From positions 62,001-126,000 of the forward strand of contig QPMI01000544.1 of assembly GCA_004431415.1 (NCBI GenBank): DNA of 64,000 nt, in the 5' to 3' direction. Of this stretch, positions 1-64,000 are shown piece after piece. The position numbers were made by a program, and so were the translations under genes. This DNA is from Cyanophora paradoxa CCMP329 (lineage: Eukaryota > Plantae > Glaucophyta). The first letter of the stretch is position 1. Every line of letters begins with the position of its first letter. Under the pieces are notes generated by a model. That model searched no databases, was not told the origin of the DNA, and saw nothing but the letters and a program-made list of their open reading frames with translations.

Positions 1-656
1 GAGGGGGAGGGGCAGGAGCGCGGCCGGGGCGGACCGGCTGCGGGCCCTCTGGCCCAGTGGGCGCGTACGCGTACGCCGGTAGCGGCGTCGGATTTCGTTT
101 TCCTCTTTCGAGACGTCGTTTCCTCGGATAGGGCCCCTCTCGTTCACAGGCTAGGTGCTGGCCCGCAGCGGGGCCCCCGAGCGAGGGCTCGGTTCCTGTG
201 CGCCTTCATTGAATGTCTCAATAATGCATGACGTCGACACGAGATGCGCAGACACGGCCCCTTTCATTTGCGACACTGTAGCCGTTATGATTTGCATGAA
301 GCTGTACAATTTCTTTGTTTCGGATGTATGATATTCGCGCGCGCCTGCTCATCTATACTTCTACATGAATCTTCTACTAGGCTAGTCAGTCGACGTCAGG
401 GGGCCTTTTCTTCTGCTTTCAATTTCGCATGCTACGAGGTACATTTCACGGTTCTCGTGCTGCAAAAGCCTCAACTTTCGCGCCTTTTCAGGGAACCGTA
501 GTAGTACAGCATAGCAGTGATACCGTTGCCGTTGCAGCGCCAAAGCCAGTCTCCGGCCCGAGGCTCTCGAGCTCTTTTTCGCGAATGAATACCGTAGTAT
601 TAAATTTATCCGAATGCAGAGACGAGTTGCAGCCTCTCATTTTTCCGTTTCTGCAG

Positions 657-1253
657 CTAGCCCGTAGGGAGGCAGTCGTCCGCCGACTGGAAGCGGAGGC
701 CGGCATCGCGGGCCGCCTCTGCGAGTTTCTGCATGCACGCCACCTTGCGCGCGAGGCCTCCCGAGGCCTTTTTAACCCTCATCTCGCACACGCGGGCCGA
801 TGCCGCGTCCTTGAACCCGTAGGCGACCGCGACGAGGCGCCACGGGCCCCTGCCGCGGCAGAACGAGTTCTTGATCGAGCCCGTAAAGTGCTCGTGAAGG
901 CGGCGCTTCAGGTTGGTGGTGGAGCCCGTGTAGCTGACCTTGCCATTCTCCAATATGTACACGGCGGGGCTCGACCCCACGAGAACGACGAGGGGGTCCT
1001 CCGCGAGCTCGAGGGCAGAGGGGGAGCTCGCGCTCGCCGGGGCTGCGGCCGTCGGCGATGCTGCAGAGCGCGTGGCGCGCACGTGATCGAGCACGGCGCA
1101 CGCAGCTCGCTCCGTCTGCGTCGGCGTCGACGTCGACGTCGCGATCGGCGGCAGCGGCAAGCTTAAGCCGCCGGAAGCGGGCGTATGCACGGTCTCGAGT
1201 TCGAGGCTTGCTTCGAGATCCGCCCCATCGCGATCGCCTGCAGCAGGATCCAT
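657..1253 (-). CDS. Stand-alone GIY-YIG endonuclease (SLX1/UPF0213-like catalytic domain)
   Basis: AVYILEN-x-SYTGSTTNLKRRLHEH, GRGPWRLV and ARVCE give the GIY/YIG motifs and the conserved R, H and E. Probable in-frame GT..AG intron at 1116-1190. No RING domain seen. Confidence 0.85.
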   Translation of the reverse strand: MDPAAGDRDGADLEASLELETVHTPASGGLSLPLPPIATSTSTPTQTERAACAVLDHVRATRSAASPTAAAPASASSPSALELAEDPLVVLVGSSPAVYILENGKVSYTGSTTNLKRRLHEHFTGSIKNSFCRGRGPWRLVAVAYGFKDAASARVCEMRVKKASGGLARKVACMQKLAEAARDAGLRFQSADDCLPTG

Positions 1254-2439
1254 AGATACCTATTTATCTATTAATATTGCCAAGAACCAGAGACGATGAG
1301 CCCTGCCCCGGCAATTTGTTTTTATTTATGTGTCCGGCCGGCCAGGCCCTCAATGGCCCAGCCCGCCAGCTGACCCCCGGCGATATGATGGCGATATCGA
1401 TGTCGATCCTTAGGGCCTGTGCCGGTGTGATCGCGGTCTTTTAATCGAGAGCACGCCGCGCCAAGCTTAAGCCTGAATCGGTACTCGGGACGGGAATTTC
1501 GATAAGGTTCTTCGCCATACATGTCCAACCGAAATTCTAGCGGAGCACAGCAAACGATTGGCGCGAAACTGAGCACGTCTGAAGTGCAGTTTAGAGCAAT
1601 CTAGAGCAGGGAGATTTTGGGTTTCGCGCCAATGTCTCGCCGTGCAGAAGTTGGCCTCGGGGGTCGCTGCGCCCCGGCCCCCTCTTCAGCCCTCGACAGC
1701 GCAAGGCAGCTCAAGGCCCGCCCAGGCCCCCCCGCTCCCCCCAACTGCCCTTCCCGGGACTCGAACGCTGGGGCAATAAGACGCCGGCCGGGCGCGCTGC
1801 TAGCTCGGCTAGCTCGCCGCGAAACTGGCCTTTTCCTCGTCGCTTTTGTATGGCCATACATCTAGGAAAATTTCGTACCGCATCCGCACGAAACTGAGCC
1901 TTATTCTAGCATCAAGATGCATACTAGCTAGTATTAAACGCTTCAGTTTCTCGCCAATCGCTTTCCATTATTTTATCCAGCCAAATCGACCAGACAATCC
2001 TAGAGTTGACACTCGCCGTAGATATAATGCTTTCGAACTGGTATTCGCTGGATTCCGGGTTTTATAATCATGTGCGCACGTACTACGGTATACGTAGCTA
2101 CTGACTCTGAGGTCCTTTTCATTTTGAATCGATCTAATTATAAAGCAGTCACGTTGACGTAAGCGTCGACATATGCAGTTGAATCCGAATTCTATTAGTA
2201 TTAATTTCATGCGACTCGCCACGGCGTCCGACGGTCGGTGATTTGGTTTTTGGTGAATTCAATGCATATGATTACCGGCCACAGTCTCTAGACACCAGCA
2301 CTGCGGGGGCTGCCCAGGGGCACAGTGAAGTTTTAGATGCGCATAAGTGTCCGAATTCGAATATATAAATACAACACTGTAACACGGGCGTACGCGTGTG
2401 AGTCTATTAATTACAAACAATGCCCGTGTATGCGACCAG

Positions 2440-4150
2440 CTAGCTGAAGGGGGCATACGGAAGGAGAAAAATGCTGTATCCAGAAGCGCTCGGTACAATG
2501 ACGGCGCGCTCGTCCGCCGTGAAGCGCACGCCGCGGTGCACGGCGATCGAACCCTCAGCGCGAAAGGGAACACGAAAGGGCCCCGCCCGCAGCCCTCGAA
2601 AAGGCCAGACGACCTCTACCGATGCCATACTACGGCCGTGGGTCGACAGGGGGCGTTTGTAGAAAGCAAGAACAGAGCGGCTTGGGGTTGTGCACATCAC
2701 GATAGAGACGGGAATCCCGAGGACTTCGAACAGGTCGTCCCTGACAAGCGTCTCGCTTACGCTTTGCGTGAGCTCCCATGCATTCGTCTTCGGATTGAAG
2801 GGGCGCCACGAAGAGGGACCTGTTGGAAGGCCCACGATGTAAAACGAATTTTGAGAGACATCGAGATAACCCTCGCGCCCCGGGGCAGACCACGTGGAAG
2901 GCAAGTCCGCGAAGATCGGTGTGAGCGTGGCGACGCGATGCCGCACTGGCTCCCACACGAACGAGCTGGTTTGACACACGGCGAGCACGCGGCTCTCCCC
3001 GCAGGGGCCAAAAAGCGAATCGAGATGACATCGCGAAGGGTTGACCGGGGATCCCGAACCTCGGATGTGCCCGCGCACAGCGTGTAGCGAGCTGCCCACC
3101 ACCAGTAGACGTGCTTGCGACTGGCGGAATGCACGATCCACGGGCTCTCATCTTTTGGACCCTGAATGCGGGGCCAGGGCCCGGGAAAGAAAAGTTGCCC
3201 GCGACCGCGCGTCACGTTTTCGCGGTCGGGCTCGTAAATTGCAACCGAGTTCGTGTACTGTAACCAAAGGCGCCCTGAGGGGTCGCGCGCCATATCGACC
3301 AGCCAGGCGTGCGAGTTACGAAAAACGGGGGTCCATCGACCGGACTCCAAGTCCACGACGTGAATTGTTTCGCTCCCTCCGACGGCCAGGCCGACGTGGT
3401 TTTCATCGATGGCAACAATTCGCCGCACTCGCTTTTGAGGTATTATCGTGAGTGCGCTCGACGTCAGGTCCTTTGTCTCGCTAGGAGGTCCGCCCCCGGA
3501 CGGAATTACCCTGTATCGACCCTCTCGATACAAGGCGACGCGCCCATCCGGCAGCCCAAACACGATGCCAGGAGCTCCAAATGCAGGAGCCCAGCTCGGA
3601 GCCCCTTTAATGGAGGGAGCCGCGTCGCGCTCATGATCGCCGACGCCTTGCAGAAGAGAAACGATGCGGTACTCATCGGTCTCGTAGCTGTGCACAACGG
3701 CCCACTCGCCGGAGGCCGCGAGGATAAGCGAGCCGCTCTCTCCTGGGGACAAGATGGGCAAGGCGAGAATGGCGGGTCGAGGCGGTCGGAAAAGCAGCCC
3801 GAGATCGGCAGGCATAGGGGCGGCCCGCCCCGCCTTGTGAAACACGGGATAGAGGCATCGCGTCATCTCTCCCGCGTCGACCGAACCGAATCGCGTCCGG
3901 GCGGATAGCCTCTTGGAGCAGATGGAAGCGAGCACGGCTGGGTCGGCCCGCAATAGTACGGCGATTGCAGAATCGGGTGCGAAAGGAAGGTCAGCGTCCA
4001 CGTCTTCCGCAAAACCAGACACAGTTTTGCACGAGAGAGTGGATTGCGCATATGCGTGCCATACGCAAGCCCATGAGGAGCTGCAGGAGGCCGGATAAGG
4101 CATATTAGAGCTTGGAAGTGAGTGGGCATTGCAATTGCAATGGATATCCT
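2440..4150 (-). CDS. Unknown protein with beta-propeller-like blades; frameshift near 3.1-3.2 kb; 5' end uncertain
   Basis: Two long overlapping ORFs (2757-4460, 2440-3141) have globular composition and blade-like strings (IVFGLPDGRVALY, TIHVVDLESGRW, MARDPSGRLW, VRFTADERAVIV). The ORF start at 4460 lies inside a repeat and is not credible. Confidence 0.5.
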
Positions 4151-4377
4151 GCGCATGCAAACGCGAGTCGCGATCGGATTCAAGCACCGTGTCCGTATAC
4201 GTATTTGCACCCCTCATGATCAGAACGCGTCTCGAACTCCGGATCGGGGTCTTTGAGCTTGTGCTTGCAATTGCACGTGGGTCCCTTTTGGGATGTGCCA
4301 TATATGCATCCCACCCATGGCAAGGCCCCCGATTTGAAACGCGGGATCGACCGGAGCTCGCGATCGGAACGAATTCG

Positions 4378-5090
4378 GTGGACGTCGACGTAAATGGGAA
4401 ACAGCGCACTACGGTACCCTCAGGTTCAGTTGCAGGCGGTCTTCTGCTTGGCTTATACAATTAATCATGAATAAATCTAAGGAGGGAAAGGGGGAGAGGT
4501 GGGGGTGGGGGGCGCTTCAAAATTTCGGGGACACCAGAAATCTAGATCTAGAGCGGCCGTGGTCTTATATAATTAAGGAGGACTGGACGTCAATGGGAAA
4601 CGGCGTATCCCCAGGTGCCGAGCTGAGCTTGGCCAGATGGAGAGACGAGGTGGGGGGTCCTTGAGCGAAGCCTGGACGTAAATGGGAAACGCAGTACCCC
4701 CCAAGGGGGCGAGCTGAGCTTGGCCAGAGGAAGAGACGGAGGAGGGGGCCGGGGGCCTTGAGCGAAGCCTGGACGTAAATGGGAAACGCAGTACCCCCCA
4801 GGGGGGCGAGCTGAGCTTGGCCAGAGGAAGAGACGGAGGAAGGGGGACCTTGAGCGAAGCCTGGACGTAAATGGGAAACGCAGTACCCCCCAGGGGGGGG
4901 GGGCGAGCTGAGCTTGGCCGGAGGGAGAGAGGAGAGAGAGGGGAGGGGGCCTTGAGCAAAGCCTGGACGTAAATGGGAAACGCAGTACCCCCGAGGGGGC
5001 AAGCTGAGCTTGGCCGGAGGGAGAGACGGAGAGAGGGGAGGGGCGGCCTTGAGCGAAGCCTGGACGTAAATGGGAAACGCAGTACCCCCT
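4378..5090 (+). repeat. Left array of motif TGGACGTAAATGGGAAACGC, period about 89-102 bp
   Basis: Motif at about 4584, 4673, 4770, 4862, 4964 and 5061, plus a modified copy at about 4378. Confidence 0.95.
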
Positions 5091-5344
5091 TCCCCTCCCA
5101 TCCACCCTCCATGAGCCAATCCGAGCACATGATCATGATCATCAACTATTATCGCAATAATAATCAATCAAGCAGTAGGAATATTATGAGATCGCAGCGT
5201 CAGTTTAGATCTGCGGTCGATTCTAGATCGGATCCCGTCCCCCGCGCGAGCCTTCTCTCTCTAGATGCAGATGTAGATCTCAATCTAAATGGCATCGATG
5301 CCATGATAATCATATATATGCAGCTGCAGGCTGCAAGGAGAGCT

Positions 5345-5905
5345 GGGGGTACAGCGTTTCCCATTTACGTCCAGGGCTCCCCTATGGCCGGGGTGTCCCG
5401 CAGAGAGGAGAGCGGGGGGGACAGCGTTTCCCATTTACGTCCAGGGCTCCCCTATGGCCGGGGTGTCCCGCAGAGAGGAGATCTGCGGGGGGACAGCGTT
5501 TCCCATTATCGTCCAGGGCTCCCCTATGGCCGGGGTGTCCCGCAGAGAGGAGAGCGGGGGGTACAGCGTTTCCCATTATCGTCCAGGGCTCCCCTATGGC
5601 CGGGGTGTCCCGCAGAGAGGAGAGCGGGGGGGTACAGCGTTTCCCATTATCGTCCAGGGCTCCCCTTTGGCCGGGGCCCCCCGCAGAAAGGAGAGCTGGG
5701 GGGTACAGCGTTTCCCATTTACGTCCAGGGCTCCCCTATGACCGGTGTGCCCCGCAGAGAGGAGATCTGCGGGGGGACAGCGTTTCCCATTATCGTCCAG
5801 GGCCCTCGTACACATGCACATTGCCGGCCCCGGGGTCCCCGCAGATCTAGAGAGGAGATCTTTGGGGTCAGGGGTTACAGCGTTTCCCATTTACGTCCAG
5901 GGCTC
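5345..5905 (-). repeat. Right array of the same motif in inverted orientation, period mostly about 70-72 bp
   Basis: GCGTTTCCCATT(TA/AT)CGTCCAGGGC at about 5356, 5426, 5498, 5568, 5639, 5710, 5782 and 5882. Confidence 0.95.
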
Positions 5906-6297
5906 CTCTTTCGAAGCGTGCGCGTGATCATGAGACTCTGAGATCGCGGCCATCTTTGGGACTCGGAGCTGTAGACCTCGCCAATCGCGAGTCGCGTTGT
6001 GCGCGGGCCGCGGCCGGCCGCGCGCGGGTCCAAAGTCAACTGTGCTGCATTCAATCATAATTTGCATTTACGTATATATACATTTGCGGCCGTGCGGGCC
6101 TTGCCAGCACTCTAGATCTAGATCTAGATATAGATTTATCATCGTATGGCGTATGCGGGCCGGGGGCGCGGCGAGCCGGAGCGCGTGCAGCCAGCAGGGC
6201 TTGCGGCGCGCGTCGGCGAGCTCCGGCCGTGGGCCCGGGCCCGGGGCCCGGGGCTGGCCATGGGCGCGAGGCATGTGCGAGGCGTGAGAGCGGGTGC

Positions 6298-7118
6298 AGC
6301 TGCAGGCGGTCTTCTGCTTGGCTTGATCATGAATAAATCTAGAGGTGGGGGGCGGGGGGAGGGGGGAGGGGGGCGGGGGGGGGGGGGGGGGGGGGGGGGG
6401 GGAGAGGGCAGAGGTAGGGGCGGGGGGGCGCTTTCAAATTTTCGGGAGCTCCAGAAATCAAGATCTAGAGCGGCCGCGGCCTTGAGGGAGGCCTGGACGT
6501 AAATGGGAAACGCTGTAACCCCTGGCACACGAACTGAGTCTAGCCAGGGAGAAGCGGGGGGGGGGGAAGGGGGGGAGAGGGGGGCTTTCTTACAATCACC
6601 CATATGCACGGCAGCCCGGCGGCCCCCCTCTCCCCCCCCCCCCCCCCCACCCCCCATGAGCCAATCCGAGCACACTGACATGATCATGATCATCAACGAT
6701 TATCGCAATAGTAATGATCAAGCACTAGGAATATTAAAATGAGATCTAAGCGTCGACGTCGGTCTAGATCTAGATCTAGATCTAAATCTGCGGCTGTCAA
6801 GACGACACTAGCTATATAGATCAGATCCCGTCCCCCGCACGCGCCTTCTAGATCTCACTCTAGATTTAGATGTCGCTCTCAATCTAAATGGCATCGATGC
6901 CATGATCATCATATGCAGCTGCAGGCTGCAAGGAGAGCTGGCCGTGGGATACAGCGTTTCCCATTTACGTCCAGGGCTCCCCTATGGCCGGGGTGTCCCG
7001 CAGAGAGGAGAGCGGGGTATAGCGTTTCCCATTATCGTCCAGGGCTCCCCTATGGCCGGGGTCCCTCGCAGAGAGGATGGCTGTGGGGGTACAGCGTTTT
7101 CCATTTACGTCCAAGGCT
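6298..7118. repeat. Second copy of the inverted-array element (1 left motif, conserved core, 3 right motifs)
   Basis: 6298-6340 matches 4428-4480. Core 6654-6941 is homologous to 5109-5345. Motif at about 6494 (+) and about 6956, 7024, 7096 (-). Confidence 0.9.
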
Positions 7119-9160
7119 CCCCTTTCCCCTCGCTCTCTTCAGCCAACTGCAGGCCGACCGCATACCTCCCTCTCGCTCTCTCGACAGCTGGATGGGGGGT
7201 CGAGGAGGAGGCCCGAAAAGTCGAAAGATCTAGATCTAGCTAGGCGCCGTTCAACTCTCGCAGGCGACAATCCCAACACGATCATGTGGTGCGATTACGA
7301 TCGAGCTGGCAGGGCGCCCACATCGATCGAGCTAGCCTACTAGGCGCCTCCCAGCCACCGGCCCGGGGGCGGGACAGAAAGAATCCGAGGGGGGCAGATC
7401 TAGAGGCGCGCGCACTGCACGGCCGCGAGAGAGAGGAGCTCCGCCACCTCCCCGCCCGCCCGGGGTGCAGAGCTGGACCGCCGTGCGTGTCCCGGTCCGC
7501 TGGTGTGCGTCTCCTTTGCCTGCTCCTGCAGCTGAGCGAGGGAGCGACGAGGGGTCCCCGAGACCGGGGCGCCCGGGCCCGGGCGCGATGGGGGCAGGGC
7601 ATCGAGAGCTCGAGCGAGCGGTCTCGATCGCGAGAGGGCGCACCGGTACGGCCCTGCCGAAGAGGCCGCCGTCGGCCCGGACGACGACCGAGGGCTCCGA
7701 GCGGGACCGGCCGCGGCGCGCGCGCCTCCGGTCCCGAAACCGTCCCGAGCCGGTCCAGCTCGGGGCGACGTCGAGCAGGCTGGCATTGGCCACATGCATG
7801 GCTGGCGAGACGCGCGCAGTGCGCCTAGCTGTAGCCGTAGGCCAATGGCAAGCTCAAGGCTAGGCCATGCGCGCGCCCGACGCGCCGCGGCCGCTCGGGC
7901 TCCTCGTGCTCGCGATCGAGCCCCCGCCACTCGATTCTTCTCCGTCTGCAGCTGCAGCTGGATCTGCGCGCCGCGGCGCGCGTTACGTGGCGGCGGGGCC
8001 GACGGGGCGCATCGGCGCATGCGCACTAGCACTGCGGCAGCTGCGCATGCAGGCCCGGGGCAGGAGACGCCCACGTGCGCGTGGGACGAGCTCTGAGATC
8101 GACAGCGCGCCCATGGCGATCTCGATTCCACGCGTTCAAGGCCGCACGGCCAGCGCATCGCCGATCTAGATCTAGATCAAGACGGCTCGAACTCGATGCT
8201 GCATGACGGCTTCACTCGCTGCGATGCCGATGCCGATGCCGATGCAATCGAGCCGATGCATGTGCCGCTCTTCCCCGCAAGCTCGCTCGACCGCACTGGG
8301 GGCGGCCGCCCCGCGCTGTTCTCGCCGGCACGGGGCAAAGGATCCAGACTTGGAGCGTGCAGTCCGCCAGTGATCGGGCCCTAGATCTCCTTTCCGCACG
8401 ACTTAAGCGCGGGGCGCGCGGGGCCACGGGGCGGCCTCGAGCGCGAGGTGCGACTGTACCCCACTGGCCCGCCCCGCTCTCTTGGATCGGCGGCTCCGAC
8501 CCACCTCTGCGGTGCGGTACGCTCCTCTCGGATTTGGGCCCCCGTTCCGACCGGATTCGCAGACCCTGCGCCTTTCCGCAACATTCGATCCGCGAGCTAC
8601 GAGCACGCGCGATCCACCGTGGCACGCGCGCCATTTGAGAGCCGCGCTGCGAGCGCGGACGATGGCCTGCCGTCCACCGCAGCCGCCCCCGTGCGCCCCT
8701 GCCATCCGATCTGCGACCCGCGGCCATCTCGCACCTTTCTCCCTCGATGGCGTCGCCCGATCGGCCCTCCACGGTGCACGCCGGCTCTTAGAATGGGTCT
8801 GGCCGCCTCTGGAAGACGCAGCGACGCCGGGGCTCGCAGGTCGCCGAGCTGGAGACGGGAATCTCTTCTTCTTGCATCCTCGGTTCGTACGGCGCTAAGC
8901 CTCGCCGACCGCGCTCCCCGGGTCGCGCTCGCGTGCTCACCGACCCTCAGCGGTGGCGGGGCGGCGTGGGACGCTTCGTTCTCTTCGGGGCGGGCTGGGC
9001 GGGGGCGGCACCCGCGGGATCGGGCGGACGAGGCCGAGCGGGGGCCGATCCGTCGGCTCCGGCAGCTGCGGCGCGACCGCCGGCTCCATCCCTTTCTCTT
9101 CCCTCTTTCCGGCGCGCCCCGTGTCCGGCGCGCCGTCCGGCCCGGTTCCTTTGGCCGCGG

Positions 9161-12100
9161 TCACGGCCCGCGGTTCTTCCGCGGCCTCCCGCGCGCCCGC
9201 GGGGCCCCGAGCCGCCCCGTACGGCGGCCCCCGCACGCGGCGTCGGAGGAGCGGGGGCGAGGACGGCCCGCCCCCAGGCCCAGCAGGTCGGAGATGCGGG
9301 CCGGGGGCGTGCGGATGTCGACGGCGCCATTGCGGGCATCGTACCTCACCGGCGCGAGGGTGCGCACGCCCGTCCACTCGCGCGCGCTGCCCTCTGAGCT
9401 CGGCGTCCAGAGCGCCCCGAACCGGCGGAGGACGGCCCAGCGCGACTCGTACTCGCCGCTCGGGAGGCGCACCATCTGCACCAGCCGGGCGAACACGGTC
9501 CGGGCAGCGGGTCCGCCGCGTGCGTCGCCACCGCCGCCGCCACCTGCCCCGGGGGTACGGGCTCGCGCTGACCCACCTCAGGTGCCACACGGGCCGCGAC
9601 GGCGGGTCCGCGGGCTGCGCGGCGGGAGAGCGGGCGCTCCGGGCCCGGAGACGCCGCGGGGAGGCGGCCCGACGCCCCTTGGTCTCCGCCCCGCGTCCCG
9701 TCCCCGACGCCCCGCCCCCGCGGCGGGCCCTCGTGCGGCTCCCGCTGCCGTTGGGGCAGGTCTGCGCGTGCCTTCGGGCCCCCGCCGCCGTCTGAAAGGT
9801 CTGGCGTCGGTGAGACGGTGCGCGTGCGCGCGCGCGCGCTCGCTCCCCCTCGCTCGCTCGCGGAAGGGCGGGGCGGGGCGGGCTCACCCGTCGGCAGGGC
9901 TCGCAGTACCGGCCCTCTCCGATCGCGAGGTCGAGCTCCATCTGGTCTCCCGGGTCGAGGCGCCGCCGCTGCCACGGGAACCGCTTCGGCTTTCGCGGCC
10001 GCTCCTCTTCCTCCTCTTCCTCTTCCTCCTCTTCCTCTTCCTCTTCCTCCTCTTGCTCCTCCTCCTCCTCCTCCTCTTCCTCTTCCTCCTCTTCTTTGCC
10101 GCCCTCTGTCTCGCTCCGGCTCCCGCTCCGGCTCCCGCTCCCGCTCCCGCTTCCGCTCCGGCTCTCCGGCTCCCCTCCCTTTCCGGGCGGGGTACCGCCT
10201 CCCCGCGGGGACGGGCGGCGGTGCGCGGCGGGACCGACGTCGGCGTCGCGCCCGTCGACGTCTCGGGAGCGCGGGGCGAGCTCGGAGGCGGCAGAGGGCG
10301 ACCGCAAAGGGTACGGCGGTGCGGACGGGTACGGCGGTGGGACGGGTACGGCGGCGGGCGCCTCGCCGGGCCCGGCCCGCCCGGGTCCGGATCGGCGGGA
10401 GGAGGGCCGGCGGCGAGTCGCGGTCGGCGGCCCCCGTGGCCGCTCCCGCTCGGCGGCGCGGCGGCGCTCGTGCTCCTCGGCCAGGCGCTGGAGGTACGCG
10501 ACGGCGGCCGTCGCCGTGCGCTGCCGCGCGCTGGCGTCGTAGTGCGTCGTCGCCGTCTGCGGCGTGTGCGCCAGGAGGCGCGCCACGCCCTCGGTCACCG
10601 CCGCCGCCGCGTCCCCCTCGATCAGGTTCCCGCCGCCTGGTCCCGCACGTGCGTCGTGATGACCGCCCGCATCGTCTTGGCCGTCACAGGCACCCGGTGT
10701 AGCGCACCATCACCTGCGCGCGCGCGCGCGCGGGCGCGCGGGGCGCCGGCGTCAGCGTCGGCGTCGGGATTCGAGCCCCGCGGTAGGTTCGCTCCCCTCT
10801 TCCCCCCCTCCCCCCCTCCCCCTCCTCCCCCCCCTCCTTCTCCCCCCCCCCCCCCCCCCCCCCCCCCCTCTTCTCCCCGAGCGCACCTTTCTGACAAAGG
10901 CCGCCCAGCCGCTCTCGGAGAGGCAGGTGCCGAGGCTCGAGGCAAAGAGCCAGCCCTGGTCGGGCCCGCCCGGCGCAGGAGGAGGGCGCGGAACCGCTCG
11001 ATGTAGACGTCGAGCGGCCCCTGGAGGCAGTCGGCGATCGGCACGATCATCGCGCCGTGGGACCTGCGCGGCCCGGCCTCGGCGCGGGCGGAGGGGAGGG
11101 GCAGGGGGGTACGAGGGCGCGGGGGCGCGCACTTGGCCGTCTTCGAGACGAGCTCGCCGGTCTCCCCGTGGCGCATCTCGAGGAGGCTCAGGTGCCACCG
11201 CCCGCCGTCGCGGCGCAGCGTGTGACCGATGCGCAGGCGCCGCACGACGCCGACGCGGGCCGGCGTCACCGAGATGAACCCGATGAGCACGGCCTCGCGC
11301 AGCAGCCGGGCCTTGTCCAGCTCGAGCGGCGCCCGCTCGTACGCCGCGAGCGCCTCGACCCGCGCGGACAGCACCGCGTCGAACGAGACCCAGTTCGGTC
11401 CGCGCGGCCGCCACCCCGCTGCTGCTTCTTCTCCTTTTCGAGCTGCGTCTTCAGGTTCCGGAGGGGGCGCGCGTGGGGACCCTCGGAGGACCCTCCGCCC
11501 GGCCCGCCCGACGTACCCCCTCCGCCGCCGCCGCCGCCGCCGCCAGAGGTGCGGGAGCAGACAAAGGTGTAGGCCTGCATGATGCTCTGCGTGTACCCCG
11601 CGAGCGTGCCGGGCGCGAGCCTGCGCTCCTCGCGCAGGTACTGCAGGAAGCGGACGTAGATCTCGACAAAGTCGGCCCGCGCCAGCAGGTCCATGGTGAG
11701 GGGCCCGACGCGCTCGCGCTCCTTGACGTACCCCAGCAGGCGGCCGATCGTCCCCACGTCGTTGACGAGCACCGTGCTGCGCTCCGCCGCGCCCCCCTGG
11801 CGGTCGGGGTTGAGGGCCGAGGTGCGCCACGCCTGAAACGCCGCCAGCTGGTTCTTCAGCTCCCGTGACATCTCCGCCTCGCGCAGGGCGTACGGCGCCA
11901 GGCGCTCCGGCTCCGGCTCGCCCCCCGTCGGCCGCCTCTTCCTCCTCCTCCTCCCTCCCTCCTCCTTGCCCTCTCCTCCCTCGGGGTTCGAGGGGCCCTG
12001 CGTCTCGCCCTCTTCGGCCTCGGCGGACGATCCCGAGGAGCGGGAAGAGGACGAGGAGAGCGAGGACGGGGGCGGGGCGAGGGCAAGGGCCCGGCGGCGC

Positions 12101-13862
12101 GCGGCGGGGCGGAGGAGGAGGAGGAGGGGGAGGGCCGGGGCCGGCGGAGGGCCCCTACCCCCGCCGACGGGCGGCCGGGGGGTACCGAGGGGGCGGCGGG
12201 GGAGGACGACGCGCTCGGCGTCGGGCAGCGAGTCCTCGTCAAAGAGGACGACCTCCTTGTCCACCATCCCGCTCTCCAGGAGCGTCCGGTACGCCTCGCG
12301 CTTCTCCGCGATGAAGCGCCCGTTCTCCTCCGAGATCGCCGCCGACACCGCCTCGCCCCTTCGCACGTAGGCCAGGCTCCCCGCGGAGATCTCGTCGCCC
12401 CAGGGGAACCCCGTCATCACCTCCGTCGTGAGCGCCTCGGCGAACCAGAGCGTCCACGGCCCGCACTGGTACCCGTCCCGACCTGCAGGCGCCGCGCGTC
12501 TCCGTGACGAAGCGGTAGCGGGGAAAGGCGGCCTTGCAGGCGCGCTCGAGCCTGGGTCGGGCGGGCCGCCGAGCGAGTCCCAGAAGCGCGTCTGCTTCGA
12601 CGCCCCGTCCACCGCGAGGAGGGTCCAGTGGCCCCCGCTCGATCCCCCCTGGGTGCGCTCCCCGCCGCGCCTCAGGTTGCCGACGCTGACGGGGCAGAGG
12701 ACGCAGGTCCCGCGCTCGGCGGCGCCCAGGGCCCTGCGCGCCCGCCGGGCCTCGTCGGCGCGCGCGTACCGGAGCAGCAGCGACGTCACGATCTCGACGT
12801 GCATGGGGTAGAGGGCCTTGATCCGTCCCCCGGCGCCGGCGCGGAGCAGCAGCAGCGTGAGGACGTTGGCGATCTCGGCGTCGCGGAGCCAGCTCTTGCG
12901 GCCGAAGATCGAGATGCGGCGGGCCAGCGGGAGGGGCCGGGAGGGCCCGCAGCGGCCACGGCGGCCGGGTCCGCCCCTCGAGCACGAGGCGGCCCTCTGG
13001 AACTCGGCGGCCAGCCCCTCTCTCCGGTCCGGCAGCGCCCCGAGGAAGCGCTCCGCCCCAGGGCGCTGACAAAGGCCCACCTGCGCGCAGATCCGTGCGT
13101 CGCGACGTCGGCCCGAGGCCGCCGTAGTGGACGAGGGTGCGGGTGAGGAGGGCGAGCCGCTCGCGCCCCACCGTCCGCGTGCTCGCCTCGAAGCGGTGCG
13201 GCCCGCCCACCGCGAGGTCCGGGTGCCGCCTCATGATCTCCATCCGGACGCAGTTCGTGGAGCGCGAGTCCCCGTAGGCCGCCTGGGCGAGGCTCGCCAG
13301 CGGGATCCACCACTCGAGCTCCGGCACCTGCGTACCCCCCCCCCGGCCCCCACCGTTGCCGGCGGCGATGGGAAGGGGGGTACAGGGGTACGCACCTCGA
13401 TCCGCCGCGCGCGCACGGCCAGGAACCGATCCCCCGCGGCGCGCAGGACCTGCATCTCGAGGCGCTCGAGACGGGCCTGCCTCCGGCGCTCCAGCGCGGC
13501 GTAGAGCTCGGCCGCCCCGCGGTGCATGCGCCCGTCCTGCGAGCGCTCCCACGTGTTGCTCACGATCGGCTCGACGTAGCGCAGGGGCAGGACCCGCGGC
13601 GGCCGCTCCTGCGCGTCGTGCACGTTGCGCGCGATGGCGCCAGCGTCTCCAGGAGGAGGATGGCGTTTTCGTCGGGCAGCGGCGCGTCGGGACCCGGTGC
13701 GCCTCGGTGAGCGCCTCGTCGCCGCTCGCGATGCCCAGCAGACGCCTGAGCTCGGCCGTGCAGACGCAGGGCCGGCGTCCGTCCGCAGGACCACGAGGCG
13801 GGCCGGCCCGTACGGCCCTCGAACTCGGCCAGCTCGTACGTGTCCGTGACCGCGGAGAACAT
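9161..13862 (-). mobile_element. Tyrosine recombinase-Ulp1/C48 protease multidomain gene, copy 1 (frame broken by homopolymer indels)
   Basis: Same sequence as 27656-32403. Motifs GHWTLLAVD/FWDSL/DGYQCG, FLQYLREERRLAPGTLAGY, TPARVG, KTAK, KTMR and LAHTPQTATTHYD are spread over several ORFs. Confidence 0.85.
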
Positions 13863-15243
13863 TCTCTGTCCCCGCGGCCGCCCCTCTCCGAGTCGGGCGC
13901 GCGGGGGCTTTTAGTCGCGGCGCCCCGGCCCCTCTCGGGCCTTTGTCGGCCCTTAGTTGCAGTACCCTGAGGCCTTTGCCGGCCGCTTCATTGCAGTACC
14001 CCTGCCTGCCTCGCGACCTCGCATTCATTGCAGTACCCCTGCCGCCTCGCTTCCCCCACCTCTTTTCCCGCCCCTCGGGGCCGCTTCCGAGGCCTCGCTC
14101 CGCGCGCCTTGCGCGGCGCGAGCGCCGGCGCCGAGCGCGCTATCAGCGTAGAACGGCGTGCAGAGCACGCACGGCGCCTTTCCGCGCCGTTTGCGCGCGT
14201 CTGGAGCGCCCCTGGGGGGAGGGGGGCCCCCCCGGGGTCGCGATCGAGGGCCGAAAGAGGGGCCGCATATACCGCACTAAAATTAGCATCAATTAGAGGG
14301 GGTCCCCTGCATCCCTTCGACGGCCTTTGTGCGGATCCGAAAATTCATTTGACCCTTTTTCGGGGGGTGGGACTGGTATGGCAATTTTCCCTTCCCAATT
14401 ATTGGGCTATCTGAAAAAAATATATACCGGTAGAACTACTGTGTAATTGGCTGGGATCCGGTACCGAGAAAGTATATATATCATGATCATATGCATATGC
14501 ATAGTATGCTCCTAGATATGCTCTTAGTAGCTATAGAACGTCATATGCGAAGTTCTAGGTTGCCATTGGCCGAGGCAATTTGACGGTTCGATTCGAATTC
14601 ACCCACCGGTACCGAGCACAGCCCGCGGGAAAACCGGGCCTCGAATTCGAACCGATGGCAGAATTAGCAGTTTCATCTAGGCGCGCTTAATATCAGCTAA
14701 TAACTGCCGGATCTGCCAGCTTTTTGCCCGCTCTCCCGCCCGCCCGCCGCGTCCCCGCCGCAGGAGGCGCGCAGCGCCGCCGCGGGCGCCCCGGATGCGA
14801 GGGGACGACGCCGCGACGCCGCCGACGCCGCCAGCGGACGCCGAGCCCGCCGTGCAGCCCGCCGGCGCCCGCGCTCCCGCCGCCGCCGCGCGCCCCGCCG
14901 CATGCAGGAGGCCGCGGCGCAGGAACCTAGCGGGGAAGGGAAGGCGGAAGGCGGGCGGGAAGGCGGGGCTAGCGCTCTCACGACCGCTAGGTTGACGCCG
15001 ACGGCATTTAATAAAACTGCTAGAAAATTACAGCAGCTTTACAAATTTAATCTGTTATATATAAAGGTAATAAACCTACTCTCAGAGTCTGAGGCACAGC
15101 GGACGTATGAGACCGTACGACGGTTCTGCATCATACCTCGAGTCTCGTTGTCCTGTCTCGCGCATTCTGTGTCACTCCTGGGAGTCCTGGCGGACCCGGC
15201 CCACACACCCGGGCCCGGCCCGCCGGGGCCGGATTCGACATGT

Positions 15244-15826
15244 ACAGAGCTACATTGGATCTCAGCGCGTATTACTCCGTACCCTGCGCTATGTGGGGCC
15301 GTGCCGAGTGCCACGGAGTAGGGTTTATGAAAATAAGTATTACAAGAAAAAGCGATTACGCAGCATGAAAATAAGGTGGCGGCGCGATATATTATAGCTG
15401 AGAATTACGGGGCTGGCTCGTGTAATTATAAGCCAAGCCGGGCCGGGAGGCCAAGCGCGTAGGGGAGGGAGCAGAGAAGGCGATTCCGCTGGGGTACCCC
15501 GTTGCGGTCCAGGCTTGCGGGCGATGCGCGCCGGTTCGCCTGACTCTACGAAGCGCCGTGTTCGCGCCGGTTGGGCAGAGCTAGCCGAGCCGGGGGCCGG
15601 CCTCCGTCCCCGTCGGCTTGCGGGCCAAGCTTAAGCCAGCCCCCGCAATTTTCGAATATATATTTTCACCACCTGTCTCCAAATTTCGTGCACTTTAATT
15701 TTTACGCCTCTTTTTAACAGTTTTAGAGAAATATCCAAACTCGACGACCTATTCAGGCGACCAATCAAATCGTTCCTGCAATTGGGGGTACGGAGTAATA
15801 CGCGCTGAGATCCAATGTAGCTCTGT
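15244..15826. mobile_element. MITE with 41-bp perfect TIRs (ACAGAGCTACATTGGATCTCAGCGCGTATTACTCCGTACCC)
   Basis: TIRs at 15244-15284 and 15786-15826. TSD is unclear (GTA left, TTA right of the CAGAGC..GCTCTG ends). Confidence 0.85.
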
Positions 15827-15841
15827 TAACCCCCCCGGGGG

Positions 15842-16230
15842 TAGGGTTGCCGTGTCAATTGACATGTCAGTCTACCCTGTGGACATTGACATCGGACATT
15901 TGACATGTCAACCGACATGTCAACTGACATTGATTATTATATTATATTATATTATATTATATTCCAAAAGTGAGGCGGCGGGCAGCTTGGGCGAGTCCTC
16001 AGCGCCTCCCCGCTGCCCTCTGCCTCCTTCCTAACATCAGAAACGTGCTGCTAACGCTTGCAGAGTGCTGCTTACATGTTTTAATCATGATTTGCATGCG
16101 TTTTGGCTTGTTTGGAGGGGTATCCCCCCAATGTCAATGGACATGTCAACCCGGACCCGTGGACATTGACATGACATGTCAACTGACATTGACATGTCAA
16201 TGTCAATTGACATCGGACACGGCAACCCTA
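15842..16230. mobile_element. hAT-type MITE, TIR TAGGGTTGCCGTGTC, 8-bp TSD
   Basis: 15-bp TIRs, flanks CCCGGGGG / CCCGGGG(C), and many subterminal TGACA/TGTCA motifs at both ends. Confidence 0.88.
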
Positions 16231-16351
16231 CCCGGGGCCGGGCCCGGTGGCCGGCCCGCCCGCCGGCCCCGGCCGCCGACGGCCGGGCCGGCCCGAGCCG
16301 CCCGACTCGGCGAGCCTGGCGACTCAGTGTACTACGGTAGAAGCTCTACTA

Positions 16352-16633
16352 CCGTAGAACAGGAAAATACTGTATTCTGATAATTAGTGGAGCCCGAACT
16401 TATAATTATAGTGGACCGAAATCTTGACTTAGTCCACTAATTTCGGGATCCAGTATTTCCCTAGGCCTCAGATTCCCTGTTCCTGAGCTGCCCCATACAG
16501 TACCCCCCAAAATTACCGCCCATACAAGCCTGACAAGGTTTTGGTCCACTAATTTCGGGCTCCAGTATTTTGCCTAAGGGAGGCCAAGTTTTCTAGTCCA
16601 CTAATTCCGGTCCACTATTTTCCTGCTCTACGG
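16352..16633. mobile_element. Tc1/mariner-type MITE, TIR CCGTAGAACAGGAAAATA, TA TSD
   Basis: TA|CCGTAGAACAGGAAAATA ... TATTTTCCTGCTCTACGG|TA (1 mismatch), with internal repeats GTCCACTAATT in both orientations. Confidence 0.85.
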
Positions 16634-17043
16634 TAGGCTACTAGGCTAGCTACTAGGCCGGGTAGGCCTGAGGCTAGCGTTAGCTACCCTAGCCTGATCA
16701 TAGTACCGTAGTACAGTGGTTCAACCGGTTTGCTTATAATTATTAGCCTAGTAGCCTAACTTTAGTAACACACACTCTGACAGCACACACTCCCGGAGTC
16801 CTGACCTCGCCGGTCACACACACTGCGAGGCGAACCATAAGCCGCAGATCACTCGGTCACCAGCTGCGAACCTTCAAAGAATGTCGTGCGCATGCGCACG
16901 CGACGGCTTAGGATAAGCAATGCGCGAAAATCGCCATGCGCGCCGTGCGCGGGTTGATTGGCGTATACACATGCCATGGCCCATGCCAGAACTAGTCAAT
17001 GCTCTAGATCTAGATCCAATCCGATCGTCGTTACCTTAAGCTT

Positions 17044-18214
17044 GTGATCAGTGTCGTCAACGTGGCTCTGAACAAGTCAGTGACAGCAAACAACCAGTAC
17101 TTGGATTACGGACCGGAAAGACTGACGAGTGCGTTTAATGTAATTCTCAAACTCAAGATCTTGCTAAACGTGCATGCGCGTGACCGCAGATGGGGACAAA
17201 AGCAATGTTTTCTACCACAGCACCGACGCAGATACCACCGTCTCCATCAATCTCGAAGTGCCCTGTTTGACTAGATTGGGCATGAGTCGTGAAAAATTGA
17301 AGTATGACGCGATTTTCAGGCTGACTACCTAATCAGCTCCGTCGACATCTACAATGTACGAATAAATTTGATTGATGTCACTCGTCACTTACAGCTCTGT
17401 ATTCGCACCTGCGCAGCGTACCGATTGTGCGCGAATCCTTTCATTTACAGCCGTGGACTTTCGGCAATGCGCTGCAACATTGGCGCATTCGTGTTTAACT
17501 GCACACGTCCGAATAATGACCTTGCGCACCCAGGCTGCTCGGACAGGTTGAAGAATTTCAACATCTCGGTCTACGATGACGGCAAGCTGGTCTGCTCGCG
17601 ATCGCTTCAATATGAAAACTTAATGACCGCGTCATTTAATTAGCATATATACACCTTGGCCAATGCTAACTTGATTCGTGCTCATCCTGTGGATGAGCTA
17701 GGTCTATGCATCCGACAAGCTAGATGCGAATTCCGCTGCGAAGTTCAGCCACCCACTCACCAACATTACTGGTGAGCCCTAATTACAACGTTGCTGCTGA
17801 TTACAACGCGTGCGATCATATCGGCGTTAAAAAATACAGCCTTCTACTCATACTTAGATTCGGGCAAACTAAAACAACAGTCTAATCTATGTTTTTCGCA
17901 GGAGATCAGGTTACAATCAGTAAACCAGCGGGATGTGCGTTTTTCAATGCTCGAGGCTCGCGATCGGTCAATATCATCCGAAATCAATGATGACGATGCA
18001 TCCTCGTGAATGCGCAGATTACTTGAACATCAACGAAGTCGAAGTTATGGCACGGTTAAATCAAGCCCGGATCCAGTGCTTCTGTCACGCCGCCGGCTCT
18101 GCTCTCGACCTGCCGGAACCTTTCCTCAGTCGAGACTCGTCCATCTCTCAACCGGACAGCCAAGTGAACATGCCCTCGATCTTGAACGCCGAGTGCAAGT
18201 GCGCCTTCGTCTAG
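17044..18214 (+). CDS. Multi-exon gene with F-type lectin / galactose-binding-like domain, copy 1; start uncertain
   Basis: Spliced pieces NVALNKSVTANNQY, DGDKSNVFYHS, YLISSVDIYN, CSDRLKNFNISV and YLNINEVEV follow the fucolectin motif order. Confidence 0.7.
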
Positions 18215-18288
18215 GCCTTCTATATTGTAGCTACGTAAAGAAAACTGCTATTAACGTTACTAACGCAACTTAGATCGGCATCTGGGGA

Positions 18289-19948
18289 ATGGGTCAAGTC
18301 ATCAATCAGTACGTGATCCGTATCGATCGTACGCGTGGTGATCGATATCATTATGAAGGTGCGCGCAGAGCTGCACGATTCGCTTTATTTTGGCAAGACG
18401 TACACTACTATCAACGCCCCGAAAACGTGCCTTGCGAGGTTGTTCAATGGTTTGTGGAATCAGTACTGCACCAGTGCTATATGCAGCTACTAGAACTGTA
18501 TCACATGAAGTAACTTAAGCTTACACCGCCCACCACGTGCACATGTAACTCTGGTCTACAGGAGATACAACCAACGCCTGTGAGACTGCAAGCCCGTACG
18601 GGGAACGCTTCCTTCTGGTGCCTATTACGGATCAGGAAAATATGTGTACGCATACGTAGTGCATGTCTTCAACCATCTCGAATTCTAAAAGCTGAATCGT
18701 TCCATATCCAGTTGGTGGGACGCCACAGGCACTCTCTCCGGCACAACCCTCAATTGCACGTGCTTCTTTCTCATGCCAGATTTCGATCTTCGCATTATTA
18801 CATTCCTGAACTATTTTCAATGCACTTCGCGAGCAGGGTGAACAGCGCGTTGGCAAGCGGCTACTCCATGTATACGAATGATGTGAAACGTGCCTCCATC
18901 GATCTCAATTCGGTCTACGGCGCAGGCTCGGATGGAAAGCTGGTACTCTCTACATGCATATCAAAGCGAGATCAATATAGTTGACCGTCACAAAATGCAG
19001 GTTTTGCTGCCAGAGCAGCGGGAGAGTCTTTCTTACATTAAAGACTTCCGTTTTTCGACGAAGTGCACCAATGCATCTGGGGACGAAGTGCGTGCACGTG
19101 CTTGCAGGCAACTTTGCACTCTTAGCTCCTCTTAATGTTTTTCATCATTTTCTATCGCGAACTCGCAGCAAAGTACACCGCAACGTGCCAGGGAGCTGAC
19201 GGGACATCGACGTCATCTCTCGACATTGCAAACACGTACATCTACAATGACAACGTGAGCACCTGCAGCTGCACTCGTAGCATTGCGAGCCACACAAGTT
19301 CGTAACCGTTTTACAGGGTCAGGCTGTGTACAGCAAGGACGCCAGCCCTTCGTGCGGGATTTACTATTGCATTTTCGATCGGCCACACACATTTTGTTAC
19401 GGCGATACATATTGAGACAACACGCAGGCACCCGCGGAGCATCATTCTGTGCAACATTCAATGGGCTGCCGATAAGAAGTCCTTCTTGTACACTTGCCCC
19501 AAGGTTGCCGCTCTCGCTATGATCGCGATCAGTACAATATGCCGTTAAATTTGTACTCCGGATGAACAGGAGATGAAATTCGACGACAAATCGGTGACTT
19601 TGGACACGGACGGAAAACTGGTGAATGGAAACCGATCCTTGATACAGCATATTATTATATTGGAACCACGCGCATGCTGACTTCGCTTTCTAAGGTGCCT
19701 CTGGGGAAGCTGCTGAGCCGGCTTGAGGAAGACGTCCAGGTCGCTATCAACGTGCGCTCTTTAATTTCGCGATCGAGAGATTTCATAAGTCTCATGTTTT
19801 CATGTGTATGCTTTTACAGGACGATAACGATTGGGACGGAGATAGCCTCGACTGCTCGGCTGAAGCTGATCGCGACTCGGACCTGAGCGAGGCCTTCGAT
19901 GAATTTGATTCCAGCAGTTACGCGGAGGCCTTCATCACGGTTGCATAA
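18289..19948 (+). CDS. Probable multi-exon gene of unknown function, copy 1
   Basis: Short coding-like segments bounded by AG/GT (e.g. VLLPEQRESLSYIKDFRF, VPLGKLLSRLEEDVQ) and an acidic last exon ending in TAATAA. Confidence 0.35.
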
Positions 19949-21739
19949 TAAGCAAATGAGTGTATGCGCAATGACGATCGCGAGCTCATTTCATCTGTCA
20001 CAAATTCGAAGCTCTGAATTCGAATCCTATTAAGGGCCACTGACTTGCCGCAGTGCCGCGCGCGTCAGTTGGGTCCGGGGAAGGGCATTTAACCTCGGCG
20101 AATCCAATTGCAAGATCTAGATGCAGAGGCAGCTGCAGGGACTTAAGCTTAAGCTTAAGAAGGCGCGCGCGCGGTGGCCGGGCGAGCCGCCGGGCCGGCT
20201 CCGGCCGAGGCTGGCCATGCCAGGCGAGCTCAGCGGCTGTCCTCGCGATCGAGGCGAGCTGGCCTAGCGAGCTAGCTATAGCTATGTATACGTAAGGCGC
20301 GGCCTTGCATTGGGAAGGGGAGGGAACCTTAAGCTTGCAAATTGTCTGGCCATATGCATGGACGTGCTCGAGCTCCTGCCAGGCTGCGCATGCCCGCGGC
20401 CGTCGCGCGCGTGAGGCGTGGCGGGTGCACGATCATTGTACGAGTGCGCATGTGCTGCGGGTGCACGTGCGTCACGGCGTGGCTATATATATATATATAG
20501 CTAGGGGCTGGCCTAGCTATAGGCCTCCGCGCGATCTGGGCGCGGGCGCGGGGACGCTGCTCAAGCTCACGTTCCGCTCAGAAAGCGGCGCAGCGGGCCA
20601 GCTGCAGCTCATGATCAGCGGCGCCGGCTGCAGCAGGCATGCGCATCGCGCGCGCGCGGGGCTCTGCGCATGCGTCGCGATCGCGCGGCGCGCGCGCGCG
20701 CCGCGCGGCCGCGGGCGTCGGCTTGTTGCAAGTGGCATAGCCGGCCAAGTGCGGTCGACGTCGGCTTGCGGCCGGCTTGTGCAATTGCGTCGGGGCGCGG
20801 TTGGCGCGGGTGAAGCGTGCGCGGCTGGCGCGGCTAGCCGCTGAGCCACAGCAAACTGCCGCGCGCGCGCGCGAGAGGCGTAACCATTGTTGAGCTGAGC
20901 CGAGCTGCGGCGCCCGGGGGAGAAAGCGTGGGGGGAGAAAGTGGCCGGGGGAGACCGTAAAAAGACTTTTGCAGGGTAAGTTAACGCACTCTCCAATGTG
21001 ATTGGCTAGCGCGCGCGGCGTCCTCCCACGCGACCGCGTTCGCGCCCGGCCTCGCTCTTGCAGTACGGAATGTCGAACATGATGCGCGCAACGACCTCGA
21101 ACTGGTCTGGCCCGTATATCTGCTCCCTGTGCGTCGCTGGACCCCTTTTTGTCCCGGGTGTTGGTGCCTGTTCCTGGATCACCCTTTGGTCGGACGGGAC
21201 CGGAGACATGGTTTCGGGGTCCCCTGGGGATGCGCTTTTAGGATGTACCGCGCGGCCCCGGTTTTGCGGAGGTCGGGGAAATGCAAATGGGATTTGGGGT
21301 AGGGTTGGGCCCAAGGGACAGGGACAGGGAAGTGTTTTACCCTTCCCAAAAACGTTTATGTTAATCCAGGCCTAGGTCCCTCATTTTAAATTTTGAGTTC
21401 GAATTCGATTTAATTTCCGGACTCGTGACTTCGATTTCGCACTTATATTACGTGAGATATCGATACTGTACATGTATACGTACAGGATCACGCAACTACG
21501 TATACGAGATATGCCGGCGCCATGTCGCAACGCAAATTTAAAGACTGACGGCGTAGCATATCGAGCGATGACGGCAGAATCAAAATCGCTACTATAGACA
21601 GGAACGAATCACGCACACTATACTATGATATATAGCCAGTGCTGATCATCGGATCATGATCAAAAGCAGGAATTCGAAGTGTACATTCAAATGAGTTCGA
21701 CGGTCGACGTCGAAAAGCGTACGCATACATGGATTGCTG

Positions 21740-22185
21740 TACATCGACAGCATACTATAAAGCCCCGAATTTGAAGCGAAACGAAACTCCCAAAGCCTTA
21801 TTGTGCTTATATTATCTAGCCATCAAGAACTAGCTAAACGGCCTCAGTGCCGGATTTCAAGGAGGCCTCGGCGCCCGATCGATCGCGAAGATCTAGATCG
21901 AGAGCCCGCGATCCGTGCTTGCCTTGTGCTTCCAGTGCGCTTCCAGTACATCGACAGCACACTATAGAGCTCCGAATTTGAGGCTTATGGAAATGGCTTC
22001 ATGATCAGTGCCGGAACCAGAACCAGCTAAACGGCTTCATGATCAGAAAAGATCCAGGGCCAGAACCAGCTAAACGGCATCATGATCAGTGCCGGCGCCG
22101 GATTTCAGGGAGGCCTCGCGATCGGCGCCTGATTGATCGCGAAGAGCCCCGCGATCCGCGCTTAAGCTTGCCTTGTGCTTCCAGT
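21740..22185. repeat. Old local tandem duplication of the PDE 3' end (two diverged units of about 210-240 bp; repeated at about 40340-40790)
   Basis: 21826-21936 aligns to 22062-22185, and 21741-21775 aligns to 21948-21983. Confidence 0.85.
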
Positions 22186-24300
22186 TCTCGTAGTTGCGCC
22201 GCGCCCCGGCGAAGACAACCTCCCGGACGCCCGGGAAGACGGAGGCGACCGCGCCCTGCAAGATATTAGATGTCAGATGTAAGAAGATAAAGCGCTATAG
22301 CTAGCTAGCTATATAGCGCGAGCTATATATAATCACCATCAAGGGAAGGACGATGAACTCCATGAAGCCGACCTGGCTCGCTGCGAAGTTCTGGTTGTGC
22401 CGGTCCACTGGCAAGGCAACGGGAACAGTAAGCGAAACCCGCCCGCTCATGATAGATCTAGAGGCTGCGATCGTGAGCACGAGCTCGAGCGGGCGCACTG
22501 AAGGGGCTGATGGGATGCCGAGCTCGCGCTCCCGGTCCCCTGCGCTCCGGTGTTTCGGGAGCGCTAGCGAGGCGACGGCGGCCGCTCATGATCAGATGAT
22601 CAGATTCGCTTATGATCACCTGACACATGAACTCGACGGAGATGCGCTCGGACCACACGGTGTGCAGGGCGAGGGTCTTGGCGGCGTGGCCGATGTCGCA
22701 GGTCTGCCCCGCCCGCCCTTCGGTCAGCGGCCGAGCACAGGTACAGGTGGACGTACGAATTCGAAGGGGTGGGGTGGGGGTGGGGGGATTCACGGGGGGA
22801 GGGCGAGGGGGGAGGAGGAGTTGGGGGGTTCGGGGAGGAAGAAGAGCGCTTATATGGGCCGGGCCACGGCCACCCACCTTCATCGTCGCTGCCAGGAGCA
22901 CGCGCTTGTCGTCGCTCTGCGAGGACGCGCGCGCGCGTGAGCGAGGCGGACGGGCGCGCGGGCCGCTACAGCTAGCGCTGGCTGCTAGATCGATGGATGG
23001 AGAGGGGGCGCGGGTCGCGATGGCGCGCCTGGAGGGGTCCCATCAGGAGCGGCTGCACCACGACGACGGAGGAGGCGCGGGCCGCTGGGGCCGGAGCGCG
23101 CCGCCCGGTGCCAGTGGCCGCTGGAACACCGCCATTGAGGCGGGGGCCGAGCGGAGCGCGGCCGCCGCCCGGCCCGGGCGCGCCGCGGTCCTCCAGCGGC
23201 TCCGTCGCCGGCCCAAGCGCGCCGGCCGCCACGCACTTGCGGAAATCTGCGCGCCAAGCTCGAAATTCGAGCTGGAATATGGAGCGCGTGCGGCGACGCA
23301 CTGCCCAGGACCTCGAAATCTGCAAATCCGGTGATCAGGCCGAGCGAAGGAACCAAAGTAATTTTTTTATAAGCTCAAGGGCGCACGCTGCGCCATGTCG
23401 GTCGCCAGCACCATGTCGACCACGGTCCGCCTGAGCTCGCGCAGCGCGGCCTTGGGCATGCCCTGATCACGAGGCCCGGCTGGCCGCTCAAGCCGAGCGG
23501 GGGCCGGCGGGGCGGGGCGGGGCGGGGGGCTGGGCGGGCGAGCCTGGAGGAAGTTGTGGCGGGACTCGCGCAGGGCGATCCAGGCGGCGCTCGCGTGGTG
23601 GCTCTCCAGCGGGCTGCGAACGAAGCGAAGCGCGGGGCTCGGGGCTCGGGCCGGCCGGGCCGGGCCGGGACGCGCCCTCCGAATTCGCGGGGGCGGGGGC
23701 CGGGCGGGGCGGACCTCCTGTCGTTGTAGCGCAGGGCGAGCGGGCGGAAGTGGAGACGAGGAAGCTGTGGAGGCGCGGCGCGACCGTGAGGCAAGGCGGC
23801 CGGGCGAAAGGCGAGGGGGGTGGGAGAAGGGGGGTGGGGGGAGGGGGGAGGAGGCCGCGCGCACTTGTTGTTCACGCCAGGCTGCGTGACGCACGAAAAA
23901 CAGAGAAACCGGCCGCCAGTCAGCAGTAAGAAAGGAAAGGGTACCGCGTACGATGGCTGCTGGCCATGGGCTAGCGGGGCCGCCACTCACGTGTTCGTAA
24001 TCTGAGCACAAACCGGGAAAGTAATCAGGCCTAGCCTCGAGCGCGCGATCGGGGGCGTCGACGCGTCCGACGGTCGGAGCGCGCACCGTGAATGATGCAA
24101 GCGAGGATAGCGGCCAGCTTGTCCTCTGTTCAGCCGACATAAACACATTCATCAGAATATTAATGCAGAAACGGAAGCCCGATCAAGTCGGAGGGAAGGA
24201 AATAGGGGAGGACCGTCTGAGAGCCGGGCGCCGACGCCGCCGCGGGTGAGGACGCACACCATCGATTGAACCACGTCCGCCGCGTGGGCGCGGCTGCCGG
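22070..24300 (-). pseudogene. 5'-truncated copy of the class I phosphodiesterase gene (catalytic-domain exons only)
   Basis: Exons encode HAADVVQS, IIHDYEHPGVNN, LESHHA, VLATDM, DIGHAAK and SQVGFMEFIVLP. Upstream exons are removed by the duplication junction at about 24455. Confidence 0.8.
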
Positions 24301-24637
24301 CGGGGCGCCTTCAGCGCGGACCCCTACATATAGCTACGTATACATCGTTGCTTATCGATCGGAGCTCTAGATCTAGCGCTCTTGCGCTCTTGTTGGATTC
24401 CGATGGCTCGCGATCGCGGGGACTCCGGGGATCCAGAGCCCGCCTGCACTCGGAGATCTAGATCTAGATATAGATTTATCATCGTATGGCGTATGCGGGC
24501 CGGGGGCGCGGCGAGCCGGAGCGCGTGCAGCCAGCAGGGCTTGCGGCGCGCGTCGGCGAGCTCCGGCCGTGGGCCCGGGGCCCGGGGCCCGGGGCTGGCC
24601 ATGGGCGCGAGGCATGTGCGAGGCGTGAGAGCGGGTG

Positions 24638-25622
24638 CAGCTGCAGGCGGTCTTCTGCTTGGCTTGATCATGAATAAATCTAGAGGTGGGGGGGCGGGGG
24701 GGAGGGGGGAGGGGGGCGGGGGGGGGGGGGGGGGGGGCAGAGGTAGGGGCGGGGGGCGCTTTCAAATTTTCGGGAGCACCAGAAATCTAGATCTAGAGCG
24801 GCCTTGAGGGAGGCCTGGACGTAAATGGGAAATAGCGTACCCTCAGATGCAGCTGAAGGCGGGAAGAAGTTTCGATCTGCTTGGCTTGAATAAATCCTAG
24901 AGGGGGGAGAGGGCAGAGGTAGGGCGGGGGGCGCTTTCAAATTTTCGGGAGCTCCAGAAATCAAGATCTAGAGCGGCCGCGGCCTTGAGGGAGGCCTGGA
25001 CGTAAATGGGAAACGCTGTAACCCCTGGCACACGAACTGAGTCTAGCCAGGGAGAAGCGGGGGGGGGGAAGGGGGGAGAGGGGGCTTTCTTACAATCACC
25101 CATATGCACGGCAGCCCGGCGGCCCCCCTCTCCCCCCCCTCGCCTCACCCTCCATGAGCCAATCCGAGCACACTGACATGATCATGATCATCAACGATTA
25201 TCGCAATAGTAATGATCAAGCACTAGGAATATTAAAATGAGATCTAAGCGTCGACGTCGGTCTAGATCTAGATCTAGATCTAAATCTGCGGCTGTCAAGA
25301 CGACACTAGCTATATAGATCAGATCCCGTCCCCGCACGCGCCTTCTAGATCTCACTCTAGATTTAGATGTCGCTCTCAATCTAAATGGCATCGATGCCAT
25401 GATCATCATATGCAGCTGCAGGCTGCAAGGAGAGCTGGCCGTGGGATACAGCGTTTCCCATTTACGTCCAGGGCTCCCCTATGGCCGGGGTGTCCCGCAG
25501 AGAGGAGAGCGGGGTATAGCGTTTCCCATTATCGTCCAGGGCTCCCCTATGGCCGGGGTCCCTCGCAGAGAGGATGGCTGTGGGGGTACAGCGTTTTCCA
25601 TTTACGTCCAAGGCTCCCCTTT
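24638..25622. repeat. Inverted-array element in unit 2 (2 left motifs, core, 3 right motifs)
   Basis: Same as 6298-7118 but with an extra diverged left unit at about 24736-24906. Confidence 0.9.
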
Positions 25623-27655
25623 CCCCTCGCTCTCTTCAGCCAACTGCAGGCCGACCGCATACCTCCCTCTCGCTCTCTCGACAGCTGGATGGGGGGTCGA
25701 GGAGGAGGCCCGAAAAGTCGAAAGATCTAGATCTAGCTAGGCGCCGTTCAACTCTCGCAGGCGACAATCCCAACACGATCATGTGGTGCGATTACGATCG
25801 AGCTGGCAGGGCGCCCACATCGATCGAGCTAGCCTACTAGGCGCCTCCCAGCCACCGGCCCGGGGCGGGACAGAAAGAATCCGAGGGGGGCAGATCTAGA
25901 GGCGCGCGCACTGCACGGCCGCGAGAGAGAGGAGCTCCGCCACCTCCCCGCCCGCCCGGGGTGCAGAGCTGGACCGCCGTGCGTGTCCCGGTCCGCTGGT
26001 GTGCGTCTCCTTTGCCTGCTCCTGCAGCTGAGCGAGGGAGCGACGAGGGGTCCCCGAGACCGGGGCGCCCGGGCCCGGGCGCGATGGGGGCAGGGCATCG
26101 AGAGCTCGAGCGAGCGGTCTCGATCGCGAGAGGGCGCACCGGTACGGCCCTGCCGAAGAGGCCGCCGTCGGCCCGGACGACGACCGAGGGCTCCGAGCGG
26201 GACCGGCCGCGGCGCGCGCGCCTCCGGTCCCGAAACCGTCCCGAGCCGGTCCAGCTCGGGGCGACGTCGAGCAGGCTGGCATTGGCCACATGCATGGCTG
26301 GCGAGACGCGCGCAGTGCGCCTAGCTGTAGCCGTAGGCCAATGGCAAGCTCAAGGCTAGGCCATGCGCGCGCCCGACGCGCCGCGGCCGCTCGGGCTCCT
26401 CGTGCTCGCGATCGAGCCCCCGCCACTCGATTCTTCTCCGTCTGCAGCTGCAGCTGGATCTGCGCGCCGCGGCGCGCGTTACGTGGCGGCGGGGCCGACG
26501 GGGCGCATCGGCGCATGCGCACTAGCACTGCGGCAGCTGCGCATGCAGGCCCGGGGCAGGAGACGCCCACGTGCGCGTGGGACGAGCTCTGAGATCGACA
26601 GCGCGCCATGGCGATCTCGATTCCACGCGTTCAAGGCCGCACGGCCAGCGCATCGCCGATCTAGATCTAGATCAAGACGGCTCGAACTCGATGCTGCATG
26701 ACGGCTTCACTCGCTGCGATGCCGATGCCGATGCCGATGCAATCGAGCCGATGCATGTGCCGCTCTTCCCCGCAAGCTCGCTCGACCGCACTGGGGGCGG
26801 CCGCCCGCGCTGTTCTCGCCGGCACGGGGCAAAGGATCCAGACTTGGAGCGTGCAGTCCGCCAGTGATCGGGCCCTAGATCTCCTTTCCGCACGACTTAA
26901 GCGCGGGGCGCGCGGGGCCACGGGGCGGCCTCGAGCGCGAGGTGCGACTGTACCCCACTGGCCCGCCCCGCTCTCTTGGATCGGCGGCTCCGACCCACCT
27001 CTGCGGTGCGGTACGCTCCTCTCGGATTTGGGCCCCCGTTCCGACCGGATTCGCAGACCCTGCGCCTTTCCGCAACATTCGATCCGCGAGCTACGAGCAC
27101 GCGCGATCCACCGTGGCACGCGCGCCATTTGAGAGCCGCGCTGCGAGCGCGGACGATGGCCTGCCGTCCACCGCAGCCGCCCCCGTGCGCCCCTGCCATC
27201 CGATCTGCGACCGCGGCCATCTCGCACCTTTCTCCCTCGATGGCGTCGCCCGATCGGCCCTCCACGGTGCACGCCGGCTCTTAGAATGGGTCTGGCCGCC
27301 TCTGGAAGACGCAGCGACGCCGGGGCTCGCAGGTCGCCGAGCTGGAGACGGGAATCTCTTCTTCTTGCATCCTCGGTTCGTACGGCGCTAAGCCTCGCCG
27401 ACCGCGCTCCCCGGGTCGCGCTCGCGTGCTCACCGACCCCTCAGCGGTGGCGGGGCGGCGTGGGACGCTTCGTTCTCTTCGGGCGGGCTGGGCGGGGGCG
27501 GCACCCGCGGGATCGGGCGGACGAGGCCGAGCGGGGGCCGATCCGTCGGCTCCGGCAGCTGCGGCGCGACCGCCGGCTCCATCCCTTTCTCTTCCCTCTT
27601 TCCGGCGCGCCCCCGTGTCCGGCGCGCCGTCCGGCCCGGTTCCTTTTGGCCGCGG

Positions 27656-30600
27656 TCACGGCCCGCGGTTCTTCCGCGGCCTCCCGCGCGCCCGCGGGGC
27701 CCCCGAGCCGCCCCGTACGGCGGCCCCCGCACGCGGCGTCGGAGGAGCGGGGGGCGAGGACGGCCCGCCCCCCAGGCCCAGCAGGTCGGAGATGCGGGCC
27801 GGGGCGTGCGGATGTCGACGGCGCCATTGCGGGCATCGTACCTCACCGGCGCGAGGGTGCGCACGCCCGTCCACTCGCGCGCGCTGCCCTCTGAGCTCGG
27901 CGTCCAGAGCGCCCCGAACCGGCGGAGGACGGCCCAGCGCGACTCGTACTCGCCGCTCGGGAGGCGCACCATCTGCACCAGCCGGGCGAACACGGTCCGG
28001 GGCAGCGGGTCCGCCGCGTGCGTCGCCACCGCCGCCGCCACCTGCCCCGGGGGTACGGGCTCGCGCTGACCCACCTCAGGTGCCACACGGGCCGCGACGG
28101 CGGGTCCGCGGGCTGCGCGGCGGGGAGAGCGGGGCGCTCCGGGCCGGAGACGCCGCGGGGGAGGCGGCCCGACGCCCCTTGGTCTCCGCCCCGCGTCCCG
28201 TCCCCGACGCCCCGCCCCCGCGGCGGGCCCTCGTGCGGCTCCCGCTGCCGTTGGGGCAGGTCTGCGCGTGCCTTCGGGCCCCCGCCGCCGTCTGAAAGGT
28301 CTGGCGTCGGTGAGACGGTGCGCGTGCGCGCGCGCGCGCTCGCTCCCCCTCGCTCGCTCGCGGAAGGGTGGGGCGGGGCGGGCTCACCCGTCGGCAGGGC
28401 TCGCAGTACCGGCCCTCTCCGATTGCGAGGTCGAGCTCCATCTGGTCTCCCGGGTCGAGGCGCCGCCGCTGCCACGGGAACCGCTTCGGCTTTCGCGGCC
28501 GCTCCTCTTCCTCCTCTTCCTCTTCCTCCTCTTCCTCTTCCTCTTCCTCCTCTTGCTCCTCCTCCTCCTCCTCCTCTTCCTCTTCCTCCTCTTCTTTGCC
28601 GCCCTCTGTCTCGCTCCGGCTCCCGCTCCGGCTCCCGCTCCGCTCCCGCTTCCGCTCCGGCTCTCCGGCTCCCTCCTTTCCGGGCGGGGTACCGCCTCCC
28701 CGCGGGGACGGGCGGCGGTGCGCGGCGGGACCGACGTCGGCGTCGCGCCCGTCGACGTCTCGGGAGCGCGGGGCGAGCTCGGAGGCGGCAGAGGGGCGAC
28801 CGCAAAGGGTACGGCGGTGCGGACGGGTACGGCGGTGGGACGGGTACGGCGGCGGGCGCCTCGCCGGGGCCCGGCCCGCCCGGGTCCGGATCGGCGGGGA
28901 GGAGGGCCGGCGGCGAGTCGCGGTCGGCGGCCCCCGTGGACCGCTCCCGCTCGGCGGCGCGGCGGCGCTCGTGCTCCTCGGCCAGGCGCTGGAGGTACGC
29001 GACGGCGGCCGTCGCCGTGCGCTGCCGCGCGCTGGCGTCGTAGTGCGTCGTCGCCGTCTGCGGCGTGTGCGCCAGGAGGCGCGCCACGCCCTCGGTCACC
29101 GCCGCCGCCGCGTCCCCCTCGATCAGGTTCACCGCCGCCTGGTCCCGCACGTGCGTCGTGATGACCGCCCGCATCGTCTTGGCCGTCACAGGCACCCCGG
29201 TGTAGCGCACCATCACCTGCGCGCGCGCGCGCGCGGGCGCGCGGGGCGCCGGCGTCAGCGTCGGCGTCGGGATTCGAGCCCACGCAGTAGGTTCGCTCCC
29301 CCTCTTCCCCCCCTCCCCCCCTCCCCCCTCCTCCCCCCCTCCTTCTCCCCCCCCCCCCCCCCCCCCCCTCTTCTCCCCGAGCGCACCTTTCTGACAAAGG
29401 CCGCCCAGCCGCTCTCGGAGAGGCAGGTGCCGAGGCTCGAGGCAAAGAGCCAGCCCTGGTCGGGCCCGCCCGGCGGCAGGAGGAGGGCGCGGAACCGCTC
29501 GATGTAGACGTCGAGCGGCCCCTGGAGGCAGTCGGCGATCGGCACGATCATCGCGCCGTGGGACCTGCGCGGCCCGGCCTCGGCGCGGGCGGGAGGGGGA
29601 GGGGCAGGGGGGTACGAGGGCGCGGGGGCGCGCACTTGGCCGTCTTCGAGACGAGCTCGCCGGTCTCCCCGTGGCGCATCTCGAGGAGGCTCAGGTGCCA
29701 CCGCCCGCCGTCGCGGCGCAGCGTGTGACCGATGCGCAGGCGCCGCACGACGCCGACGCGGGCCGGCGTCACCGAGATGAACCCGATGAGCACGGCCTCG
29801 CGCAGCAGCCGGGCCTTGTCCAGCTCGAGCGGCGCCCGCTCGTACGCCGCGAGCGCCTCGACCCGCGCGGACAGCACCGCGTCGAACGAGACCCAGTTCG
29901 GTCCGCGCGGCCGCCACCCCCGCTGCTGCTTCTTCTCCTTTTCGAGCTGCGTCTTCAGGTTCCGGAGGGGGCGCGCGTGGGGACCCTCGGAGGACCCTCC
30001 GCCCGGCCCGCCCGACGTACCCCCTCCGCCGCCGCCGCCGCCGCCGCCGCCAGAGGTGCGGGAGCAGACAAAGGTGTAGGCCTGCATGATGCTCTGCGTG
30101 TACCCCGCGAGCGTGCCGGGCGCGAGACGGCGCTCCTCGCGCAGGTACTGCAGGAAGCGGACGTAGATCTCGACAAAGTCGGCCCGCGCCAGCAGGTCCA
30201 TGGTGAGGGGCCCGACGCGCTCGCGCTCCTTGACGTACCCCAGCAGGCGGCCGATCGTCCCCACGTCGTTGACGAGCACCGTGCTGCGCTCCGCCGCGCC
30301 CCCCTGGCGGTCGGGGTTGAGGGCCGAGGTGCGCCACGCCTGAAACGCCGCCAGCTGGTTCTTCAGCTCCCGTGACATCTCCGCCTCGCGCAGGGCGTAC
30401 GGCGCCAGGCGCTCCGGCTCCGGCTCGCCCCCCCCGTCGGCCGCCTCTTCCTCCTCCTCCTCCCCCTCCCCCTCCTCCTTGCCCTCTCCTCCCTCGGGGG
30501 CTTCGAGGGGCCCTGCGTCCTCGCCCTCTTCGGCCTCGGCGGACGATCCCGAGGAGCGGGAAGAGGACGAGGAGAGCGAGGGCGGGGGCGGGGGCGAGGG

Positions 30601-32403
30601 CAAGGGCCCCGGCGGCGCGGCGGCGGGGGCGGAGGAGGAGGAGGAGGGGGAGGGGCCGGGGCCGGCGGAGGGGCCCCCTACCCCCCGCCGACGGGCGGCT
30701 CGGGGGGGTACCGAGGGGGGCGGCGGGGGGAGGACGACGCGCTCGGCGTCGGGCAGCGAGTCCTCGTCAAAGAGGACGACCTCCTTGTCCACCATCCCGC
30801 TCTCCAGGAGCGTCCGGTACGCCTCGCGCTTCTCCGCGATGAAGCGCCCGTTCTCCTCCGAGATCGCCGCCGACACCGCCTCGCCCCTTCGCACGTAGGC
30901 CAGGCTCCCCGCGGAGATCTCGTCGCCCCAGGGGAACCCCGTCATCACCTCCGTCGTGAGCGCCTCGGCGAACCAGAGCGTCCACGGCCCGCACTGGTAC
31001 CCGTCCCCGACCTGCAGGCGCCCGCGCGTCTCCGTGACGAAGCGGTAGCGGGGAAAGGCGGCCTTGCAGGCGCGCTCGAGCCTGGGGTCGGGCGGGCCGC
31101 CGAGCGAGTCCCAGAAGCGCGTCTGCTTCGACGCCCCGTCCACCGCGAGGAGGGTCCAGTGGCCCCCGCTCGATCCCCCCTGGGTGCGCTCCCCGCCGCG
31201 CCTCAGGTTGCCCACGCTGACGGGGCAGAGGACGCAGGTCCCGCGCTCGGCGGCGCCCAGGGCCCTGCGCGCCCGCCGCGCCTCGTCGGCGCGCGCGTAC
31301 CGGAGCAGCAGCGACGTCACGATCTCGACGTGCATGGGGTAGAGGGCCTTGATCCGTCCCCCGGCGCCGGCGCGGAGCAGCAGCAGCGTGAGGACGTTGG
31401 CGATCTCGGCGTCGCGGAGCCAGCTCTTGCGGCCGAAGATCGAGATGCGGCGGGCCAGCGGGAGGGGCCGGGAGGGCCCCGCAGCGGCCACGGCGGCCGG
31501 GTCCGCCCCCTCGAGCACGAGGCGGGCCCTCTGGAACTCGGCGGCCAGCCCCTCTCTCCGGTCCGGCAGCGCCCCGAGGAAGCGCTCCGCCCCCAGGGCG
31601 CTGACAAAGGCCCACCTGCGCGCAGATCCGTGCGTCGCGACGTCGGCCCCGAGGCCGCCGTAGTGGACGAGGGTGCGGGTGAGGAGGGCGAGCCGCTCGC
31701 GCCCCACCGTCCGCGTGCTCGCCTCGAAGCGGTGCGGCCCGCCCACCGCGAGGTCCGGGTGCCGCCTCATGATCTCCATCCGGACGCAGTTCGTGGAGCG
31801 CGAGTCCCCGTAGGCCGCCTGGGCGAGGCTCGCCAGCGGGATCCACCACTCGAGCTCCGGCACCTGCGTACCCCCCCCCCCGGCCCCCACCGTTGCCGGC
31901 GGCGATGGGAAGGGGGGTACAGGGGTACGCACCTCGATCCGCCGCGCGCGCACGGCCAGGAACCGATCCCCCGCGGCGCGCAGGACCTGCATCTCGAGGC
32001 GCTCGAGACGGGCCTGCCTCCGGCGCTCCAGCGCGGCGTAGAGCTCGGCCGCCCCGCGGTGCATGCGCCCGTCCTGCGAGCGCTCCCACGTGTTGCTCAC
32101 GATCGGCTCGACGTAGCGCAGGGGCAGGACCCGCGGCGGCCGCTCCTGCGCGTCGTGCACGTTGCGCGCGATGGCGCCCAGCGTCTCCAGGAGGAGGATG
32201 GCGTTTTCGTCGGGCAGCGGGCGCGTCGGGACCCGGTGCGCCTCGGTGAGCGCCTCGTCGCCGCTCGCGATGCCCAGCAGACGCCTGAGCTCGGCCGTGC
32301 AGACGCAGGGGCCGGCGTCCGTCCGCAGGACCACGAGGCGGGCCGGCCCGTACGGGCCCTCGAACTCGGCCAGCTCGTACGTGTCCGTGACCGCGGAGAA
32401 CAT
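27656..32403 (-). mobile_element. Tyrosine recombinase-Ulp1/C48 protease multidomain gene, copy 2 (best preserved; at least 5 introns)
   Basis: 951-aa ORF plus downstream exons. C48 motifs: HWTLLAVD, FWDSL, QVGDGYQCGPW. SAM-like segment: FLQYLREERRLAPGTLAGY. YR motifs: R (TPAR), K (KTAK|SHG), KTMR, LAHT, THYD. Also a CxxC-x12-H-x3-C finger and a C-terminal RGRPRK. Introns include 31864-31932, 29565-29635 and 29217-29385. Confidence 0.9.
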
Positions 32404-33811
32404 TCTCTGCTCCCCGCGGCCGCCCCTCTCCGAGGTCGGGCGCGCGGGGGGCTTTTAGTCGCGGCGCCCCGGCCCCCTCTCGGGCCTTTGTCGGCCCCTT
32501 AGTTGCAGTACCCTGAGGCCTTTGCCGGCCCGCTTCATTGCAGTACCCCTGCCTGCCTCGCGACCTCGCATTCATTGCAGTACCCCTGCCCGCCTCGCTT
32601 CCCCCACCTCTTTTCCCGCCCCTCGGGGCCGCTTCCGAGGCCTCGCTCCGCGCGCCTTGCGCGGCGCGAGCGCCGGCGCCGAGCGCGCTATCAGCGTAGA
32701 ACGGCGTGCAGAGCACGCACGGCGCCTTTCCGCGCCGTTTGCGCGCGTCTGGAGCGCCCCTGGGGGGAGGGGGGCCCCCCCGGGGTCGCGATCGAGGGCC
32801 GAAAGAGGGGCCGCATATACCGCACTAAAATTAGCATCAATTAGAGGGGGTCCCCTGCATCCCTTCGACGGCCTTTGTGCGGATCCGAAAATTCATTTGA
32901 CCCCTTTTTCGGGGGGGGTGGGACTGGTATGGCAATTTTCCCTTCCCCAATTATTGGGCTATCCTGAAAAAAATATATACCGGTAGAACTACTGTGTAAT
33001 TGGCTGGGATCCGGTACCGAGAAAGTATATATATCATGATCATATGCATATGCATAGTATGCTCCTAGATATGCTCTTAGTAGCTATAGAACGTCATATG
33101 CGAAGTTCTAGGTTGCCATTGGCCGAGGCAATTTGACGGTTCGATTCGAATTCACCCCACCGGTACCGAGCACAGCCCGCGGGAAAACCGGGCCTCGAAT
33201 TCGAACCGATGGCAGAATTAGCAGTTTCATCTAGGCGCGCTTAATATCAGCTAATAACTGCCGGATCTGCCAGCTTTTTGCCCGCTCTCCCCGCCCGCCC
33301 GCCGCGTCCCCCGCCGCAGGAGGCCGCGCAGCGCCGCCGCCGGGCGCCCCGGATGCGAGGGGACGACGCCGCGACGCCGCCGACGCCGCCAGCGGACGCC
33401 GAGCCCGCCGTGCAGCCCCGCCGGCGCCCGCGCTCCCCGCCCGCCCGCCGCGCGCCCCGCCGCATGCAGGAGGCCGCGGCGCAGGAACCTAGCGGGGAAG
33501 GGAAGGCGGAAGGCGGGCGGGAAGGCGGGGCTAGCGCTCTCACGACCGCTAGGTTGACGCCGACGGCATTTAATAAAACTGCTAGAAAATTACAGCAGCT
33601 TTACAAAATTTAATCTGTTATATATAAAGGTAATAAACCCTACTCTCAGAGTCTGAGGCACAGCGGACGTATGAGACCGTACGACGGTTCTGCATCATAC
33701 CTCGAGTCTCGTTGTCCTGTCTCGCGCATTCTGTGGTCACTCCTGGGAGTCCTGGCGGACCCGGCCCACACACCCGGGGCCCGGCCCGCCCGGGGGCCGG
33801 ATTCGACATGT

Positions 33812-34398
33812 ACAGAGCTACATTGGATCTCAGCGCGTATTACTCCGTACCCCTGCGCTATGTGGGGCCGTGCCGAGTGCCACGGAGTAGGGTTTATGAA
33901 AATAAGTATTACAAGAAAAAGCGATTACGCAGCATGAAAATAAGGTGGCGGCGCGATATATTATAGCTGAGAATTACGGGGGCTGGCTCGTGTAATTATA
34001 AGCCAAGCCGGGGCCGGGAGGCCAAGCGCGTAGGGGAGGGAGCAGAGAAGGCGATTCCGCTGGGGGTACCCCGTTGCGGTCCAGGCTTGCGGGCGATGCG
34101 CGCCGGTTCGCCTGACTCTACGAAGCGCCGTGTTCGCGCCGGTTGGGCAGAGCTAGCCGAGCCGGGGGCCGGCCTCCGTCCCCGTCGGCTTGCGGGCCAA
34201 GCTTAAGCCAGCCCCCGCAATTTTCGAATATATATTTTCACCACCTGTCTCCAAATTTCGTGCACTTTAATTTTTACGCCTCTTTTTAACAGTTTTAGAG
34301 AAATATCCAAACTCGACGACCTATTCAGGCGACCAATCAAATCGTTCCTGCAATTGGGGGTACGGAGTAATACGCGCTGAGATCCAATGTAGCTCTGT
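33812..34398. mobile_element. MITE with 41-42-bp TIRs, copy in unit 2
   Basis: Same TIRs as 15244-15826. Confidence 0.85.
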
Positions 34399-34413
34399 TA
34401 ACCCCCCCGGGGG

Positions 34414-34805
34414 TAGGGTTGCCGTGTCAATTGACATGTCAGTCTACCCTGTGGACATTGACATCGGACATTTGACATGTCAACCGACATGTCAACTGAC
34501 ATTGATTATTATATTATATTATATTATATTATATTCCAAAAGTGAGGCGGCGGGGCAGCTTGGGCGAGGTCCTCAGCGCCTCCCCGCTGCCCTCTGCCTC
34601 CTTCCTAACATCAGAAACGTGCTGCTAACGCTTGCAGAGTGCTGCTTACATGTTTTAATCATGATTTGCATGCGTTTTGGCTTGTTTGGAGGGGTATCCC
34701 CCCCAATGTCAATGGACATGTCAACCCGGACCCGTGGACATTGACATGACATGTCAACTGACATTGACATGTCAATGTCAATTGACATCGGACACGGCAA
34801 CCCTA
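34414..34805. mobile_element. hAT-type MITE, copy in unit 2
   Basis: TIR TAGGGTTGCCGTGTC with a perfect 8-bp TSD CCCGGGGG at 34406-34413 and 34806-34813. Confidence 0.9.
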
Positions 34806-34930
34806 CCCGGGGGCCGGGGCCCGGTGGCCGGCCCGCCCGGCCGGCCCCCGGCCGCCGACGGCCGGGCCGGCCCGAGCCGCCCGACTCGGCGAGCCTGGCG
34901 ACTCAGTGTACTACGGTAGAAGCTCTACTA

Positions 34931-35215
34931 CCGTAGAACAGGAAAATACTGTATTCTGATAATTAGTGGAGCCCGAACTTATAATTATAGTGGACCGAAA
35001 TCTTGACTTAGTCCACTAATTTCGGGATCCAGTATTTCCCTAGGCCTCAGATTCCCTGTTCCTGAGCTGCCCCATACAGTACCCCCCAAAATTACCGCCC
35101 CATACAAGCCTGACAAGGTTTTGGTCCACTAATTTCGGGCTCCAGTATTTTGCCTAAGGGAGGGCCAAGTTTTCTAGTCCACTAATTCCCGGTCCACTAT
35201 TTTCCTGCTCTACGG
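34931..35215. mobile_element. Tc1/mariner-type MITE, copy in unit 2
   Basis: TA|CCGTAG...CTACGG|TA ends, as at 16352-16633. Confidence 0.85.
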
Positions 35216-35627
35216 TAGGCTACTAGGCTAGCTACTAGGCCGGGTAGGCCCTGAGGCTAGCGTTAGCTACCCTAGCCTGATCATAGTACCGTAGTACAGT
35301 GGTTCAACCGGTTTGCTTATAATTATTAGCCTAGTAGCCTAACTTTAGTAACACACACTCTGACAGCACACACTCCCGGAGTCCTGACCTCGCCGGTCAC
35401 ACACACTGCGAGGCGAACCATAAGCCGCAGATCACTCGGTCACCAGCTGCGAACCTTCAAAGAATGTCGTGCGCATGCGCACGCGACGGCTTAGGATAAG
35501 CAATGCGCGAAAATCGCCATGCGCGCCGTGCGCGGGGTTGATTGGCGTATACACATGCCATGGCCCATGCCAGAACTAGTCAATGCTCTAGATCTAGATC
35601 CAATCCGATCGTCGTTACCTTAAGCTT

Positions 35628-36801
35628 GTGATCAGTGTCGTCAACGTGGCTCTGAACAAGTCAGTGACAGCAAACAACCAGTACTTGGATTACGGACCGG
35701 AAAGACTGACGAGTGCGTTTAATGTAATTCTCAAACTCAAGATCTTGCTAAACGTGCATGCGCGTGACCGCAGATGGGGACAAAAGCAATGTTTTCTACC
35801 ACAGCACCGACGCAGATACCACCGTCTCCATCAATCTCGAAGTGCCCTGTTTGACTAGATTGGGCATGAGTCGTGAAAAATTGAAGTATGACGCGATTTT
35901 CAGGCTGACTACCTAATCAGCTCCGTCGACATCTACAATGTACGAATAAATTTGATTGATGTCACTCGTCACTTACAGCTCTGTATTCGCACCTGCGCAG
36001 CGTACCGATTGTGCGCGAATCCTTTCATTTACAGCCGTGGACTTTCGGCAATGCGCTGCAACATTGGCGCATTCGTGTTTAACTGCACACGTCCGAATAA
36101 TGACCTTGCGCACCCAGGCTGCTCGGACAGGTTGAAGAATTTCAACATCTCGGTCTACGATGACGGCAAGCTGGTCTGCTCGCGATCGCTTCAATATGAA
36201 AACTTAATGACCGCGTCATTTAATTAGCATATATACACCTTGGCCAATGCTAACTTGATTCGTGCTCATCCTGTGGATGAGCTAGGTCTATGCATCCGAC
36301 AAGCTAGATGCGAATTCCGCTGCGAAGTTCAGCCACCCACTCACCAACATTACTGGTGAGCCCTAATTACAACGTTGCTGCTGATTACAACGCGTGCGAT
36401 CATATCGGCGTTAAAAAATACAGCCTTCTACTCATACTTAGATTCGGGCAAACTAAAACAACAGTCTAATCTATGTTTTTCGCAGGAGATCAGGTTACAA
36501 TCAGTAAACCAGCGGGATGTGCGTTTTTCAATGCTCGAGGCTCGCGATCGGTCAATATCATCCGAAATCAATGATGACGATGCATCCTCGTGAATGCGCA
36601 GATTACTTGAACATCAACGAAGTCGAAGTTATGGGCACGGTTAAATCAAGCCCCGGATCCAGTGCTTCTGTCACGCCGCCGGCTCTGCTCTCGACCTGCC
36701 GGAACCTTTCCCTCAGTCGAGACTCGTCCATCTCTCAACCGGACAGCCAAGTGAACATGCCCTCGATCTTGAACGCCGAGTGCAAGTGCGCCTTCGTCTA
36801 G
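35628..36801 (+). CDS. F-type lectin-like gene, copy 2
   Basis: Duplicate of 17044-18214, with extra bases in homopolymers of the last exon. Confidence 0.65.
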
Positions 36802-36876
36802 GCCTTCTATATTGTAGCTACGTAAAAGAAAACTGCTATTAACGTTACTAACGCAACTTAGATCGGCATCTGGGGA

Positions 36877-38540
36877 ATGGGTCAAGTCATCAATCAGTAC
36901 GTGATCCGTATCGATCGTACGCGTGGTGATCGATATCATTATGAAGGTGCGCGCAGAGCTGCACGATTCGCTTTATTTTGGCAAGACGTACACTACTATC
37001 AACGCCCCGAAAACGTGCCTTGCGAGGTTGTTCAATGGTTTGTGGAATCAGTACTGCACCAGTGCTATATGCAGCTACTAGAACTGTATCACATGAAGTA
37101 ACTTAAGCTTACACCGCCCACCACGTGCACATGTAAACTCTGGTCTACAGGAGATACAACCAACGCCTGTGAGACTGCAAGCCCGTACGGGGGAACGCTT
37201 CCTTCTGGTGCCTATTACGGATCAGGAAAATATGTGTACGCATACGTAGTGCATGTCTTCAACCATCTCGAATTCTAAAAGCTGAATCGTTCCATATCCA
37301 GTTGGTGGGACGCCACAGGCACTCTCTCCGGCACAACCCTCAATTGCACGTGCTTCTTTCTCATGCCAGATTTCGATCTTCGCATTATTACATTCCTGAA
37401 CTATTTTCAATGCACTTCGCGAGCAGGGGTGAACAGCGCGTTGGCAAGCGGCTACTCCATGTATACGAATGATGTGAAACGTGCCTCCATCGATCTCAAT
37501 TCGGTCTACGGCGCAGGCTCGGATGGAAAGCTGGTACTCTCTACATGCATATCAAAGCGAGATCAATATAGTTGACCGTCACAAAATGCAGGTTTTGCTG
37601 CCAGAGCAGCGGGAGAGTCTTTCTTACATTAAAGACTTCCGTTTTTCGACGAAGTGCACCAATGCATCTGGGGACGGAAGTGCGTGCACGTGCTTGCAGG
37701 CAACTTTGCACTCTTAGCTCCTCTTAATGTTTTTCATCATTTTCTATCGCGAACTCGCAGCAAAGTACACCGCAACGTGCCAGGGAGCTGACGGGACATC
37801 GACGTCATCTCTCGACATTGCAAACACGTACATCTACAATGACAACGTGAGCACCTGCAGCTGCACTCGTAGCATTGCGAGCCACACAAGTTCGTAACCG
37901 TTTTACAGGGTCAGGCTGTGTACAGCAAGGACGCCAGCCCTTCGTGCGGGATTTACTATTGCATTTTCGATCGGCCACACACATTTTGTTACGGCGATAC
38001 ATATTGAGACAACACGCAGGCACCCGCGGAGCATCATTCTGTGCAACATTCAATGGGCTGCCGATAAGAAGTCCTTCTTGTACACTTGCCCCAAGGTTGC
38101 CGCTCTCGCTATGATCGCGATCAGTACAATATGCCGTTAAATTTGTACTCCGGATGAACAGGAGATGAAATTCGACGACAAATCGGTGACTTTGGACACG
38201 GACGGAAAACTGGTGAATGGAAACCGATCCTTGATACAGCATATTATTATATTGGAACCACGCGCATGCTGACTTCGCTTTCTAAGGTGCCTCTGGGGAA
38301 GCTGCTGAGCCGGCTTGAGGAAGACGTCCAGGTCGCTATCAACGTGCGCTCTTTAATTTCGCGATCGAGAGATTTCATAAGTCTCATGTTTTCATGTGTA
38401 TGCTTTTACAGGACGATAACGATTGGGACGGAGATAGCCTCGACTGCTCGGCTGAAGCTGATCGCGACTCGGACCTGAGCGAGGCCTTCGATGAATTTGA
38501 TTCCAGCAGTTACGCGGAGGCCTTCATCACGGTTGCATAA
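36877..38540 (+). CDS. Unknown multi-exon gene, copy 2
   Basis: Duplicate of 18289-19948. Confidence 0.35.
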
Positions 38541-40670
38541 TAAGCAAATGAGTGTATGCGCAATGACGATCGCGAGCTCATTTCATCTGTCACAAATTCG
38601 AAGCTCTGAATTCGAATCCTATTAAGGGCCACTGACTTGCCGCAGTGCCGCGCGCGTCAGTTGGGTCCGGGGAAGGGCATTTAACCTCGGCGAATCCAAT
38701 TGCAAGATCTAGATGCAGAGGGCAGCTGCAGGGACTTAAGCTTAAGCTTAAGAAGGCGCGCGCGCGGTGGCCGGGCGAGCCGCCGGGCCGGCTCCGGCCG
38801 AGGCTGGCCATGCCAGGCGAGCTCAGCGGCTGTCCTCGCGATCGAGGCGAGCTGGCCTAGCGAGCTAGCTATAGCTATGTATACGTAAGGCGCGGGCCTT
38901 GCATTGGGAAGGGGGAGGGAACCTTAAGCTTGCAAATTGTCTGGCCATATGCATGGACGTGCTCGAGCTCCTGCCAGGCTGCGCATGCCCCGCGGCCGTC
39001 GCGCGCGTGAGGCGTGGCGGGTGCACGATCATTGTACGAGTGCGCATGTGCTGCGGGTGCACGTGCGTCACGGCGTGGCTATATATATATATATAGCTAG
39101 GGGCTGGCCTAGCTATAGGCCTCCGCGCGATCTGGGCGCGGGCGCGGGGACGCTGCTCAAGCTCACGTTCCGCTCAGAAAGCGGCGCAGCGGGCCAGCTG
39201 CAGCTCATGATCAGCGGCGCCGGCTGCAGCAGGCATGCGCATCGCGCGCGCGCGGGGGCTCTGCGCATGCGTCGCGATCGCGCGGCGCGCGCGCGCGCCG
39301 CGCGGCCGCGGGCGTCGGCTTGTTGCAAGTGGCATAGCCGGCCAAGTGCGGTCGACGTCGGCTTGCGGCCGGCTTGTGCAATTGCGTCGGGGCGCGGTTG
39401 GCGCGGGTGAAGCGTGCGCGGCTGGCGCGGCTAGCCGCTGAGCCACAGCAAACTGCCGCGCGCGCGCGCGAGAGGCGTAACCATTGTTGAGCTGAGCCGA
39501 GCTGCGGCGCCCGGGGGAGAAAGCGTGGGGGGAGAAAGTGGCCGGGGGAGACCGTAAAAAGACTTTTGCAGGGTAAGTTAACGCACTCTCCAATGTGATT
39601 GGCTAGCGCGCGCGGCGTCCTCCCACGCGACCGCGTTCGCGCCCGGCCTCGCTCTTGCAGTACGGAATGTCGAACATGATGCGCGCAACGACCTCGAACT
39701 GGTCTGGCCCGTATATCTGCTCCCTGTGCGTCGCTGGACCCCTTTTTGTCCCGGGTGTTGGTGCCTGTTCCTGGATCACCCTTTGGTCGGACGGGACCGG
39801 GAGACATGGTTTCGGGGTCCCCTGGGGATGCGCTTTTAGGATGTACCGCGCGGCCCCGGTTTTGCGGAGGTCGGGGAAATGCAAATGGGATTTGGGGTAG
39901 GGTTGGGCCCAAGGGACAGGGACAGGGGAAGTGTTTTACCCTTCCCCAAAAACGTTTATGTTAATCCAGGCCTAGGTCCCTCATTTTAAATTTTGAGTTC
40001 GAATTCGATTTAATTTCCGGACTCGTGACTTCGATTTCGCACTTATATTACGTGAGATATCGATACTGTACATGTATACGTACAGGATCACGCAACTACG
40101 TATACGAGATATGCCGGCGCCATGTCGCAACGCAAATTTAAAGACTGACGGCGTAGCATATCGAGCGATGACGGCAGAATCAAAATCGCTACTATAGACA
40201 GGAACGAATCACGCACACTATACTATGATATATAGCCAGTGCTGATCATCGGATCATGATCAAAAGCAGGAATTCGAAGTGTACATTCAAATGAGTTCGA
40301 CGGTCGACGTCGAAAAGCGTACGCATACATGGATTGCTGTACATCGACAGCATACTATAAAGCCCCGAATTTGAAGCGAAACGAAACTCCCAAAGCCTTA
40401 TTGTGCTTATATTATCTAGCCATCAAGAACTAGCTAAACGGCCTCAGTGCCGGATTTCAAGGAGGCCTCGGCGCCCGATCGATCGCGAAGATCTAGATCG
40501 AGAGCCCCGCGATCCGTGCTTGCCTTGTGCTTCCAGTGCGCTTCCAGTACATCGACAGCACACTATAGAGCTCCGAATTTGAGGCTTATGGAAATGGCTT
40601 CATGATCAGTGCCGGAACCAGAACCAGCTAAACGGCTTCATGATCAGAAAAGATCCAGGGCCAGAACCAG

Positions 40671-43600
40671 CTAAACGGCATCATGATCAGTGCCGGCGCC
40701 GGATTTCAGGGAGGCCTCGCGATCGGCGCCTGATTGATCGCGAAGAGCCCCGCGATCCGCGCTTAAGCTTGCCTTGTGCTTCCAGTTCTCGTAGTTGCGC
40801 CGCGCCCCGGCGAAGACAACCTCCCGGACGCCCGGGAAGACGGAGGCGACCGCGCCCTGCAAGATATTAGATGTCAGATGTAAGAAGATAAAGCGCTATA
40901 GCTAGCTAGCTATATAGCGCGAGCTATATATAATCACCATCAAGGGAAGGACGATGAACTCCATGAAGCCGACCTGGCTCGCTGCGAAGTTCTGGTTGTG
41001 CCGGTCCACTGGCAAGGCAACGGGAACAGTAAGCGAAACCCGCCCCGCTCATGATAGATCTAGAGGCTGCGATCGTGAGCACGAGCTCGAGCGGGCGCAC
41101 TGAAGGGGCTGATGGGGATGCCGAGCTCGCGCTCCCGGTCCCCCTGCGCTCCGGTGTTTCGGGAGCGCTAGCGAGGCGACGGCGGCCGCTCATGATCAGA
41201 TGATCAGATTCGCTTATGATCACCTGACACATGAACTCGACGGAGATGCGCTCGGACCACACGGTGTGCAGGGCGAGGGTCTTGGCGGCGTGGCCGATGT
41301 CGCAGGTCTGCCCCGCCCCGCCCTTCGGTCAGCGGCCGAGCACAGGTACAGGTGGACGTACGAATTCGAAGGGGGTGGGGTGGGGGTGGGGGGGATTCAC
41401 GGGGGGAGGGCGAGGGGGGGAGGAGGAGTTGGGGGGTTCGGGGAGGAAGAAGAGCGCTTATATGGGGCCGGGCCACGGCCACCCACCTTCATCGTCGCTG
41501 CCAGGAGCACGCGCTTGTCGTCGCTCTGCGAGGACGCGCGCGCGCGTGAGCGAGGCGGACGGGCGCGCGGGGCCGCTACAGCTAGCGCTGGCTGCTAGAT
41601 CGATGGATGGAGAGGGGGCGCGGGTCGCGATGGCGCGCCTGGAGGGGTCCCATCAGGAGCGGCTGCACCACGACGACGGAGGAGGCGCGGGGCCGCTGGG
41701 GCCGGAGCGCGCCGCCCGGTGCCAGTGGCCGCTGGAACACCGCCATTGAGGCGGGGGCCGAGCGGAGCGCGGCCGCCGCCCCGGCCCCGGGCGCGCCGCG
41801 GTCCTCCAGCGGCTCCGTCGCCGGCCCAAGCGCGCCGGCCGCCACGCACTTGCGGAAATCTGCGCGCCAAGCTCGAAATTCGAGCTGGAATATGGAGCGC
41901 GTGCGGCGACGCACTGCCCAGGACCTCGAAATCTGCAAATCCGGTGATCAGGCCGAGCGAAGGAACCAAAGTAATTTTTTTATAAGCTCAAGGGCGCACG
42001 CTGCGCCATGTCGGTCGCCAGCACCATGTCGACCACGGTCCGCCTGAGCTCGCGCAGCGCGGCCTTGGGCATGCCCTGATCACGAGGCCCGGCTGGCCGC
42101 TCAAGCCGAGCGGGGGCCGGCGGGGCGGGGCGGGGCGGGGGGCTGGGCGGGCGAGCCTGGAGGAAGTTGTGGCGGGACTCGCGCAGGGCGATCCAGGCGG
42201 CGCTCGCGTGGTGGCTCTCCAGCGGGCTGCGAACGAAGCGAAGCGCGGGGCTCGGGGCTCGGGGCCGGCCGGGCCGGGCCGGGACGCGCCCTCCGAATTC
42301 GCGGGGGCGGGGGCCGGGCGGGGCGGACCTCCTGTCGTTGTAGCGCAGGGCGAGCGGGGCGGAAGTGGAGACGAGGAAGCTGTGGAGGCGCGGCGCGACC
42401 GTGAGGCAAGGCGGCCGGGCGAAAGGCGAGGGGGGGTGGGAGAAGGGGGGGGTGGGGGGAGGGGGGGAGGAGGCCGCGCGCACTTGTTGTTCACGCCAGG
42501 CTGCGTGACGCACGAAAAACAGAGAAACCGGCCGCCAGTCAGCAGTAAGAAAGGAAAGGGTACCGCGTACGATGGCTGCTGGCCATGGGCTAGCGGGGCC
42601 GCCACTCACGTGTTCGTAATCTGAGCACAAACCGGGAAAGTAATCAGGCCTAGCCTCGAGCGCGCGATCGGGGGGCGTCGACGCGTCCGACGGTCGGAGC
42701 GCGCACCGTGAATGATGCAAGCGAGGATAGCGGCCAGCTTGTCCTCTGTTCAGCCGACATAAACACATTCATCAGAATATTAATGCAGAAACGGAAGCCC
42801 GATCAAGTCGGAGGGAAGGAAATAGGGGAGGACCGTCTGAGAGCCGGGCGCCGACGCCGCCGCGGGTGAGGACGCACACCATCGATTGAACCACGTCCGC
42901 CGCGTGGGCGCGGCTGCCGGCGGGGCGCCTTCAGCGCGGACCCCTACATATAGCTACGTATACATCGTTGCTTATCGATCGGAGCTCTAGATCTAGCGCT
43001 CTTGCGCTCTTGTTGGATTCCGATGGCTCGCGATCGCGGGGACTCCGGGGATCCAGAGCCCGCCTGCACTCGGAGCTAGCTATAGGAGCGCATGCGCACT
43101 TGTGGTACGGGAGGTCAAGGTAGCGGGACTCGCAGTGCGAGACGAAACTGCCCCGCCCCGCCCCGCCCCGGAGCGAGTTGAGCGCGGGGCGGAGTAGCGG
43201 CGGCGGCAGCCGGGCCGGGGTTGCATTCATATTTGGGCACGCACGCGGCGAAGCGATCGAGGTGGAACGAGGGTCCCAGGCTGCAGGCGAGCCCCAAGGC
43301 CTCCACAGCCGCCAGGCTGCGTACGCGTGCGAGCCAGAAGAAGATCAGAAGCGAGGCTCCAGGGGGCCGGGAGGGGGGTGCGGGGGACGGGGTATAGGGG
43401 GCGCGCCTCGTGAGGAGGAGGGGCCGACCCGTCGAGCGGTCGAGCTGGAAGGGGTCGTAGCCCTCCCACGAGTCGATGTCGGGCATCAGGCGCCACGCCG
43501 CCGACTCCACCTTCGCGTGCGGCGTACAGCGTTTAAAGATGCACGTGCGATATCGATGTCGATATCGACGGCGCACCGACTTTCGGCGGAACTCATTTAC

Positions 43601-46600
43601 GACCATTTGCACCTGAGCGTCGCCGGGGGCGGCCGCGGGGGCGCCGCCGCCATCCTCGCGGCCGGCCGCGGCCGCGGGCTGCACCGGCAGGCTCGAGCTC
43701 GGGGCAGGGTCCTGCGCAATTACTACTAAGTTACAACGCCTCAACCAAACGCGTGCTGGGTGCATAGGGCGCCCCCAGATCTAGAGCGCTCACCGCGTAG
43801 GCTGGCAGCCTCGGCTCCTTCCTGGAGAGCGGGCGGGTGCCGGCGGCCTCCTGGCTCCTCGCGAGGTTGGCCCTGCGCTCGGCGGCCGCGCGAGGGCCCG
43901 TGAGTCGTTCGGCGGCCGAGGAAGCTTTCAGCAGGTCTCGAAGCGGGACTCAAAGAAACGGCGTACTCCATCGAAGGGACGCGACCGTCCGACTGGCCCG
44001 TCGCGAGCTGCGCGGGCACGGGCCCGGGCGGGGGCCCGCGTTCAGCTCGGGGAGGGGGGGAAGGGGGGGGGGGAAGGGGGGTATCGGATGTGATTCGGCG
44101 GGACATTAATATTATAATTAGCTATGGGCATCCCAAGATCACGATTTGACAGGGAGGGGCGTGACGGCTTCGTGCCCTAGCGAGGGAGGGAGGGGGGGTA
44201 CGGTGCGCTCGCCTCGGAGAACAGCCACCGGCGGGTGTCGCGGTCGAGGCGGAGCGTACCCTCCTGCACCTGCCTCCCCAGGTCCGGCACCATTCTGCGG
44301 GGGGTACGACCGTGCATGAGCCCACGAGGCGAGCTGACTGCAAGCGCGCAGACACGGATCGCCAAAGGCATAGCCCTAGGTCTAGCCCTAGGTCTAGCCC
44401 TAGGCCTAGCCCTAGGCCTCGGCCTGGCCATGGGTCTAGGGGGGCGCGGCTGGCATGGAGCGCACAGGGAGCCGCTGCCAAGCAGGAGCGTGACGGCGCC
44501 GTCGAGGGCCTGCAGCGCCCACTGGCCCAGGTACCGCACGCCTGCGCACTAAGCTTAAGTCTGCTCTGACCGCGGTCGCGATTGGGGGCGGCGCACGCGA
44601 GTCGGAGCGAAGGGCGTCAAGGACAGCCAGAGCCTTGCCCAGGGGGCTCTCTAGGTCCGCCCCGTCCCCCATGATCTCCCCTGCACGGCCTCTCAGCTTG
44701 AATAGCGATGAGCGGAACTTTGGAAGGGGGCCGAGCGGGGCGGGGCGGGGCGGGGCGGGGCGGGGCGGACGCTGGAGGGTCAGGAGCTGCTCGCGCAGTG
44801 CGAGGTTGTTCTCGCGAAGGCCCTCCCGCTGCGCCGGCCCGGCCGCGTCGGCGTCGGCCGCGGCCCGAGCCGCGACCTAGGGCCTGGGCCTGCGCGGCTG
44901 CCCCGCGGCTGCCCCGCGGCGCAACCTGGACCTAGTCCTAGGCCTGCGCGGCTGCCTAGACCTAGTCCTCGGCCTGCCCCGCACGCGGCTGCCCCGCGGC
45001 TGCCCCGCGGACCTCCTCGTGGACGATCTCGACCTGCGAGCGCAGCGTCTGGTGCTGCGCGAAGTCGTCCCGCCGCTTCTCGTCGTCCTCCTTCCCAGGC
45101 GTCGGTTGGGGCCGGGAGAGGGGGGGGGGGGGGGGGGGGGGACCCGGGCCCCAGGATGCAGGAGGGCAGGAGGAAGCCGGTGAGGATGGCCTGGAGCGAG
45201 GGTGGGGGGGGGGGGGGGGGAGGAATCGATTCGCATTAGGAAGGCCCTCGCCGGAGGACGCGAGCACTGGCTACGGGCTCCGAACTCGAATGAAAAGGGC
45301 GGACGCGGACGCACCTGCCCGAAGAAGTCGAGGAAAGAGTCGGCGACGCCCCCCACGGGGTACGCGATCCAGAGGAGCGCGTGGCTGACGGCCACGACGA
45401 GCAGGTACCCCCGGGGCGGCAGGCGCGCGATCACGCGGCACACCGCCTCTGCGCGAGCGCGCGCGGCCGGGTGGGAAATCGATATCGCGCTCGCGCTAGC
45501 GGGCGATCGATCGATATCGCGGCCGCGATCGTGGGTCCGGATCGAGCCGCACCGACGGCAAACATGCAGGGGTAGTAGATAACCGGGCCCTGGCGGGGTG
45601 GCAGTGGATTGGCGATCGCGACGGCGGCGGCGACGGCGACGGCGGCGGCGTGGGAATTCGGGCCCCGTACCTTCGCGATATCGATTGTGTTGGCCATGGT
45701 CACGGCGAGCATGAGGCAGAACAGAAGGGTCACGAGGGCCTGCGGGGCGGGGCGGGGTGGGGCGGGGCGGCGGCGGGCCCGGGGCTGTCAGCGGGCGGCC
45801 CCGATCGCGGGGCTTATAATTAGCTTCGAATTTGTCCGCAGCTCGCCTCCATGTGGCGGGCGTAGAGGCGCGGGCGCCGGAACTGGAGGTAGAGGCAGAG
45901 GCCGCACAAGGACGCGCAGGCGAGGTGCGCGAAGCGCTGCGCGGGGCGGGAGCGCTCGCTCGGGTACGGGAGGGGGGGGGGGGGGGGGGTAGGGGCGCAC
46001 GACTGCGACGACGCCGGGACTGGAACCGGAGAGGCTCGAGGCGGGGCCGAGGGGCGACCCCGCGCGGTGCTCTACCCGGTTGGCGGCGGAGACCGCAAGC
46101 CACACGACCACAGCGCAGAGGTACGCGAGGTACGCTGGCGCGATCGGCGCGGGTCAGTTGCAAGCAGCGGGCCGCGGGCCGGGGCCGGGGCCGGGGCCGG
46201 GGCCGGGGCCGGGGCGGCGGCACCGAAGGGCATGAGGAGGCGCTGGCGGGGGAGGGAGCGGGCAAGGAGGTACTCGGCGAAGAAGTGTTCGGTCATGTCG
46301 CTGACGAAGCGGCGGAGGACGACGCAGTAGGGGCGCGTTCTGAGGTCCAGCGGCAGCCCGCAGGTGAACATCGTGTCCCTCCGCCCGTTCCCGGCGCCGA
46401 CCCCGCCCTCGCCCTCGGCGCCGGACTCGGAAGAGGCGCGGTCCAACCCGGCCGCGGGGCCAACGGCGACGCTGTTCAAAGGGGCGGCCGGGAGGCCCAG
46501 GTCGAGGGGTTCCGGGAAGACACGGCCGGTGGCGGGGTTTGAGCCCGCGAAGGGCGAGATGCCGGCGACGGAGGGCGAGACGGGGCCATACGGGGAGAGA

Positions 46601-46809
46601 TCAACCGGCCGCTGAACGTGCACAACGCTGACAACGCTGGGGCGGCCGCGGACGTCAAGGTCCTCGGCCGGCCGCGGCCAGGGAATTCGAACTGGATCCG
46701 GAGGCGCGGGGGAGGGCTCGGGTGCGGGAGCGGGGGAGCCCACGCCGAGGCTGGCGCCGGCTGCAGCTGCAGGCTGCAGCCGGCCATGGGCTTGAGCTCC
46801 GTTGACCAT
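40671..46809 (-). CDS. Class I 3',5'-cyclic nucleotide phosphodiesterase with N-terminal transmembrane segments (many introns)
   Basis: Spliced PDEase-I signatures YH..HAADVVQS, HDYEHPGVNN, LESHH, LATDM, DIGH and QVGF. Upstream LESPLGKALAVL helix and hydrophobic exons (LVTLLFCLMLAVTM, YLLVVAVSHALLWI). Confidence 0.88.
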
Positions 46810-47683
46810 GGGCTATATCTATATCATAGTGTGTAGCTATAGGGAAGCGGGCGTGCGCGTGCTCAAGCGCCGCGCCCGCGGCCGCGGCCGCTCAGCTGGG
46901 ACCGGAAGTTGATGCACACTTCGACACTGCGGCGGCTGTGGGGAGTTGGCCATGAGCGAATCGACTGGGCGAAGGTGCACGCGCGGGCGTTCCCAAATTT
47001 GCCCGCCGCGCGCGCACGGTGCCACGGGCTGAGCTCGTTAACGTTGTCGCTAGTAGCTATACTAGTACAGAGGCTAACGCCGAAGCATTAAGGGGCGCCG
47101 CGGCGGGCCGGGCCGCGCATGCGCGGCCAGGCGGTAAAAGAACTATATATTCGGTCCGGCGAACCTGGAGGCTGGAGGCTGTCGGAGAACCTGGAGGCGC
47201 CGGCGCCGCGCGCCTGGCCAAGAAGTACGTTGTCAGAAGCTTGTACCGGAGCTACGCATATACCGATCAGCCGGTGCCACCGGGTGACAGCCGCTGCGGC
47301 GCGCTGGTCCGACGGTCACAGGCTCACACCTCACAGCCGGCGCCTGGGGCCGGCATGCGCAGCAGCGGTGCCGGTGTAAAGACAGTATAGTACTGTATAC
47401 GTATACAGCGCCGGCAGCAGTCCGGACTCCGGAACACTGTAACCGCCGCGCGTGCCGCGCCCCACTGGGGTACATCCACATCAGTCGCTTCACCGCACGT
47501 GCACGCGGTGAATTCGAACTTCAAATTTAATTTCGAAATTCGAATCGGTCAATTAATGGCCGGGGTACCGCCAAACCATCAGGGCGGCTGTACCCGGCCG
47601 GCCCGAGCGCCGGCTGCCATAGCTCTGATCTGCGGACGGTCGAATATAGCGCTTGCGGTACAGCACTCGTCTCGGCCGACGCG

Positions 47684-49640
47684 ATGCCGACGTCGGGCAG
47701 CGCGGCATGCTCTGCCGCAGCTGGCGTCGCGCCGGTCGGCCTAGGGGAGCTCCCCGACGAGCTCCTGGAGCGCGTGCTCGAGCTCCTCGGCGCGCCCGGC
47801 GCCTTCCTCCTGCGCCCCGTCAGCCGCCGCTTCCGGCGCGCCGCGGAGCGCGCCGCGTGGCCGTCCCTCGCGGTCAACGCCGCGCGCCGCGGCGAGTCGC
47901 TGGACCGATCCGAGGGGCGCATGGCCAGCGCGACGGCGCTCCTTCGTGCGGGCAGGCTCCGCCTCACGCCGGGCGCGTCGGCGAAGCTGCGGGCGGGCGG
48001 GGCGCTGCCCGCGGCGGCGCCCGGCGAGGCGGAGCGCGCCGCGGTCATCGATGCGACGCTGGGCTGCTGGGCGCGTGCGCGGAGGCGCCCGGCGGGCTGG
48101 CGGACGCGCACGTCGAGCTCGTGGGCGGCTGGCACCGCGCCGCTGACCTGCGGCAGTTCGTCCGCGGGCCCTGGCGGCGCTGCGCCCGGCCGCGGCCGCC
48201 GGCGACGGCGCCGGCGCCGACCGCCTTGTGTCGCTGGCGCTGTGGGCCACACCGGGTGATGCGAGCTGGGACGTGCGCGCCGCCCCGATCGCCCTTACGC
48301 TTCGCGCCCCGCCCCGCCCCACGCTGGCTGATCGAAGCCCGTGCCCGCGACCCGCAGCCCGCCGGCCCCGAGGCCGCTGAGCTAGGCGCCCTGCTCTCGC
48401 CCTTCACGGGCCTGCGGCGGCTGTCCCTGCCGCGGGACTGCCCGCTGGGCCCCGCCGCCGCGGCCGCCCTCGCCGCCGCCCTCCCGTCCCTCGCCTCCCT
48501 CCGCTGCAGCTTCGCATCCGACTCCGCCGTCGGCGCCCTCGCCCCCCTCGCCGCCCTCGAGGAGCTCCTCGTCCAGGTCGCCCCGTACCCCCCTCGAACT
48601 CCTCTCCCCTCCCCGACTCATTCCCCCCCCCTTTCCCCCGCAGGACCTGCACCTGGAGATCGGGGGGGCGTACGGGGCCGGACTGGCGGCCCTCGCGGAG
48701 GGGCCCGCGGGCGCCTCCCTCCGCACCTTCCGAACCTACACGTGCGCCGAAAGCGTACCCCCCTGCTCGAGACGCTGTACCCCTCAAGATCCCCCCCCCC
48801 GCGCCGGCAGGCCGGACCCCCGCCACGACGACTGCGGCGACGGAGACATGCGCGCCCGTACCCCTCTTCTTGTTTCTCCGTACCCCCCGCAGACCCTCTC
48901 CCCCGCAGGACGGACGACCTTCACGACCCGCCCTTCACGAGCGCCGGCCTCGCCGGCCTCTCCCGCCTGCCCCGCCTCCAGAACCTCCACGGCTGGCTCG
49001 ACGTCCGCGTACCCCCCCTCCGGCTCCTTCCCCCACCCCTCGAAACGCTGTACCCCGGCAGCTGCGGGACGCGGCGCCGGAGGCGATCGCCGCGCTGGGC
49101 GGGGGCCTGCCCTCCCTCCGGTCCCTCTCCGTCCGCGCCCGCGGCCCCGACCAGGTGCCCGCTGGATCCGAATCCTTGAAACGGGACTCGTCCGGATTCG
49201 AACCCGGGACCGATCTCGCAGGTCCGCGCGCTGGCCGCTGCGCTCCACGCGTGCTCGTGGCCCCTCGAGCGCCTCGCCCTCAGCATCCGTGCGCCCTGTA
49301 CCCCTCTTATGAAAAGAACCGAGCGAGGTTGACTGTACCCCCAGCGCTGCCGAAGGCGGTGAGCGCGGCGGACCACGCGGCGCACGCCATCGACGACGGT
49401 ACCCTCCTGGAGCTCGTCCGGGAGGCCCGGCGCTCCCCTTCGTTCTCCCTCTCCCTCGCCTCCTGCCGGCCCCTCGGCGCCGCCCTGGCTGGCGCGCTGG
49501 CCGAGCCGGCGACGAGGGGGCGGCTGGCGTCGCTGCGGGTGCAGGCGCCGCGGGCGGAGGGGCGGGCGGCGCGGGCCGCGGAGGCGGCGGCGCTGGCGGT
49601 CCTCTCCGCCCTCCCCTCCGCAGAGGTCACGCTGCTGTAA
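47684..49640 (+). CDS. F-box / leucine-rich-repeat protein (multi-exon)
   Basis: N-terminal LGELPDELLERVLELL..LRPVSRRFRRAA F-box and LRR-like LRRLSL, LPSLASLRC, LPRLQNL, LPSLRSLSV. Stop at 49640. Confidence 0.8.
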
Positions 49641-50699
49641 GTCCCTGCAGCCGGAGCCTTTCAGGGCTTGGACAGCCTTGAAGCTTGATGCGCGAGCGCG
49701 AGCTCGCCAGTGCGAAACTTCGACTTCGAATTCGGATGCATATGGATCGGAGCCTGGGGCCTCGAGAGCGCGCAACTTGAATCATTGACTTTGTGCTCGA
49801 CAGCGCGGATATTTAGAAACTTAAGCTTGGGTTTCGAGCCCAGGGGCATCGAGAGCACGCACTGCCAGGCTGCGGTAACTTGAATCATTGAATTTGCCAA
49901 GTTGGAGATCTGGATCCCGGAGTTCTTTAGGCGGGCACCGCGCATGGCCAGGATTTGGAGGTACTACGGTACATGCATATCCGCCTCACATCCGCCGAGC
50001 GCGCGCGCGGGGCCTCGCTGCTCATCATCAGTGGCCTGAATATCATAGTATCATGGCATGATCATGACAGCTAGCGCTGCGCATGCGGCCCGGCAGCCCT
50101 GCAACTGACAGCTGCAGCCTGCAGAACGTGTCGATGTCGTGCATGCGCGTACGGGCTTTAGGTGTGTCGAATTCAAATTCAAAAAATCTAATGCTGTGCA
50201 CTTGCGCGTGCAAAAAGCACGCCCCAATTTCAGCGGTACTGCAAGAAAGAATTCAAAAGGACTGCAGGCTGCGAGCTGTCTCTGTGAAAGAGCTGAAAAG
50301 GTTCGAATTCTGCAGCTGTACATGCGCGAGACGCGCTCACGCCTGCGATACTACGATGCAGGCGGGGGGCCCGCGCACGGGGGCTCCGGCCGGAGCTCTT
50401 GCCGGCCGCGGATTGCGGGACCCGAAGCTAATTTTAGTTGCTAGAAGATGAAATGAAATAATCTGAATGAAACTGACGTGGGGACTTCTAGATGCTAGAA
50501 CTTAGAGAAGGTCTGAAGGACAACGGGTGAAAGAGAATTCGCCGAGAGAGCTTCCGATCGAGAGAAGAGAAAGGGAGCCCAGGAACTTGTGGGGCGGGGG
50601 TACAAGGAGGAGGACCTCCTAGGAGCCGCTCAGAAGAGCCAGCGCTCGGGCTTGAAGGAGCTGCGGGGGAGGGATTCAGAGGGGGGGAGGGTACGGCAC

Positions 50700-52878
50700 G
50701 CCTCATAATCCGACAGCGGAGGCCGCACGGTGTCTTGTCGGCGTCGGTGGCGGCGAAGCGGTCCTGGGGCGGGGGTACCCACGCCGGCGCGGGGGCGTCT
50801 CTCGCGCCCTCCTTCGGCGGCGCCGTCGAGTAGACGATGACCTGGGGGAGGGAGGCCAGGCATCAGCATCAAGAGATGAAAGAGCAAGGCCCTTGGCCCA
50901 TAAGATCAAGCTTAAGAATGTCGAGTTGCGTTGTTGTTAGGGCACGGAGCCCCGCTGCACTGGGCACCCGCTCTCTCTCCTGCCCCCCGGCCCCTTCATA
51001 CTTCCGTCAGGCTCGCCCGCCCGCCCGCCCGCGCGCCCACTTGCCTCGCCGCCGTTGTCGTCCAGGCGGTCGTCGTAGCGGGCGAAGCGCGGGCCCTCCG
51101 CCCGGTTCTTGCACTGCGCGGCGCGGCGCGGAAGAGGGTCAGATCCGGAGGGGGGGCGCCGAGGGAGGGCGCGGCGGGGGGAGGAGGAGGAGCAGCTCCC
51201 CGCCCCTAGGCCCTTGCCGCGGAAGGGGCAGAGGGGACGCACGCCGGGGCGGCCGTTGCAGTGGAGGTGCGGGCCGTGCGCCTCCTCCACGGCCTTCGCC
51301 GGGTCCGCCAGGGCCTTGTCCCAGCCCCGGTTCAGGGGAGGCGCAGGGCGGAGGGGAGGGGGCGGAGAACCTTCGGGTGGGCGGTGCGGTCCCGGCACAT
51401 GCAGGGCGGTACCCCCGCCGCGTCGGCCCCCTCCCCCTCCTCCGCATCGTCCGCCGCCCACACGCGGATGTGCCTGCCTCGGGTTCGGTGCCCAGTTCTT
51501 TTTGGGTGGGTACAGAAAGAAATAAACACGCACCGCTCGGAGCCGTACCCGGGGGCGAATTCCTCCTTCGATTCCAGCTCCCACCAGTCCTGCGGGGGGC
51601 GTGACGGGGGTACGGAATCGGCTGGGGGGTACCGTAGAACGCACATCGTTCTCGGGGAAATCGCTCTCGGCGTTGTCGTCTTCGGTCCTACGGGGGGGCG
51701 GAAAGCGTCGGGGACCGGGGGAGGGCGCGGCGAGGGGTACGGGTCGCACTCGCGGTGCGCGGGAACGGACAGGGCGCCATTCCGATCCTGCGAACGAAGG
51801 TGAGCCGAGCGGCGAAAGCCGCGAAGGGGGGGGGGTACGCGAACCTCCCAGTAGGAGGGCGGGCCCAGCGAGAGGTTGTCAAGCCAGCTGCGCGCCTTCT
51901 TGCGGCGGTTCATTCGGCCCTTCGGGCGCCCGCTCTGCAGGTTGTCCTCCTGTACCCCGCTCGGACCGAGCGGAGGGAAGCAGGCGCAGAGGGGTACGCA
52001 CCTCCTGCTGGAAGACGAGGGGCTCATCGGAGGGCGGGGGCGGAGACCCGGCCTCCTCGCGCCAGAGGGCCTCGTCCTTCCGCCGGACCATGGCGTACGT
52101 CCCGCCCTCCGAGCTGCGAGCGAGTTAGGCGTGGCAGAGACCACGCGAGGAGGGGGGGTACGCGACGCACCGGGAGACGAACTCGCGGAGGTCGTCGCGC
52201 TTCTCGTACATGCTCGGGATCGCGCGCGAGGCGTCCCCAGAAGGCTCCTTCCGCAGCCGCAGCGCTTCCGTCTCTTCTTGCGGCCCCGAACCCTCCGCCT
52301 CCCCGTGCGGAAATCTGCTGAGCGCGGGCGGCGTTGAGGAAGCGGCGACCGGCGATCGAATTCGAATTCGAAGCCGGGGGCACCCGTCGGCGACGCGCGT
52401 GATCATCTCTTGGTCGCCAATGGTCGAAACCTGCTCGACGAGCTCGTCGAAGTCCCCGAAATCCTCGTCGATGTCGATCTCGTCCGCAGAGCGCCCAAAG
52501 CTGAAGTCCGCATCCCCGCCCGGCCGCTGCTCGCACGAGACCTGCAGCTGCGTCGGACGAATCTGCAGCAACGTTAGAAACCGAATCTGGCTTCCCCTCG
52601 CTAGGACGTGCGCAAAGGCCGGATGGGTGGGCAGCCAGGGGAGAGCGGCAACGCACCTGGGCCACGCCGCCCTGCGAGAAGAAGCTGCGAGACGCATGGC
52701 CGGAGAAGAAGAAGCGCTGATTGGAACGGAGACGTGCACTGACGGGCCGCCGCCGCCCGGCCGCCGGAGGGACGGGACAAATCGCATGAGCGGAAGGGGC
52801 GCCGTCGCGTACGCCAGGAAGTTCTTCCCGCGTACGCTCCAGAGGCGGCGGGTGCGCGCTCACGAAGGCCGGCTGCAT
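50700..52878 (-). CDS. Unknown acidic multi-exon protein, possibly organelle-targeted; 3' end uncertain
   Basis: Chain of short exons with GT/AG and C-rich introns (EIDIDEDFGDFDELVEQ, SWLDNLSLGPPSYWE, DWWELESKEEF). The start MQPAFVS resembles Phe-containing algal transit peptides. Confidence 0.55.
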
Positions 52879-53174
52879 GCTGGATAAGATTCTCGCCCGA
52901 AGGGCCGCGACGGCAGACGCCGGCTTCTTGCTGTCGTGCTAGCTGTTCTGAAGTCCGAATAGCTTCAGTTGAGGGCTGTGGCGAAGCCCGCAACGACGAG
53001 CTCAAAGTTTCCGGGGTACGATGCAATTCAATTTCGGCAGCGAGCGACTTCGAGAGACGGCATTGTAGCAGCGCAGCTTGCGAGGAGTGAGCAGACCTTT
53101 GACCAGCATCCAGCATTCTTCGCGGGATCCAGGACGGTGATTGAGGCCTGGCGGACCTCAGCTAGCCGGTAGCG

Positions 53175-54664
53175 ATGTGGAGCGTCATCAGGAAGCGGCA
53201 GGGTGCGACATGTGGAGCCTGCCGCTGACAGAGATAGCACACCGGCCGCCGCCGGGGCGCGCGGCTGACCCTCAAGCAGGTCTGGAGTATCCTCTCAACA
53301 GGGAACACGAGGAGGGTTGGAAAGAGGGAGTGAACAGACAAGATGCGTTCACGGAGAACGCGGAGCACTTCGCTCGCTTCGAGGTGGCGGCGAACCCGAA
53401 GCCGCAGGACCCGACTTCGGTCAACCTCGCCTACGGGGACTTCGCCTACCCGAAGCTCGTGCGCCGGCGCTAGCTACGACGCCGCGGCGAGCGCCCGGCG
53501 ACCCACCCGAGCCCGCCCCGCGCAGGTGCGGCAGATTGAGGACGAGCTGCTCGTCATCCGGCAGAAGGCGCTCTCGCGCCTCGCGCTCCTCACGAGGAAG
53601 TACGAGCACGTCATGAAGCTCATCGAGGCCGGTGCGCCGCCGCCGCCGCCCGCCGCCGCGCCCGCCCGCCGCCGCCGCGCCGACCGCCGCCGACCGCCGG
53701 TGCCGCAGGGGCGACGGCGGCGCTGACGCGGCTGCTGCGGGACCGGGACGCGACGGTGCGGAGGATAACGTGCGAAGCGCTTTACTACTTCGCGGAGCAC
53801 AAGCAGGGCGTCGCCGACTTCGTGGACAACTTTACGCTGGAGGCCATGCTCCCGCTCCTCCACGACGAGGACGTGGGTGTGAGGAGGCAGCTGCACGCCG
53901 CCGTGCACATGGCGAGCGCCAGCGAGCGCGGCGCGCGCCAGCTCCTGCACGCCAAGTACATGCCCACCGTCGTCGAGAAGCTCCTCTCCGACGTCGACGA
54001 CATCAAGGTGCCGCACCCGTACCCCCCGCCCGCTTCCTCCCCCGTCGCCCCGCCGACCCTCGGGGGGGGGTACAGGAGAAGCTGCTGGAGACGACGGCGC
54101 GGCTGGTGGCGTACGAGGAGGGTACGACGGCGGCCATCGCGCACAGGGGCGTACCCGCCCTCGTCTCCCTCCTCCGGCACGGGGACGCCCCCGTCCGCGA
54201 GGGGGCCGTCCGCTGCCTCGGACTCATCTGGTACCCCCCCCCTCCGCCCCGCCTGCTCCCTTCCCCGCACGCTCGAGCCCCGGCGCAGCCAGTTCAAGGA
54301 GGGCAAGCTGGCCTGCCTCGCCCCGGAGCTCGGCACGGTGCGCCTAGCCGCCCCGCCCCGCGCCCCGAGGCGCCGCGTGAACGAACGCTCGTCCGCCCGC
54401 TCTCGCGCGCAGACGAACGCGCTGGTGAACCTGCTGGAGGACCCTTCGCCCCCCGTGCGGCGCGAGGCGGCCGGCGCCCTCATGGCGACCACCATCGAGA
54501 TCCTCGGCAAGAACGAGGTACCCCCCGCAGGCCGCCTTCCCCTCAGCCAGCCGCCGCATCGCCGACCGGCGCCTTCCCAGGTCGTGTCGGCCGTGGGCGT
54601 CGTACCCCTGCTCCTCGCCCTCGTCACGAGCGAGGACACGACGGCCGCCCGCAATGCGATCCAG
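53175..54664 (+). CDS. RSPH14: Radial spoke head protein 14-like ARM/HEAT-repeat protein, lacking its final exon(s)
   Basis: DPTSVNLAYGDFAYPKL..IRQKAL and LLEDPSPPVRREAAGALMATT..GK match the RSPH14 pattern. The last visible exon ends AARNAIQ|GT and no continuation is seen. Confidence 0.75.
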
Positions 54665-54698
54665 GTCCGCCGCGCCCCGCCACGCCCGCCCGCCCGCC

Positions 54699-54757
54699 TT
54701 GGTTAGAGCGCATCCTTAGTAAGGATGAGGTCGGTGGTTCGAATCCGCCTAGAGGCT
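54699..54757 (+). pseudogene. 5'-truncated tRNA-Thr(AGT)
   Basis: D-loop/3' D-stem TTGGTTAGAGC, anticodon arm CATCC-TTAGTAA-GGATG, T arm GGTGG-TTCGAAT-CCGCC, acceptor 3' strand TAGAGGC+T, then a T-run. The 5' acceptor strand and 5' D-stem are missing. Confidence 0.85.
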
Positions 54758-54778
54758 TTTCATCCCAAGTGGATGGCT

Positions 54779-54799
54779 GTTCGAATCCTGACGGGCCCT
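54779..54799 (+). pseudogene. Possible second tRNA 3' fragment
   Basis: GTTCGAAT-CCTGA-CGGGCCC-T followed by CTTTTT has T-loop, 3' T-stem and acceptor spacing. Confidence 0.45.
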
Positions 54800-55921
54800 C
54801 TTTTTCCAACACGCCTCCATTCATTTGGTACTACGGTAGCGCAGCGGGGAAGCTGGGCTTGCGCAACTAGTCTGGACTCTGGGGCCTGGCCAGGGCCTTT
54901 CACTGGTTCAGCTGGTAGCGCAGCGGGGAAGCGCCTATGCATATATGGGCCATATGCATGTCAGCCTCGATCGGGCCCTGACTCGTGAGCTGCCAGGCTG
55001 AGTATCAGGGGTATGACAGGCCGGAAACCCTCTTTTCCAGATGTCCCAGAACTGTATGATTTTAAAAAAGGAGTTCGCGGTGTCTGAGGGGCTTCGTTTG
55101 TGCAAAAGCATGGAGCATTATACGACTAGACCCGATATCTTTGCAGCCAGGCGGCGTCTATGAACTGGGCTCCGTATGGTCGACCTTGCAACCACGCACA
55201 AGCGCTAGCACGCAGTTCTGGGCGCCGCAAGCAGCTGCGACATGAGGCGCAGGCCAAAACGCAACGTTTCAGCTAGTTAGCCCGCCGCTTAGAGTGACGA
55301 CGTCGACAGGCGGCCGCAAGGGGGGTACGCATTGCAGTCAGCAAGCACGACGTCACTCTGCGCCCGCAGACCGTCGGACTCTGCAGGCGCAGCGCTAGCA
55401 CCGCACGTGAGCAGCTGTGCGGCCGGCCGCACGCATGTGATCGTGAGCAGCTCTGCTTGAAAATCGCGAGCTCGTTATGATTAGCAGCTATAGGACGCGG
55501 AGCGGCAAGCGCACTATAGAGCTAGAACAAGTATACAGCATAAGGAATCTATATTAGCTACACGCGCGCATTTGCCGCCCTCTCGCTCGCGTGTGCACGT
55601 ACGCGTGGTCATTTGACCACACAGCATGCGCAGCATATGCATATCGCGCAGCTGCAGCTGCAACTTGCAACCGAGAGCCGGACACTTAGCAGCTCATCTA
55701 ACACTGTGAGTCGCCTTACTTTGAAGCTACATAAACTGCCTAACTTGCTCGCAGCGCTAATCCAATCGCTCTCTGTGGCGTGTGGCCAATTGGCCACACA
55801 GCAGCTGAACAGAGAAGCGAGCCTTTTCACGGCGCAACGCGATCAACCGGCGAACGAAAGCGCATGCCGGTACTAATTGCATACTTTCCTTGCTTCCTTC
55901 TCTTAAAAACCCATCAGCAGC

Positions 55922-58003
55922 GGGCCCGCCCCCCTCTCCCTGCCCCCCGGCCGCCCCGCAACCAGGTACCCCCCTTGGGCGCTCCCGGCCGGGGTCCCCC
56001 CCTAGGCTCGGCCCCTCGGGCGCGCTAGCGGCGGGCCCGCGCGCCGTCGCCGTCGCTTTAATCCTGACATCGAATTCTCGGCCGCAGTGAGCCCGCCCCT
56101 GCCCCCCGGCCGCCCCGCAACCAGGTACCCCCTTGGGCGCTGCCGGCCGGGGTCCCCCCCTAGGCTCGGCCCCTCGGGCGCGCTAGCGGCGGGCCCCGCG
56201 CGCCGTCGCCGTCGCTTTAATCCTGACATCGAATTCTCGGCCGCAGTGAGCCCGCCCCCTGCCCCCGGCCGCCCCGCAACCAGGTACCCCCTTGGGCGCT
56301 CCCGGCCGGGGTCCCCGCCTAGGCTCGGCCCCTCGGGCGCGCTAGCGGCGGGCCCCGCGCGCCGTCGCCGTCGCTTTAATCCTGACATCGAATTCTCGGC
56401 CGCAGTGAGCCCGCCCCCTGCCCCCCGGCCGCCCCGCAACCAGGTACCCCCCTTGGGCGCTCCCGGCCGGGGTCCCCCCTAGGCTCGGCCCCTCGGGCGC
56501 GCTAGCGGCGGGCCCCGCGCGCCGTCGCCGTCGCTTTAATCCTGACATCGAATTCTCGGCCGCAGTGAGCCCGCCCCCTGCCCCCGGCCGCCCCGCAACC
56601 AGGTACCCCCTTGGGCGCTCCCGGCCGGGGTCCCCCCTAGGCTCGGCCCCTCGGGCGCGCTAGCGGCGGGCCCCGCGCGCCGTCGCCGTCGCTTTAATCC
56701 TGACATCGAATTCTCGGCCGCAGTGAGCCCGCCCCCTGCCCCCCGGCCGCCCCGCAACCAGGTACCCCCCTTGGGCGCTCCCGGCCGGGGTCCCCCCTAG
56801 GCTCGGCCCTCGGGCGCGCTAGCGGCGGGCCCCGCGCGCCGTCGCCGTCGCTTTAATCCTGACATCGAATTCTCGGCCGCAGTGAGCCCGCCCCTGCCCC
56901 CCGGCCGCCCCGCAACCAGGTACCCCCTTGGGCGCTCCCGGCCGGGGTCCCCCCTAGGCTCGGCCCTCGGGCGCGCTAGCGGCGGGCCCCGCGCGCCGTC
57001 GCCGTCGCTTTAATCCTGACATCGAATTCTCGGCCGCAGTGAGCCCGCCCCTGCCCCCCGGCCGCCCCGCAACCAGGTACCCCCCTTGGGCGCTCCCGGC
57101 CGGGGTCCCCCCCTAGGCTCGGCCCCTCGGGCGCGCTAGCGGCGGGCCCCGCGCGCCGTCGCCGTCGCTTTAATCCTGACATCGAATTCTCGGCCGCAGT
57201 GAGCCCGCCCCCTGCCCCCCCGGCCGCCCCGCAACCAGGTACCCCCCTTGGGCGCTCCCGGCCGGGGTCCCCCCCTAGGCTCGGCCCCTCGGGCGCGCTA
57301 GCGGCGGGCCCCGCGCGCCGTCGCCGTCGCTTTAATCCTGACATCGAATTCTCGGCCGCAGTGAGCCCGCCCCCTGCCCCCGGCCGCCCCGCAACCAGGT
57401 ACCCCCCTTGGGCGCTGCCGGCCGGGGTCCCCCCCTAGGCTCGGCCCCTCGGGCGCGCTAGCGGCGGGCCCCGCGCGCCGTCGCCGTCGCTTTAATCCTG
57501 ACATCGAATTCTCGGCCGCAGTGAGCCCGCCCCCTGCCCCCCGGCCGCCCCGCAACCAGGTACCCCCCTTGGGCGCTCCCGGCCGGGGTCCCCCCTAGGC
57601 TCGGCCCCTCGGGCGCGCTAGCGGCGGGCCCCGCGCGCCGTCGCCGTCGCTTTAATCCTGACATCGAATTCTCGGCCGCAGTGAGCCCGCCCCTGCCCCC
57701 CGGCCGCCCCGCAACCAGGTACCCCCCTTGGGCGCTCCCGGCCGGGGTCCCCCCTAGGCTCGGCCCCTCGGGCGCGCTAGCGGCGGGCCCCGCGCGCCGT
57801 CGCCGTCGCTTTAATCCTGACATCGAATTCTCGGCCGCAGTGAGCCCGCCCCCTGCCCCCCGGCCGCCCCGCAACCAGGTACCCCCCTTGGGCGCTCCCG
57901 GCCGGGGTCCCCCCCTAGGCTCGGCCCCTCGGGCGCGCTAGCGGCGGGCCCCGCGCGCCGTCGCCGTCGCTTTAATCCTGACATCGAATTCTCGGCCGCA
58001 GAG
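55922..58003 (+). repeat. Homogeneous GC-rich satellite, about 160-bp unit x13
   Basis: GAATTC recurs at 56072, 56231, 56390, 56550, 56708, 56867, 57024, 57184, 57346, 57506, 57666, 57825 and 57986. Confidence 0.98.
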
Positions 58004-58845
58004 AGCCTCCCCCCCCCACCCACCCCTGCCCACCCCTCCGTTTATGTTATGATGTGAATAATGTACGAGTGAACTCTCGACGACTTCAAGGCTTTTAAGT
58101 AGCTGGCTGACGGTGCCACTGTGGTCTGTCCTAGTGGAATCGTCCGGGCATGGAGCCGTCATTCACAGTATACGTGGGGGCACTAAGCAGCACTAGCTAT
58201 ATAGGCAGCACTAGGCAGCACTGTGGCACAAAATCTAATTACTACACGCGAGTTCCAGTGAATGGGTGATATATTAGGCTTATATTAGTCTTTATAAGCG
58301 ATATACATGCTTATGTTGAGTGCTCATCGAGAGTCCAACCAAGGTCATTCATCATGATGACTGAGTTGGGTGATGATCAGTTGATGTGTTTGAGAGCTCG
58401 TTGAACGATTTATCGGATTTCCATTAAGCGGGAGGATATCCGAGCCCGATACATGGCATGTATTCTGAAAGCGCTTTTTATTGTCGTTCACATGATATGC
58501 TTGAGTCTTATTGATCTGAATTCCATCCAGAGATAATCAGCTATAAATGATCCAACCCCTCCTGTGCACCCCCCCACAACCTCGAGGCCCGCCTCTTGCC
58601 TGCCGCCCGGAGACCTCGGCTCATCTTAAAGATTCGGCATCCTCGTTCATAGTATGTTGCTTTTCAGTGCTCCGATTCGGGCGCGGGGCCTGCCCTGGGG
58701 TGGCCAGGCGCGGTTCATCGGGCCCAACACCTCATGCGCCCCCATCACTACCTTGCAATTGAGGCGGGCCTTTCGTCTTGCGCCCGGGGCCCCGGGCTCA
58801 TCTTCTACATTATATATCTCTGTTCCCCGTATTTTTGTTTCGCAC

Positions 58846-59280
58846 AGCGTTCAGGGGGCGGCGGGGGCAGGGGGGGTGGGTCCCTGCGCGCGCGGCGGTC
58901 AGACCCAGGCCATATTTAGAATCGCTATCCGTCGACGCGCGCTTGTAGGGCCCTCGCCGGGCCATCGGCTGGCGGGGAGCGCGGCCCGGGGCTCGCACCA
59001 GGGGTACCGGGTTCAGGGGGCGGCGGGGGCAGGGGGAGGGTCCCTGCGCGCGCGGCGGTCAGACCCAGGCCATATTTAGAATCGCTATCCGTCGACGCGC
59101 GCTTGTAGGGCCCTCGCCGGGCCATCGGCTGGCGGGGAGCGCGGTCCGGGGCTCGCACCAGGGGTACAGCGTTCAGGGGGCGGCGGGGGCAGGGGGTGGG
59201 TCCCTGCGCGCGCGGCGGTCAGACCCAGGCCATATTTAGAATCTCTATCCGTCGAAGCGCGCTTGTAGCGCCCTCGGCGG
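58846..59280 (+). repeat. Tandem repeat, about 161-bp unit x about 2.7
   Basis: GTTCAGGGGGCGGCGGGGGCAGGGGG at about 58849, 59011 and 59171. Confidence 0.95.
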
Positions 59281-62153
59281 GCCTCGATGCGCGAGATTTG
59301 AGCAGCGCGCGAGCGCGCGGGCCGGCGCCCGGGAGCGCAATTGCAAGCGCGTTGCGCGCTCGCGCAACGGAAGCCATATCGCGATCGGCGGGAGCATTGC
59401 GCGGGTGCCGGTCGCGCGCGGGTTCTCACACTGGGCCTCGAGCTCGCGCTTGCCCGCAGTCGACGTCCGCGTGGCCCGGCGCAACTGCCACCTGTGAGCA
59501 CGTGGCTCCGCTCGCGCGCTCGAGCTCGCCGCTCGCGCACAGCGCTCGCGCGCTCGCGGCGCAACAGCCAACTGTGTCGCTCGCTGAGGCTGGTTGGCTG
59601 GAAACTGCTTCGATGCATGATGTATGAGCGCACCTTCTGCCTACCGAGCTCCCGGACGAATGCTGCCGGCTTGCCGAGGGGGGGGGGGGTGGCGGGGGGT
59701 ATCAGTTCTCGCCAGCTCCCGCAGCTGACGGGGACCGCGCCGGGCCCCAGCTTGTGGCTGCAAAAGAACGCATATGCGCCGCGCATGCACGCCTTGCTCG
59801 CTAGACCCGCCGTAAGCGCCCCAGTGCTGAGCAGCACGCGGACGCCGCGACGTATATGGGATGACCACTGCTGGCGAGCTCCCGCGCATTTGCAATAGAT
59901 GTACAGCATGCCATACACCACTCCTGCTTGCATATTTACGCCCCCTGCGCCCCGCACTCGATACACACACGGCATATACATACTTCATAGGATTGGCGCA
60001 TTAGAACGCTAGTATTACCGGCCTGTCTAGCCCCTCGCAGCTGAGCGCCTGAGTCTCATGATCAGTGAGCCAGCACTAGCGCTAGCCTCGCCTCGATCGC
60101 GATGTCAGATCGACAGCTGCAGCCTGCAGCTGCATGCCGCAGTGCATGCGCATGCGCAGCGCAGGCGCCGCCGCGCGCGCGCCGCACCGGCAGCGCTAGC
60201 GGGCGCCGGGCGGCTCGTGCACGTGACCGCGCGCAAAAGCATAGCGGCTCGAGCTCGCGATCGATATCGTGGGCGCCGATTGCGCGCGCGCGCGCGCGCG
60301 CCAGCCGGCCGCAGCTTAGAATTCTTTAGCTCATGATACGCACGATCGGGCGATCGGCTCCTCGGCTTCTTAGATCAGCTCCTTCAGATTGACTAGTACT
60401 GCACGCACTAGTGCCAGCTTCAGCTGCCGCAGTGCAGCGAGTGCAAGCCGCGCGCGGCCGCGGCCGGCCGGCGGCCGTACACGTTCGCCGCGCGCAACTG
60501 CAGCTGATGCATATGATCATGACAGCTGCAGGCCGAGCTGTAGCAAGCGCTCGGCCGCGGGCATGCATATGCATGCATATGGGTTCCGGCCATGGCCAGC
60601 GATTTCAACCAGCCAGCGCTGCGGGTTTGCTTGCGATTGTACATGTACTTCTCGTTCTCGAGCTCGGCATTGCCCCCGCTCTCGGCCGCGGCCTGCATCA
60701 TACATATGGCCATGGCCCGAGACAAGCCGCGGCCGCCGTTGCCGGTGCTACGAATACGAATACAACGCTAGCTGCGCATGCAGCTGGCAATGGGGATCCC
60801 GCGGCCGACGCGCCGGCACGGAAGTCACGCGAGCTCCATGCATATGCATATGGCCACAACGTTGACGTTGATCATGATCATTACTTCATCGGCTACTTTC
60901 GCTCTGAATGGCGCGCCGGGCGCGCCCCGGAAGCTATAGAGTCCTGTGTACATGTGCCGGTATGTTGATTTGACGTTGCCGCAAGTTGCTATAGCATATA
61001 GCTAAGTATACGGCGCGGATCTTAATTAAAATTTGGCGCCGACATATGTCGCGACTGACATCCGAAAGCAGGATCGTGCGGACCTCGCGATCGACGTCGG
61101 CGTGCGGACCTCGCGATCGACGTCGGCGCAGAATCCGACGCAGCGGATGACGCGCGAATTCGAAGCTGATGCAGATGGTGCGTCATAATCAGGCAGCTGC
61201 AGCCAGCGTTGCAGTACTCGATTTCTGACTTCTAGCCGCGCGCGTGCGCCTCGTATACCTAGACCTAGCAGTGGATCGCGATCGTCACCGGAGCTCGTGG
61301 ATCGAGTTTGAGGAGATCGTGGACGAGCTGCCCTTCATGTGCTCAGCGGCCGCAGCTGCAGCCGCAGACCTCGGATCCGGATCGGCACCCGAATTTCGCC
61401 TGCGGTTCTTGCTGAGGAGGCGGGCGGCCGCGGACCCGGTCGCCGCGCTCCCTGTGGACGGCTTGCTGTCCTCATCATGCGAGCCTCCACTACTAAGGAT
61501 CGAGGCGCGCGCCGGATCGCCAGCAGCAGCAGCCGTGGTCGCATGGCGCCCTAGAGCGCTGTTAGCCCCTTGCCCTGACGCACCCCCCCTTCGTGTGGAG
61601 AAACCTGCGTCTTCCTCTGCCTCGGGCTCCGCAAGCGAGACTCTGCAGTTTGAAATCCCCGCATCATCTGTCTCCCTTGAGGTGCACGTGCCCGTATGCA
61701 CCACCCGAAGTCAAATATAAATGCAGCTCCGAGGCTCAGTGGATAATTTCATAATTATATATATTTATTATATAAATCATTCTATCGCTGCGGCTAATTA
61801 TAATATATATAACGCCAAGGATCCCTCGTATATATATATATACATATGCTCTGTCTGATCTTCGAATTCCATGCGGCTTCGCACATCACATTTTATCTTC
61901 CTCAGGATCTCTTCGATCACGTGCTCATTGAATACACGGAAATTGTTCCAATGCCGGCGCCATCTAGGCCTATGCTTTCCTCCAGTTCAAGCCCGAAGAG
62001 TCCCTCGCGGACCCTCTCTGAATCGACATCCGGCTCCGATGCAGGTTTGCATTCCCTCCTCCCCATCCCCCTTCCCCCCCCCCTCCCTCCCCCCCCCCCC
62101 CCCCCCCCCCCCCCCCCGCCTGCGGCCACGAACCACTTTCGACACAAATGCAG

Positions 62154-64000
62154 GTACCATGGCCAGTGCCTCGCAGACCCCTACGCCCAGCTGCAGTCCT
62201 ACCCCCCGCGCCCTCTACAAGCCGGAAAGAGTCATTGTCGACAGGGGTTGGTCGGTCAGGCAGATCACATCGCTCGTTCTCTCGCCGGATGACCGCTTCG
62301 TGTACGCGGCTTCAGTCGCCTATGCATCGTTTAAATTATCTGGATGGTATTTCGACAGTGTTCGTATGTACACGTATGGCAAGACCAGGGTTCAGTCCCG
62401 CAAAGAAATCGAGGACGGCACGCTTGGATACGACGGGTGGACTATGACCTTCAGTACTTACTTTAGTTATCTGGCCTGTGGAATACAGCTCTGGACTACC
62501 GGAGACAATGCGTATACTTATCGTTATTTTCAGGACAATGCGGATGATGCGAATTATTTGCGGGGTCTAGATTTCGATACAAACCCAGCGACCGCTGTCT
62601 CTGTCGATCCCAGCGGAGAGACCGTGTCGATTGGAACGCGTGATGGCGCAATTATGTGCGCTTTTTCAAACATGGCTTTTCGGATTCCTTCGCGCCTCCA
62701 TAGCTATATATAGCTCTATATATAATTATAGCTAGCTATATAGATCTATACATATATCCTATATATATGGCCTCTATAGCGACTCATCGAATTGCGCTTT
62801 TTCCCATTTAATTATAATGCTCCACACACGCAGCCATCTTATAGCAAGACCGGAGAATTTCGTCTCGGATGGTTCGCTATTCGCGTCAGTAAAGGGCGCT
62901 CTGTGCTGCCATGCAGGATCAATCAATCATGTCGCTTATTCTAAAAGCGGCTCGCTTCTAGCGAGCGCTGGTATGCATGCATCCCTCTCTTTTATATAAT
63001 TAATATTATATATACCGAGCTTAGAAAACGTTCGCGGGTGTTCTAATACTGTCACGCACGCAGGACAGGATGGCTGGGTTCGAGTCTGGCCCAGCGCACC
63101 GATCATCAATTATAATGGCGTGCTTGCCGTGTACAGGCTCTTTTACAGGCAAAACCCTTCGCCGTTTGGAACACAAATTGCTTCTCTCAACTGCACCTCA
63201 AGCACGCCAGCCCTGTCCGTCATCTTTGCCGGGCCAGCCGATTCGCTTCTTATAGCAGCTTTCGGAGACGGCGCCATACGCGTTTGGGATACATCAGACT
63301 ACTCGCCACTGCGCACTCTGTGCTGCCACAACGGCACTGCAAACGGCATCGCAGCTTCAGCCAACGGGTCGCTTCTTCTCTCTGTCGGGAGCGACGCTAC
63401 TCTCCGCCTGTGGGATCTCACGACTGGTGACCTGCTTCGCAACCTGTCAGATCCAAAAGGCATCTCGCTTCACAGTGTCGTTATGACGCCCGATGAAAGG
63501 CGGGCGGTTACGGGCGGAAAGGGCACAGATGTGCTCTTTTGGGATATCGACACAGGCCGTCACATAGCATCATTTGTAACAAATGTGGGAGACAACTTCG
63601 GTCTCGCGATATCGCGGGATGGATCGCGACTCTACACGGGCAGCAATTCTATCCACGTCTGGTACGTATACTTTCTGTTTTAAAATATTGCACAATCTTG
63701 GCTTAAGCTTAAACTCAACTTGCTCGCTTGTGTCGACAGGAATATCCTCGATCTCTACGGATCCGATCCGATGCCTGTGCAGCCGTACTGGCCCGCGTCA
63801 CTCGCCCTCCAGAGAGCACCTCTCCACTTGTCATGGCCCGTGAACTCGTTGGTATTGTCGCCCGATGAGCGTACAGTCGTTGTGGGCGGGGCCGTCGAGA
63901 GTGGCCCTGAGGGTCGCAGCGGCAGCGGGTACGACTCCTTCCACAGCCTGCTCAGCTGGTGGGATTTGCAATCCAATGAAAGCGGATCGTTTCCGGGCGA
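62154..64000 (+). CDS. WD40-repeat protein (multi-exon, runs off the window; upstream exons possible at about 61250-61680)
   Basis: Repeats ending in WD, e.g. TLCCHNGTANGIAASANGSLLLSVGSDATLRLWD, AFGDGAIRVWD and VTGGKGTDVLFWD. Confidence 0.88.

Follow-up and report, generated by a model that had tools for sequence, protein, structure and literature searches.

A spliced gene joining a CE-clan protease to a tyrosine recombinase in Cyanophora paradoxa, and its dispersed relatives

Described systems and the Cyanophora locus

The combination of a C48 peptidase with a tyrosine recombinase (YR) is already known from an oomycete CryptonF: C48 occurs together with the YR in CryptonF-2_PS, and some CryptonS elements possess an additional C48 protein (Kojima and Jurka 2011, PMC3212892). 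CryptonF-2_PS and the C48-bearing CryptonS elements resemble the gene analyzed here in being eukaryotic, in lacking a reverse transcriptase (RT) and in encoding a YR plus an Ulp1-type C48 peptidase. Our gene differs from the oomycete Cryptons by its Dachshund-like N-terminus, C2HC finger, AT-hook and glaucophyte host, and the YR of its family, unlike that of CryptonF and CryptonS, scores with Phage_integrase and with cyanobacterial plasmid integrases. The latter (BAZ78649.1, WP_015211597.1) belong by profile and tree to the same YR lineage, but are plasmid-borne, contain no introns and did not reveal the protease motif. For PLV and virophage recombinases (OLV11-like), YR-mediated integration in algal genomes was reported (Yutin et al. 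2015, PMC4642659); near our gene neither a capsid nor an ATPase gene was seen, and IMG/VR gave no confirmed relative. Starships and DIRS/Ngaro elements are likewise eukaryotic YR mobile elements. Unlike a Starship captain, the gene gave no DUF3435 match (window exons and family proteins) and displayed no cargo boundary, and unlike DIRS, Ngaro and VIPER elements it is not accompanied by RT or RNase H among the ORF pieces, which were selected for length and composition; it was assigned to neither group. The protease shares the order H-D-Q-C and the fold with Ulp1/SENP, NEDP1, ChlaDUB, XopD and NopD, but differs from these by its fusion to a recombinase. A full-text literature search, with Repbase, subscription papers and supplements outside its reach, did not disclose a description of the recombinase family.

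Structure of the gene

The window, i.e. the whole analyzed stretch of 64,000 nucleotides, contains the gene on its minus strand, running from the ATG at 32403 to 27656. Splicing out three GT-AG introns (31932-31864, 29635-29565, 29386-29217) yielded 1082 stop-free codons, whose product aligned end-to-end with the EukProt model P0001 at 71% identity, P0001 being without exactly these three inserts. Removal of a further intron (28387-28301) restored the C-x2-C-x12-H-x3-C finger found in P0001. By comparison with the homologous gene model, four introns were thus confirmed. The sequence-only reading had proposed one spliced protein with protease and recombinase, and both domains are indeed joined in the homologous models. 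GC3 of the gene is 0.96, and its core frame is long and open. The parts are as follows:

31933 to 32403, minus strand: exon 1, with the start codon and the Dachshund/SKI-homology-like domain of the N-terminus
31864 to 31932, minus strand: intron 1, 69 nt, GT-AG, in frame; its 23 aa are absent from P0001-P0006
29636 to 31863, minus strand: exon 2, second N-terminal region with no assigned fold, protease, low-complexity linker and recombinase start
30960 to 31430, minus strand: CE-clan (C48/Ulp1-like) cysteine protease; His 31161, Asp 31110, Gln 31014, Cys 30993
28971 to 30414, minus strand: tyrosine recombinase across exons 2-4, SAM-like core-binding domain; R 29760, K 29646, KxxR 29180/29171, H 29069, Y 29042
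29565 to 29635, minus strand: intron 2, 71 nt, GT-AG; splicing restores KTAKSHG as in P0001
29387 to 29564, minus strand: exon 3, 74% identical to P0001 852-912
29217 to 29386, minus strand: intron 3, 170 nt, GT-AG, G-rich, from comparison with P0001
28848 to 29216, minus strand: exon 4, open stretch bearing KxxR, H and Y; near its 3' end the reading frame shifts, through an intron or a sequence error
28388 to 28777, minus strand: linker, acidic tract at about 28500-28597, the conserved segment ERPRKPKR-LDPGDQMELDLA and the C2HC finger up to its middle, matching P0001 1102-1163
28301 to 28387, minus strand: intron 4, 87 nt, GT-AG, interrupting the zinc finger; in P0006 an intron-like insert is retained at this position
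27802 to 28127, minus strand: C-terminal domain, conserved and about 110 aa long, which the assembly divides between two frames; 74% identical to P0001 1214-1299 and 64% to P0003; a Pfam search gave no match
27656 to 27799, minus strand: tail with AT-hook RGRPRK (27691-27671) and final TGA, from comparison with P0001/P0003 and a motif check

All protease and recombinase motifs cited in the earlier reading were located at the expected places. The protease region matched ChlaDub2 (E=2.8e-4), while Pfam C48 reached only E=0.022, under its curated cut-off; it is the H-D-Q-C catalytic set together with the fold that places the protein in the CE clan/C48. Its nearest solved counterparts were a mixture of deubiquitinases, deneddylases and deSUMOylases. 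Similarly, the R-K-(H/K)xxR-(H/W)-Y set and the core-binding/catalytic fold assign the second enzyme to the tyrosine recombinase superfamily. Searches with the family query A1 gave no match, neither by sequence in the PDB nor with a word index (216-704 aa). The N-terminal domain (about 32382-32091) resembled Dachshund 1l8r (VIA Z=10.2, rmsd 2.5, 94 aligned; Foldseek prob 1.00), and this predicted Dachshund-like fold is a putative DNA-binding domain.

The finger and the AT-hook had been read as following in one protein. Both motifs are present, and in P0001 they lie within a single protein, but as assembled the frame of the window gene is broken: it shifts around 28850-28780, and past the finger it meets an in-frame TGA at 28078-28076. 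Since the conserved tail aligns to P0001/P0003 in three different frames, the AT-hook belongs to the same protein only if the breaks are sequence errors. The several frame changes from finger to AT-hook are probably homopolymer errors; candidate homopolymers lie near 28850-28780, 28145, 28050 and 27804. An intron at 28074-28042 was ruled out, as homologs encode HLxWxSASP(Y/F)P there.

Copies, relatives and lineage

A self-comparison of the window revealed that the gene occurs twice, a fact on which the sequence-only reading was silent:

9161 to 13862, minus strand (about 13862→9161): second gene copy, 98% identical, with many single-base deletions
6110 to 43085, no strand: 18.5-kb tandem duplication whose units span about 6110-24450 and 24450-43085 and which contains both gene copies

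Frame breaks affect the tail of both copies and copy 1 throughout, so that both could be dead. The tandem unit was considered as the element and rejected, because its breakpoint lies inside a host phosphodiesterase gene: the exon YLDLPYHK lies beyond the unit, at 43100, and occurs only once, whereas both copies contain the exon that follows it. Both gene copies have the same flanks. Within the window, element ends were not revealed by a long inverted repeat or by any further copy of the flanks, and neither target sites nor empty sites came to light.

Outside the window, a single EukProt gene set yielded 11 related gene models, distributed over 10 contigs; the accessions of four name Cyanophora paradoxa, and the other seven share the naming. 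This is the dispersed multicopy pattern of Cryptons in the broad sense. Three contigs carry P0003-P0006, which are 94-99% identical, whereas identity between subfamilies is about 52%; the models P0007 and P0014 run into an EF-hand and a WD-like host gene, respectively. Dispersed and nearly identical relatives fit a mobile family, in line with the earlier preference for mobility over domestication. An immobile host gene family with a chromatin function would agree with the introns, the GC3 value, the long open core frame and the intron-like insert that a 52%-identical subfamily shares in position. We regard domestication as very improbable in view of near-identical copies on separate contigs, of fragments and fusions to unrelated neighbors, and of the retained catalytic residues.

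The recombinase family comprises 1381 protein clusters and has members named from one glaucophyte, one haptophyte, one green alga and one malawimonad. All 68 rows of the family alignment retain R, K, R and H, and 65 of the 68 retain Y; K replaces the H of HxxR in 38/68. In a tree rooted on distant XerC/XerD and holding no Crypton, DIRS, Starship or PLV sequences, the window and Cyanophora rows formed one clade (100/100), nested in a 97/99 clade with the marine and second protease-fused clades. A single origin of the protease fusion was neither established nor rejected (AU p=0.103), and homology between the Cyanophora N-terminus and the N-termini of other clades was not detected. Cyanobacterial plasmid integrases scored far above XerC/D on the family profile. 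The family member P0135 gave 26 matches to plasmid records, cyanobacterial in 20/20 among the matches listed, and none to phage records. With a cyanobacteria-like alignment, three cyanobacterial loci were recovered from GTDB; the marine alignment recovered nothing there. By profile and tree, cyanobacterial plasmid integrases are the closest prokaryotic kin found.

The sequence-only reading had placed the YR layout closer to bacterial recombinases than to Crypton YRs. Our fold comparisons point the same way, although the structure models of this study are weak (pLDDT 55 and 46): a Foldseek search with the P0001 YR region, the low-confidence query of pLDDT 55, matched XerA (E=4.7e-5), and the fold was closer to the Xer/Int type (Z 8.6) than to the CryptonF-derived Ndc10 (Z 6.0), XerA ranking above Ndc10 with 14% versus 4% identity. 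Pfam includes a GCR1_C model, the domain marking the C-terminus of CryptonF. GCR1_C was matched neither by P0001-P0006 (E<=0.5) nor by the window exons (E<=1), and in three Pfam scans, covering 8, 35 and 12 proteins of the family, GCR1_C, NDC10_II and DUF3504 stayed without a match. As a YR without RT among the 124 window ORF pieces, the gene does agree with a Crypton in the broad sense; such elements also lack TIRs and have terminal direct repeats of 4-6 bp. A very divergent member of a described group, e.g., of the C48-bearing CryptonF-2_PS or CryptonS type, would agree with the reported pairing of C48 and YR (PMC3212892) and with Ndc10 in the fold list. The unmatched Crypton domains, Phage_integrase matches in 10/12 family proteins, the rank of XerA and the scores of the plasmid integrases speak against it, and we regard it as improbable. 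The recombinase likely belongs to a large lineage outside the Crypton groups that Pfam describes.

The marine sister elements are organized differently, with several genes and long inverted repeats. Among 19 metagenome loci that measure at least 5 kb, 4 have inverted repeats of 100% identity around the YR region. At L008 the repeat arms measure at least 5 kb and a weak primase-helicase match was seen, while L030 encodes a protelomerase and an SF2 helicase. A single-gene structure is therefore not the rule in the family. The gene might be part or remnant of a larger, virus-like element bounded by inverted repeats rather than a stand-alone transposon, as would suit these loci, one feature-based Atlas cluster labelled Preplasmiviricota (0.96), the only pointer to a virophage/PLV origin, and giant-virus YR-like proteins among the BFVD fold matches. 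We consider this unlikely, though less so than a divergent Crypton, in view of the window without a long inverted repeat, the four introns, the host-style neighbors and the IMG/VR scans without a confirmed relative. Moreover, none of the 709 neighbor ORFs of the marine loci matched the window outside the gene. Compared with the profile of the Cyanophora protease, the stand-alone CE-like ORF of L030 gave no score. The YR had also been called virophage/PLV-like, a label left unsupported by IMG/VR, where the family queries A1, A4, P0107 and A7 gave no confirmed relative, five pattern matches lacked tblastn support and the L030 protelomerase found nothing; these scans require short exact motifs and can miss distant relatives. 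The reported absence of RT, capsid and polymerase genes nearby held among the 124 window ORF pieces, picked by length and composition. Major capsid protein and packaging ATPase profiles had no match in them either, with the proviso that Pfam may lack PLV capsid models.

Proposed role and meaning

The domains, the splice model established by homology, the conserved catalytic residues and the dispersed multicopy relatives were documented above; domains, residues and relatives together make a DNA-transposon engine likely. We consider it probable that a Cyanophora-like alga harbors a family of DNA transposons moved by a tyrosine recombinase and that the gene encodes their transposase. In the manner proposed for Cryptons, the recombinase would release the element in circular form and integrate it again where a short target matches, while the flanking DNA-binding modules may recognize element ends and chromatin. 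From proteins located at the element, the tethered protease could remove SUMO or a different ubiquitin-like modifier and thereby ease silencing or repair; alternatively, it might serve polyprotein self-processing. In other branches of the family the tails are chromo, PHD or BAH-like, which fits a chromatin-directed nuclear role.

More tentatively, and with somewhat less than even confidence, we propose that these eukaryotic YR mobile elements make up a superfamily not described before, with kinship to the integrases of cyanobacterial plasmids. Its members would be spliced single-gene protease-recombinase transposons of glaucophytes, an intronless protease-YR-chromodomain clade, and marine-algal linear elements of about 23 kb with multi-kilobase inverted repeats, paired recombinases, a helicase and a protelomerase, the protease acting as a built-in counter-silencing enzyme.

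Few lineages of YR DNA elements have been recognized in eukaryotes (Cryptons, Starships, viral integrases), and our data indicate another widespread one, which ties cyanobacterial plasmids to algal nuclear elements. With a recombinase-tethered protease whose catalytic sites are intact, one can test directly if transposons escape silencing by removing SUMO or ubiquitin marks, and the family may yield new site-specific recombinases working on chromatin.

Structure of the gene and its encoded domains

The protease-recombinase gene is real. It starts with an ATG at position 32403 on the minus strand, and excision of three GT-AG introns (31932-31864, 29635-29565 and 29386-29217) left 1082 codons without a stop. 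Splicing was demonstrated at the sequence level by homology with related gene models: the 1082-codon product aligned end-to-end with the EukProt model P0001 (71%) and with P0002, P0003, P0005 and P0006 (47-64%). A fourth intron (28387-28301) interrupts the C2HC finger. The sequence-only reading had described one protein comprising a SUMO-type protease, a tyrosine recombinase (YR), a finger and an AT-hook. Every motif it cited was located, and protease and YR do reside within the stop-free codons, but the assembled tail occupies three frames. The frame changes near 28850-28780, the finger is followed by an in-frame TGA (28078-28076), and alignment of the conserved tail to homologs runs across three frames. 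Since a sister copy (about 13862-9161) has one additional base at two of these frame-break places, and 151 of the 165 indel bases between both copies adjoin an identical base, the breaks are likely homopolymer errors. P0001 has all four modules (protease, YR, finger and AT-hook) within one protein.

The domain content and catalytic conservation of the family could be demonstrated. By sequence, the protease matched ChlaDub2 (E=2.8e-4) and weakly XopD, its Pfam C48 score being just E=0.022; by fold, it matched numerous CE-clan structures. A model of the P0001 YR region (pLDDT 55) matched XerA and Cre; VIA comparisons gave Z 8.6 with XerA (rmsd 16.9, 242 aligned) and Z 6.0 with Ndc10 (rmsd 6.1, 228 aligned). 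All 68 family rows share the YR residues R, K, R and H, and 65 have the catalytic Y; 38 rows have K in place of H in the HxxR motif. The N-terminal ~105 residues gave a structural match to the DNA-binding domain of Dachshund/SKI (Z 10.2, rmsd 2.5, 94 aligned), which the earlier description lacks. A conserved C-terminal domain of ~110 aa had no Pfam match.

Tandem duplication and surroundings of the gene

Each unit of an 18.5-kb tandem duplication (6110-43085) contains the gene. The units are 98.97% identical with 23 substitutions, and copy 1 lacks 139 bases, mostly at homopolymer positions. A few of the coding substitutions appear synonymous as judged by eye. We rejected the unit as the element because its right break falls within a host phosphodiesterase gene; therefore, it represents host sequence that was duplicated or an artefact of assembly. 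The repeat could stem from a true duplication or from two haplotypes joined one after the other in the assembly. In the phosphodiesterase gene, one metal-binding motif, CSDYEH, seems degenerate. No long inverted repeat was found in the window. When 124 ORF pieces (at least 70 aa, composition-filtered, copy 1 excluded, 5 of 129 dropped as repeat-derived) were scanned against Pfam, the matches were limited to GIY-YIG, WD40 and two weak ones.

Features surrounding the gene
660-1259, minus: GIY-YIG nuclease ORF (Pfam E=1.3e-9)
2760-4460, minus: 567-aa ORF without introns, not assignable to a known family
4583-5803: tandem array, 70-bp unit
32483-32590: three short motif repeats directly upstream of the gene
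33812-33853 and 34357-34398: 42-bp sequence and its exact inverted copy, separated by 503 bp, possibly a small non-autonomous element
35400-38600: GC content of ~49%, against 60-78% in the surrounding sequence; no long ORFs or Pfam matches
about 40900-43150, minus: cyclic-nucleotide phosphodiesterase gene with many introns, interrupted at the duplication break; partial copy about 22300-24450
53300-54700, plus: Armadillo/HEAT-repeat host gene
55938-58015: tandem array, 160-bp unit
58844-59283: tandem array, 97-bp unit
61859-63680, plus: WD40 ORFs close to the window end

Relatives in Cyanophora, other genomes and marine metagenomes

Relatives are dispersed across contigs: one EukProt gene set holds 11 gene models (four labelled Cyanophora paradoxa, seven with the same naming) on ten contigs. 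P0003-P0006 share 94-99% identity in aligned columns, the subfamilies are ~52% identical to one another, and the window YR is ~80% identical to its nearest EukProt Cyanophora relative, which suggests a Cyanophora-like host. The models P0007 and P0014 continue into different host genes; P0005 and P0006, both on one contig, may reflect local duplication. The main text of the C. paradoxa genome paper, as far as consulted, gives 11.5% unknown repeats and does not contain the word "recombinase" (PMC6704402).

A search with a profile built on three YR domains yielded 1381 clusters with a threshold of E<=0.001; at the stricter E<=1e-10, 524 remained. The YR tree (LG+G4, XerC/XerD root) comprised 41 rows hand-picked from full-length hits, Crypton, DIRS, Starship and PLV rows being absent. 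The window and Cyanophora sequences formed a group (support 100/100), which joined a marine clade and a second protease-fused clade in a 97/99 clade. The second clade (P0057, P0080, P0202-P0258) comprises 59 clusters of C48-YR proteins, 51 with the H-D-Q-C motif and many with a chromodomain, on metagenome contigs of up to 297 kb. An AU test (p=0.103) neither established nor rejected a single protease-YR fusion event. Outside the 97/99 clade lay a clade that includes Gefionella okellyi, one that includes Botryococcus braunii, and cyanobacterial integrases (six rows so called, four of them labelled through similarity). The family member P0135 matched 26 plasmid records; the 20 among the matches listed all come from cyanobacteria. 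It had no match among phage records. When the A1 family profile was run on a small set, four integrases from plasmids scored between 8e-30 and 1e-12, compared to 0.012 for XerC. An algal YR clade including Botryococcus (P0141, P0151, P0129) was nested among cyanobacterial-type integrases, possibly a separate transfer. P0101 bears a Bdellovibrionales MAG label, yet grouped with a Gefionella protein, and is possibly a mis-binned eukaryotic contig.

Marine relatives were confirmed on 102 metagenome stretches, of which 80 were kept. Among the 19 loci measuring at least 5 kb, four had 100% identical inverted repeats. In L008, the identical arms (2394-7460 and 16078-21144, at least 5067 bp each) contain a primase-helicase-like ORF (weak match) and enclose the YR, small genes and an inserted DDE transposase; the contig, 23.5 kb long, may represent a complete linear element. 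L017 has two converging YR genes. L030 (2282-20847), a 23-kb contig bounded by inverted repeats, encodes a protelomerase, an SF2 helicase, a DnaJ-tailed ORF and a YR that grouped with a Prymnesium polylepis protein; SET-like and CE-protease-like ORFs were identified there by eye. No capsid was matched in the marine loci with libraries that possibly contain no suitable models, and the 709 neighbour ORFs gave zero matches to the window beyond the gene. No relative could be confirmed when IMG/VR was scanned with queries from the family; one Atlas cluster scoring 0.96 and labelled Preplasmiviricota is a lead only.

Relation to Cryptons and possible mode of action

Pfam includes models for GCR1_C, NDC10_II, DUF3504 and DUF3435, and none was matched in Pfam scans of the family. 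The family is therefore likely Crypton-like in its mode of action, yet not assigned to any described group. No description of it was found in the literature searched, Repbase and supplements apart. According to the sections consulted of PMC3212892, CryptonF-2_PS and some CryptonS likewise combine C48 with a YR. By analogy with Cryptons, as outlined in parts of PMC3212892 and PMC9977147, the element would be excised, probably as a circle, and reinserted at a short matching target. More tentatively, the tethered protease might act at the element on chromatin or repair proteins, stripping them of SUMO or a different ubiquitin-like tag; alternatively, it may serve self-processing. The chromo, PHD and BAH-like tails of sister clades are consistent with nuclear chromatin targeting.
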